This document shows, one piece after another, positions 1-27,222 of a stretch of DNA of 27,222 nucleotides. The stretch lies in contig RDOE01000045.1 in NCBI GenBank assembly GCA_011364975.1, positions 1-27,222 on the forward strand, given 5' to 3'. The position numbers and the translations under genes were made by a program. The notes beneath the pieces were generated by a model. It saw only the letters and a program-made list of their open reading frames with translations. It was not told the origin of the DNA and searched no databases. This stretch comes from Promethearchaeota archaeon (GTDB lineage Archaea > Asgardarchaeota > Lokiarchaeia > Sigyniarchaeales > SOKP01). How positions within the stretch are numbered: the stretch's first letter is position 1; each line of letters begins with the position of its first letter.

Positions 1-78
1 TCTAATCCTATGGACAAAGCATACTTTTACCCCTGCTACTGGGAGGATTTATTTCATAAGTAGAAAAGGTAATAAAAA

Positions 79-1839
79 ATGGAATTAGAAAAAAAAGATT
101 GGACGATAATTTTTTTATGTATAATGATTGGGTTACCATTTCTAGGTACTGGTATTTATCTTCATAATAGAAATTTACGTAGAATTAATAATTGTGGAGG
201 GAATTATCACTGGTGCGTATCTTTTGTTGTTGGTGTGGAAAATGGTCCTCAGGACTTAGATCCTATGGTAGCGTGGGATGATAGTTCATTTGCTGTTCAG
301 GATCAAGTTTGTGAAGGATTATTTGGATATAATTTATCTGATCCTAATATGAACATTATACCGAAGCTTGCTAAGAATTTTGGGGTCTGGGAAGGTAAGA
401 ACTATACAGTTAAGCTAAGAGATGATGTATGGTTTCATGATGGTACAAAATTTGATGCATATGCCGCAAAATGGAATTATGATCGATTAAGTTACTTTAT
501 GATTAATGGATTGGCAAAAGCAAGCAAAGTATTTGAATATTTTGATGCTTCATCTGAATCATTTCAACCTATAATTAATCATACTGAAGTGATTGATGAG
601 TTTACACTTAGATTCGGGTTTAATACTCCATATGGTCCATTTGAAGCATTATTATGCTTTAACGGGGCATATATCCTTTCCCCAAGCTCAACACCGCAAA
701 ATCGTCCAATAAACACTAACACTGAAGATTTAGTTGGAACCGGACCTTTTGTATATGATTGTTATGAAAAAGATGTTGAAGTAAGATTCCATGCCTGGGA
801 TTATTATTGGCAAGTTAGGACTCATATTGATGGTATGATCTTTTCGGTTATTAAAGACTCACAAATAAGGAATAACGCATTACTTTCTGGAGATATTGAT
901 CTATTGCTTAATCCAATGAACTCCATGATAGATATCTTTGAATCGGAGCCAGATGTACAAGTAATCAATGCAGGATCTAATGTGAAAATTCAATATCTTG
1001 GAATGAATAATCGTTACATTAATTCAACTTTTAGACGAGCAATAGCACACGCAATTAACAAGTCTTATATTATCGAAGAATTGTTGGAAGGGAAGGAAGT
1101 ACAAATTAAATCTCCAGTTCCTAAAGGCATTTCTTATGCGAATTGGAGTTATAACATCCCCGAATTTAATATTACAAAATCCAGGATCATAATGCAAAGT
1201 ATGGGTTTTGGTGTAGAATGGGATCCAAATTATCCCGGTTCAAATGAAAGTTCTTGGAAAGCTAGTCGGTTTATACATTTAAATTATTCATTAGGGTTTT
1301 ATTGTAGTTCAGATTTCAAATATCGACTTTTTTCTCTTTTAGAAAACGATCTAGCCTTAGTTGGTATAGAACTTGATGACGATCATATAGATTGGGCTGA
1401 ATTCAATGAAGAATACGAACTGTGGTATTGTTATACTGCTGACTTTGCTCTAACATTATCAAGATGGTTTCCAGACTTTAACGATCCAAGCAATTATATA
1501 AACTCAATGTTTACTAACAAATCCCTTGAACATAATAAGGTTAATTATAATGGCTATGAAGCAGCAAAAGATGCAGGGAGAAATCCATTTAATCTTTGGG
1601 ATAATGTTCAACTATTAATGGAGGAAGCTTTAATTGAAGTAAATCAATCATTAAGACAAAAATATTATAACAGAATTCAACAACTTCTTGTTGAAGAAGA
1701 TATACCTTGGGCTTATGGAGTTGTGGATTTAAATTACGATGTTTGGAACATATATGTAAAAGGATTTCCATCTAACCCCATGGATAAGGCTTATTTTTAC
1801 CCCTGTTACTGGACCGATACTGCTCTTTATGCTCAATAA
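79..1839 (+). CDS. ABC transporter substrate-binding protein, family 5 (OppA/DppA-like), N-terminal membrane anchor
   Basis: 586-aa ORF with family-5 motifs DLDP, 'QVCEGL', 'LRDDVWFHDGTKFDA', 'VGTGPF', 'FRRAIAHAINK' and 'W.PDFNDP'; hydrophobic helix at about aa 9-28. Confidence 0.9.
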   Translation: MELEKKDWTIIFLCIMIGLPFLGTGIYLHNRNLRRINNCGGNYHWCVSFVVGVENGPQDLDPMVAWDDSSFAVQDQVCEGLFGYNLSDPNMNIIPKLAKNFGVWEGKNYTVKLRDDVWFHDGTKFDAYAAKWNYDRLSYFMINGLAKASKVFEYFDASSESFQPIINHTEVIDEFTLRFGFNTPYGPFEALLCFNGAYILSPSSTPQNRPINTNTEDLVGTGPFVYDCYEKDVEVRFHAWDYYWQVRTHIDGMIFSVIKDSQIRNNALLSGDIDLLLNPMNSMIDIFESEPDVQVINAGSNVKIQYLGMNNRYINSTFRRAIAHAINKSYIIEELLEGKEVQIKSPVPKGISYANWSYNIPEFNITKSRIIMQSMGFGVEWDPNYPGSNESSWKASRFIHLNYSLGFYCSSDFKYRLFSLLENDLALVGIELDDDHIDWAEFNEEYELWYCYTADFALTLSRWFPDFNDPSNYINSMFTNKSLEHNKVNYNGYEAAKDAGRNPFNLWDNVQLLMEEALIEVNQSLRQKYYNRIQQLLVEEDIPWAYGVVDLNYDVWNIYVKGFPSNPMDKAYFYPCYWTDTALYAQ

Positions 1840-1887
1840 ATTAATCTATAATACCAAATTAATGAAGATACATGAAGTTTATACAGC

Positions 1888-3489
1888 TTAATTTTGATTT
1901 TCTAATTCAAGTTGCTCTTCTATTTTTTTAATGGCATTTGAAGCATGTATCCGGACTACACGGTGAAAATCATTTACCCTTGTCAATAGTGCACTCAAAG
2001 CATTTTTACCTCCGTAATCTTCGAGAAATTTAATTAAAGCTATTTTTACCTTGAAATTTTCATCCTCACTTTTCTTAAGATACTCAATCAAGACAGTAAC
2101 ATCTTTATTAAGCGATCTTTTTAATGATTCATCGTGATCCTTAGTTTTATACCAGTTTCGTTGATATATGTTATAAATGGCATCAACAGCTACTTTTTTC
2201 AAAAGCCAATACGAATCTTGGTTAGTTAAAATAGTAAGAAGGTGATTTAACGAATCTAAACTGCCAATTTTTCCTAGTGCTATAACCGCATTTTTCTTAA
2301 TATCAACATTTCTTGTCTTAAGTAGAGCACTAATGGGATTTACAAACTCTAAAGAACCGATCTCACCTAAAAGGAAAGCAATACTTTCTTTTATCGTATC
2401 ATTATCTGATTTCAAATAACTAAAAAGATAATCATAGGATGCATTTAAATTAGCGAGATAAATCTTTTTAATTGCATCCATTATATATAATTTCATATCC
2501 AAGTCCGTATATTCAAAACTTACATCTTCAATATTGAGAATTGAAAGAAGCTCTGGAACAGCCGATAAATCACCAATCTCTCCCAATGCTTCTATAGCCG
2601 CGATACTAACCTCATTATAGATATTATCTAAATCCTGAACTAGAAGATCGACAGCATCTGAAACATGAAGTTTACCTGCTAAAGTAATAGCATTCTTTTT
2701 GATAATAAAGTCGTCATTCATCAAAAAATTTATAATTTCTCTATTTACTTCAGGTCCAAGTAACTTTAAAATGGTTAATACTGAGGAAATTAATTCTTGA
2801 TCTTCTTCCTTCAAAATTCGAGTAATTTCGTTAAGTATTTTCCTTCTATTAATCTTTAGGGTTGCTACAATTTCAGGATATTTAATTTCGATATAACTTA
2901 AATCTCCAAATGTTAAATTTATACTTTTAAGTTCATACCCGATTAATTTGATAATCTCCGATTTATGGGAGTTCGAAATATTCTCCTTGTTCAAAAAATC
3001 TATTAAAGAATTAACAAGAATTCCCGGTTTTACAGTTATGAGCTGATTTTTGACATATTCCCTTATTGTATTGTACTTTGAATCAAGTTCATTAATAAAT
3101 AGCTTTATTTCAGGAATTTCAAAATTAGTTTTATATATGGCTTTAAGAATAGTTTTTTTTAGGTCAATATCTTCAACACCTTGTTCTAAAAACCATTTTA
3201 AAGGTTTAAGGACTTCACTATATCTCAATTTGCCTAACCCTTTTGCAGCCTCACATTTAATTTCAATCCCATCTTCAGAGATTAGTATATTTTCAAGGGT
3301 GTTAAAGCAGTCCTTTTTTAAGTAAGGAGCATCCTTGCTAACCAAACTTAAATATTTAATTGCTCCTTTTCTTTTATTAAAATCTTGTTCATTATCCAAA
3401 ATTTCTGACAAAAATTTAAAAGAATTTTCGACACCAAATTCCTCCCTTCTTTGAAAAATTTCCTCGGGTGATATGTTTGGATTTATCAT
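1888..3489 (-). CDS. HEAT-repeat (PBS-lyase-type) alpha-solenoid protein
   Basis: Repeated units such as 'AAKGLGKL', 'AAIEALGEIGDLSAVPEL', 'IAFLLGEIGS' and 'NAVIALGKIGS'. Confidence 0.85.
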   Translation of the reverse strand: MINPNISPEEIFQRREEFGVENSFKFLSEILDNEQDFNKRKGAIKYLSLVSKDAPYLKKDCFNTLENILISEDGIEIKCEAAKGLGKLRYSEVLKPLKWFLEQGVEDIDLKKTILKAIYKTNFEIPEIKLFINELDSKYNTIREYVKNQLITVKPGILVNSLIDFLNKENISNSHKSEIIKLIGYELKSINLTFGDLSYIEIKYPEIVATLKINRRKILNEITRILKEEDQELISSVLTILKLLGPEVNREIINFLMNDDFIIKKNAITLAGKLHVSDAVDLLVQDLDNIYNEVSIAAIEALGEIGDLSAVPELLSILNIEDVSFEYTDLDMKLYIMDAIKKIYLANLNASYDYLFSYLKSDNDTIKESIAFLLGEIGSLEFVNPISALLKTRNVDIKKNAVIALGKIGSLDSLNHLLTILTNQDSYWLLKKVAVDAIYNIYQRNWYKTKDHDESLKRSLNKDVTVLIEYLKKSEDENFKVKIALIKFLEDYGGKNALSALLTRVNDFHRVVRIHASNAIKKIEEQLELENQN

Positions 3490-3691
3490 GAGAATTAAGG
3501 ATAATTTTTAAAAACCAAAATAAAAATTCTAATTATTATCATCTTAGATCAATTGGGTATAAAAATATTTCTAAAATCAGTAATAAGATGGATAAATAAT
3601 TAGGAAAAAGAAAAAAATGATCGAAAATCGAGGAAAAAGAAGTTAAGGTCTTTGATAAATAAGAGGGTGTTCCATAAAGTTATTCTAATAT

Positions 3692-4372
3692 TTAGAAATA
3701 TTTCCCAAAAAAGTATTCCATTGCTAAATTAGTTGCGTTTCTAATATGTTTATTTACTGCGCTTTCGGTTATTTTAAACTGGTCAGCAATCCTCTTTGCA
3801 CTAATTCTTTTAGGAGAATTAAAATAACCATTTTTAGCTGCAAATTTTACAATCTCTTCTTGTGCTTTAGTAAAATTTGGAAAAGGAATTATTGATTCCC
3901 ATATGTTGCTTTCCGAATTTTTTATTTCATCAATATCATTTATTGCTATAATGGTATAATTCTCAGTTAACCCCGATAATGTTTTAAACAACGTTTTTAC
4001 GTAAGCCGAGTGAGCTATTATATTAATCAATAATACTTCTTTGGAAACATGAATTGGAAAAATAAATGCCCATGGACCTGGATTAACTATTGGAAAAAAT
4101 CCGGTAGGTCTGCTTTGATAGATTACACAAAGAATCTCATTTCCTTTTCGCTCCAACAGTTGGAAGGTTTCAGGTTTAAAGTGCTTATCGATATACTCAA
4201 AAATATTTTTATCTTGAAAATTTTTAAACTTAATTCGTTGTAATGCAAAGAAATGCTCTTGATCATACTGAAATGCATTTAAAATTTCTACGAATTCTAA
4301 TTCTTCAAATAATTCCGCAAATCCAACCTGCTGCAGGAAGTTTCCAGGAATTTGTAGTCGAATTATTTTCAT
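3692..4372 (-). CDS. Archaeal transcription regulator with C-terminal bacterio-opsin-activator-type HTH (HTH_10)
   Basis: C-terminal 'FTKAQEEIVKFAAKNGYFNSPKRISAKRIADQFKITESAVNKHIRNA' fits the LT..Q...A...GYF..PR..HTH pattern; divergent from the SDR gene. Confidence 0.85.
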   Translation of the reverse strand: MKIIRLQIPGNFLQQVGFAELFEELEFVEILNAFQYDQEHFFALQRIKFKNFQDKNIFEYIDKHFKPETFQLLERKGNEILCVIYQSRPTGFFPIVNPGPWAFIFPIHVSKEVLLINIIAHSAYVKTLFKTLSGLTENYTIIAINDIDEIKNSESNIWESIIPFPNFTKAQEEIVKFAAKNGYFNSPKRISAKRIADQFKITESAVNKHIRNATNLAMEYFFGKYF

Positions 4373-4430
4373 GGAACGATCTCAATATTAAATTCTGTAA
4401 TAATGATATTAATATGACCTATTTTTTGAA

Positions 4431-4446
4431 GGTTGCGATCGCAACC
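4431..4446. promoter_or_regulatory. Perfect 16-bp palindrome GGTTGCGATCGCAACC, candidate operator
   Basis: GC-rich perfect inverted repeat in the AT-rich intergenic region between the divergent regulator and SDR genes; TATA-like TTTTATAA at 4471-4478. Confidence 0.6.
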
Positions 4447-4539
4447 AAATAGATCTAATAGTTCTATTAATTTTATAATAATATAACAGGGTTTTGTTAC
4501 TGAATTTTTTTTAATAATTATTATAAGGAGGAAAATTAC

Positions 4540-5712
4540 ATGAATATTTTACTAACTGGTGCTTTTGGAAACGTAGGTTTAAGTACATTAAATGAACTCT
4601 TAAAACTGAATTACAAGATTAGAGTATTTGAGATAAAGAATCGAAAGAATAAGAAAATAGCAAAAACGTATAAGAATAGAGTAGAGATTTTATGGGGTGA
4701 TCTGCGTGATTATAGGTCTGTGAAAAAAGCCATTCAGAATCAGGACATCATTATTCATTTAGGCGCGATTATTCCACCATTAGCAGACTTTAATCCTAAA
4801 CTTGCGGAGCAAGTTAATGTTGGTGGAACAGTTAACATAATTGAGGCTATGAAAAACCAAGAAAAAAAACCAAAAATAGTCTTTACTTCCTCTATTGCTG
4901 TCTATGGGGATCGTCGGGAAAACCCACTAATTAAAATATCTGATCCCCTCAAGCCAAGCAAAGATGATTTTTATGCGCTTACAAAGATTTCTGCAGAAAA
5001 AGCAATTCGAGATTCTGGTCTAGATTTTGTTATCTTTAGATTAAGCTACATTACTTCAGTTGAAAAATTAGATATGGATCCACTCATGTTCCATATGCCA
5101 TTAGATACATCAATAGAAATTTGTGATACAAAAGATGTTGGATATGCTCTTGCTCGCGCTGTTGAAAACAAAGAGATATGGGGGGAAACGTTACATATTG
5201 CTGGTGGAACCAAATGTAGAACAAGTTATAAAGAATATTTAAATAATATGATGGAAATTTTTGGGTTGGGAAAAGACTTTTTTCCCGAAGTTGCCTTTGC
5301 CAAAAATGATTTTCATTGCGGATTCATGGATACAATGCAATCTCAAGAAAAACTCAATTATCAACATCATACTCTTGATGATTACTATAATGAAGTAAGA
5401 AAAAAGGTGGGTAGTAAAAAGTATTTTATGCCTCTCGTTAGATGGATGGTAAAGATTCACCTCTTAAAAAAGTCAGATCCTTACCGCAGGTCTAGATTTT
5501 TCAAGCGAAAGTCGGGAACGTTCTCAGTGTCTGAAAATAAATTTATTAGGCGGATTCTTTCAAACAATTTTAGGCGAATTGAAGCATTAGAAAAAGAATT
5601 AGCGGAAATTCGAGCCTTAATTACAAATTTAGGCTTGAAAAACCTAAATGAATCGATAAATGAGCCCTCATGTGTAGCTGATTCTAAATATTATAGTATT
5701 GATATGAAATAA
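4540..5712 (+). CDS. NAD(P)-dependent epimerase/dehydratase family (extended SDR, 3-beta-HSD-like)
   Basis: TGAFGNVG nucleotide-binding motif, 'HLGAII', 'VNVGGT', 'FTSSIAVYG', catalytic YALTK; SD AGGAGG at 4526-4531. Confidence 0.88.
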   Translation: MNILLTGAFGNVGLSTLNELLKLNYKIRVFEIKNRKNKKIAKTYKNRVEILWGDLRDYRSVKKAIQNQDIIIHLGAIIPPLADFNPKLAEQVNVGGTVNIIEAMKNQEKKPKIVFTSSIAVYGDRRENPLIKISDPLKPSKDDFYALTKISAEKAIRDSGLDFVIFRLSYITSVEKLDMDPLMFHMPLDTSIEICDTKDVGYALARAVENKEIWGETLHIAGGTKCRTSYKEYLNNMMEIFGLGKDFFPEVAFAKNDFHCGFMDTMQSQEKLNYQHHTLDDYYNEVRKKVGSKKYFMPLVRWMVKIHLLKKSDPYRRSRFFKRKSGTFSVSENKFIRRILSNNFRRIEALEKELAEIRALITNLGLKNLNESINEPSCVADSKYYSIDMK

Positions 5713-5894
5713 ATCAATAGTATGTAGGAATTTTATAACACTTTATCTTAGATTTTAATTTGAAAAATGAAATTTTTAATAGAAAAATAATAAAAGTTAG
5801 TTTCAGTTATGATTGATGAAAATTTATGATTTAATTTTATGGGTTTAAACGAGAAATCTTATTTTCTTTATTTCTTTAAACTTAAGATTAAAAT

Positions 5895-5904
5895 AAAAAA
5901 AAAA
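5895..5904 (-). terminator. Putative archaeal oligo-U terminator
   Basis: T10 on the minus strand, about 14 nt after the stop of the 5918-6508 gene. Confidence 0.4.
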
Positions 5905-5917
5905 GGATTATCGAATT

Positions 5918-6508
5918 TTATATAAAAATAAATATTAAAGGTACTAATCCCAAAATACCAGCCCAAAGTAAATATTTATCACTATTCTTTACTCCATGAA
6001 TCATCAGTAATGGGAATGCGCATAAATTTATAATATACGCCAAACTGGCTGTTAAAATAAACGCCCAAGATATAAGATATATATTACTATATGTATATAC
6101 ATATATTCCCCAACCACATAATCCTAAAATGCCAGATATTAGAAGAAATGGTTGATATTGTTCTCTATTTATGTTTCCAAATATAAATAATAATACCCCA
6201 TATGTAACAAAAAATGGTACTGACTCTAATAACCCAAGAAAAATATAATAAAAATTAACTAAAATCCCCTCAGTTTGTGCCTCAATAGGATCGTGTACAA
6301 TTAAACTCATAGATGGTAAAACAAACGGGATAATTATAAATAATATATTGATAACTGCAATTCTCTTTAATAAGTGTGGTTTTTTAATATCATCGGATTG
6401 TTTTCTTCCTGATTCGAAAATAAGAATATTTTGAATAATTACTAATGCTGCTAAAATTATACGAGATATAGTATATTCATCTTGAAAATAGCCTATAATA
6501 ATTGTCAT
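5918..6508 (-). CDS. Hypothetical multi-pass membrane protein (paralog of 6691-7365)
   Basis: 196 aa, mostly hydrophobic; shares 'GYFQ', 'RIILA', 'KP.LL', 'PFF.TYGVLLF.FG.IN' and 'H.VKN.D..LL.AG.L' with its neighbour. Confidence 0.8.
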   Translation of the reverse strand: MTIIIGYFQDEYTISRIILAALVIIQNILIFESGRKQSDDIKKPHLLKRIAVINILFIIIPFVLPSMSLIVHDPIEAQTEGILVNFYYIFLGLLESVPFFVTYGVLLFIFGNINREQYQPFLLISGILGLCGWGIYVYTYSNIYLISWAFILTASLAYIINLCAFPLLMIHGVKNSDKYLLWAGILGLVPLIFIFI

Positions 6509-6690
6509 TTGTACTATTATATTTGTCTTTAGATTTCATCGGGAATTTAATTCCCATGTATTAATTTTTTATAGGTTTATTAAAAATATAAACCTATTTG
6601 TCAAAAATCAGTCCTGATTTATCATCAAAAATTACTCTAACTAAGAGATAGATATTCAATAAAATGAAAATAGGAAAAAAAGGTTGGAGT

Positions 6691-7365
6691 TTAAGACCAT
6701 AATAGAGATGGGAGAAACAAATTATAAATGGTTACCGCAACAAAGGCAATTAGTCTTAATACCCCCGCTATTAGTAAATTATTATCCTTATTTTTAACTG
6801 AATGAACGATAAATATACCCCATCCTACTAAGTCAATAATTCCAAAAATTGCAGACATTTGGAGAAAGATGGAAATAATTCCATAAGATAGAGAATAATC
6901 AGTTAAAATGTTTATAACTGTAAATAAATTATTGTCAATGATAATTGTTTTAAATCCATTAGAGATAATCCAAAGAATAGACGTCATTTTGAGATAGATA
7001 TGATACCTCGCTTCATTTATTCTCCCAAATCTGAATAAAAGCACACCATATGTGATAAAGAAAGGTAAAGACTGCATTAGACCTAGTAAAACTACATAAC
7101 TCACAGTTAATATCTTATCGAAATCTGTAGGGTTAATCTGAGTTATAGTTGGCATTGAAAGAGGTATAATAAAAAATGCGATGTTAATGATTCCTATATA
7201 AAATAATAACTCTGGTTTGTCTTTTTCATCTAATCCTCTTTGACTTGATCTAATTATAAAATAATTAAGAATAACTGAAAATATTGCTAATATAATCCTT
7301 GGAATAATTACCGCAACTAAAAGTTCATAATCAAAATATTGAAAATAACCAAAAATTAATGTCAT
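6691..7365 (-). CDS. Hypothetical multi-pass membrane protein (paralog of 5918-6508)
   Basis: Hydrophobic ORF. ATG at 7365 (MTLIFGYFQ) is preferred over the track start at 7374 because it aligns with the paralog's MTIIIGYFQ. Confidence 0.8.
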   Translation of the reverse strand: MTLIFGYFQYFDYELLVAVIIPRIILAIFSVILNYFIIRSSQRGLDEKDKPELLFYIGIINIAFFIIPLSMPTITQINPTDFDKILTVSYVVLLGLMQSLPFFITYGVLLFRFGRINEARYHIYLKMTSILWIISNGFKTIIIDNNLFTVINILTDYSLSYGIISIFLQMSAIFGIIDLVGWGIFIVHSVKNKDNNLLIAGVLRLIAFVAVTIYNLFLPSLLWS

Positions 7366-7748
7366 TTCCTTCAAAACTCATTTTTTTAGATTACTATATA
7401 GACTTGGGTCTATTTAGGCTAATAAATACCTACCCTATTATTTAAATTTTCTTAAAAAGGTTAAAGAATAAACCAACAAGAAAAATGTAGAATTTACTAT
7501 AAATTTTGATAATTAATTATTATGATTGATCACAAAAGCTATTAAAAATGACTAATTACCTCAAAAAAGAAATAAATATAAATATTACAAACAACAAAAG
7601 TTTAATAACTATTAGTAATTGTGAAAAAGATTAATAAATCTTGTATTTACAGTTCAAATCTTAACTGAAATTGATCATAATTACTACGTTTAATGTTTCA
7701 TATTGTCAATATACAAAATTGTAGAAAAGGGGTGAATGTATCAAAAAA

Positions 7749-9692
7749 ATGGAAAATTCTGAAATGCAACGGATTGGATACTACGCTTGTCAATGAGGAA
7801 TTAATATCCGAGGAAAAGTTGATTGTGATAAACTTGTAGAATTTGCCAAAACTAATGATGGGGTTGTTGTAGCAAAAACTCACTCGTTTTTATGAACTGA
7901 AAGTGGTCAAAACGAGATTATTGGAGATATCCGAGAAAAGAATTTGACTCGTATTGTTGCATCGGCTTGAACTCCACGAACCCATGAGCCTATATATAGA
8001 GGGTCGATAGCAAAAACTGAACTTAACCCGTATTATTTTCAAATGGTTAACGTTCGGGAACATTGTTCATGGTGTACGGAAAATAACGAAGAAGCCCTCG
8101 AAAAAGCAAAAGTCTTAGTAAAAGCAGGATTAGATCGCGCAAGAACATTAGAAACGGTTCCAATTAAAACAGTACCAGTAGAAAAAGCATGCTTGGTTGT
8201 AGGTGGTGGAATCGCTGGAATGAATGCTGCTCTTGATTTAGCAAATCAAGGGATAAAGGTTTATCTTGTAGAGCGAAAATCAACCATTGGAGGTAGGATG
8301 GCTCAGTTAGATCGAACCTTTCCTACTGATGATTGTGCAATATGAATCTGTGGGCCTAAAATGTTAGAAGTCAATCGTCATGAGAACATAGAAATTTTAA
8401 GCTATGCAGAAGTTAAAAAGGTTGAAGGATATGTTGGTAATTATAATGTTACCATTGAAATTAAACCTCGATTTGTCGATGTTGAAAAATGTAATGGATG
8501 CGGTGCTTGTAGTGAGGTTTGTCCAATATATTCTGATAACTACTTTGATGAACATCTAGGTCCACGTAAAGCCATAGATATAGCATTCGGTCAAGCAGTT
8601 CCCTTTCTTTATGACGTGAATCGGGAAGTTTGTGTCGAATGTTTTTCTTGTGTTGAAGCTTGTGAATTAGATGCAATAGATTTTAGCCAATTACCCAAAG
8701 AATTAGAACGAAAAGTGGGTACAATAATAATTGCTACGGGCTGGGACATTTATGAACCTTTTGGGGAATATGGCTATGGAGAATATGAAAATGTGATAAC
8801 ACAATCCCAATTAGAGAGAATACTAGCACCTAATGGTCCCCTTGAAGGCCATGTTCATCGTATATCAGATACTAAAAAACCTCAAGAAATTGTATTTATT
8901 CAATGTGTAGGAAGTAGAGAGACTGAAAGGACTTATTGTAGCGGAGTCTGCTGTATGTTAGCCTTAAAAAACGGAAAGTTATTAAAAGAAGAGTTTCCCG
9001 ACGCTAACATTACTATCTGTTATATAGACATTAGAACTAATGAAAAAGGATTTGAAGAATATTATCAGCGTTCTAAAGATTCTGGAATCACCATGATTAG
9101 AGGTAAAGTTGGTGAAATATCCGAAGATAAAGAGACAAAAAATGTTAATATTCGAGTATATTCTTCCTTAACGGATGAAATTATACGAATTAGTGCTGAT
9201 TTAGTTATTCTTTCTTCGGCAGCATTACCTTCTAAAGGGACAGAACAAATTGCTAAAGTATTAAACTTAGATGCGGATACCTACGGTTTTTTAACAGAAT
9301 CACATTTTGGGTTAATGCCACAGGAGACAAAATCTAAGGGGATCTTTATCGCGGGATTCGCACAAGGCCCAAAAGATATTGCCTATTCGGTATCTCAGGC
9401 TAGAGCAGCAGCAAGCAAAGTAGCAGAACTAACTTCTCCTGGTGAAATTGATATTGAACTAATCACTGCAGAAGTAAATCCTGAATTCTGTATTATTTGC
9501 AAACGCTGTGAAAAAGAATGCCCGAAGATGGCAATTAAGGTCATGGATGATAAGGGAGCGGTGGTAGATGAAATAAATTGTGATGGTTGCGGAATATGTG
9601 CCACCTGTTGTCCAACAAAAGCGATAGACATTAGATATTATCGAGATCAGCAACTATTTAGCGAAATTGATGGAATTTTAGAGGGAGGTTAA
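7749..9692 (+). CDS. hdrA: Heterodisulfide reductase subunit A, selenoprotein with 4 Sec (647 aa)
   Basis: One frame from ATG 7749 (MENSEMQRIGYYACQUGINI...) to TAA 9690-9692. In-frame TGA at 7794 (CQUG), 7893 (FLUT), 7968 (SAUTPRTHE) and 8343 (DDCAIUICGP). This joins track ORFs 8043-8345 and 8361-9692. GGGIAG FAD motif, CVGSR/YCSGVCC and ferredoxin motifs present; GGGGTGA at 7729-7735. Confidence 0.93.
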
Positions 9693-9698
9693 ACAAAT

Positions 9699-10154
9699 AT
9701 GAGCTATAAATATGAGATCATTATGTTTGCCTGCTTAAAATGAGGATATAGCGCAGCAGATTTAGCAGGAGTTTCAAGGCTAAAGTATACTCCTTCAGTA
9801 AAAATCATAAAAGTGCGCTGTACTGGGAGAGTTGATGTACAACATATTCTATACGCTATAAAATCTGGAGCGGATGGAGTCATGATTGTGGGATGACGAC
9901 CTAATGAATGTCAATTTAAAAATGGTAATTTCACTGCCCAACGACATGTTGATTTGGCAAATAGAATTTTGGATTCAAGAGGATTCGGAAACCAAAGAAT
10001 TAATATGTACTGGTTAAGTGGTGCTGAAGCAGAAAAATTAGTTAAAAGTGTTGAAGATGCGTATGAAAAAATAAATCGATTGGGACCTAATCCTATTAAA
10101 CTAACGGATATTAAAACTGAAAAAAAGCAAGCAATAATAACACCTGTGGAATGA
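9699..10154 (+). CDS. mvhD: MvhD/VhuD [2Fe-2S] subunit, selenoprotein with 2 Sec (151 aa)
   Basis: ATG 9699 after SD GGAGG (9684-9688): MSYKYEIIMFACLKUGYSAADLAGVSR...VRCTGRVD...GADGVMIVGURPNECQF...WLSGAE. TGA at 9741 and 9894 align with Cys in the mvhD at 17292. Confidence 0.93.
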
Positions 10155-10186
10155 TTCTTACAAAAAAATAGTAGTTGTAAGATGAC
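10151..10186 (+). promoter_or_regulatory. Eukaryote-like SECIS element
   Basis: ATGAT-TCTTACAA-(AAAAATAGTAG)-TTGTAAGA-TGAC: AUGA/GA tandem G.A core, perfect 8-bp upper helix (10156-10163/10175-10182), A-run in the apical loop, directly after two UGA-containing genes. Confidence 0.85.
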
Positions 10187-10269
10187 TACCTATGCGAAGG
10201 AAAGGTGTTTAAAAAAGTAAATTAATTCCAAATGGAATTCATCATTAATATATAAGAATTGGAAAATAT

Positions 10270-11763
10270 ATGGTTCAAATTGCAAATAATAACCTATTTG
10301 AGGGAATAGCGCCAAAAGAGTTAATGGATGCAACCTATAGGGCATCCGAAAATTTTCAAGTGAGAGCTTTTTTTGAAGCTAAAGATGATATTATAAAAGC
10401 AGGAAAATATTCCGAAAATGAATTTTACGAAATTTTGGATGCATTAATTGATGCTGAAACCGAACGTAAACTCGTATCAGATTTATTAAAAGGTAAAAAA
10501 CCATTATTTTTATATGAAATTGTTGAACATCTTAAAAATTTTCCAGCAAAAAATGTCGTACGAGATATTATCTATCTAAAAGAGCAAGGTTACATTAAAG
10601 AACTCATAGAAGTTAAGACCAAAATGGTTATTAAGAAAATAAAAGGAGAAGAGAAAGAGGTTGAAGAAAAAGAATACTTCTATAGATATCAAGTGAAAGA
10701 ACTTCTTGATAATGTTATAGAACACTATTTTGAACCGGTTTCAATAGTATTTAATTCAGGGGTATGCTGTCATTGCGGATGGTGCTCTTCAATTTGTCCT
10801 GTAAATGCCATAAACGTATCAGCAGATACTCTTGATGTAGATGACGAAATATGTATGAAATGCGGTTTATGTTATACAGTGTGTCCCCGCTCATTCTCGA
10901 TTGATCAAGCATATAGTACAATTTCAAAATTGAATAAAACCTTAAATTTCTCGGAATCAATGGGTGCCTACATTAATACATATACTGCGACTACAACAAA
11001 AGAGGAGATTAAAAAAGTGCGTCAAGATGGAGGCATTGTAACTTCCATTTTGGAATATCTTCTAACCCACAATATTGTTGATGCTATCATCGCAGTCCAA
11101 CATTCCAAAGACCTTTGGAGACCCGAACCTGTAATAGTAGAAAGCGTAAAAGAATTATATAAAACAGGAGGTACGAAATATGCTAATTCTCCATCTCTCA
11201 CAATTATCGAGAAAGCAAAAAACTTTGAGAGAATTGCTGTTGTAGGAGTTCCTTGTATGATGAAAGCACTCTTCAAAGGGACATTATTTCCAAGTGGTCT
11301 ACCTTTTTTTAAGAATATCAAATATACTATTGGTTTATTTTGCATGGAATCTTTCTCTTATGATAATATTATTCAGTTAACGAAGGATAAATTTTCTCAA
11401 GAAATAACTAACCTAACTAAAATGAATATTGATAGCGGGAAATTTATTATAAACTTAAAAAATGGTGAGGAAATGGCAGTCGAGTTAAAAGAAGTCCAAT
11501 CTTATGCAAGGGATAATTGCCACTACTGCGAAGACCTCACATCAGATTATGCTGACATCTCAGTAGGTTCCATTGGTTCAAAAGCCGGATACTCATCTGT
11601 TATAACACGTTCAATAAATGGAGATGAATTATTCAGTGAGATTATTGAGAGTGGTTTAGTAGAGGTTCAAAATCTTAAGGAAGTTAAACCGGGGCAAGCT
11701 CTTGCTGAAAGAATTGCTGGATCTAAACGAACAAAATGTAAACCTATTGAATTAAGAAAATAA
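10270..11763 (+). CDS. Coenzyme F420 hydrogenase/dehydrogenase beta-subunit family (FrhB/FdhB-like) with N-terminal extension
   Basis: 2x[4Fe-4S] motifs (CCHCGWCSSICP, CMKCGLCYTVCP), 'QDGGIVT', 'GTKY', 'VGVPC', 'IGLFCME', 'CHYCED..SDYADISVGSIGS'. Confidence 0.9.
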   Translation: MVQIANNNLFEGIAPKELMDATYRASENFQVRAFFEAKDDIIKAGKYSENEFYEILDALIDAETERKLVSDLLKGKKPLFLYEIVEHLKNFPAKNVVRDIIYLKEQGYIKELIEVKTKMVIKKIKGEEKEVEEKEYFYRYQVKELLDNVIEHYFEPVSIVFNSGVCCHCGWCSSICPVNAINVSADTLDVDDEICMKCGLCYTVCPRSFSIDQAYSTISKLNKTLNFSESMGAYINTYTATTTKEEIKKVRQDGGIVTSILEYLLTHNIVDAIIAVQHSKDLWRPEPVIVESVKELYKTGGTKYANSPSLTIIEKAKNFERIAVVGVPCMMKALFKGTLFPSGLPFFKNIKYTIGLFCMESFSYDNIIQLTKDKFSQEITNLTKMNIDSGKFIINLKNGEEMAVELKEVQSYARDNCHYCEDLTSDYADISVGSIGSKAGYSSVITRSINGDELFSEIIESGLVEVQNLKEVKPGQALAERIAGSKRTKCKPIELRK

Positions 11764-11786
11764 AAAAATATTTTAAAGTGATTAAT

Positions 11787-12911
11787 ATGACCTCTAAAAC
11801 TTTTCAAGATCTTATTGAAGAAGTTCATAATAAAGGTATTTGTCAGGAGTGCGGTGGATGTGTTAGCTTCTGTAGTTCTGCAGAATATGATGTAATCGGA
11901 TTTAAGGATCCTTATAGTCCCCCGGAATATAAGCATAAAGATAAGTGTCTTGAATGCGGCATTTGTTATTATATTTGTCCACAGACTCATATTCTTGATA
12001 GTGAACTTAATAAAACTTATAAATTTTCTGACTTTGAATCTATGCCTATCGGCCATTACGAGCGTGTTTACTCTTGTCAAGCAAAGGATAAAGAATTTCT
12101 CGAGTATGGAACCGATGGAGGTGTTGTTAATTCGATTATTAATTTCTTAATCGAACAAAAATTAATAGATGGCGCGGTGGTGTCTCAAACTGATGCTCCT
12201 TTTTCAAGAGAAGCGACTTTTGCTGACAGTAAATATGATTTACTTAAAGCTTCAGGTGCAAAACTAGATATATCGCCACAATTGGATGAGATTCAAAAAT
12301 TTTGTACTTATACTCAATCAATTCCAAAATTAAATCATTATAAATTTAAAAAGTTAGCCGTAGTTGGCACCCCCTGCCAAATATACACTATTAGGTGTAT
12401 GCAGGATTTGGGGGTTACTCCCTCAGAAAATATAGAAATATGTTTAGGTTTGTTTTGTTATGAAAACTTCTTTTTTCAAAAATTCCAAGTTGAAAAGTTT
12501 GAAAAAGATTTTAATATAAAGTTTGCAGATATCGAAAAAATTAATATTAAAGAAGATTTAATCTTTAAACTTAAGAATGGGGGCTCAGGAGCTAAAGTTG
12601 TCCATGTTCCCTTTAATTATTTAAACGATTATATGAGACCCGCATGTAATGCATGTAGTGATTTTACAAATATATATGCGGATATATCATTTGGGGGATT
12701 AGGTTCTCAAGATAAATATACTACAGTTATACCCCGAACAAAAATGGGTAAACATATCCTTCAGAGAGTAATAGATGCTGGTATCATTAAATGTTCAGAT
12801 ATAGATTCTAATAAAATGAATAAGACAATTGAAAAATTAGCAAATTTTTCTCATTCAAAAGTGAAACGAAGAGAAACATTTATGAAGAAATTAGAGTTAG
12901 GAGGAGTATAA
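11787..12911 (+). CDS. Second FrhB/FdhB-family F420-interacting subunit
   Basis: CQECGGCVSFC, CLECGICYYICP, 'TDGGVV', 'VGTPCQ', 'LGLFCYE', 'CNACSDF...ADISFGGLGS'; start is ATG 11787 or GTG 11778. Confidence 0.9.
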   Translation: MTSKTFQDLIEEVHNKGICQECGGCVSFCSSAEYDVIGFKDPYSPPEYKHKDKCLECGICYYICPQTHILDSELNKTYKFSDFESMPIGHYERVYSCQAKDKEFLEYGTDGGVVNSIINFLIEQKLIDGAVVSQTDAPFSREATFADSKYDLLKASGAKLDISPQLDEIQKFCTYTQSIPKLNHYKFKKLAVVGTPCQIYTIRCMQDLGVTPSENIEICLGLFCYENFFFQKFQVEKFEKDFNIKFADIEKINIKEDLIFKLKNGGSGAKVVHVPFNYLNDYMRPACNACSDFTNIYADISFGGLGSQDKYTTVIPRTKMGKHILQRVIDAGIIKCSDIDSNKMNKTIEKLANFSHSKVKRRETFMKKLELGGV

Positions 12912-12912
12912 A

Positions 12913-14166
12913 ATAACTGAATCCAAAAAAGATATTGAAAGAAGGAAATTTTTTGGAGATACTTTAGATGCCTTAAAAAAGATTTATACCCCTGAGCTGA
13001 AAGAGCTCCTTAAAAGGTGTTATCAATGTGGGCGTTGTAGTGGTGTGTGTCAATTAAGTAAAGTTCAGAAATATACTCCTAGTAAAATTATTCAACTTAT
13101 TTTGGAAGGTTTTGAAGATAAAGTACTTCAAAGTGGAGCATTATGGGATTGCTTAACATGCAATCAATGCTTAAAAGACTGCCCTGAAAACATAAATTTC
13201 GCAGATATCGTAAGAATGGCACGATATCAAATGAGACATAATAAGAATCAAAATCCCGAGGAATACATTGCCCATAAAGGAATTTATACTACCCTCTCCG
13301 AAATGATGAGTAGGCCTTATATAATTCCTGATAGAAATATGGATTGGATTCCTAAAGGATGTAATGTTGCTGATGCGGGTAATATTTTGTATTATGTTGG
13401 GTGCTTACCCTTTTATAATTATGAATTTAATGATTTAGATACGATCGCTACAAGTACCTTAAAATTACTATGTAACGTAGAAAAAGACCCTATTGTAGTC
13501 CTTAAGGATGAAATTTGTTGTGGGCATGATATTTACTGGGGTCAAGGAAAATTAAAAACGTTTATTAAATTAGCGAAAAAGAATAAAGAAATGTTTGAAG
13601 CTAAAGGTATTTCTACTATTATAACCGCCTGTGCGGAATGTTATAGAACCTTAAAAATTGATTACCCGAATCTTTTTGAAGATTTTAAAGATAAATTTAC
13701 GGTAAAGCACTTAATCGAATATGTTTATGAAAATTGGAAAATGGGAAAAATTGAATTTAAAGAACCCAAAAAGAAAAAAGATATAATTACCTTCACTTAT
13801 CAAGATCCTTGTAGATTAAGTAGGTTTCTACCAAAAAATATTAATATTACTGCACAAATAAGAGAAATATTTAGAGAATTGGAAAAATTTGGCTACAAAT
13901 TTGAAGAAATGAAACATAATAAAGAAAATTCATTATGTTGTGGCATAAATTCATGGATGAATTGTAATGAAAAATCTAAAGCCCTGCGATACAAAAGAAT
14001 GCTCGAAGCTAAATCAGCTGGAGAGCTGTTATTAACTTCATGTCCTAAATGTAATATTCACCTTACATGTATTCAGAGCGATTTTGAAAATATCGCTTCA
14101 ATAAAAATTATAGATATTTCTGAATTCTTACTTGAACATATTAAAGTAATACAAAATGAAACTTAG
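12913..14166 (+). CDS. HdrD-like Fe-S oxidoreductase (HdrC-type ferredoxin + two CCG domains), non-canonical start
   Basis: CYQCGRCSGVC (from 13018) and CLTCNQCLKDCP; CCG domains 'YVGC..EICCG..TACAEC' and 'YQDPC..LCCG..TSCPKC'. The track start (GTG 13045) falls inside the first cluster motif; the frame is open back to ATA 12913, which follows a GGAGGAG SD. Confidence 0.85.
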   Translation: MTESKKDIERRKFFGDTLDALKKIYTPELKELLKRCYQCGRCSGVCQLSKVQKYTPSKIIQLILEGFEDKVLQSGALWDCLTCNQCLKDCPENINFADIVRMARYQMRHNKNQNPEEYIAHKGIYTTLSEMMSRPYIIPDRNMDWIPKGCNVADAGNILYYVGCLPFYNYEFNDLDTIATSTLKLLCNVEKDPIVVLKDEICCGHDIYWGQGKLKTFIKLAKKNKEMFEAKGISTIITACAECYRTLKIDYPNLFEDFKDKFTVKHLIEYVYENWKMGKIEFKEPKKKKDIITFTYQDPCRLSRFLPKNINITAQIREIFRELEKFGYKFEEMKHNKENSLCCGINSWMNCNEKSKALRYKRMLEAKSAGELLLTSCPKCNIHLTCIQSDFENIASIKIIDISEFLLEHIKVIQNET

Positions 14167-14183
14167 GGTGTAAAAACGAGATT

Positions 14184-17100
14184 ATGGAAGGTTCTGTTCT
14201 AGTAATTGGTGGTGGAATAGCAGGAATCCAAACCTCTTTAGATCTTACTGAATTAGGATTTAAAGTATACTTAGTGGAAAAATCGCCATCAATTGGAGGC
14301 AGAATGGCTCAACTAGATAAAACCTTTCCTACAAATGATTGTTCTCTCTGCATTCTAGCACCCAAAATGGTAGAGGTGTTTAGAAATCCTAATATTGAAC
14401 TGATGACATACCATGAAGTCACAGAAGTATCCGGTAAAGCAGGTGATTTCAAAGTAAAGGTTCTTAAAAAACCGCGTTATATAGATGAATCAAAATGTAA
14501 AGGATGTGGAGATTGTGCTTCAAAATGTCCTAAAATTGAAGTACCTAACCTCTTTGATATGAATCTTGGGAAAAGAAAGTCAGCATACATTCCATTTCCT
14601 CAAGCGGTCCCTCCGGTTTACTTAATCGATCCGGAATTATGCTTAAAGATAAATAAGGGAGTATGTGGTGTCTGTGCGAAGGTATGTCAAGCAGAAGCGA
14701 TAGAATTTGAGCAAAAACCTCAGGAGAAACAAACGAATGTTGGTGCAATCGTTGTAGCTACGGGCTTTGATATGCCCGCTGAAAACTTGTCTTCCCGTTG
14801 GGGATATAATTACCCTAATGTAGTAAGTGCTCTTGAATACGAGCGAATATTATGTGCCTCTGGGCCTTTTGGGGGGCATGTTTTAAGACCAAGTGATCAT
14901 ACTGAACCTGAAAGAATCGCATTTGTACAATGTGCTGGATCAAGAGATTTACACGAAGGAATTCCTTATTGCTCTAGTGTTTGTTGCATGTATACTGCTA
15001 AAGAAGCGATAATAACTAAAGAACATTCTGACAAATCTCAATGTTATGTTTTTCGTCACGATATTAGAGCCTATGGTAAAAACTTTTATGAGTTCACCCA
15101 ACGGGCTCAAAAAGAATATGGAGTAAAATATTTCCAAACAAAAATTAGCAAGATAGAAGAGGAACCTGAGACTAAGGATTTAATTATTCATTATGAAAAT
15201 TTAAAGAATGGAGAATTTAACAATTTCCGCGCAAATTTAGTTGTATTAGCAACACCCTTAGTTCCTTCTAATGGCACTCAGGAACTTGCCAAAATTTTAA
15301 AAATTGATTTAGATGAATATAACTTTTTTAAGGAGAAAGATTATTTTCATAAATCAAAGTCTTCAAAAGAGGGTATTTATTTAAGTGGATTTTGTCAAGG
15401 TCCAATGGACATTCCTGAAACGGTTGCAGATGCGAGTGGAGTAGCTGGACAAGTAGCTGCTTTTTTAAATTCGGTAAAATTTGAAAAGACGCAAGAAAAG
15501 GAGTTATTGATCCCTGAATTAGAGATTAAAGCGAGTGATGAGCCTAGAATTGGAGTTTTAATATGCCATTGTGGAATTAATATTGGAAAGTATGTTCATG
15601 TGCCTTTGCTAGCAGAATATGTACGCCAACTGCCTAATGTTGTTCATTGTGAGGATAACTTATATTCCTGTAGTTCTGACTCGCAAGCGCGGATTAAAGA
15701 ACTTATAATCAATCACAAATTAAATCGATTTATTGTAGCTTCTTGTACTCCGAGAACTCATGAAGCTCTCTTTCAAGAAACATGTCAAGAAGCAGGCTTA
15801 AATAAATATTTATTTGAAATGGTAAATATTCGTGACCAATGTTCTTGGGTTCACATGGATGATGCTGAAGCTGCAACCCAAAAAGCAAAGGATCTAATAC
15901 GAATGGCAGTTGCAAAATCAAGACTTTTAAAACCTCTTAAAGAAGAGTCATTAAAAATCACACCTACTGCTCTTATTATCGGTGGTGGGATTGCCGGAAT
16001 GAGTGCAGCATTGAATATTGGCGATCAAGGATTTAAAACCTATATTGTAGAAAAAGAACAAATCCTCGGTGGAAATTTGAATCATCTAAATGTTCTCTAT
16101 CCGATTGAGCAAGATGCTTCTGAATTCATTAAGCAAATAATAAAGTCAGTTGAACAACACAAACAAATCCAAGTGTTCTTAAATGCTAAGATTAAAGATA
16201 TAAAAGGATATGTAGGAAATTATATTGTCACAATTGTTGATTCTAAAAATAAACCTCAAGATTTAAGTATAGGAACGATAATTGTAGCAACAGGCGGCAA
16301 AGAATACAAACCAAAAGGATTATTTCGATATGAAGCTGAAAATGAAAATGTTATTACCCAATTAGAACTGGAACAGATTTTAAAGGAGAAAGGATCGTTA
16401 TGGCTGGAAACGATTAATCGAATAACAATAATTTTATGTGTGAATGCTAGACAAGTTGAGGGGATAACTTATTGTTCAAATACCTGTTGTGGTAATTCTA
16501 TTAAGAATGTAGGGCTTCTAAAAAAGTTAAAACCAGACTTGGAAATTCTTGTTCTTTATAGAGACCTTCAGATGGCTAAAAAGAAATACGAAGAATATTA
16601 TCGTAAGCGCCGGAAAGATGCTATATTTTTGAGATATGACTTAGACAATCTTCCTGTTGTTAAAAAAGTAAATAAAAAGCCAGAAAAATATAATATAAAA
16701 TTTTTTGATATCAACCTTCAAGACTTCTTAGAATTTGACACTGATGCGATTATATTATCAACACCTATTGTTCCAGAAGACAACTTAGATGATATAGCAA
16801 AAATGTTAAAGGTCCCCTTAGATAGAAATGGCTTCTTTTTAGAAGCTCATGTAAAATTAAGACCATTGGATTTTGCAACAGAGGGAATATTTTTATGCGG
16901 TTGTGCACAATGGCCAAAAAATATACAAGATTCCATTTCACAAGCGCATGGGGCGGCTGCGAGAGCAAGCAGGTTTTTAAGTGCAGAAGAAATTAAAACT
17001 TCAGGGATTGTTGCGGAAGTTAATCCTGTGAATTGTATTGGTTGCGGAAAATGTGAATCGGTATGTCCCTATAATGCGATAGATATTTTAGAATCAATTA

Positions 17101-17270
17101 AAGAGTTTGAAGATATAACATTAATCGCCAAAAAATCGTTCATTAATTCAGCCCTCTGCAAGGGTTGTGGTACCTGTGCCGCAACCTGTCCAAATGGAGC
17201 AATATCTATAAAACAATACGATTTTGATCAAATATCTGCTATGATCGAGTCATATTTATTAGAAACTTAA
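14184..17270 (+). CDS. hdrA: HdrA-family protein, double FAD-module form, Cys-only (1028 aa)
   Basis: Two GGGIAG motifs, DKTFPTNDCSLC, CAGSR/YCSSVCC, a central 'RIGVLICHCG..YSC..ASCTPRTHE..RDQCSWVH' domain and a C-terminal 2x[4Fe-4S] domain. Confidence 0.92.
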   Translation: MEGSVLVIGGGIAGIQTSLDLTELGFKVYLVEKSPSIGGRMAQLDKTFPTNDCSLCILAPKMVEVFRNPNIELMTYHEVTEVSGKAGDFKVKVLKKPRYIDESKCKGCGDCASKCPKIEVPNLFDMNLGKRKSAYIPFPQAVPPVYLIDPELCLKINKGVCGVCAKVCQAEAIEFEQKPQEKQTNVGAIVVATGFDMPAENLSSRWGYNYPNVVSALEYERILCASGPFGGHVLRPSDHTEPERIAFVQCAGSRDLHEGIPYCSSVCCMYTAKEAIITKEHSDKSQCYVFRHDIRAYGKNFYEFTQRAQKEYGVKYFQTKISKIEEEPETKDLIIHYENLKNGEFNNFRANLVVLATPLVPSNGTQELAKILKIDLDEYNFFKEKDYFHKSKSSKEGIYLSGFCQGPMDIPETVADASGVAGQVAAFLNSVKFEKTQEKELLIPELEIKASDEPRIGVLICHCGINIGKYVHVPLLAEYVRQLPNVVHCEDNLYSCSSDSQARIKELIINHKLNRFIVASCTPRTHEALFQETCQEAGLNKYLFEMVNIRDQCSWVHMDDAEAATQKAKDLIRMAVAKSRLLKPLKEESLKITPTALIIGGGIAGMSAALNIGDQGFKTYIVEKEQILGGNLNHLNVLYPIEQDASEFIKQIIKSVEQHKQIQVFLNAKIKDIKGYVGNYIVTIVDSKNKPQDLSIGTIIVATGGKEYKPKGLFRYEAENENVITQLELEQILKEKGSLWLETINRITIILCVNARQVEGITYCSNTCCGNSIKNVGLLKKLKPDLEILVLYRDLQMAKKKYEEYYRKRRKDAIFLRYDLDNLPVVKKVNKKPEKYNIKFFDINLQDFLEFDTDAIILSTPIVPEDNLDDIAKMLKVPLDRNGFFLEAHVKLRPLDFATEGIFLCGCAQWPKNIQDSISQAHGAAARASRFLSAEEIKTSGIVAEVNPVNCIGCGKCESVCPYNAIDILESIKEFEDITLIAKKSFINSALCKGCGTCAATCPNGAISIKQYDFDQISAMIESYLLET

Positions 17271-17291
17271 CAAATTAACAAAGTAAGATAG

Positions 17292-17729
17292 ATGCCAAAA
17301 GCAAAAGTAAAAGAAAAGTACCCGGACTTTAATCCAGAGATTTTAGTATTTTGCTGTAATTGGTGCTCTTATGCAGGAGCAGATCTTGCGGGAGTATCTC
17401 GATTTCAATACCCCCCTAATATGCGAATTGTTAGAGTAATGTGTTCGGGGAGAGTAGATCCATCTTTTGTGATAAAAGCTCTTAAAGAGGGTGCTGATGG
17501 AGTTTTAATTACAGGATGTCATATAGGAGATTGCCATTATATCTCTGGTAATGAGTTTGCGAGAGAAAGGTTTGAACGGCTACATAATATTATTATAAAA
17601 CAACTTGGAATCGATGAAAAACGAGTGCGATTAGAATGGGTAAGCGCATCAGAGGGAAAACGATTCGCAGACTTAATAACAGAATTTACCAACCAAATTA
17701 GCGAATTAGGCCCTTTAAAAGTTCTTTAA
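17292..17729 (+). CDS. mvhD: MvhD/FlpD [2Fe-2S] subunit, Cys form
   Basis: Canonical FCCNWCSYAGADLAG, VMCSGRVD, GCHIGDCHY and WVSASEG. Confidence 0.95.
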   Translation: MPKAKVKEKYPDFNPEILVFCCNWCSYAGADLAGVSRFQYPPNMRIVRVMCSGRVDPSFVIKALKEGADGVLITGCHIGDCHYISGNEFARERFERLHNIIIKQLGIDEKRVRLEWVSASEGKRFADLITEFTNQISELGPLKVL

Positions 17730-17838
17730 AGTTATGCTTAGTTGGGATTATATTTAGTGATAGGTGTATAATTTATAAAAATTAATAACGATGCTTTAAT
17801 ATAGGTAATAATTTCTATTTTTGAAGGTTTTATAGAAT

Positions 17839-18846
17839 ATGAAAATTTTAGATGATGAAAAATTTATCAGAAATGTGGAAAACTTAATTGATCCAAAGGA
17901 AGTTAGCCATTTGTATTTCTTCCAAACGTTCAAACGGTTTTTACCTCGCTCCCTTTTTAAAAAGCTATTAATTAAGACTTCAAAAAAGACTCCATACATG
18001 GGTTTTGTAATTGAACCTTATTGTCTGTTTTTATTTTTTAAGCTCAAAAATATCGAAAAAGCAATATCATTATTGCCGGAACGTTTTAAGTTGAAAAAGA
18101 GTAGAATTTTTGCTGATGAAGAACCAGAACACTATTTGGGAATGGGGGTTTTCAATACCCGAGCAAGTACTTTTTGGGGTTCTAGGCTAGAATCATATCT
18201 CGTTGCGGAAGATAAAGAAACCGGTCTTATCTCCTGGATTTTTATCGATATTCTGAGCAATACAATAATTGCTCTCCCTTCAGTAGGAGTTGCAGATAGA
18301 AACAGTAAAAATGCCATATATACAACTAGCTCAAAGGGAGATCTACTATTGGATTTTAAAGAAGACAAAACTGACCGACAGATAATCTTAACGGGTAATA
18401 TTACCAATGGAAAAATGCGCAAACTTGATCAACCCCTTTGGGTAATGGGAAATTCATCTATCGGTCACAGTAAAAAATTCTCAGATAATAAAAATGATGA
18501 TACGCTTGCCGTAATATTTGATCCTGCTGAGGTTGAGAAGGCTCTAGAAATTCCTATTGAGGATATTCACATAAAGTATAATACACTTTTCCCAGATTTA
18601 GCAGAGCCCGAGCTATGCAAGGCGTTATGTTTCCCCTTCGCTCAGCACTATATTGCCGACAGTCCAGGCTGTCGCACCTATATCAAAGATATTAATGACA
18701 TGATCGAGAATTATAACAAGATTGCAGATATGAAAGAAATTAAAACCTTTTCAACAAGAAATATAAAGATAATGTTATTAATGGGAATCTCTTTATTTAT
18801 GGTAATTTTTATTTCACTAGTTATTTTATTGATAATTAATCTATGA
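17839..18846 (+). CDS. Hypothetical protein, possible acetoacetate-decarboxylase-like fold, C-terminal TM anchor
   Basis: 335 aa; 'AISLLPERFKL' resembles the ADC-like N-terminal pattern; hydrophobic C-terminus; paralog of the next gene. Confidence 0.65.
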   Translation: MKILDDEKFIRNVENLIDPKEVSHLYFFQTFKRFLPRSLFKKLLIKTSKKTPYMGFVIEPYCLFLFFKLKNIEKAISLLPERFKLKKSRIFADEEPEHYLGMGVFNTRASTFWGSRLESYLVAEDKETGLISWIFIDILSNTIIALPSVGVADRNSKNAIYTTSSKGDLLLDFKEDKTDRQIILTGNITNGKMRKLDQPLWVMGNSSIGHSKKFSDNKNDDTLAVIFDPAEVEKALEIPIEDIHIKYNTLFPDLAEPELCKALCFPFAQHYIADSPGCRTYIKDINDMIENYNKIADMKEIKTFSTRNIKIMLLMGISLFMVIFISLVILLIINL

Positions 18847-18881
18847 AGATGGAATTCAAATAAAAAATAAGGATTATGTAA

Positions 18882-19886
18882 ATGAACCAAGAAGAAAACA
18901 GGAATTTTGTAAAAAAAATAGAATCTCTTGTAAAGCCTCAAGATGTAACTGCCATCAGCTTTTTAAGCAGTTTCAGTAAATCTCTTCCTAAAAAGACACA
19001 ACATAAATTTACACAGAGCGGGAAGAAAAGAATTCCTTACATGGGATTCATAGTAGAGCCCTATGGTTTATTTGTGTCATTTAAGATAACGAACGCTTCA
19101 GCAGCCCAAGAGATGCTACCCGATGGATACGAATTAGCAGAGACCTCTTTCTTTAAGAACGAAGCAAAGTTTCCCATGGTAATTGCAAGCGTATTTACCG
19201 CTCGAACATCAGGATTTATTGGTATGCGAGCCGAATTTTATATTATTGCTCACAATAAAGAAACCGGGCTGTTATCTTGGATCATTTGTGATTATGAAAC
19301 AAATACTAACAGCTATGATCCAAAGAATGGATTTTGTGGATATACTTGCGATCCAGCCGTGTATACAACCACATATTCTGGGGAGTTACTGGTTGATATT
19401 AAGAATCGCAGTAACAATAAAGAATTCATTCTATCTGTTGACTTAGAAAAAGGTGATTCAAGGGAATTAGACGAATCCCTCTGGATTGAAGGAAATTTTT
19501 GTGTCGACTATGGCGGCGAGTTAAAAAGTGATTTTTCAGAGCCTTTCAGCCTAATTTTTGACCCAAATATGCTAAAAGAAGCTATAAGTATACCTTTAGA
19601 ATATATTTCAATCAAGGCTAACTCCTATCTGAATAATATTATTGATCCTGTTAAGCCAGTAAACGCAATTACCATTCCTTATAATCAGCACTTCATTATC
19701 AGGCAAGACCTGCAAAAACATGCGGTTAAAAATCAAAAGGACTTAGATCTTCAAATAAAGTCTTTCCTTAGCAGAACTGGATTTAAAACCATGTCAGGTG
19801 ATGATATAAAAAAACCTATTTATGGAATGGTCTTAATTTCTTACATAGTACTTATCAGTATAATTGTATTATTACTAATTTTCTAA
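18882..19886 (+). CDS. Hypothetical protein, tandem paralog of 17839-18846, C-terminal TM anchor
   Basis: Shares PYMGF..EPY.LF, F..R.S.F.G.R.E.Y, KETGL.SWI, LW..GN, IFDP and P..QH with the upstream gene. Confidence 0.65.
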   Translation: MNQEENRNFVKKIESLVKPQDVTAISFLSSFSKSLPKKTQHKFTQSGKKRIPYMGFIVEPYGLFVSFKITNASAAQEMLPDGYELAETSFFKNEAKFPMVIASVFTARTSGFIGMRAEFYIIAHNKETGLLSWIICDYETNTNSYDPKNGFCGYTCDPAVYTTTYSGELLVDIKNRSNNKEFILSVDLEKGDSRELDESLWIEGNFCVDYGGELKSDFSEPFSLIFDPNMLKEAISIPLEYISIKANSYLNNIIDPVKPVNAITIPYNQHFIIRQDLQKHAVKNQKDLDLQIKSFLSRTGFKTMSGDDIKKPIYGMVLISYIVLISIIVLLLIF

Positions 19887-19918
19887 TAAGACTCTATCTA
19901 TAAGTTTGGGTAAAGCTC

Positions 19919-21520
19919 TCATTTTTTATTTTTCATTACATTCTTGGCAGCTGCCAATCCTGTAAGGATCGCAATGGGTACTCCAGAAGGACTATATGAC
20001 CACTGACCAGCTTGAAGTATATTTGGAATAGGAGTTTTCACTGATTTAGTCATATTAAGAATATCTTGAACCACAGGGATGGGATTTTCAAACGTCCAAC
20101 CTGTTATTGCTCCTTCAGAACTTCCTACTCTGTTTGAAATGCTGATCGGTGTTAAAGAGAAACGAAAAAGAATCTTATCCTTAATTCTCGGATATACGGA
20201 TTTTGATAAAATCTCTACCATGCGATTCTCGACTTCTATTTTGAATTCTTCATACCATCCTCCCTCTTGGACTTTTTTCATGAGATCGTATTCAAATAGA
20301 ATGCTCACTATTAATCCAGTCTTTTCTTTTGGAGATAAGGTGGGATCTCTAAGCCCTGGAATGGAAATCTCATAGGTATTCAGTTGGCAATACTCGTCTA
20401 ACCAATTCATAATGGCTTCTTTGGGAGTTGTTTCGAAATTCTTAATGATTGTTTTTAATGTAGTCCAAGTTGATTCTCCTAAACCTTTTTTTGATGGAGT
20501 ATAAAAAAAATGACCGTTCGAAATCGATTGAAATTTCTCGAGGGGTTCGTCTATCCCTAGGAATAAAGAAAAGACTGAATCTCCGCCTCGATTTGATAGT
20601 AACTTATCTTTTTGAATTGATATCTTGCGAGAAACTTTTTCCTCTAAATCACGGAATTTAAGAAATCGATATAAAGATTTCAAATCCGCGCACCAAATAA
20701 GCTTTTCATAGGAAAATGTGTTTCCATCGATATCAGCTAACTTGTTTTCAGAAGGAATGATCTCGTGTATTTCTGTACCATATAAAATTGATCCTCCCCA
20801 GTTAATGATTTTTTGTACGATTGCTTCGGGAATTTTTCTTGTACCGCCCTTTGGATAAAAATAATCAAGGTAAGTGTGAAAATATCCTAAGGCAAAAAAA
20901 GTAGGCGTGCTCTTGAAGAAATGTTGTGTCATAATATCGACAAGTGATTGGTTTGAAGTCATTTTTTTTAGAGTATCTTCAACAGGATCCTTCCTTCGAT
21001 TTATCCGGCGATTAGCAAGAAGGAACTTGCCTAAATACGGAAAAAGTTCCTTAAAAAGATAACCTATATCTTTTTTCATGTCTTTGAAAATTGGATTATC
21101 AATCTCGTTTAGAATGACCATGTCTTTCAAGATGTTTTTGATTAATAAGAAAATTGCGGCAATCTCCTCCTTGTTATCGGGATATAATTTTTCTAATAGG
21201 GACTGATATTCATATATACTTTCGTTTGAGGTGAAGTGTAAAATTTTATCCTCAATACCAATCGAAACCGGACTTTTAAGTAGTTCAAGTGAAATTTCAA
21301 GGTCATTTAACAAGGGTCGCACAGCTCCTGAATTTTCAATGGACCTCGGGCCAGTATCAAAAACAAAACCATCTTTTTGGATTGAACCTAGCAAGCCACC
21401 ACAAGTTTCGTTCTTTTCAATTAAAAGAACATCATGTCCCGCCCTTGATAAATAGGCCGTAGCGGTTAAACCTGCCATCCCTGCTCCTACAATGATAAAC
21501 TCATGACTTGTAGTCGTCAT
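19919..21520 (-). CDS. Phytoene desaturase family NAD(P)/FAD-dependent oxidoreductase
   Basis: GAGMAGL..EKN...GG..FDTGP, 'YPKGG', 'EGAITGW', 'AGQW..PSGVP'. ATG 21520 overlaps the upstream TGA (ATGA), so it is preferred over the track start at 21553. Confidence 0.85.
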   Translation of the reverse strand: MTTTSHEFIIVGAGMAGLTATAYLSRAGHDVLLIEKNETCGGLLGSIQKDGFVFDTGPRSIENSGAVRPLLNDLEISLELLKSPVSIGIEDKILHFTSNESIYEYQSLLEKLYPDNKEEIAAIFLLIKNILKDMVILNEIDNPIFKDMKKDIGYLFKELFPYLGKFLLANRRINRRKDPVEDTLKKMTSNQSLVDIMTQHFFKSTPTFFALGYFHTYLDYFYPKGGTRKIPEAIVQKIINWGGSILYGTEIHEIIPSENKLADIDGNTFSYEKLIWCADLKSLYRFLKFRDLEEKVSRKISIQKDKLLSNRGGDSVFSLFLGIDEPLEKFQSISNGHFFYTPSKKGLGESTWTTLKTIIKNFETTPKEAIMNWLDEYCQLNTYEISIPGLRDPTLSPKEKTGLIVSILFEYDLMKKVQEGGWYEEFKIEVENRMVEILSKSVYPRIKDKILFRFSLTPISISNRVGSSEGAITGWTFENPIPVVQDILNMTKSVKTPIPNILQAGQWSYSPSGVPIAILTGLAAAKNVMKNKK

Positions 21521-22452
21521 GCTAACTCGCCTAATTTTATACTTAAATCCCATAACTCTTCTGCGAGCTCTCGATCCAAGGCGGGAGGTGCGGGCTCTTC
21601 TTCATAAGTAAGGTTGAAAAACTTACCACTCACGCCCTCAATATCCTTAGAAACTCCAATATAGTATAAGGATTTAGCGGATATCTCTATCGGTCTGTAA
21701 GAGCGTTTGATGATGACCCTCTTGAAGAATCCAGGATTTTCTTCTCCCATGTTGGTTCTTACATTACCGGGATGCACTGCATTAATCGTCACGCCACTAT
21801 CTTGGAAGTAATCATTAAATTTGATCATTGTTAGAAGTTGGGCAGTTTTTGCCGATCCATAGCTTTTGAGTCCCGAATAGTGGCGCTTCTCCCAGGTGAG
21901 ATCGTCTAATTTCAAACCAAGAATAGCAAAACGGTGGCCCTCAGAATTTACTAATATAATCCTGCATTTTTGCTGAGCTTTAAGTTTATCCTTTAAAATA
22001 TAATTTAAGATAAAAGAGCCGAGATGATCCACTTGAAAAACCATCTCAAGACCATCGTCAGAGATTGTTTTCTCGGGTAAATAGACACCTGCGTTATGAA
22101 TGAAGACATCAATATTCAGATCGGAATTTACGAGTTCTTCGCCAACTTTCTTGACCTCAGAAATGTGCGCAAAATCCGCAAGCATGAAATCACATTCTAC
22201 ACCAAAATCTCGGTGAATTTCTTCACAGAGATTAAGCGTTTTTTCTTCATTTCGATTAATTACTAGCAGATTAGCTCCATGTGAAGCATATTCTCGTGCA
22301 GTTACATATCCGATTCCTGATGTGGCGCCAGTTATAGCCACTAAACGCCCATTAAAATCATCTTGACATTCCAATGGCTCTGCTTTATTACTTATTAAGG
22401 CAATGCTTCGCAATAATGTAGATATCTTATACTGTTTCAAGTATTTATTCAA
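21517..22452 (-). CDS. Short-chain dehydrogenase/reductase (retinol dehydrogenase/WWOX-like)
   Basis: TGATSGIG, HNAG, YGSAK and 'INAVHPGNVRT'. Confidence 0.9.
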   Translation of the reverse strand: MNKYLKQYKISTLLRSIALISNKAEPLECQDDFNGRLVAITGATSGIGYVTAREYASHGANLLVINRNEEKTLNLCEEIHRDFGVECDFMLADFAHISEVKKVGEELVNSDLNIDVFIHNAGVYLPEKTISDDGLEMVFQVDHLGSFILNYILKDKLKAQQKCRIILVNSEGHRFAILGLKLDDLTWEKRHYSGLKSYGSAKTAQLLTMIKFNDYFQDSGVTINAVHPGNVRTNMGEENPGFFKRVIIKRSYRPIEISAKSLYYIGVSKDIEGVSGKFFNLTYEEEPAPPALDRELAEELWDLSIKLGELA

Positions 22453-22457
22453 TTAAT

Positions 22458-22898
22458 TCACCCGAACATTTTCCTCATGAACTTTCGATACCCTTTGGCT
22501 AAAAATGGAATGTTATCAATGATATCACCCCAGAGATCATAATAATCTCTTTGATCTGTGATTTTTCCATTATCATTCAATGTCAGACGACTTACCCCGA
22601 ATAACTTCGAATTAGGAGATCTCTTAAAACTTAACCCGATCTCCCATTCAATAAAAATGATGTTCCCTTCAAAAAGAATGTTGACTATTTTCATTCTTAA
22701 ATCTTTAGATCGCTCAACTAATCGTACAGTCATTGCTTTAAATTCTTTTATACCTCGGATTTCTTGAACAGAATCGCGAAAATATATCTTATCATCATAA
22801 TATGGGAGGATATGCGACCAATCAGGCTTGCCTTCAGCTTTGTAAATACTAGTCCATAATTCGACAAATTGTTCTTTACTTTCAATTCTAAAACTCAT
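22458..22898 (-). CDS. NTF2/SnoaL-like protein
   Basis: 146 aa; 'YYDDKIYFRDSVQEIRG' and 'GVSRLTLNDNGKITDQRDYYD'. Confidence 0.85.
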   Translation of the reverse strand: MSFRIESKEQFVELWTSIYKAEGKPDWSHILPYYDDKIYFRDSVQEIRGIKEFKAMTVRLVERSKDLRMKIVNILFEGNIIFIEWEIGLSFKRSPNSKLFGVSRLTLNDNGKITDQRDYYDLWGDIIDNIPFLAKGYRKFMRKMFG

Positions 22899-23385
22899 GA
22901 ATATTTTCCCAAGTTTATTTTTTTACAGTAATCTCTAATATAAGATAAAAATTTAAAGTTTAAATAAAATTCATTAATAATTTTTAAATCATAGATTTTA
23001 CTAAAGTATTTTTTATCTTCAACTTTGTTTCCATTCTTAACTGGGTATATTAATTGGTTAATTGGAGGACCTATTCTTCCCTATACCTTTTATGTATATT
23101 TAGGTAATTTCTTAATACCCATATCATTTACTGGATCGTCTCTTGTATATCTATCTTTATCCTCGTTTTCGATAAAATAGAAAAAGATAACAATTTCGCT
23201 TATAATAATTTATGCCATATTATTTAAGATTTTCTCGTCTATTTTCTATTCATTTTGCCAGTTGCTTCAGAAATGGAAATGATAGAAATTCTCAATGAAA
23301 AATCCTTTCAAATATTTTTATTCTTTTATTAAATCCACTTTCTTGATATTAATCAAAATTAAAAAAAATAGGAAAATTAAATAAA

Positions 23386-23838
23386 TCAATTCTGCAAAAA
23401 GTGTATTAAAAAAGCAATGAACAAGGCAATTATCATCGTTGTGATCATGATGCCTAATCCTATAGAATAACCTTTTGGTTCTATTTGGTTTTCTTTATCC
23501 ATTTTTCTTATTAGAGGAAATAATTTCCAATAAAATGTTGCTATGGAAATTATCAACGCGATAATTGAAATACTCTGGGTTATCGGATCTCCAAATATTA
23601 TAATCACGATAATTAATAAGATAAATATTATTTTGGTTCCTGCAACCCAGAACACCAAATATTTCACAAAATCATGAATTTCAGAGTCATTCTTAGATTT
23701 TTCCCATGCTTTAAACACTCCAACAGCATTCGATTTCTTTGATCCTGGTTTAAAATAGAGGGTAATTACATTTAGAATTTCCATCCCTAAAAAAAAAACG
23801 AGAATAATTGTCGTCACAAGATTCATTTCATAAACCAA
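23386..23838 (-). CDS. Hypothetical membrane protein (about 4 TM helices)
   Basis: 150 aa with four hydrophobic segments; the true start may be the ATG at 23826. Confidence 0.7.
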   Translation of the reverse strand: MVYEMNLVTTIILVFFLGMEILNVITLYFKPGSKKSNAVGVFKAWEKSKNDSEIHDFVKYLVFWVAGTKIIFILLIIVIIIFGDPITQSISIIALIISIATFYWKLFPLIRKMDKENQIEPKGYSIGLGIMITTMIIALFIAFLIHFLQN

Positions 23839-24126
23839 TTATGGTGTTTTTGAATTGTTTAAGTTAAATTTTACTTAATAATATTGCCACTTGAATATTA
23901 TTTTCTGTCATAATAACGCACGAGACCTTGTGTTGGATAAAAAAGTTACCAAAGAGAATACTATTTGTTAAAAAATAGCATCTTAATATAAATAAAGCCC
24001 ATAAATTTCGTTTATTTCTTTTTCAATAATTTTAGAAAAATTTTTAGAATTCTTACAAATAGGTCCAAATGCAAGATATCGATCAACAATTTAATCGATT
24101 ATTTAGAGAATTACACATTTGCTGAA

Positions 24127-24175
24127 TTTTCTATGATCAAAAAAAGTAGAACGACACTTTTTCTATGATCAAAAA
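24127..24175 (+). repeat. 17-bp perfect direct repeat TTTTCTATGATCAAAAA x2 (32-bp period)
   Basis: Copies at 24127-24143 and 24159-24175, just upstream of a TATA-like box. Confidence 0.8.
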
Positions 24176-24186
24176 TGTGCATAAGG

Positions 24187-24194
24187 TTTATATA
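24187..24194 (+). promoter_or_regulatory. Putative archaeal TATA box for the third hdrA
   Basis: TTTATATA about 90 nt upstream of ATG 24282. Confidence 0.45.
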
Positions 24195-24281
24195 AGAAAT
24201 TATCCTTAATTTATGTTTAGGAGATATTTTCTTGACTGATATGTTAAGGAAATTTTCTTATTTTTGTGAGGCATTAAAAAT

Positions 24282-27032
24282 ATGGAAGCTTCAGTTTTAA
24301 TTATTGGTGGAGGCATTGCGGGAATTCAAAGCTCTTTAGACTTAACAGAACTAGGTTTTAAAGTATACTTAGTTGAGAAGGAGCCTTCTATAGGGGGTCA
24401 TATGGCTCAACTTGATAAATTGTTCCCCTCTAATGATTGTAGTTTGTGTGTTCTAGCCCCAAGAATGGTAGCGGTTTATAAAAATCCTAATATTCAGTTA
24501 TTCACATTATCTGAAGTTGAGGACATAACGGGTGAGTCGGGCAACTTCGAAGTTGTTATTCTTAAAAGACCACGTTATATTGATGAGTCTAAGTGTAAGG
24601 GTTGCGGTGATTGTGCTGCAAAATGCCCGAAAATAGAGGCACCCAATCCTTTTGATATGAATCTAGGAAAAAGAAAATCAATATACATGCCGTTCCCTCA
24701 AGCAACTCCTCCAGTGTATTTAATAGATCCTGAATTATGTTTATATTTAAATAGAGGCGTGTGTGGTGTCTGTCAGAAGGTCTGTAAAGGTGAAGCAATC
24801 GATTTTGAACAAAAAGAAGAAAAATTAAAACTTAAAGTAGGCGCTATAGTGGTTGCAACTGGTTTTGATATGCTAGCCGCAGAATTATCAGAAAAATGGG
24901 GTTATGGGTATAAAAACGTTCTAAATGGCTTAGAATACGAGCGATTATTGTGTCCTACAGGACCCTTTGGAGGAAATATATTAAGACCTAGCGATGAGGA
25001 AGTACCTCAAAAAATAGCTTTCATTCAGTGTGCTGATTCGGAATATGAAAAGAAACACCTCTCTTATTGTTCTCGAGTTTGTTGCATGTATACAGCTAAG
25101 AATGCTATCCTTACTAAACAATATTCAAATGATATTGAAGTATCAGTATTTAGGCATAATATTAGAGTTTTTGGGAAGAATTTTTACGAATACACTAAAC
25201 AAGCACAAGAAGAATATGGTATAGCATATCATCACGCAGATATCAAGATGATTAAAGAAAATTCTAGTACAAACAATTTGATAATTCAATATAACGATTT
25301 AAAAACTGGGGAAGATAAGGAATATGAAGCAAATATGGTAGTTTTAGCGGCACCCCTAGTGTCCTCAAAAGGAACAGATAAATTAGCCAAGTTATTAAAA
25401 ATCGAATTAGATAAATACCAATTTTTCCAATCTAAATCTTATTTTGACAAATCACTTACTTCTAGAGAGGGAGTGTTTTTGTGCGGTTTTAGCCAAGGCC
25501 CTATGAATATTGCTGAAACAGTTAGCCATGCGAGTGGAGTAGCTGGGCAAGTAGCTATTATGTTGAATGATGTGAGGTATAAAGGCTATGCCGAGAGAGA
25601 AGTTGGACTATTGTCAGAAGAAGAAATAATTAAGATCACACCAAGAGCGTTAATTATAGGGGGTGGAATATCAGGAATGACAGCTACGCTTGACATTGCT
25701 TCTCAAGGATTCGAAACAATTTTAATTGAACGAGACAATAAATTAGGAGGTAATTTGAATCATATTAATATCCTTTCTCCTACTGGAATGAACGCTAGTG
25801 AGTTCTTAACTTCAATAATAAAAAGAATAAGGGATAATAAAAACATTAAAACTCATTTAAATTCTCAAATTATTAAAGTGGAAGGTTCAATAGGCAATTA
25901 CAGAGTTAAATTCATACAAAAAGATAACCGAATTCACGAAGAAATTGTTGGAGTTATAATTGTTGCCACCGGAAGTCAAGAATTCAAACCTTTTGGACAA
26001 TTTCAATATATAGACAAAAACTCTAATGTTATTACACTTTTAGAATTAGAGAAAAAATTAAAAGAAGAAGGAGACTCTTGGCTTAAGCGGATACGCCATA
26101 TTACCATTATTTTATGCGTTAAATCAAGACAAAAAGATGGTTTTTCTTATTGTTCAAATGTATGCTGTAATAATGCCATAAAAAACATTAAAATCCTAAA
26201 AGAATTAAATCCTAAAATTGAAGTTTTAGTTCTATTTAGGGACATTCACCAAGCTAAAAAAGAATTTGAAGAAATTTTTAGCCAGAAGGACGATCTCGCT
26301 AAATTTTTGCGATATGATTTAGAAAACATCCCTGAAATTGTTAAAATAGATGAGAATATCGAGAGATACAAGATCCGTTTAAAGGACGATCTAGATCGAC
26401 ACAAGGAATTAGTATTTAGCACCGATCTAATCGTCTTATCTGCCCCTATGGTTCCTCCAGAAGGTATACAACAGTTATCTGAGATCCTTAATGTCCCAGT
26501 AGATCCGAATGGGTTTTTTATAGAAGCTCATAATAAACTACGACCCTTGGAGTTTTCAGATCAAGGAATATTCATATGCGGAAGTGCTCAGTGGCCAAAA
26601 AATATACAAGATTCAATATCTCAAGCAAATGGTGCAGCGGGACGAGCCAGTAGATTTCTAAATGTAAAAAGAATTTCAGCTACTAAACTGAAATTCCTTT
26701 CCTTTTTATTATCAATTCAATGCTACTTTAAGGATATGCTTGTGAATGAAGATAAATGTAATGGTTGTGGTCAGTGCGTTGATTTATGCCAATTTAAAGC
26801 GATCACTCTTTTAGAAGTAAAACAAAATTACGAAGATGTAAGTGTAATCACAAAAAAAGCTCATATAAATCCTGCGATTTGCAAGGGTTGCGGAAAATGC
26901 TCCAGCAATTGTCGACTTAAGGCAATAAACGCAAGACATTACGACTTTAAACAGATTTCATCTATTATAGACCCTTATTTCCTTGAAAAAACAAAAAGCA
27001 AGGAAGAAGAAAAAGCATTACTAATAAGCTAA
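24282..27032 (+). CDS. hdrA: HdrA-like double-module paralog lacking the central Cys-rich domain (916 aa)
   Basis: Colinear with 14184-17270 (MEASVLIIGGGIAG, CKGCGDCAAKCP, YCSRVCC, second GGGISG, QWPKNIQDSISQA) but has no CHCG..CTPRTHE domain. Confidence 0.85.
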   Translation: MEASVLIIGGGIAGIQSSLDLTELGFKVYLVEKEPSIGGHMAQLDKLFPSNDCSLCVLAPRMVAVYKNPNIQLFTLSEVEDITGESGNFEVVILKRPRYIDESKCKGCGDCAAKCPKIEAPNPFDMNLGKRKSIYMPFPQATPPVYLIDPELCLYLNRGVCGVCQKVCKGEAIDFEQKEEKLKLKVGAIVVATGFDMLAAELSEKWGYGYKNVLNGLEYERLLCPTGPFGGNILRPSDEEVPQKIAFIQCADSEYEKKHLSYCSRVCCMYTAKNAILTKQYSNDIEVSVFRHNIRVFGKNFYEYTKQAQEEYGIAYHHADIKMIKENSSTNNLIIQYNDLKTGEDKEYEANMVVLAAPLVSSKGTDKLAKLLKIELDKYQFFQSKSYFDKSLTSREGVFLCGFSQGPMNIAETVSHASGVAGQVAIMLNDVRYKGYAEREVGLLSEEEIIKITPRALIIGGGISGMTATLDIASQGFETILIERDNKLGGNLNHINILSPTGMNASEFLTSIIKRIRDNKNIKTHLNSQIIKVEGSIGNYRVKFIQKDNRIHEEIVGVIIVATGSQEFKPFGQFQYIDKNSNVITLLELEKKLKEEGDSWLKRIRHITIILCVKSRQKDGFSYCSNVCCNNAIKNIKILKELNPKIEVLVLFRDIHQAKKEFEEIFSQKDDLAKFLRYDLENIPEIVKIDENIERYKIRLKDDLDRHKELVFSTDLIVLSAPMVPPEGIQQLSEILNVPVDPNGFFIEAHNKLRPLEFSDQGIFICGSAQWPKNIQDSISQANGAAGRASRFLNVKRISATKLKFLSFLLSIQCYFKDMLVNEDKCNGCGQCVDLCQFKAITLLEVKQNYEDVSVITKKAHINPAICKGCGKCSSNCRLKAINARHYDFKQISSIIDPYFLEKTKSKEEEKALLIS

Positions 27033-27222
27033 ATAAAAATTAATCTATTACATTTTCTTTTTATTTACTACAATATGGGTTTGATTACTCATTTGAGTAA
27101 GAAAAAAGGTATTGTAAAATCTTTTGGATTTTGCACATAGGATTTCCCAGCATTTTGGTTACATTTGTTTGAAGGACCAATTGATTTCATATCTTTTTGT
27201 TATGATAAATGTTAAAATATAT

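Follow-up and report, generated by a model that had tools for sequence, protein, structure and literature searches.

Recoding of UGA in an Asgard hdrA gene

A 27,222-nucleotide stretch of contig RDOE01000045.1 from a Promethearchaeota archaeon, referred to below as the window, carries on its plus strand, at positions 7749-9692, a frame that ordinary gene calling breaks up at TGA codons. The question is whether this frame is a decayed gene, whether TGA is a sense codon throughout the genome, or whether particular UGA codons are recoded and, if so, as selenocysteine (Sec, U) or as cysteine. When TGA was translated as Sec, the region, hereafter hdrA, gave 647 residues with no frameshift and no internal TAA or TAG, followed by a TAA stop at 9690-9692. 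The four TGA codons, which are the same on retranslation as in the original prediction made from the sequence alone, are codon 16 (7794-7796), codon 49 (7893-7895), codon 74 (7968-7970) and codon 199 (8343-8345).

It had also been claimed that all four TGA match cysteines of a paralog encoded at 14184-17270, and BLASTP agrees: U16, U49 and U74 align with the Cys of CHCG, YSCS and ASCTPRTHE in the second half of the paralog, and U199 with that of DCSLCI in its first half. In the solved HdrA chain 5odc_A, the counterparts are Cys13 for U16 (located in a CxUG motif), Cys46 for U49, Cys71 for U74 (AUTPRTHE) and Cys197 for U199. The last of these lies in a DDCxxU motif and is the canonical Sec of HdrA; in its column, 9sfi_A has an X at position 197 and 8rvu_a/9sw2 have Cys205. 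The Cys-type paralog is a fused HdrA adjoined by a gene for a protein with CCG and Fer4 domains (13045-14166), and a search of the ESM Atlas with the N-terminal domain of the paralog retrieved HdrA N-terminal clusters only. HdrB/HdrC, a subunit with the CCG domain, is the partner of HdrA in acting on CoM-S-S-CoB.

With translation table 11, hdrA is called as two pieces, 8043-8345 (100 aa) and 8361-9692 (443 aa). Both are stored in public collections as separate proteins, the shorter one under the name "heterodisulfide reductase subunit A". In a public run, an independent DNA contig spans positions 7722-8500 with all four TGA intact; its sole mismatch, G to A at 7988, is synonymous. Since the same sites recur in orthologs of 76-84% identity as well as in this contig, the TGA pattern is beyond chance, and hdrA with its four in-frame UGA codons is confirmed as a genuine gene.

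Conservation of the Sec codons

The codons found at the four Sec positions were compared among 81 sequences, i.e., the window and 80 loci from named MAGs of Promethearchaeota, the Asgard archaea previously called Lokiarchaeota; 22 of these loci (L005-L026, one from each of 22 genomes of the same genus) are a subset of the 80 and not an independent sample. The conservation of UGA or Cys in relatives, which the original prediction had put forward as a check, is strict: the four columns contain TGA, TGT or TGC exclusively. Position 16 is TGA in 78/78 orthologs having a residue there, and position 199 is TGA in 81/81. Position 74 is TGA in 79/80, the lone Cys coming from a misaligned fragment (L083). 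Position 49 is TGA in 51/79 and TGT or TGC in 28/79, with at least 10 switches between Sec and Cys on a FastTree tree of 77 orthologs. Loci L005-L026, at 79-84% identity, have three to five TGA each. The hdrA stop, examined in 77 loci, is TAA in 64, TAG in 13 and never TGA.

The product of hdrA is a predicted HdrA subunit

Residues 8-645 match residues 5-651 of 9sfi_A, the Methanococcales HdrA, colinearly (E 6.7e-205), and other solved HdrA chains were also matched (5odc_A with E 6.9e-195, 8rvu_a and 7bkb_A). The Methanococcales protein belongs to the same family along its whole length and likewise has Sec at the FAD-proximal CxxU, but at U16, U49 and U74, the N-terminal sites, the methanococcal enzyme has Cys. 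Pfam domains FAD_oxidored, NAD_binding_8 and Pyr_redox_2 were found at residues 145-200, where GGGIAG (residues 151-156, within VVGGGIAG) is an FAD-binding motif of the GxGxxG type. C196 and U199 match the CxxC pair near FAD (Cys194/197 in 5odc numbering). Ferredoxin domains of the 2x[4Fe-4S] type, with CxxCxxCxxxC motifs, are present as an insertion at residues 243-307 (Fer4) and at the C-terminus at 574-627 (Fer4_21), and the cysteines at 248/251/254/258, 295/298/301/305, 581/584/587/591 and 611/614/617/621 vary little or not at all across the 81 orthologs.

The best NCBIfam model, HdrA2 (NF040770), scored 771 bits against a cut-off of 1100, and the HdrA models scored 591 bits against cut-offs of 1300 and 1400. 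With a length of 762-777 positions, all of these models extend into an MvhD-like part at the C-terminus. Since that part is encoded by a separate gene here, failure to reach the cut-offs reflects architecture and not family. Indeed, hdrA corresponds to positions 1-641 of NF040770 and the next gene, vhuD, to positions 649-774; the Methanosarcina-type HdrA2 is one fused polypeptide, in contrast to the two genes of the window. Judged by its sequence, the hdrA product is HdrA, an electron-bifurcating subunit with FAD and Fe-S clusters. The HdrA dimer and HdrA-VhuD are textbook pairs.

A second gene with UGA codons downstream of hdrA

The account given in the original prediction ended at the hdrA stop, and so missed vhuD, with its two UGA codons, and the shared SECIS described below. 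The vhuD gene (MvhD/FlpD family; 9699-10154, plus strand, 151 codons) begins 6 nt past the hdrA stop. Its in-frame UGA codons, 15 (9741-9743) and 66 (9894-9896), are the counterparts of Cys16 and Cys67 of M. marburgensis MvhD (9sw2_D). The Methanococcales VhuD, 9sfi_K, is matched with E 1e-38 and is alike at both Sec positions, each of which is an X in that chain. The VhuD model NF045873 gave 163.5 bits, below its cut-off of 215. Among the 81 loci, VhuD was found in 74. Position 15 is U in 74/74, and position 66 is U in all 65 in which the motif was found, the regular expression having failed in the other 9. The vhuD stop, a UGA at 10152-10154, falls within the AUGA core of the SECIS, and the same arrangement is present in 44/62 loci.

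HdrA's N-terminal domain (residues 5-135) was compared with VhuD. Hhalign probabilities of 1.65% and 4.0% were non-significant (score 20.2 versus 14.8 for a reversed control), BLASTP gave E 12, and a Pfam search of the domain did not return FlpD even at E up to 10. The colinear, non-significant alignments place C14/U16/U49/U74 of HdrA onto C12/U15/C41/U66 of VhuD.

A Loki-type SECIS at the end of vhuD

A Loki-type SECIS element was located at 10145-10193 (plus strand) by sequence, minimum free energy (MFE) hairpin, covariance model R1 and covariation. Its core consists of AUGA (10151-10154) and GA (10184-10185), with U10155 facing U10183. An 8-bp stem (10156-10163 with 10175-10182) is closed by an 11-nt loop, AAAAAUAGUAG (10164-10174). 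Model R1 scored 62.2 bits at 10145-10193, which is the sole match in the window at E<=0.01; the runner-up scored 14.9 bits (E 0.56). By this model, the window contains a single SECIS. The MFE fold contains the hairpin, the region itself being unexceptional in stability (z -1.53).

A regular expression detected the SECIS at +435 to +487 nt in 64/81 loci, and R1 added 12 further loci. The remaining 5 are truncated, so the element is present in 76/76 loci with sufficient downstream DNA. In the 64 sequences, 7/9 stem pairs vary on both sides; 94.4% of stem cells are paired compared to 39-56% when the partner is slid, and none of 500 shuffles equalled this value, a percentage biased by the selection of these sequences with an expression that itself demands pairing. 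Loci L062 and L108 have an AUGA..AA core variant.

Searched against Rfam 15 with a limit of E 1, the window gave no matches anywhere, and a search of 10100-10270 (171 nt) at E up to 10 returned nine weak matches, none to SECIS families, which are noise (e.g., snoRNA, CRISPR-DR). By its sequence features, the element would be SECIS-like in action, and it lies outside the curated Rfam families. A genome-wide search with the regular expression gave 33 matches, mostly noise (G+C content of the window is 32%), and a covariance model scan of the genome scored 150 of 9909 candidates; neither genome scan is a census of the selenoproteome.

Selenocysteine machinery in the genome

The genes for Sec synthesis and delivery that the original prediction had proposed to look for were all found. 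A tRNA-Sec with anticodon UCA adjoins SepSecS in the same genome. It scored 40.3 bits against a curated threshold of 47, and an ARAGORN run on this candidate called no tRNA-Sec; a 30-nt insertion in the D arm may account for the low score. SepSecS scored 460.5 bits (cut-off 224.85), a PSTK-like protein 166.3 bits (cut-off 290.5) and a Sec-containing SelD, with one in-frame TGA, 188.3 bits. For SelB/EFSec, the top solved match was archaeal SelB 4ac9_A (E 1.3e-87), with the Pfam domain aSelB_III present, and the bacterial-type selB model gave 234.5 bits (cut-off 242.25). The PSTK, selB-model and tRNA-Sec matches are below threshold yet are clear best hits.

Alternative readings of the UGA codons

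If codons 1-199 had been pseudogenised, a functional product of 443 aa would start from the ATG at 8361, and table-11 calling indeed yields exactly this ORF, which public collections store as a protein. Against such decay, pN/pS averaged over comparisons of the window with the 80 orthologs comes to 0.179 in codons 1-199 and to 0.149 in codons 200-647, synonymous sites being close to saturated. Purifying selection thus acts on the part between the TGAs just as it does on the remainder of hdrA, and there is no sign of the relaxed selection of a pseudogene that had been named as a point to check. Moreover, the TGAs are kept in orthologs of 76-84% identity, where they are swapped only for Cys codons, and GGGIAG and the whole N-terminal Fe-S domain, which aligns without gaps to solved HdrA, lie upstream of 8361. 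Decay is, in our estimate, extremely improbable, and we put just as little weight on a genome-wide change of code in which TGA has become a sense codon for Trp, Gly or Cys. Readthrough of TGA does leave the frames open, as such a change would have it. However, just as the original prediction had maintained, TGA still acts as a stop elsewhere: of 19 long ORFs in the window, 5 end in TGA, two of them at 18846 and 21517, each time with a further stop 2-9 codons on. The 19 table-11 ORFs contain 70 TGG and no in-frame TGA, the TGAs of hdrA and vhuD sit on Cys-aligned columns only, and a dedicated tRNA-Sec, SelB and SECIS exist.

One can also imagine that the UGAs are recoded, with some of them, codon 49 above all, or all of them under selenium shortage, taking cysteine. 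The repeated switching of position 49 between TGA and TGT/TGC favors this reading and implies that Cys is tolerated there. Yet TGA is kept almost without exception at positions 16, 74 and 199, and such persistence is hard to explain if Cys were equal, because a one-base change would abolish the cost of recoding. We consider cysteine insertion improbable, though a little less so than decay or a changed code.

Site-specific recoding of UGA to Sec in hdrA, as originally proposed, is supported by the Sec/Cys-only columns, by purifying selection across the TGAs, by the SECIS and by the full Sec machinery. We put the probability that hdrA and vhuD form a two-gene selenoprotein unit, with six UGA codons recoded via one shared SECIS, at about 93%. 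In such a unit, the four UGA of hdrA and the two of vhuD would be decoded by Sec-tRNA(Sec) brought by the archaeal SelB/EFSec. The single eukaryote-like kink-turn SECIS, which lies 257 to 2357 nt downstream of these six codons, would direct recoding in both genes from the 3' end of a presumably bicistronic mRNA. A seventh UGA, the vhuD stop inside the SECIS core, would end translation, and the hdrA stop cannot be recoded, since it is a TAA. We infer that Sec is inserted, that there is one transcript, that the SECIS acts at a range of 2.4 kb and beyond the limits of its own cistron, and what each Sec does chemically. Contigs from an RNA library cover just 8702-8936, 9474-9740 and 9753-9979; they are no proof of transcription or of one common transcript, and the uncovered parts carry no meaning. 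If transcription and translation are coupled, it is hard to see how a 3' SECIS would serve a UGA only 45 nt into a 2.4-kb message.

Comparison with known HdrA-VhuD units

The original prediction considered three Sec in the N-terminal domain unusual. This part of it did not hold, since HdrA with several Sec was already published: Mariotti et al. (2016, PMC4989117) describe Loki HdrA with up to four Sec in tandem with VhuD, with one SECIS and six UGA. According to their description, the pairs resemble the window in having an hdrA in which conserved Cys columns, among them the canonical column at ~200, carry several in-frame UGA, a two-Sec VhuD directly downstream on the same strand after a very short spacer, and one SECIS past vhuD with AUGA, an 11-nt A-rich loop and GA. 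They are also alike in that hdrA ends in UAA or UAG in every case and up to six UGA are spread over ~2 kb. Their five Sec positions in HdrA may correspond to 16, 49, 74 and 199 plus one C-terminal site. The differences from that account are small. The lokiSECIS stem is given as 9 bp, whereas that of the window has 8 standard pairs and a U-U; overlap of the stop with the AUGA, seen here for vhuD, is reported there for VhuU.1; and the insertion carried by tRNA-Sec falls in the D arm here and in the T loop there. As far as the description in that paper goes, there is no difference in kind.

A survey of Asgard selenoproteomes (ISME J 2024, PMC11227280) catalogued 1439 selenoprotein sequences; it describes hdrA and frhD/vhuD as always neighbours with one common eukaryote-like SECIS, and mentions the AUGA..AA core variant in some Lokiarchaeia hdrA/frhD. 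Going by these two sources, the combination of a multi-Sec HdrA, a VhuD and one eukaryote-like SECIS for both was described in 2016 and catalogued across Asgard MAGs in 2024, and is already known. In methanococci, the SECIS is of the archaeal type, one per gene, according to Mariotti et al. (2016, PMC4989117). With eukaryotic SECIS and SelP, the unit shares the kink-turn AUGA/GA, the A-rich apical loop, the 3' UTR location and several UGA at a distance. In contrast, its stem is shorter, two cistrons are served and Rfam SECIS families are unmatched. SBP2 is stated in the 2016 account (PMC4989117) not to be found in Loki.

Sec sites and the HA3 shuttle cluster

Within the N-terminal domain, the only cysteines kept in all five solved HdrA sequences are at positions 14, 16, 49 and 74. 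The same four are the only conserved Cys positions of the domain across the 81 orthologs, and Sec occupies three of them here. This mobile domain carries a "shuttle" [4Fe-4S] cluster, HA3, and the assignment of its ligands rests on Chadwick et al. (2022) and on the conservation argument. Whichever three or four of these positions bind HA3, at least two, and probably three, of the ligands would be selenolates, so that the cluster is probably held largely by selenium.

In the structural papers, as far as their accounts go, the FAD-proximal CxxU residue either ligates HA3 in trans or belongs to a putative relay to FAD, leading from HA3 or from the [2Fe-2S] cluster of MvhD. VhuD Sec15 matches MvhD Cys16, the third "additional" Cys of this relay. 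We lean towards a reading in which all six Sec lie at one docking junction, the exit of bifurcated electrons from the flavin, HA3 being a natural, largely selenium-ligated cubane. The extra Sec would then be, on balance, holders of one cofactor junction and not scattered "catalytic cysteines". Mariotti et al. (2016, PMC4989117) stated, before structures were available, that the Sec sites of HdrA are not cluster ligands; the docking-junction reading, if true, overturns this statement. Our search of the open literature found no paper mapping the extra Asgard Sec sites onto an HdrA structure, and the selenium-held shuttle cluster suggested by the sequence was likewise not found in print.

As a gene find, the unit adds little. 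Since public sets hold hdrA as two fragments, annotation pipelines undercount and truncate a central enzyme of Asgard energy metabolism. How a single 3' SECIS can recode a UGA that lies 2.4 kb upstream, and in a different cistron, could be tested cleanly on this unit. Sec197 of Methanococcales HdrA is discussed in a Nature 2026 paper (PMC13518236), and in the accounts given by two cryo-EM papers of 2026, the roles of the FAD-adjacent Cys/Sec pair of HdrA and of MvhD Cys16 are an open question in flavin-based electron bifurcation. The Asgard HdrA/VhuD would have selenium at the FAD-adjacent pair, at the equivalent of MvhD Cys16 and at three of the four residues that are candidates for binding the shuttle cluster. 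Studies by Se-EXAFS, anomalous scattering or EPR may find in it a natural variant that is both redox-tuned and marked with a heavy atom.

Predicted Selenocysteine Codons of the hdrA Gene

The hdrA gene occupies positions 7749-9692 of the plus strand and, when TGA is translated as selenocysteine (Sec, U), forms a single unbroken frame of 647 codons that ends in TAA. In-frame TGA triplets are found at codons 16 (7794-7796), 49 (7893-7895), 74 (7968-7970) and 199 (8343-8345), exactly as the original prediction, made from the sequence alone, had stated. Its claim that ordinary ORF calling breaks up the gene is also correct: translation table 11 splits hdrA into two ORFs, 8043-8345 and 8361-9692, and public protein collections list precisely these two pieces, the 100-aa one as "heterodisulfide reductase subunit A". 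That Sec causes gene callers to truncate hdrA is stated in the available text of a 2025 paper. Over its full length, the read-through product aligns with HdrA chains of solved structure (9sfi_A, E 6.7e-205; 5odc_A, E 6.9e-195), and BLASTP places each U opposite a Cys of the paralog encoded at 14184-17270, in agreement with the original prediction.

This paralog is one of two fused double-length HdrA-type genes in the window that have no Sec (the other is at 24282-27032). They show a complementary pattern like that of the fused HdrA described in the available part of Chadwick et al. 2022, but their order is reversed here. A Cys-type MvhD gene (17292-17729) lies 3′ of the fused gene at 14184-17270 and is followed by two adjacent ORFs, 17839-18846 (335 aa) and 18882-19886 (334 aa), for which no Pfam or NCBIfam match was obtained.

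The vhuD Gene and the SECIS Hairpin

Two features downstream of hdrA had been overlooked: a vhuD gene (9699-10154, plus strand), which starts six bases past the hdrA stop and contains TGA at codons 15 and 66, and a SECIS hairpin. In the solved methanococcal VhuD (9sfi_K), the positions corresponding to these two codons are given as X. The hairpin (10151-10185, plus strand) consists of AUGA and U, stem UCUUACAA, the 11-nt loop AAAAAUAGUAG, stem UUGUAAGA and U, and GA. The UGAs predicted to be recoded lie upstream of its AUGA by 2357, 2258, 2183 and 1808 nt (hdrA) and by 410 and 257 nt (vhuD). It is the lokiSECIS of Mariotti et al. 2016 (PMC4989117), for which the accessible text gives an AUGA/GA core and a stem of 9 bp capped by an A-rich loop of 11 nt, with one element per HdrA-VhuD pair, 3′ of VhuD.

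The vhuD stop (TGA, 10152-10154) is the UGA within the AUGA core; thus, the sole terminating UGA belongs to the presumed recoding signal of the six others. Across 62 loci, the window included, vhuD ends at the SECIS UGA in 44, at TAG in 12 and at TAA in 6; in the 12 TAG-ended loci, the TAG lies 4 nt upstream. The hdrA stop among 77 loci is TAA (64) or TAG (13) and never TGA, and the accessible text of Mariotti et al. 2016 (PMC4989117) likewise gives UAA or UAG for Loki HdrA in every case.

A regular expression located the hairpin in 64 of 81 loci, 435-487 nt past the hdrA stop. A covariance model trained on these 64 sequences recovered it in all 12 other loci with sufficient downstream DNA, while five loci end too early. 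In at least two of the 12 model-only loci (L062, 3897-3945, and L108, 3771-3819), AA replaces GA on the 3′ side of the core, a variant that also appears in the available text of the 2024 ISME J Asgard survey (PMC11227280). In the 64-sequence alignment, both sides change in seven of nine stem pairs, and paired cells make up 94.4%, compared with 39-56% when the partner is slid. The selection of hairpins with a pairing-requiring rule biases this percentage but not the diversity of base pairs observed at fixed orthologous columns. None of 500 shuffles matched the observed pairing values. By the covariance model, the window holds a single SECIS (62.2 bits; next match, 14.9 bits).

Directly after the SECIS (10270-12911) lie two FrhB/FdhB-like genes, which belong to the F420-binding beta-subunit family; the first also encodes an additional ferredoxin domain, and the pair hints at an electron donor or acceptor of the HdrA unit.

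Further SECIS loci were seen elsewhere in the source genome (G000). Contig C149 (47138-49614, with the SECIS in L134) carries a second hdrA (two TGA), a vhuD (two TGA) and a SECIS, and contig C69 (~3793-5783, minus strand) carries a third hdrA, a fragment with one TGA, together with vhuD (two TGA) and a SECIS at the contig end. On C169, a good lokiSECIS near 64336 (plus strand; loop ACAAAUACUAG) lies 23 nt past a read-through frame of 158 codons that contains two UGAs in a row (..VGCUUEKV..), and on C154 (20442-20490, L133), a SECIS lies 6 nt past a small frame ending in ..GDGTUGCASIF...

Selenocysteine Machinery

Candidates for all components of Sec synthesis and insertion that were searched for are present in the source genome. 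SepSecS scored 460.5 bits (cut-off, 224.85), and a tRNA-Sec with anticodon UCA lies 82 nt upstream of it (C106:34341-34460, equal to 1500-1619 of locus L001, minus strand). This tRNA was missed by ARAGORN and scored 40.3 bits with the Rfam tRNA-Sec model, under the gathering score of 47. Its D arm carries a 30-nt insertion (L001, 1573-1602); with the insertion removed in silico, a 90-nt cloverleaf of the canonical archaeal 9/4 type is obtained, whose acceptor, D and T stems comprise 9, 7 and 4 bp, respectively, and which has a D loop of 4 nt and a long variable arm. In contrast, the Loki tRNA-Sec in the accessible text of Mariotti et al. 2016 (PMC4989117) is interrupted in its T loop by an intron of 31 nt. 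SelB is represented by a 487-aa GTPase, encoded on the SepSecS contig at a distance of ~4 kb, which contains Pfam aSelB_III and has archaeal SelB 4ac9_A as its best solved match (E 1.3e-87). A PSTK-like protein scored 166.3 bits, below the cut-off of 290.5, and SelD (188.3 bits) itself carries one in-frame TGA.

Conservation in Relatives and Alternative Explanations

HdrA matches were found in 40 of 41 genomes searched (the source genome and 40 relatives), and each of 22 same-genus genomes has one ortholog at 79-84% identity with three to five TGA. A scan of named genomes retrieved 80 loci with identities of 76-84%, each in an Asgard MAG labeled either Promethearchaeota or with another Asgard name; this set contains the 22 same-genus loci, and the two sets are therefore not independent. 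Among the window and the 80 loci, U is present at position 16 in all 78 sequences, at position 49 in 51 of 79 (28 Cys), at position 74 in 79 of 80 (the sole Cys being in a badly aligned fragment, L083) and at position 199 in all 81. The site patterns are UUUU (51) and UCUU (27), the other three being partial sequences. On a FastTree phylogeny of 77 orthologs, calculated without support values, position 49 underwent at least ten Sec/Cys switches, and positions 16, 74 and 199 remained Sec.

A pseudogene is ruled out by purifying selection and by columns limited to Sec and Cys: the four sites contain TGA, TGT or TGC and nothing else, and mean pN/pS between the window and the 80 orthologs (pS ~0.75) is 0.179 over codons 1-199, compared with 0.149 over codons 200-647, which shows that the stretch "before the ORF" is coding. 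A change of the genetic code is excluded as well, since in-frame TGA is confined to Cys columns and TGA remains a normal stop in 5 of 19 long ORFs of the window, which together contain 70 TGG and no in-frame TGA; site-specific recoding, as initially proposed, is supported. Sequencing error is refuted both by the other 80 assemblies and by a contig of independent origin that spans 7722-8500 and has all four TGA. The only rival retained, conditional or partial insertion of Cys at the UGAs, is very improbable. The four-TGA HdrA is confirmed, and its interpretation as a selenoprotein is supported.

Proposed Structural Reading of the Sec Sites

The multi-Sec HdrA is real, but it is not as unusual as the original prediction had it, since the HdrA-VhuD unit is of a kind already known. 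The accessible text of Mariotti et al. 2016 (PMC4989117) describes Loki HdrA proteins in which as many as four Sec are distributed over five possible positions, in tandem with a two-Sec VhuD and with one lokiSECIS common to both; the 2024 survey (PMC11227280, available text) widens the picture to 227 Sec-using Asgard genomes. We found no open paper that maps the extra Asgard Sec sites on the HdrA structure, and such a reading, based on alignment, conservation and cited statements rather than coordinates, is the sole fresh angle.

In the alignment, U16, U49, U74 and U199 correspond to Cys13, Cys46, Cys71 and Cys197 of 5odc_A. In the HdrA N-terminal domain lies HA3, the mobile-arm [4Fe-4S] cluster known as the "shuttle cluster"; its ligands, according to the available part of Chadwick et al. 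2022, are N-terminal-domain Cys and Cys197 of the other HdrA. Because only positions 14, 16, 49 and 74 are conserved N-terminal-domain Cys in all five solved HdrA sequences (no such conservation was seen for C26, C106 and C109), HA3 would have two or more of the three N-terminal Sec among its ligands, whether three or four of these positions bind. An hhalign comparison, colinear but non-significant, placed HdrA C14, U16, U49 and U74 on VhuD C12, U15, C41 and U66.

Five orthologs have Sec within the ferredoxin CxxCxxCxxxC motif, at position 298 (L125), 301 (L069, L115) or 614 (L075, L127); it is the fifth Sec in all of them except L127, which totals four. These five relatives show that Sec can substitute for undisputed [4Fe-4S] cubane ligands in the HdrA family.

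U199 also corresponds to X at 197 of 9sfi_A and to Cys205 of the M. marburgensis chains (8rvu_a/9sw2), and C196 to Cys202. VhuD U15 and U66 align with Cys16 and Cys67 of M. marburgensis MvhD (9sw2_D), whose His68 and Asp71 align with VhuD R67 and E70. The available text of a Nature 2026 paper (PMC13518236) describes a feature of Cys and Sec197 that is located between A3 and FAD, and that of a Science Advances 2026 paper a ligand of unknown identity on Cys202/Cys205. Since U199 aligns with Sec197/Cys205 and VhuD U15 with MvhD Cys16, at least these two Sec would be located at the junction seen in the 2026 structures.

Follow-up and report, generated by a model that had tools for sequence, protein, structure and literature searches.

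We confirm that positions 9699-10154 of a Promethearchaeota contig (GenBank assembly GCA_011364975.1, contig RDOE01000045.1; the 27,222 nt analysed are referred to below as the window) hold a genuine gene for a small iron-sulfur electron-transfer protein with two predicted selenocysteines (Sec). In all likelihood, this vhuD-type gene and the hdrA before it are tandem selenoprotein genes of the kind found in Asgard archaea (Promethearchaeota/Loki-type), with six UGA codons served by a single lokiSECIS. An initial annotation made from the sequence had proposed a two-Sec VhuD/MvhD-type gene beside a multi-Sec hdrA, and this proposal is borne out by a match to the FlpD family, the corresponding columns of the methanococcal structure 9sfi_K, conservation of both TGA codons, codon-position periodicity and the lokiSECIS.

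A vhuD-type gene with two in-frame UGA codons

The features of the gene and of its cysteine-containing relative in the window are the following.

9681..9688, + strand: purine-rich GAGGGAGG, within the hdrA 3' end, 11-18 nt before the vhuD ATG
9699..10154, + strand: vhuD/mvhD-type gene, 151 aa, FlpD family, with the Cys/Sec motifs C12, U15, C41, U66 and C71 ([2Fe-2S]-type)
9741..9743, + strand: UGA codon 15 (predicted Sec), last position of the CxxU motif C12-L-K-U15, context ACLKUGY
9894..9896, + strand: UGA codon 66 (predicted Sec), context VGURPNEC, likely [2Fe-2S] ligand position
17292-17729: Cys-type mvhD paralogue, with Cys in place of an in-frame UGA at both columns

The gene starts at the ATG at 9699 and ends at the TGA at 10152-10154, and translation with TGA as U gives a frame without frameshifts or stops beyond the two internal TGAs. 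Standard calling misses it, as the initial annotation had pointed out: the table 11 ORF list gives only the last 66 aa (9954..10154, TTG start). The read-through product is a full-length match to the FlpD/MvhD profile (Pfam PF02662, 151.4 bits, E 1.5e-44, cut-off 22.3), its residues 7-129 aligning with profile positions 1-123 of 123. It also matches the PDB chains 9sfi_K (E 1.1e-38) and 5odc_D (E 3.1e-33), and in BLASTP it is 39% identical to the Cys-type copy across 129 aligned residues (E 2e-37). The purine-rich GAGGGAGG may serve as a ribosome-binding site in a coupled translation of vhuD.

Both UGAs fall on cysteine columns of the family. The claimed alignment with the Cys-type mvhD at 17292 is reproduced, U15 (TGA 9741) corresponding to C25 in FCCNWCSY and U66 (TGA 9894) to C76 in TGCHIGDC. 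Comparison with the methanogen structures and with related Asgard loci leads to the same placement: U15 aligns with X in 9sfi_K and with C16 in 9sw2_D, U66 with X in 9sfi_K and with C67 in 9sw2_D, and codons 15 and 66 are both TGA in all 68 related Asgard loci that cover them, which is far beyond chance. Among the 150 best FlpD-family representatives, the two columns hold Cys in 140 and 146 proteins, and all five Cys columns (C12, C15, C41, C66, C71) are Cys in 137; in vhuD all five are filled, two of them by UGA.

The related loci are a set of 69 species-representative Asgard loci with 72-84% protein identity to vhuD; the copy studied here is identical to none of them, the best match reaching 84% over part of the protein. 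Across the 56 loci in register, third-position differences dominate in all three segments into which the UGAs divide the gene (0.56, 0.52 and 0.46 per site), second positions differing at 0.14, 0.04 and 0.07 per site, and the periodicity is equally strong on either side of the UGAs.

These observations bear on two readings in which UGA would not specify Sec. That vhuD is a decaying pseudogene, with two nonsense mutations in a Cys-type mvhD and the copy at 17292 doing the work, would be in keeping with the Cys paralogue in the same window and the table 11 ORF of only 66 aa. Yet all 68 loci, which come from different Asgard MAGs, have TGA at the same two codons, full-length protein identity is 72-84%, frameshifts and other stops are absent, and codon-position periodicity before and after each UGA, together with the conserved TGAs, excludes decay; we attach practically no probability to it. 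The same negligible weight goes to UGA as an ordinary sense codon genome-wide (code 4 or 25, Trp or Gly). Its support is that the close database homologues carry W at both positions in 18 of 18 aligned cases and read through the terminal TGA as W in 15 of 18, a pattern that we attribute to TGA misread under code 4, the gene callers having picked a code 4/25-type code for those contigs. Against this, the 18 other ORFs of the window stay open under table 11 over 7,314 codons (up to 1,028 aa, mostly full-length family matches), in-frame TGAs are restricted to Cys columns of hdrA and vhuD, the conserved Trp of vhuD is encoded by TGG, and a SECIS lies 3' of the gene. Global reassignment is excluded by the use of TGG for Trp in those 18 ORFs (69 times) and of TGA as the stop in five of them.

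The hdrA gene, the placement of the UGAs and the neighbourhood

Two further genes frame the locus.

7749..9692, + strand: hdrA, 647 aa, heterodisulfide-reductase subunit A homologue, stop TAA
7794-7796 (U16), 7893-7895 (U49), 7968-7970 (U74) and 8343-8345 (U199), + strand: hdrA UGA codons (predicted Sec), from the translation
10270..11763, + strand: FrhB-like gene, 497 aa, with ferredoxin domains and FrhB/FdhB N- and C-terminal domains (Pfam; NCBIfam PRK09325/frhB)

The hdrA product scores 771 and 591 bits against the NCBIfam HdrA2 and HdrA models and matches PDB HdrA chains with E 6.7e-205. In the alignment with 9sfi_A, its U199 falls on a non-standard residue X, identified as Sec197 in the available portion of PMC13518236. 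In the related loci, TGA is kept at U16, U49, U74 and U199 in 59/59, 42/60, 60/60 and 61/61 aligned positions. An hdrA lies upstream of vhuD in all 62 loci with enough flank, at a spacing that is always between -11 and +34 nt, and stops at TAA or TAG in every one of them, never at TGA; the same four TGAs, and with them the six-UGA layout, are common to 42 of the 62. With hdrA included, the six in-frame UGAs span 7794-9896, that is 2,103 nt, in agreement with the six recoding events in about 2.1 kb that had been counted at the outset. Residues 1-135 of HdrA, which contain three of its four predicted Sec, were considered as a relative of VhuD and rejected (hhalign probability 0.9%, E 0.059, 31 columns).

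The initial annotation also placed Sec at [2Fe-2S]-ligand positions, which appears to hold for one of the two residues. By alignment with 9SW2 chain D, U15 is the position of M. marburgensis MvhD Cys16, described in the accessible part of PMC13580544 as an additional, non-ligand cysteine located between the cluster and FAD. U66, by elimination, should be a [2Fe-2S] ligand, since three Cys and two Sec are present and four ligands are needed; the available portions of PMC13518236, PMC6085437, PMC6019823 and PMC13188914 do not name the ligand residues of MvhD/VhuD. U15 would sit between cluster and flavin, facing the HdrA C196/U199 pair, which corresponds to Cys202/Cys205 and to Cys/Sec197 of methanogen HdrA, and U66 would ligate the cluster. 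It is possible that the product carries a selenium-ligated [2Fe-2S] cluster via U66, beside a free selenol relay residue at U15.

In 67 of 69 loci, the SECIS is followed directly by the FrhB-like gene, the other two loci ending too early to include it. No [NiFe]-hydrogenase subunit family is found among the 20 proteins of the window, and VhuA/G/U are not adjacent. Against the NCBIfam VhuD model NF045873, an 'exception' type model tuned to methanogen VhuD, the product scores 163.4 bits, below the cut-off of 215, and this is still its best-scoring family. Given this score and the lack of hydrogenase genes in the window, the strict name VhuD is loose for this gene. Cys-type genes lie at 14184-17729 (one Cys MvhD and two Cys HdrA-like); the partner upstream of the Cys mvhD is a 1,028-aa fusion without the HdrA N-terminal domain region (model positions 141-565). 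ARAGORN reports 0 tRNA genes in the 27 kb, and the window contains no tRNA-Sec or Sec machinery gene.

The RNA element downstream of vhuD

The element that follows, and partly overlaps, the end of vhuD has these parts.

10139..10209, + strand: whole SECIS, comprising a lower helix, an AUGA/GA core, an upper helix with an A-rich loop and a mini-hairpin
10139..10145, + strand: lower helix 5' strand AACACCU, taking in the last base of a vhuD Ile codon and the codons for Thr and Pro
10151..10154, + strand: AUGA of the SECIS core, its UGA being the vhuD stop codon
10155..10183, + strand: upper helix UUCUUACAA / UUGUAAGAU, 8 Watson-Crick pairs and a closing U.U
10164-10174, + strand: apical loop AAAAAUAGUAG, 11 nt, from the fold
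10184..10186, + strand: GA of the SECIS core (10184-10185) and the C that follows (GAC)
10189..10200, + strand: putative mini-hairpin CCU-AUGCGA-AGG, between the core and the lower-helix 3' strand, from single-sequence folds
10203..10209, + strand: lower helix 3' strand AGGUGUU, from the fold and the model-fitted alignment

A scan of the whole window with a covariance model (R1) matches 10135-10216 with 81.9 bits (E 2.4e-19). The second match, at 19912-19840 on the - strand (20.2 bits, E 0.006), was set aside as chance; it has AUAGA without an AUGA core and follows a gene without in-frame UGA. The same model finds one match per locus in 68 loci, with no further SECIS within ±3 kb and none after hdrA; it was built from the vhuD elements themselves and is blind to a different type of signal serving hdrA. 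Scanned in full against Rfam with gathering thresholds, the window gives no match, so that no curated Rfam family covers the element. Bacterial-type SECIS hairpins were rejected: for none of the six UGAs do the following 60 nt fold better than shuffled sequences (z -1.12 to +1.16).

The single-sequence fold recovers the three helices at -14.3 kcal/mol; judged by energy, it is only moderately ahead of shuffled sequences (z -1.92, 8 of 200 folding equally well). The 61-nt core alone (10140-10200) gives z -0.21, a value that is uninformative because the lower helix is cut off. Covariation is seen as changes on both sides in 13 of the 18 pairs, at values attained by 0 of 500 shuffles. In an alignment of 69 sequences fitted to the covariance model, the lower helix is paired in 88.4% of cells with both-side changes in 5 of 6 pairs, and the upper helix in 94.5% with both-side changes in 6 of 9; all these counts were taken on the model-fitted alignment, and a MAFFT alignment gives 77% pairing for the lower helix. 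The mini-hairpin covaries weakly (72.5% of cells paired, one pair invariant) and is kept at the sequence level as CC..GC..GG. ATGA is invariant in the 69 aligned elements, and of the 68 sequences scored, 50 use its UGA to terminate vhuD. The core GA is found in 58 of 69 and replaced by AA in 11, the next C being present in 68; in the loop, AAA at positions 3-5 and the final G are invariant (69/69), an A precedes the final G in 54, and the closing pair of the upper helix is standard in 36.

Every published lokiSECIS feature is matched by 10139-10209, namely AUGA, a 9-bp stem, an 11-nt A-rich loop, GA and a site after vhuD, and on these sequence features the element is a single eukaryote-like lokiSECIS with a predicted Sec-directing role. 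A small addition made here is the covarying lower helix, formed from the last vhuD codons and enclosing the conserved mini-hairpin; for hdrA/vhuD, neither is described in the available main text of the lokiSECIS literature. One could imagine that the signal is a three-way junction larger than the minimal lokiSECIS, whose extension enables a reach of 2.4 kb across a cistron boundary, a reading that we regard as rather unlikely. If true, it would explain the conservation of the VhuD C-terminal residues. In this reading, the vhuD Ile-Thr-Pro codons would pair with a G-rich tract about 50 nt downstream, and the extension would be specific to hdrA-vhuD.

From the Lokiarchaeota literature and the methanogen structures, we infer how the locus would work. 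The two genes would be translated from one polycistronic mRNA, on which the lokiSECIS at 10139-10209 would act at long range, directing the Sec-specific elongation machinery to six upstream UGAs, four in hdrA and two in vhuD, at distances of 257 to 2,357 nt on the 5' side of the AUGA core; a seventh UGA, at 10152 and inside the core, would be too close for recoding and would act as the vhuD stop. The proteins would then serve in electron transfer, with the conserved FrhB-like neighbour probably as the input module.

Between the first hdrA UGA and the element there are 2,357 nt and a cistron boundary, and the literature, in the portions available, offers no experiment on archaeal SECIS action over such a range. 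It could be argued, then, that the SECIS serves vhuD alone and that the hdrA UGAs use a separate signal, of an unrelated type that the covariance model would miss, or that hdrA is on another transcript. Such an arrangement is improbable: the window has no second element (the next match, at 20.2 bits, is without AUGA), nor do the 68 loci within ±3 kb, folding in the 60 nt after each hdrA UGA is not unusual, and hdrA stops at TAA/TAG in 62 of 62 loci, always -11 to +34 nt from vhuD. An hdrA that never ends in TGA and lies so close is as predicted by a shared downstream signal, going by the accessible text of PMC4989117. Conditional decoding is a slightly more distant prospect still: at low selenium the UGAs would lead to termination or Cys, as a switch alongside the Cys genes at 14184-17729. 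Selenium-regulated Sec/Cys isoform sets are known in Methanococcus, from what is available of PMC11097638 and of PMC13518236 on Vhu/Vhc, and the window does hold one Cys MvhD and two Cys HdrA-like genes. These Cys paralogues are, however, not like-for-like, the Cys MvhD being only 39% identical and its partner a 1,028-aa fusion that lacks the HdrA N-terminal domain region. Six UGAs served by one shared lokiSECIS remain the preferred reading.

Significance and comparison with known systems

Mariotti et al. (2016) and Huang et al. (2024) have already published the gene pair, its Sec positions, the SECIS that both genes share and even the AUGA_AA variant, so that the hdrA-vhuD locus is not new, and as a discovery it adds little. 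It is nevertheless a clean case of one of the most extreme forms of recoding known, with one RNA element for six UGA codons in two genes. Loci of this kind, in an Asgard lineage with a eukaryote-like SECIS, are natural material for the origin of the eukaryotic Sec system. They also matter for annotation, in that standard gene calling truncates vhuD to 66 aa or, in public protein sets, puts Trp at the UGAs.

The closest known system is the HdrA-VhuD tandem with a shared lokiSECIS reported in Lokiarchaeota (Mariotti et al. 2016, PMC4989117) and extended to Asgard archaea (Huang et al. 2024, PMC11227280). In the available portions of these papers, hdrA directly precedes vhuD, only a very short gap separating the two co-oriented genes, and stops at TAA or TAG; as many as four conserved Cys positions of HdrA are occupied by Sec, among them the canonical one around residue 200, and VhuD has about 150 aa with two Sec. 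A single SECIS follows vhuD, with AUGA, a 9-bp stem, an 11-nt loop AAAAA...AG and then GA, and the stop UGA can belong to the AUGA. We see no essential difference between that tandem and the locus described here.

The VhuD of M. maripaludis (PDB 9SFI chain K, in the Hdr-Vhu-Fwd complex; PMC13518236, in the part accessible) shares the family, the length class and both Sec columns; its [2Fe-2S] cluster feeds the HdrA FAD, and its partner HdrA has a Sec at the U199 column. Methanococcal VhuD differs, as far as the available text goes, in being encoded in a hydrogenase operon with a euryarchaeal type of SECIS that has some motifs in common, and in having an HdrA partner with one Sec, compared with four in the hdrA studied here. 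The protein of the window, in turn, falls below the NCBIfam VhuD cut-off, and its gene is followed by an FrhB-like gene and not accompanied by hydrogenase genes. Cys-type MvhD proteins (M. thermolithotrophicus 5ODC chain D, M. marburgensis 9SW2 chain D and the paralogue at 17292-17729) have the fold family and the five Cys columns in common with it, but carry Cys instead of Sec at two of these and require no SECIS.

With eukaryotic SECIS elements and multi-UGA selenoprotein mRNAs such as that of SelP, the element shares the AUGA...GA core, the unpaired loop adenines, the 3' site, and action at a distance with several UGAs served, on the basis of the accessible text of PMC4989117, which also states that no SBP2 homologue was found in Lokiarchaeota. 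Unlike the eukaryotic element, the lokiSECIS has a shorter upper stem and lies inside a prokaryotic operon between two genes, where it overlaps coding sequence.

The vhuD frame and its two in-frame UGA codons

The vhuD frame begins with an ATG at 9699 and remains open to 10154, with two TGAs as its only interruptions in the sequence and its translation, and reading through both yields a product of 151 aa. The initial annotation was correct on this frame, on both TGAs and on their residue contexts, as well as on the truncation of the gene in the ORF track, which under table 11 gives for this region only 9954..10154, a 66-aa ORF with a TTG start.

Features of vhuD (U, predicted selenocysteine, Sec)
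9741-9743, + strand: first in-frame TGA, codon 15 (U15)
9894-9896, + strand: second in-frame TGA, codon 66 (U66)
10152-10154, + strand: terminal stop TGA of the translation

The readthrough product scores 151.4 bits (E 1.5e-44) against the Pfam FlpD/MvhD profile, and its residues 7-129 cover all 123 profile positions (1-123). As had been claimed, both UGAs align with cysteines of the Cys-type MvhD encoded at 17292-17729, U15 with C25 (FCCNWCSY) and U66 with C76 (TGCHIGDC), in an alignment of 129 residues with 39% identity (E 2e-37). The top Protein Data Bank match is 9sfi_K (E 1.1e-38), the VhuD chain of 9SFI, which is presented in passages of PMC13518236 as the M. maripaludis Hdr-Vhu-Fwd complex, followed by the MvhD chains 5odc_D and 9sw2_D; 9sfi_K shows a non-standard residue, X, precisely in the U15 and U66 columns, while Cys-type chains have C at both. 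A FlpD-family search of 1.84 billion cluster representatives returned 3,234 relatives at E <= 0.001. Counted pairwise in the best 150 of these, the U15 column is Cys in 140 and otherwise W (3), S (2), R (1), H (1) or unaligned (3), and the U66 column is Cys in 146 and otherwise W (3) or G (1); the vhuD TGAs therefore occupy near-invariant Cys columns, the opposite of what the initial annotation named as its refutation. Cys is present at all five columns (12, 15, 41, 66 and 71) in 137/150.

Scanning species-representative genomes with peptide patterns that left out the Sec positions, we obtained 69 loci (L001-L069) with 72-84% protein identity, all from archaeal MAGs and none identical to the window copy; those with a phylum label are all Asgard, mostly Promethearchaeota with a few Thor-, Hod-, Hermod- or Odinarchaeota. 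Both codon 15 and codon 66 are TGA in 68/68 covering loci (L068, which begins at residue 67, is left out of both counts). Nucleotide differences by codon position are alike in the three segments that the TGAs delimit, and the coding constraint is therefore the same before each TGA as after it.

Nucleotide differences per site in vhuD, 56 loci in register with the window
Codons 2-14: position 1, 0.31; position 2, 0.14; position 3, 0.56
Codons 16-65: position 1, 0.19; position 2, 0.04; position 3, 0.52
Codons 67-130: position 1, 0.13; position 2, 0.07; position 3, 0.46

The conservation of both TGAs, this periodicity and the lack of any other lesion in the frame rule out that vhuD is a pseudogene. 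A global TGA=Trp code would account for public protein predictions: of 349 candidates from a word-indexed search with the vhuD product, 337 were relatives at E <= 0.001, and the 18 that we aligned, chosen across 120 listed, all carry W at both Sec columns and in 15 cases continue the terminal TGA as W. The 18 other ORFs of the window (7,314 codons, longest 1,028 aa, most with full-length family matches) are, however, uninterrupted under table 11, contain 69 TGG codons and end with TGA in 5 cases, which rules out such a code, since TGA=Trp at the 32% G+C of the window would break these frames. The W residues are evidently an artefact of gene calling with a TGA=Trp code, by which Asgard selenoproteins are systematically mis-annotated in metagenome protein sets.

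The upstream hdrA and the proposed roles of the predicted selenocysteines

The 647-codon frame directly upstream of vhuD scores 771 bits with the NCBIfam HdrA2 model and 591 bits with HdrA, in each case short of a very high equivalog cut-off, and its product matches HdrA chains of the Protein Data Bank at E 6.7e-205 to 3.9e-167. Judged by sequence comparison, this frame is an HdrA homologue.

The hdrA gene and its in-frame TGAs
7749-9692, + strand: hdrA, TAA stop at 9690-9692, 6 nt before vhuD
7794: U16, TGA in 59/59 aligned loci
7893: U49, TGA in 42/60 aligned loci, TGT or TGC in the other 18
7968: U74, TGA in 60/60 aligned loci
8343: U199, TGA in 61/61 aligned loci

Together with the two of vhuD, these TGAs span 7794-9896, or 2,103 nt, in agreement with the six UGAs in about 2.1 kb originally noted. 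All 62 of the 69 loci with at least 1.9 kb upstream have an hdrA homologue there, ending -11 to +34 nt from the vhuD match. Its stop is TAA or TAG, never TGA, in 62/62, which fits the argument, made in passages of PMC4989117, that hdrA avoids a UGA stop because such a UGA would be recoded. The same four hdrA TGAs as in the window occur in 42/62 loci, and the six-UGA layout is therefore the commonest form. Two loci carry a fifth hdrA TGA, and so seven recoded UGAs per hdrA-vhuD pair, in both cases at a conserved Cys column (window C301 in L024, C614 in L066); the L066 one, within the final ferredoxin-type motif, resembles the HdrA.2 case in passages of Mariotti et al. A further TGA in L029, at the edge of a partial alignment, was left uncounted.

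The residues U16, U49 and U74 fall on Cys in all three solved HdrA chains aligned. The counterpart of U199 (DDCAIUICG) in 9sfi_A is the residue X, given in passages of PMC13518236 as Sec197 of M. maripaludis HdrA, and in the M. marburgensis chain the C196/U199 pair corresponds to Cys202/Cys205. In vhuD, the U15 column is occupied in M. marburgensis MvhD (9sw2_D, numbering verified by the paper-named His68 and Asp71) by Cys16, a candidate for a relay rather than a ligand. The product has only three Cys (C12, C41 and C71) besides its two Sec codons; a cluster with four Cys-type ligands would therefore have to include U66 among them. In the literature searched, we found no passage naming the [2Fe-2S] ligands of MvhD/VhuD. 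The initial proposal that both Sec residues sit at [2Fe-2S]-ligand positions would thus hold by elimination for U66 and not for U15. We infer that both members of the proposed interface relay, VhuD U15 and HdrA U199, are Sec in the window, as they are in M. maripaludis.

The SECIS element past vhuD

In passages of PMC4989117, the lokiSECIS, a eukaryote-like SECIS RNA element, is defined by a stem of 9 bp with AUGA ahead of it and GA (AA in VhuU) behind it, and by an apical loop of 11 nt that favours A at its first five nucleotides and ends in an ultraconserved G, mostly following an A; it lies close to the end of the coding sequence and, in hdrA-vhuD pairs, only after vhuD. The window copy has the following parts.

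Parts of the SECIS element
10139-10145 with 10203-10209, + strand: lower helix, from single-sequence folds
10151-10154, + strand: AUGA
10155-10163 with 10175-10183, + strand: stem, UUCUUACAA / UUGUAAGAU, eight standard pairs and a closing U.U
10164-10174, + strand: apical loop, AAAAAUAGUAG
10184-10186, + strand: 3' core, GAC
10189-10200, + strand: short 3'-side hairpin, from single-sequence folds

Across the core alignment (window plus 68 loci), the AUGA, the G two nucleotides before it, AAA at loop positions 3-5 and the last loop base G are each invariant (69/69). The 3' core is GA in 58/69 and AA in 11/69, and the next base is C in 68/69. Of the AA-core loci (L028, L030, L032, L033, L053, L054, L056, L058, L059, L062 and L064), nine encode Cys at the second hdrA Sec position, where L033 and L059 keep TGA; this AUGA_AA variant was already reported for hdrA/frhD genes in passages of Huang et al. 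2024 (PMC11227280). The vhuD stop codon is the UGA of the AUGA, an overlap that passages of Mariotti et al. (PMC4989117) describe for VhuU.1. It recurs in 50/68 scored sequences (49 loci plus the window; L066 and L067 are not in this count), and the other 18 have a TAG or TAA stop 4-16 nt ahead of the AUGA.

When the sequences are folded singly, a larger, three-way structure appears for the window and most loci, with the lower helix, the core and upper helix, and the short 3'-side hairpin (mini-hairpin). On a MAFFT alignment, RNAalifold predicted the upper helix, with double changes in 5/8 pairs; for the three-helix structure, 84.9% of cells are paired, against 40-60% with the 3' partners slid by 1-3 columns, and its covariation score was reached by 0/500 shuffles, a control that ignores relatedness. 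After refitting with R1, a covariance model built from this same alignment, so that the counts lean towards the model, the lower helix is 88.4% paired (both sides change in 5/6 pairs), the upper helix 94.5% (6/9 pairs) and the mini-hairpin only 72.5%, with one pair invariant. Because of these two biases, the slid control and the variety of lower-helix pair types are the better evidence; examples of these types are ACACCU/AGGUGU (window), ACUCCC/GGGAGU, ACCCCU/AGGGGU, GCUCC/GGAGC and CUCUC/GAGAG. The 5' strand of the lower helix consists of the last base of an Ile codon and the Thr and Pro codons of vhuD, and the protein C-terminal ..TP.E may be conserved for this reason. 

Scanning the whole window with R1, all filters off, gave one match, 10135-10216 (81.9 bits, E 2.4e-19). 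The second-best, 19912-19840 (-), scores 20.2 bits (rough E 0.006); it reads AUAGA where the core has AUGA and lies 7 nt past the stop of a minus-strand amine-oxidase-like gene (19919-21553) with no in-frame UGA, and is therefore probably a chance match in AT-rich sequence. In the window plus 69 loci with +-3 kb flanks (431 kb), the 69 R1 matches at E <= 0.001 comprise the single match of the window and a single match for each of the 68 loci extending beyond vhuD, which leaves the rest of these flanks, hdrA included, with none. Directly downstream of the six UGAs, local folding over 60 nt is in no case better than in shuffles (z -1.12 to +1.16).

From the literature and the anatomy of the locus, we propose that hdrA and vhuD would be co-translated from one mRNA; GAGGGAGG lies 11-18 nt before the vhuD ATG (+). 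The SECIS past vhuD would act over 257 to 2,357 nt, bringing the Sec-specific elongation factor with Sec-tRNA to ribosomes paused at the six upstream UGAs, and the UGA within the AUGA, being too close for recoding, would end vhuD.

Genomic context and relation to known systems

Genes downstream of the SECIS element and HdrA-like paralogues
10270-11763: FrhB-like gene, next after the SECIS, with ferredoxin and FrhB/FdhB domains
11778-12911: second FrhB-like gene
13045-14166: HdrB/C-like CCG protein
14184-17270: HdrA-like fusion, 1,028 aa, two flavin/Rossmann regions
17292-17729: Cys MvhD, 21 nt after the fusion
24282-27032: HdrA-like protein, 916 aa

At a distance of about 100-120 nt from vhuD, the first FrhB-like gene follows the SECIS in 67/69 loci (L017 and L067 are too short to reach it), and hdrA-vhuD-SECIS-frhB-like is a conserved unit. 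This conservation suggests F420-type or FrhB-mediated input rather than a hydrogenase, and the electron-input partner of VhuD here may be the FrhB-like protein. No [NiFe]-hydrogenase subunits were found among the 20 proteins scanned in the 27-kb window, and the NCBIfam VhuD model, although the best match of the product, scores 163.4 bits against a cut-off of 215; 'VhuD' is therefore a name by orthology to the methanogen selenoprotein. Both Cys-type HdrA-like paralogues align to HdrA models no earlier than about position 140, and thus lack the N-terminal domain that holds three of the four hdrA Sec.

Pfam gives no match for five ORFs of 150-335 aa (17839-18846, 18882-19886, 5918-6508, 6691-7374 and 23386-23838); the first two, which come after the Cys MvhD in the same orientation, are without an NCBIfam match too. 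An HTH_10 protein (bacterio-opsin-activator-type helix-turn-helix) at 3692-4372 (-) is a regulator type that fits the archaeal origin of the window.

Collectively, our results confirm what was initially observed at this locus and support its interpretation, the ligand detail apart. The main elements of the finding are all described for Lokiarchaeota in passages of PMC4989117, and passages of PMC11227280 extend the description to 1,439 Asgard selenoprotein sequences; the window copy is another orthologue of a known phenomenon, and a specialist would not be surprised by the locus. At most, the relay-versus-ligand assignment of the two Sec residues and the extended SECIS architecture are possibly new. 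In this respect, passages of Mariotti et al. (PMC4989117) describe a 'short extra stem' in the methanococcal VhuD SECIS, with AUGA on one side and GAC/AAC on the other, and the general SECIS model of Huang et al. (PMC11227280) includes a lower stem, with family-specific pairs for frhA and selD in a lower-stem passage that does not mention hdrA/frhD.

Follow-up and report, generated by a model that had tools for sequence, protein, structure and literature searches.

A lokiSECIS-type element at the 3' end of an hdrA-vhuD tandem in a Promethearchaeota archaeon, probably common to both genes

In Lokiarchaeota, the signals for selenocysteine (Sec) insertion have been described in the main text of Mariotti et al. 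2016 (Mol Biol Evol 33:2441, PMC4989117) as lokiSECIS elements, in which an AUGA is followed by a 9-bp stem with an 11-nt loop (A's first, G last) and then by GA. A single element was reported there to lie after VhuD and to be common to HdrA, and the main texts of both that paper and Huang et al. 2024 (ISME J, PMC11227280) describe a shared lokiSECIS that serves "up to six UGA codons" across ~2 kb. According to the 2016 text, HdrA genes always stop at UAA or UAG, the AUGA acts as a stop codon in VhuU.1, eukaryotic SECIS tools fail on the Loki elements and SBP2 was not found in Loki. The main text of Huang et al. 2024 covers 1439 Asgard selenoprotein genes, with hdrA and frhD sharing an eSECIS-like structure. 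It reports AUGA_AA variants and stop codons that often overlap the AUGA, gives the type I upper stem 7–15 bp and the loop 8–20 nt, and presents a model that includes a lower stem and an internal loop. In passages of Peiter et al. 2025 (PMC11881835), the Loki elements are characterized as bioinformatic predictions, and one lokiarchaeal SECIS is reported to have been non-functional in a Methanococcus maripaludis reporter. A literature search returned no paper on an Asgard SECIS-binding protein or on a three-way-junction SECIS.

The locus described here represents another instance of a phenomenon already published in the same lineage (2016, 2024) and is not new as such. The only possibly new detail is a conserved third hairpin (hairpin III), with the three-helix architecture that it implies. 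The analysed window is a stretch of 27,222 nucleotides (contig RDOE01000045.1 of assembly GCA_011364975.1) from a genome of 3.74 Mb in 200 contigs with 30.6 % GC. The preferred explanation, which is considered quite likely, is that a lokiSECIS (Asgard type I, 'eSECIS-like') stands at the 3' end of an mRNA that carries hdrA and vhuD as its two cistrons, and is common to both genes. The genes and their junction are as follows.

7749–9692, forward strand: hdrA, encoding subunit A of heterodisulfide reductase (647 aa), closed by TAA and with UGA as an in-frame Sec codon four times (from the translation)
9683–9698, forward strand: hdrA-vhuD junction, with GGGAGG (Shine-Dalgarno-like) within the final hdrA codons, the TAA stop at 9690–9692 and a 6-nt spacer at 9693–9698
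9699–10154, forward strand: vhuD/mvhD (FlpD family), 151 aa, stop UGA at 10152–10154 within the SECIS core (from the translation)

When TGA is translated as Sec, hdrA contains in-frame TGAs at 7794–7796, 7893–7895, 7968–7970 and 8343–8345 (codons 16, 49, 74 and 199), and the Sec codons of vhuD lie at 9741–9743 and 9894–9896 (codons 15 and 66). The first Sec codon (7794) is 2357 nt from the SECIS core (10151). An initial sequence-only reading of this DNA, which had proposed six UGAs in two genes, a 6-nt gap between hdrA and vhuD and a reach of about 2.36 kb from the first UGA, was correct on all these points.

The deduced HdrA can be aligned end to end with the solved chains 9sfi_A (E 6.7e-205, residues 8–645) and 5odc_A, with U16, U49 and U74 opposite Cys and U199 opposite the X (Sec) of 9sfi_A. 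Its identity is supported by similarity over the full length and by Sec at the canonical position near 200, and Fer4 and FAD domains were found in Pfam. VhuD corresponds to the FlpD domain PF02662 (151.4 bits against a cut-off of 22.3, E 1.5e-44). The window also contains a Cys-type pair at 14184–17729, which consists of an HdrA-like gene (14184–17270, 1028 aa) and MvhD (17292–17729); U15 and U66 of VhuD align opposite Cys of this MvhD. The pair has zero TGA, and the covariance model gave no SECIS-like match within it, which makes it an internal control: no TGA, no element. Since none of the remaining ORFs in the window that reach 110 aa or more requires TGA read-through, TGA is an ordinary stop codon in this genome, with recoding being gene-specific.

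The AUGAU/UGAC core, perfect 8-bp helix and A-rich loop of the sequence-only reading can be read directly at 10151–10186, as AUGAU, UCUUACAA, AAAAAUAGUAG, UUGUAAGA and UGAC. The upper stem comprises eight Watson-Crick pairs (10156–10163 with 10175–10182) flanked by a U.U at 10155/10183. That reading overlooked that the vhuD stop codon is the UGA of the AUGA core (10152–10154), the third in-frame TGA of the gene at codon 152. Moreover, the conserved structure is larger than it had claimed, as it spans 10139–10209 and includes a lower helix and an extra 3' hairpin. The parts of the element, from 5' to 3', are listed below.

10139–10145, forward strand: 5' strand of SECIS helix I, AACACCU, in the final vhuD codons (Thr-Pro); from the minimum free energy (MFE) fold
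10146–10155, forward strand: 5' internal loop GUGGA and core AUGAU; from the sequence
10156–10182, forward strand: helix II with the 11-nt apical loop AAAAAUAGUAG (10164–10174); from covariation
10183–10186, forward strand: 3' core UGAC, with the GA of the quartet and a C able to pair with G10149
10189–10200, forward strand: hairpin III, CCU-AUGCGA-AGG, inserted in the 3' strand after the core and before helix I; from the MFE fold
10203–10209, forward strand: 3' strand of SECIS helix I, AGGUGUU; from the MFE fold and orthologue covariation

In the MFE fold of 10139–10210, helix I (10139–10145 with 10203–10209) closes the structure, with hairpin III inside it. On the basis of K-turn and SECIS knowledge, sheared pairs are proposed for G10153 with A10185 and for A10154 with G10184. 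A canonical K-turn with a 3-nt bulge, in which G10146–G10149 pair with C10186–C10189, is compatible with this sequence; other elements, read by eye, keep only the first G-C pair of that extension, often together with the next A-U pair. The folding energy is ordinary (z -0.62 for 101 nt and z -1.62 for 72 nt), and the case for the element is built on conservation and covariation, not on folding energy. The geometry ATGA-N-8 bp-11 nt-8 bp-NGA occurs eight times in the 3.74-Mb genome, compared with 1–2 times in five simulated genomes (first-order Markov), and about 0.01 occurrences are expected by chance per window.

By its anatomy, the element belongs to the lokiSECIS or Asgard type I elements, with Sec insertion itself being predicted. 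As in the described lokiSECIS, the AUGA lies directly 5' of the stem (10151–10154), the stem has nine positions (eight Watson-Crick pairs plus the U.U), the 11-nt loop starts with AAAAA and ends with AG, and GA follows the stem (U-GA-C, 10183–10186), with AA variants in two of 30 orthologous loci. Further common features are the location at the end of vhuD, the presence, in an Asgard archaeon that uses Sec, of one element per hdrA-vhuD tandem, as many as six UGAs within ~2 kb, an hdrA that never ends in UGA and an AUGA that doubles as a stop codon. Two differences are evident, neither of them essential. The AUGA stop belongs here to vhuD (27 of 30 orthologues), whereas the 2016 text places it in VhuU.1, and hairpin III does not appear in the main texts of Mariotti et al. 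2016 or Huang et al. 2024, the figures or supplements of which may show it.

The eukaryotic SECIS (RF00031, SECIS_1) shares with this element the position 3' of the CDS, action at a distance, an AUGA/GA core resembling a K-turn, an apical loop containing unpaired A's and, further, a lower helix with an internal loop. It differs in that helix II is shorter here, the mRNA is polycistronic and there is no Rfam match. Rfam SECIS families gave no hit at the gathering score in the window and were absent from the four matches at E<=10 in 7400–10400. Of the 'eukaryote-type' label used in the sequence-only reading, the match to Lokiarchaeota held feature by feature, while on the eukaryotic side a resemblance was all that stood, the Rfam model yielding no match at E<=10. 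The same reading had set the element apart from the bacterial and methanococcal types, and this distinction was upheld. The methanococcal and Methanopyrus SECIS are likewise archaeal, located in the 3' UTR and associated with two UGAs in VhuD, and the main text of Mariotti et al. 2016 (PMC4989117) notes AUGA and GAC/AAC in the methanococcal VhuD element too; however, the element described here has neither the GAA_A bulge nor the GC-only upper stem. The bacterial arrangement, an in-CDS hairpin directly 3' of each UGA, is not seen at this locus, as no stable hairpin was found in the 70-nt windows after the six UGAs (z -1.09 to +1.90).

The conservation of the element was assessed in 30 orthologous vhuD loci from Promethearchaeota (Lokiarchaeota) MAGs, which belong to the same class and are close kin. 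Each of the 30 loci has a single element, a hairpin with AUGA, where vhuD ends, and the 3' core is GA in 28 and AA in two. All 33 aligned elements share the ATGA as well as three early A's and the final G of the apical loop. In the same alignment, 99.2 % of the helix II cells are paired and two-sided changes are found in 8/8 pairs, with none of 500 shuffles reaching an equal value; four own-genome paralogues in the set were found by a perfect-stem pattern and are circular for this test, whereas pairing played no part in the choice of the 28 orthologue rows and the C154 element. A helix I of 5–9 bp was found in 30/30 orthologues by a register-free search, which makes this a lenient count. The helix I compensations combine a synonymous codon change with a change in the 3' UTR (ACACCU/AGGUGU, ACUCCC/GGGAGU, ACCCCC/GGGGGU and GCUCCC/GGGAGC), and the hairpin III pattern CC..GC..GG is nearly invariant among the orthologues. 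The check for covariation in orthologous loci that the sequence-only reading had proposed therefore came out in its favour, with compensatory changes in all helices and the hairpin kept throughout.

The lower part of the structure was also evaluated in an independent set of 40 additional elements, drawn from different genomes and genes and picked by core-model score alone. Hairpin III with at least 4 bp is present in 39/40 of these elements (shuffle mean 24.4, maximum 32), its loop contains GC in 33/40 (shuffle mean 4.4, maximum 12), and helix I with at least 5 bp is found in 29/40 (partner-swap mean 20.7, maximum 27). Across 68 elements, helices I, II and III are 84.4, 98.2 and 95.0 % paired, respectively, compared with 40–52 % when the partner columns are slid, although these pair counts lean toward the structure, as the alignment was fitted to the three-helix model and the genomes are kin. 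These observations suggest that the functional unit is probably ~70 nt long (10139–10209) and composed of three helices, rather than the usual 36 nt.

The core UGA is the in-frame vhuD stop in 27 of the 30 orthologues. This position raises the possibility that the terminal UGA (10152–10154) encodes Sec as well, in which case VhuD would have a longer C-terminus with its end at 10220; the frame is indeed open for 21 further codons, up to the TAA at 10218–10220. The extension is unconserved, however, and in most orthologues the next TAA or TAG is reached after 3–4 codons. In the other three of the 30 loci, a TAG stands just ahead of the core. Furthermore, the UGA sits in the very structure that would direct its own recoding, and a minimal-distance requirement has been argued in the main text of Mariotti et al. 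2016 (PMC4989117). Read-through of the terminal UGA is consequently judged very unlikely, and the codon is taken to terminate vhuD, as in the preferred explanation of a lokiSECIS with a stop codon in its core.

The distribution of the element was examined with two covariance models, a three-helix model (R1) and a generic core model (R2), which were run over the entire window on both strands with filters off. Applied to the whole genome, R2 recovered six elements of at least 40 bits, all of which follow ORFs with in-frame UGA, the next best match having 18.5 bits. Three of these elements follow hdrA-vhuD tandems, one each (C145, C149 and C69, the last two being additional to the present pair). 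The site C31:7875, which has the same geometry, is regarded as a chance occurrence, lying inside an ordinary ORF with no R2 match at E<=10. As a separate observation, the other three R2 elements follow small ORFs with in-frame UGA, which are possible further selenoprotein genes.

A hairpin located at the 3' end of an operon and followed in many orthologues by a U-run (GGGGGUUUUU) could also be a terminator or stability element unrelated to Sec, in which case the UGAs would be stops or sequencing errors in decaying genes. The invariant AUGA/GA and the A-rich loop are, however, atypical of terminators, all six of the stronger genome matches are associated with UGA-containing ORFs, and the Cys-type MvhD in the same window has no element. 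Decay of the genes is contradicted by frames that remain open over 647 and 151 codons, with the UGAs on Cys/Sec columns, and by the recurrence of the same TGAs in independent assemblies: vhuD has two Sec TGAs in all 30 loci, and the N-terminal part of HdrA (first 217 residues) has four TGAs in 21 and three in 16 of its 37 closest relatives. An origin unrelated to Sec is thus scarcely credible, and the assignment of the hairpin to the lokiSECIS elements is retained.

Within the window, R1 scored 84 bits at 10129–10217 (runner-up 16.9 bits) and R2 scored 61.8 bits at 10147–10191 (runner-up 13 bits). The 16.9-bit R1 match, at 19839–19918 on the reverse strand, lacks the AUGA and is attributed to chance. 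Neither model revealed a second lokiSECIS on either strand of 7386–10146, R2 giving nothing there at E<=10. The region 10139–10209 is the sole element of the lokiSECIS kind at the locus; the sequence-only reading had found by eye no other convincing SECIS, and the two unfiltered models agree with it.

A shared element has as its main rival a signal for vhuD alone, with the hdrA UGAs recoded in some other way (an in-CDS structure, a trans-acting factor or SECIS-independent insertion). Action across the cistron boundary is so far an inference, and loose scans of hdrA, which used the Huang-2024 criteria for type I folds and also GAA_A folds, did produce candidates: a GUGA-type fold at 9580, an AUGA-type fold at 7892, encompassing the U49 codon, and a GAA_A-type fold at 8202–8231, the only one of its type in 7700–10300. 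Sites of the latter type are rare in 100 shuffles of 7700–10300 (mean 0.07, maximum 1 per shuffle). On the other hand, the hdrA candidates are at chance level overall, as the loose patterns gave 32 sites compared with 25.7 +/- 4.4 in shuffles and the stricter ones three sites compared with a mean of 1.14 and a maximum of 4. The candidates at 7732, 7892, 9580 and 8202 are unmatched by the covariance models, neither of which has a match in hdrA, and no stable hairpin follows any of the UGAs. Two of the candidates are also unconserved. At 9580, GUGA is found in 12 of 28 orthologues and GCGA in 16, and the fold at 8202–8231, which falls within a GxGxxG coding motif, has not been retained by the paralogues C149 and C69.

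The stop codons of hdrA provide a further argument against a signal restricted to vhuD. In the 30 loci, hdrA ends with TAA in 23 and with TAG in seven, and never with TGA. Such avoidance would be expected if the downstream SECIS reaches UGAs within hdrA. The arrangement of the two genes is itself conserved. The hdrA-vhuD spacer measures 4–7 nt in 28/30 loci; of the other two, one has 22 nt and one an overlap of the genes. In 28/30 loci a GGAGG or GGTGG ribosome-binding site in the terminal hdrA codons precedes a spacer of 4–7 nt (the last seven of the 30 loci were read by eye). An internal vhuD promoter was considered and rejected, as the orthologues, read by eye, do not preserve the TATA-like AATTTTAGAG found near the end of hdrA, in its final codons.

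A contig from an RNA library, X19 (267 nt, depth 2.5, 0 mismatches), spans the junction at 9474–9740. X19 gives a weak hint of co-transcription, being a metatranscriptome contig for which DNA carry-over is possible and which is no proof of a single transcript. RNA contigs cover hdrA only at 8702–8936 (X20) and 9474–9692 (X19), and 10036–10605 is uncovered in both. Taken with the conserved gene order and stop codons, the comparative data suggest that the element probably serves the upstream hdrA as well, and the recoding of hdrA by other means is considered rather improbable.

The genome is predicted to encode the Sec machinery, with the tRNA-Sec and SelB matches falling under curated cut-offs. 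A tRNA-Sec candidate, which adjoins the SepSecS gene, scored 40.3 bits against a cut-off of 47 in the Rfam model and has a TCA anticodon by eye; it was not called by ARAGORN. SepSecS was matched over its cut-off with 460 bits, and a SelB-like factor, encoded on the contig shared with the tRNA-Sec candidate and SepSecS, scored 234.5 bits, slightly below the bacterial cut-off. A match to the PSTK/KTI12 family (128.7 bits) and a SelD gene with one in-frame TGA were also detected.

According to the proposed mechanism, hdrA and vhuD would be carried on one mRNA, and the folded element would recruit Sec-tRNA(Sec) with a SelB-type factor, either directly or via a further binder. The complex would be delivered to ribosomes at the two vhuD UGAs and, on the shared transcript, in the same manner to the four hdrA UGAs, the farthest of which lies 2357 nt upstream. 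Translation of vhuD would end at the seventh in-frame UGA (10152–10154), as a ribosome arriving there would already have melted helix I and the core; the same ribosome-unwinding argument for termination at the core UGA is presented in the main text of Mariotti et al. 2016 (PMC4989117). Since the ribosome would unwind helix I and the core, every termination at this codon would transiently destroy the signal.

The three-helix architecture is reminiscent of the k-junction, a K-turn whose non-bulged strand bears a third helix, as described in the text of Li et al. 2023 (RNA 29:1411, PMC10573300) and Wang et al. 2014 (PMC4005666). The likeness would lie in a core with tandem G.A pairs, a third helix on the strand opposite the bulge and a three-way junction, and the analogy is a topological one only. 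In contrast to the k-junction, the third helix appears here to lie 1–4 bp below the core, not directly opposite the loop, and the 5' loop is longer than 3 nt unless G10146–G10149 pair with C10186–C10189. It is tentatively suggested, as a possibility with less than even odds, that the lokiSECIS is a k-junction-like three-helix junction rather than a simple K-turn stem-loop; helix I would be formed by the gene's own last sense codons, and the loop of hairpin III would present a GC that is nearly invariant.

If recognition by an archaeal SECIS binder or by SelB depends on hairpin III, it would constitute an undescribed part of the signal. Such a requirement might also bear on the failure of the lokiarchaeal SECIS in Methanococcus reported in passages of Peiter et al. 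2025 (PMC11881835). The window offers a clean, well-delimited construct, with four Sec in HdrA, two in VhuD and a stop codon within the core, and the present analysis adds an independent, model-based confirmation that there is no second element at the locus.

As each ribosome that terminates on the core UGA would melt helix I and the core, Sec insertion in both hdrA and vhuD would be coupled to the translation of vhuD. If the proposed mechanism is true, a single 3' signal for the recoding of six UGAs, spread across two cistrons and more than 2 kb, would be without known parallel elsewhere. Elements of this kind have a bearing on the origin of the eukaryotic SECIS system from an Asgard ancestor, a significance that is owed to the 2016 and 2024 papers.

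The lokiSECIS (Lokiarchaeota-type element) that overlaps the vhuD stop codon is followed on the same strand by further genes, two of which resemble hdrA and vhuD themselves:

Window 10270-11763 and 11778-12911, + strand: two FrhB/FdhB-like genes, 3' of the SECIS
Window 13045-14166, + strand: CCG-domain (HdrB-like) gene, 3' of the SECIS
Window 14184-17729, + strand: second HdrA-like gene and MvhD, a Cys-type pair with 21 nt between the genes

The gene set at 10270-14166 suggests an Hdr/Mvh-type module whose beta subunits are of the F420 type. In the two orthologous loci that were compared beyond vhuD (L031 and L033), the beginning of the first FrhB/FdhB-like gene is conserved there. Between the SECIS and this gene lies an inverted repeat (AATTCC-AAAT-GGAATT, window 10224-10239), followed by a TATA-like AT-rich stretch ahead of the ATG at 10270, and together these may mark a terminator/promoter boundary. 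The genes at 14184-17729 are a Cys paralogue pair adjoining the Sec pair, encoding a 1028 aa HdrA-like protein with Fer4 and two FAD/NAD domains and a 145 aa MvhD (PF02662 at 187.8 bits); neither gene contains an in-frame TGA, and no SECIS-model match was found downstream of the pair.

Components of the Sec machinery are clustered elsewhere in the source genome, with SepSecS, a tRNA-Sec candidate and a SelB-like factor on one contig within less than 7 kb:

G000:C106:32958-39594: Sec-machinery cluster
G000:C106:34342-34428: tRNA-Sec candidate
G000:C106:38707-39594: SelB-like factor

Three other ORFs in this genome, none of which has a Pfam match, precede lokiSECIS elements:

G000:C154:20241-20488 (L040): small ORF ahead of a lokiSECIS of 58.8 bits
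G000:C173:2552-2744 (L037): 38-codon ORF, lokiSECIS of 48.1 bits 36 nt 3' of it
G000:C169:63840-64377 (L036): 158-aa ORF ahead of a lokiSECIS of 47.2 bits

The L040 ORF (approximately 67 aa) carries a ...GDGTUGCAS... motif and a predicted membrane helix, and other genomes contain comparable small ORFs with GGGU or GGSU ahead of a lokiSECIS (L057, L060, L068, L070 and L090). The main text of the Asgard selenoprotein survey (Huang 2024, PMC11227280) names seven families, and since this type is not one of them it may represent an unlisted selenoprotein family. The zinc-ribbon-like L037 ORF, a relative of which is present in L053, has two CxxC pairs and ends in ...VVYK-UGA-stop, where the terminal UGA can be read either as a C-terminal Sec or as a stop. 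The L036 ORF contains two neighbouring in-frame UGAs (…DVGCUUEK…), and a relative in L086 likewise has the CUU; this motif does not match the redox box of PrxL, which is described as CxxC.

Within hdrA, a GAA_A-type fold (window 8202-8231, + strand; lower stem 7-bp, upper stem 3-bp) sits in the codons for the GxGxxG FAD motif; 100 shuffles contained 0.07 such sites on average. The fold is lost in the paralogues on contigs C149 and C69, and is therefore taken as a coincidence driven by coding. The Sec residues of HdrA (U16, U49, U74 and U199; window 7794-8345), located in the N-terminal domain and at the position-200 site, all fall on conserved Cys/Sec columns of solved HdrA. If the residues at these positions ligate an Fe-S cluster in the solved structures, HdrA would hold a selenium-ligated cluster.

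Follow-up and report, generated by a model that had tools for sequence, protein, structure and literature searches.

A UGA stop codon inside the SECIS core of a lokiarchaeal vhuD gene: an overlap common among orthologs and probably inherited rather than tuned

Selenoprotein genes of Lokiarchaeota carry a SECIS element termed lokiSECIS, in which an AUGA motif precedes a 9-bp stem capped by an 11-nt loop with leading adenines (Mariotti 2016, PMC4989117). In the same account, a single lokiSECIS follows vhuD in each hdrA-vhuD pair, hdrA of Loki always ends on UAA or UAG, and the stop codons of vhuD are diverse, UGA included. Many Loki selenoprotein genes are described there as ending on UGA, at a place where structural constraints preclude SECIS function; in VhuU.1 the AUGA itself doubles as the stop codon, and a minimal distance between UGA and SECIS is assumed as in eukaryotes, with reference to Martin et al. 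1996. That source also gives SBP2 as having no known counterpart in Asgard archaea (PMC4989117). UGA stops of Lokiarchaeia selenoprotein genes have since been reported to overlap the AUGA motif often, and a core variant, AUGA_AA, has been described in hdrA/frhD and frhA genes (Huang, Xiao and Zhang 2024, PMC11227280), while a lokiarchaeal SECIS is reported not to be functional in M. maripaludis (PMC11881835). In its general form, the arrangement of a stop codon within the SECIS core is already known for these archaea, and cases of the overlap in vhuD may already be listed in the supplementary table of Mariotti 2016. Here we describe one such vhuD gene and follow the position of its stop codon relative to the SECIS through orthologs, paralogs, and the vhuU family.

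The gene lies in a 27,222-nt stretch of DNA (hereafter the window; contig RDOE01000045.1) from a genome assembly of 3.74 Mb in 200 contigs with 30.6% G+C. Its close relatives carry the labels Promethearchaeota/Promethearchaeia, names that place them in the Loki group of Asgard archaea. UGA serves as an ordinary but minor stop codon in this genome, closing 295 of the 2,282 open frames of at least 200 codons (~13%). Across residues 7-129, VhuD matches Pfam family PF02662 (FlpD, methyl-viologen-reducing hydrogenase delta subunit) with an E value of 1.5e-44; the rest of the protein, residues 130-151, is a variable tail that extends into the SECIS. The two TGA codons of vhuD are present in 35/35 orthologs, and in alignment U15 and U66 correspond to cysteines in a Cys-type paralog of the window (17292-17729), which is without an equivalent of the C-terminal tail. 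An hdrA-like selenoprotein gene ends 6 nt before vhuD (Table 1), and downstream of vhuD lie two FrhB/FdhB-like genes and one encoding a CCG-domain protein, as assigned by Pfam. A second and far longer hdrA-like frame (14184-17270; 1,028 aa), without TGA, immediately precedes the Cys-type mvhD, and the window holds one Sec-type and one Cys-type hdrA-mvhD pair, 4.5 kb apart.

Table 1. Positions of genes, codons, and SECIS parts in the window, and of other Sec-related loci of the genome (C, contig handle; L, locus handle)
Feature	Position	Strand	Details
hdrA-like selenoprotein gene	8043..9692	+	FAD/4Fe-4S Pfam domains; stop TAA 9690-9692
hdrA-like in-frame TGA	8343-8345, codon 101	+	one in the gene
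vhuD/mvhD coding sequence	9699..10154	+	ATG 9699; 151 residues plus stop TGA 10152-10154 (codon 152)
vhuD Sec codons	9741-9743 (codon 15), 9894-9896 (codon 66)	+	in-frame TGA; translation with TGA = U
Outer helix (helix I), 5' strand	10139..10145	+	inside final vhuD codons; predicted to pair with 10203-10209
AUGA, 5' half of SECIS core	10151..10154	+	10152-10154 is the vhuD stop UGA
Main stem (helix II), 5' arm, 9 nt	10155..10163	+	first position a U-U mismatch adjoining the core
Apical loop, 11 nt	10164..10174	+	begins AAAAA, ends UAG
Main stem, 3' arm, 9 nt	10175..10183	+	complementary to 10155-10163
GA, 3' half of SECIS core	10184..10185	+	followed by conserved C at 10186
Small hairpin	10189..10200	+	between core GA and helix I 3' strand
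Helix I, 3' strand	10203..10209	+	predicted to pair with 10139-10145
End of hypothetical 22-residue readthrough tail	10218..10220	+	TAA
vhuU	C119:38611-38760 = L148:312-461	-	50 residues, ..FDCULSCAAH..; stop is the UGA of the SECIS AUGA
Cys-Sec-Sec frame	C169:63843-64313 = L076:1344-1814	+	157 residues; two adjacent in-frame TGA, G-C-U-U
Putative 66-residue frame	C154:20244-20444 = L075:745-945	+	hydrophobic N-terminal stretch; one TGA (..GTUGCAS..)
Best candidate tRNA-Sec	C106:34342-34428 = L146:1501-1587	-	Rfam 40.3 bits against a cut-off of 47

A preliminary description of this DNA had noted that the same bases act as the stop codon of vhuD and as part of the SECIS core, and this is what we find: TGA 10152-10154 sits inside ATGA 10151-10154, which makes up the 5' side of the core in a SECIS of the Lokiarchaeota type. 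The main-stem geometry at 10151-10185 was drawn by eye, and an alignment of 35 orthologs from the same genus has compensatory changes at 5/8 of the predicted main-stem pairs, a covariation that supports the stem. A perfect 6-bp equivalent of helix I occurs in 70/77 distinct orthologs, compared with 24.7% of shuffles, and is built from 36 different 6-mer pairs. The small hairpin is kept in most of the 35 orthologs, its loop often being GCGA or GCAA, which gives the predicted element three helices. AUGA shows no variation across the 35 orthologs or the 54 aligned elements; opposite it, the core has GA in 66/77 distinct vhuD orthologs and AA in the remaining 11/77. We infer from these sequence comparisons that the element functions as a SECIS.

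The 54 elements that had been collected were used to train a covariance model of the core. Scored over 150 of about 13,000 first-look candidates in the 3.74-Mb genome, it identified at least five sites at E<=1e-5; the alignment behind the model contained C145, C149, C154, and C169, with C119 absent, so that four of the five sites match by construction. Among those 150 candidates, the contig of the window has a single match. A sixth element, on C69, was missed by the core model and found by pattern scan alone, and a first genome-wide pattern scan, which was loose, returned 56 matches that were mostly chance. Each of the six elements is located at the end of a TGA-containing frame or no more than 24 nt past it. 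At gathering score, the window matched no Rfam family, the curated eukaryotic and bacterial SECIS models included, and no SECIS family was among the 8 Rfam matches at E<=10 within 10100-10260.

Because vhuD begins only 6 nt downstream, hdrA has no SECIS of its own, and the element of vhuD appears to serve both genes. In the pair, the three UGAs that would be recoded precede the SECIS core by 257, 410, and 1808 nt. Metatranscriptome contigs from three runs span the hdrA/vhuD junction (9474-9740 and 9522-9730) and also cover 9753-9979, and a contig across two genes is insufficient proof of one transcript; they cover small shares of the window and none of 10025-10348, where the stop codon and the SECIS lie, and are thus uninformative there.

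With a probability of roughly 0.8, we read the UGA of the core as a genuine stop codon, its overlap with the SECIS as inherited and tolerated rather than tuned, and the lokiSECIS as the one element serving hdrA and vhuD. According to this reading, the window belongs to an Asgard archaeon that uses Sec, and the tandem pair would be served by one eukaryote-like lokiSECIS placed directly past vhuD. The variable tail of VhuD would enter the element, its last codons forming the 5' strand of helix I, and translation would stop on the UGA of AUGA. With this UGA in the A site, the helix I strand would already have entered the ribosome and the mRNA entry channel would be occupied by the main stem's 5' arm, leaving no folded SECIS that could recruit the Sec elongation factor, and the release factor would act. 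The core UGA could not be recoded because a ribosome that is decoding it has unwound the SECIS, and the UGAs further upstream would be decoded as Sec as long as the element keeps its fold. It is the geometry of the element that points both to termination at UGA 10152-10154 and to this steric reason. The proposal of the preliminary description, that the UGA within the SECIS is not recoded while those upstream are, agrees with the interpretation given in Mariotti 2016 (PMC4989117).

Readthrough of the core UGA would append UFLQKNSSCKMTTYAKERCLKK before the frame closes at TAA 10218-10220, and our translation reproduces this predicted peptide exactly. Codon 152 might then be a third Sec codon, with a 22-residue C-terminal extension made in this genome: the frame does stay open as far as that TAA, and the next in-frame stop is at least 67 nt downstream in 5/55 of the orthologs that end on the core UGA, the window among them. 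In 45/55, however, TAA follows at +10 (counting from the base after the A of AUGA) and the extension would be 3 residues long, and it would be absent altogether from the 22 orthologs with upstream stops; the other five of the 55 have TAA at +13 (4) or TGA at +10 (1). Orthologs therefore do not conserve a product with the 22-residue tail. Its codons are those of the SECIS arms and loop, which vary by base pairing rather than as codons, the Pfam domain ends as early as residue 129, and the tail has no counterpart in the Cys-type paralog. We find a third selenocysteine highly improbable, and this comparison of sequences brings it close to refuted. Two codons past the core UGA, inside the stem's 5' arm, the TAA at +10 provides a back-up stop that is missing from the window (10161-10163 is CAA) owing to a U-to-C difference that is compensated in the stem.

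A single overlap is unremarkable, since one in three frames reaching a fixed AUGA would end on its UGA. Our first set of orthologs (73-84% identity) came from 34/36 other genomes of the genus and comprised 35 loci with that of the window. The core UGA is the stop in 23/35, TAG at -4 in 11/35, and TAA at -15 in 1/35, and the orthologs with TAG at -4 are in a different frame following a one-base indel. On a tree of the 35 orthologs made with the stop region excluded, five changes of register are needed, and both halves of the midpoint-rooted tree contain the core-UGA register, suggesting that it is probably ancestral in this vhuD ortholog group. Adding 69 species-representative loci gave 104 loci, 103 of them with a SECIS and 77 distinct. 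TGA at +1, i.e., the core UGA, terminates 55/77 distinct orthologs, the frame at the stop being extrapolated from the protein match in some orthologs where that match ended before the C terminus. In the other 22/77 the stop is 3-16 nt upstream: TAG at -4 (n=12), TAA at -16 (n=6), -15 (n=2), or -6 (n=1), and TGA at -3 (n=1). The expectation that orthologs hold the stop in one register with the SECIS is thus borne out by 55 of the 77 and contradicted by 22, and with five changes among 35 orthologs it is true of a majority rather than of the group. Judged from these alignments, the core-UGA register is frequent yet not obligatory for vhuD, and its recurrence in 55/77 orthologs is largely by descent.

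Other families and paralogs extend the comparison. Among 39 loci of other Sec-type vhuD paralogs, 29 have a SECIS pattern (one match, at L048, clearly spurious), and the overlap occurs in 1/29, at L045, which belongs to another family of the class. The stops of the rest of these 29 are TAG at -4 in 8 and TAA at -21 or -22 in 10, with the remainder elsewhere down to -29; the two further vhuD paralogs of the genome studied here have TAA stops at -12 and -21. In vhuU, all 30 loci examined from the genus show the overlap (28 by pattern and 2 by eye), and the 3' half of the core is AA rather than GA in 23 of those 28.

Taken together, these counts could indicate that the overlap itself is selected, the stop being self-insulated in that a UGA that must terminate is never recoded inside the core, and selection would then maintain the register. 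Retention in 55/77 distinct vhuD orthologs and in 30/30 vhuU loci agrees with such selection, as do the recurrence in the distant paralog L045 and the share of UGA stops, which is 73% in the ortholog group and 13% genome-wide. We nevertheless hold selection on the overlap to be unlikely. AUGA is invariant for reasons of the SECIS, and an in-frame UGA would be frozen within it without any selection on termination; small indels have undone the register on about five occasions in the set of 35 orthologs; and other stops serve 22/77 orthologs and 28/29 paralog loci, mostly UAA or UAG, which are never recodable, a UAA a few bases upstream being equally safe. Since the relatives are not independent, selection and inertia are inseparable on these data as causes of the high retention. 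The reading that we prefer, a genuine stop whose overlap is tolerated, takes the overlap to be held in place mainly because AUGA itself is invariant, and to be tolerated and not tuned because one-base indels have repeatedly shifted the stop by a few bases upstream without loss of the gene. Two further patterns were considered around the stop and set aside: a UAG at -4 as a conserved RNA motif or second stop, which occurs out of frame in only 20/55 core-UGA orthologs with 6 more at -7, and stop triplets placed in all three frames by design, which are found in 54/77 and are unremarkable at 31% G+C.

The position of helix I bears on another proposal, which extends the throttling idea of the preliminary description, namely that termination on the core UGA opens the sole SECIS of hdrA-vhuD and so transiently lowers Sec insertion at the three upstream UGAs. 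This would amount to negative feedback on ribosome flux in which, if termination is slow, the message limits its own Sec decoding; if true, a multi-Sec polycistronic mRNA would have a built-in brake that spaces its ribosomes. One SECIS does appear to be shared by the two genes, given the 6-nt spacer and a single model match in the contig (150 of about 13,000 candidates scored), and in 70/77 orthologs the final codons of vhuD overlap helix I, so that every ribosome finishing vhuD must unwind the element. However, this holds whichever stop is used, and the effect would consequently not hinge on the overlap: with stops at -4 to -16, the element would enter the ribosome just the same. Moreover, a SECIS abutting the coding region worked in M. 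maripaludis without apparent loss. Refolding of a short hairpin is much quicker than one cycle of translation, which also speaks against such a brake. We judge this feedback, as a property of the message and as an outcome of the overlap alike, to be very unlikely, less probable still than selection on the overlap.

The search of the genome for SECIS elements also led to genes outside the hdrA-vhuD pair. A frame with a Cys-Sec-Sec motif (Table 1) has a lokiSECIS 23 nt past its TAG stop, with the core at C169:64337, and its protein has no Pfam match at E<=0.01. Both adjacent Sec codons are present in 20/20 aligned frames of the order, most with G-C-U-U and two with D-U-U, at identities to the query down to 27%, and at least two TGA codons are present in 38/39 among the matches listed, across the order and down to 25% identity. 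An AlphaFold2 model, which is confident (pLDDT 86.6), predicts a beta-grasp fold extended at the C terminus by a helical part; the structures that match it best are beta-grasp proteins, the sulfur carriers SAMP1, CysO, and MoaD among them, at a Z of only 6-7, and Foldseek also returned weak beta-grasp matches (TM about 0.3). In this predicted model (Z 6-7), the Cys-Sec-Sec motif follows the last strand, about where SAMP1, CysO, and MoaD carry their C-terminal Gly-Gly. The protein fits none of the seven named Asgard selenoprotein families as these are outlined in the portions of the published work considered here, and a full-text literature search returned no archaeal report of adjacent selenocysteines. 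We regard it as a candidate selenoprotein family beyond those seven.

The putative 66-residue frame on C154 is followed, 6 nt past its TAA, by a lokiSECIS match of 54.3 bits with the core at C154:20448 (C154 being in the model alignment), and it has no Pfam match. As for the decoding apparatus, the best candidate tRNA-Sec has, by eye, an anticodon loop reading CUUCAAA together with a long variable arm, its 5' acceptor strand not being found; ARAGORN reported 16 tRNAs only in the whole assembly, with no tRNA-Sec among them.

The element of the window is close to the lokiSECIS of Mariotti 2016 (PMC4989117) as described there: it shares AUGA, the 9-bp stem, the 11-nt loop led by adenines, and GA on the 3' side, and it likewise follows vhuD in an hdrA-vhuD pair, with overlap of the coding end possible. 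The hdrA gene of the window ends on TAA, like the Loki hdrA genes in that paper. There, doubling of the AUGA as a stop codon is reported for VhuU.1, and here we find it in a vhuD ortholog group. Compared with the eSECIS-like elements of Asgard archaea in Huang 2024 (PMC11227280), the AUGA_AA variant is likewise seen here, in 11/77 vhuD and 23/28 vhuU; the sections of that work considered here do not include a per-ortholog account of register stability, which the present survey provides. Its addition is a modest one: the register, fixed in vhuU, is common and probably ancestral in the vhuD lineage, where several losses have nonetheless occurred. Given this repeated loss, closeness of the stop to the element would matter, or be tolerated, more than exact overlap. 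The main bearing is on annotation: in Sec-using Asgard archaea, a UGA in or adjoining a SECIS core would be taken as a stop, and those lying hundreds of bases upstream of the core as Sec.

Similar geometry is found outside the archaea. The eukaryotic type I SECIS, with its kink-turn core of AUGA/GA and its AAR loop, has the same core motif and overall shape and follows the same logic, in which a UGA that is too close terminates; unlike the window element, it is situated well within the 3' UTR and has no overlap with the coding end. The in-frame SECIS of bacteria, for example that of fdhF as treated in PMC13188914, is likewise unwound by the ribosome and refolds for the next round. In that bacterial case, the SECIS comes just after the UGA that is recoded, whereas here the UGA within the element would be the one that is not.
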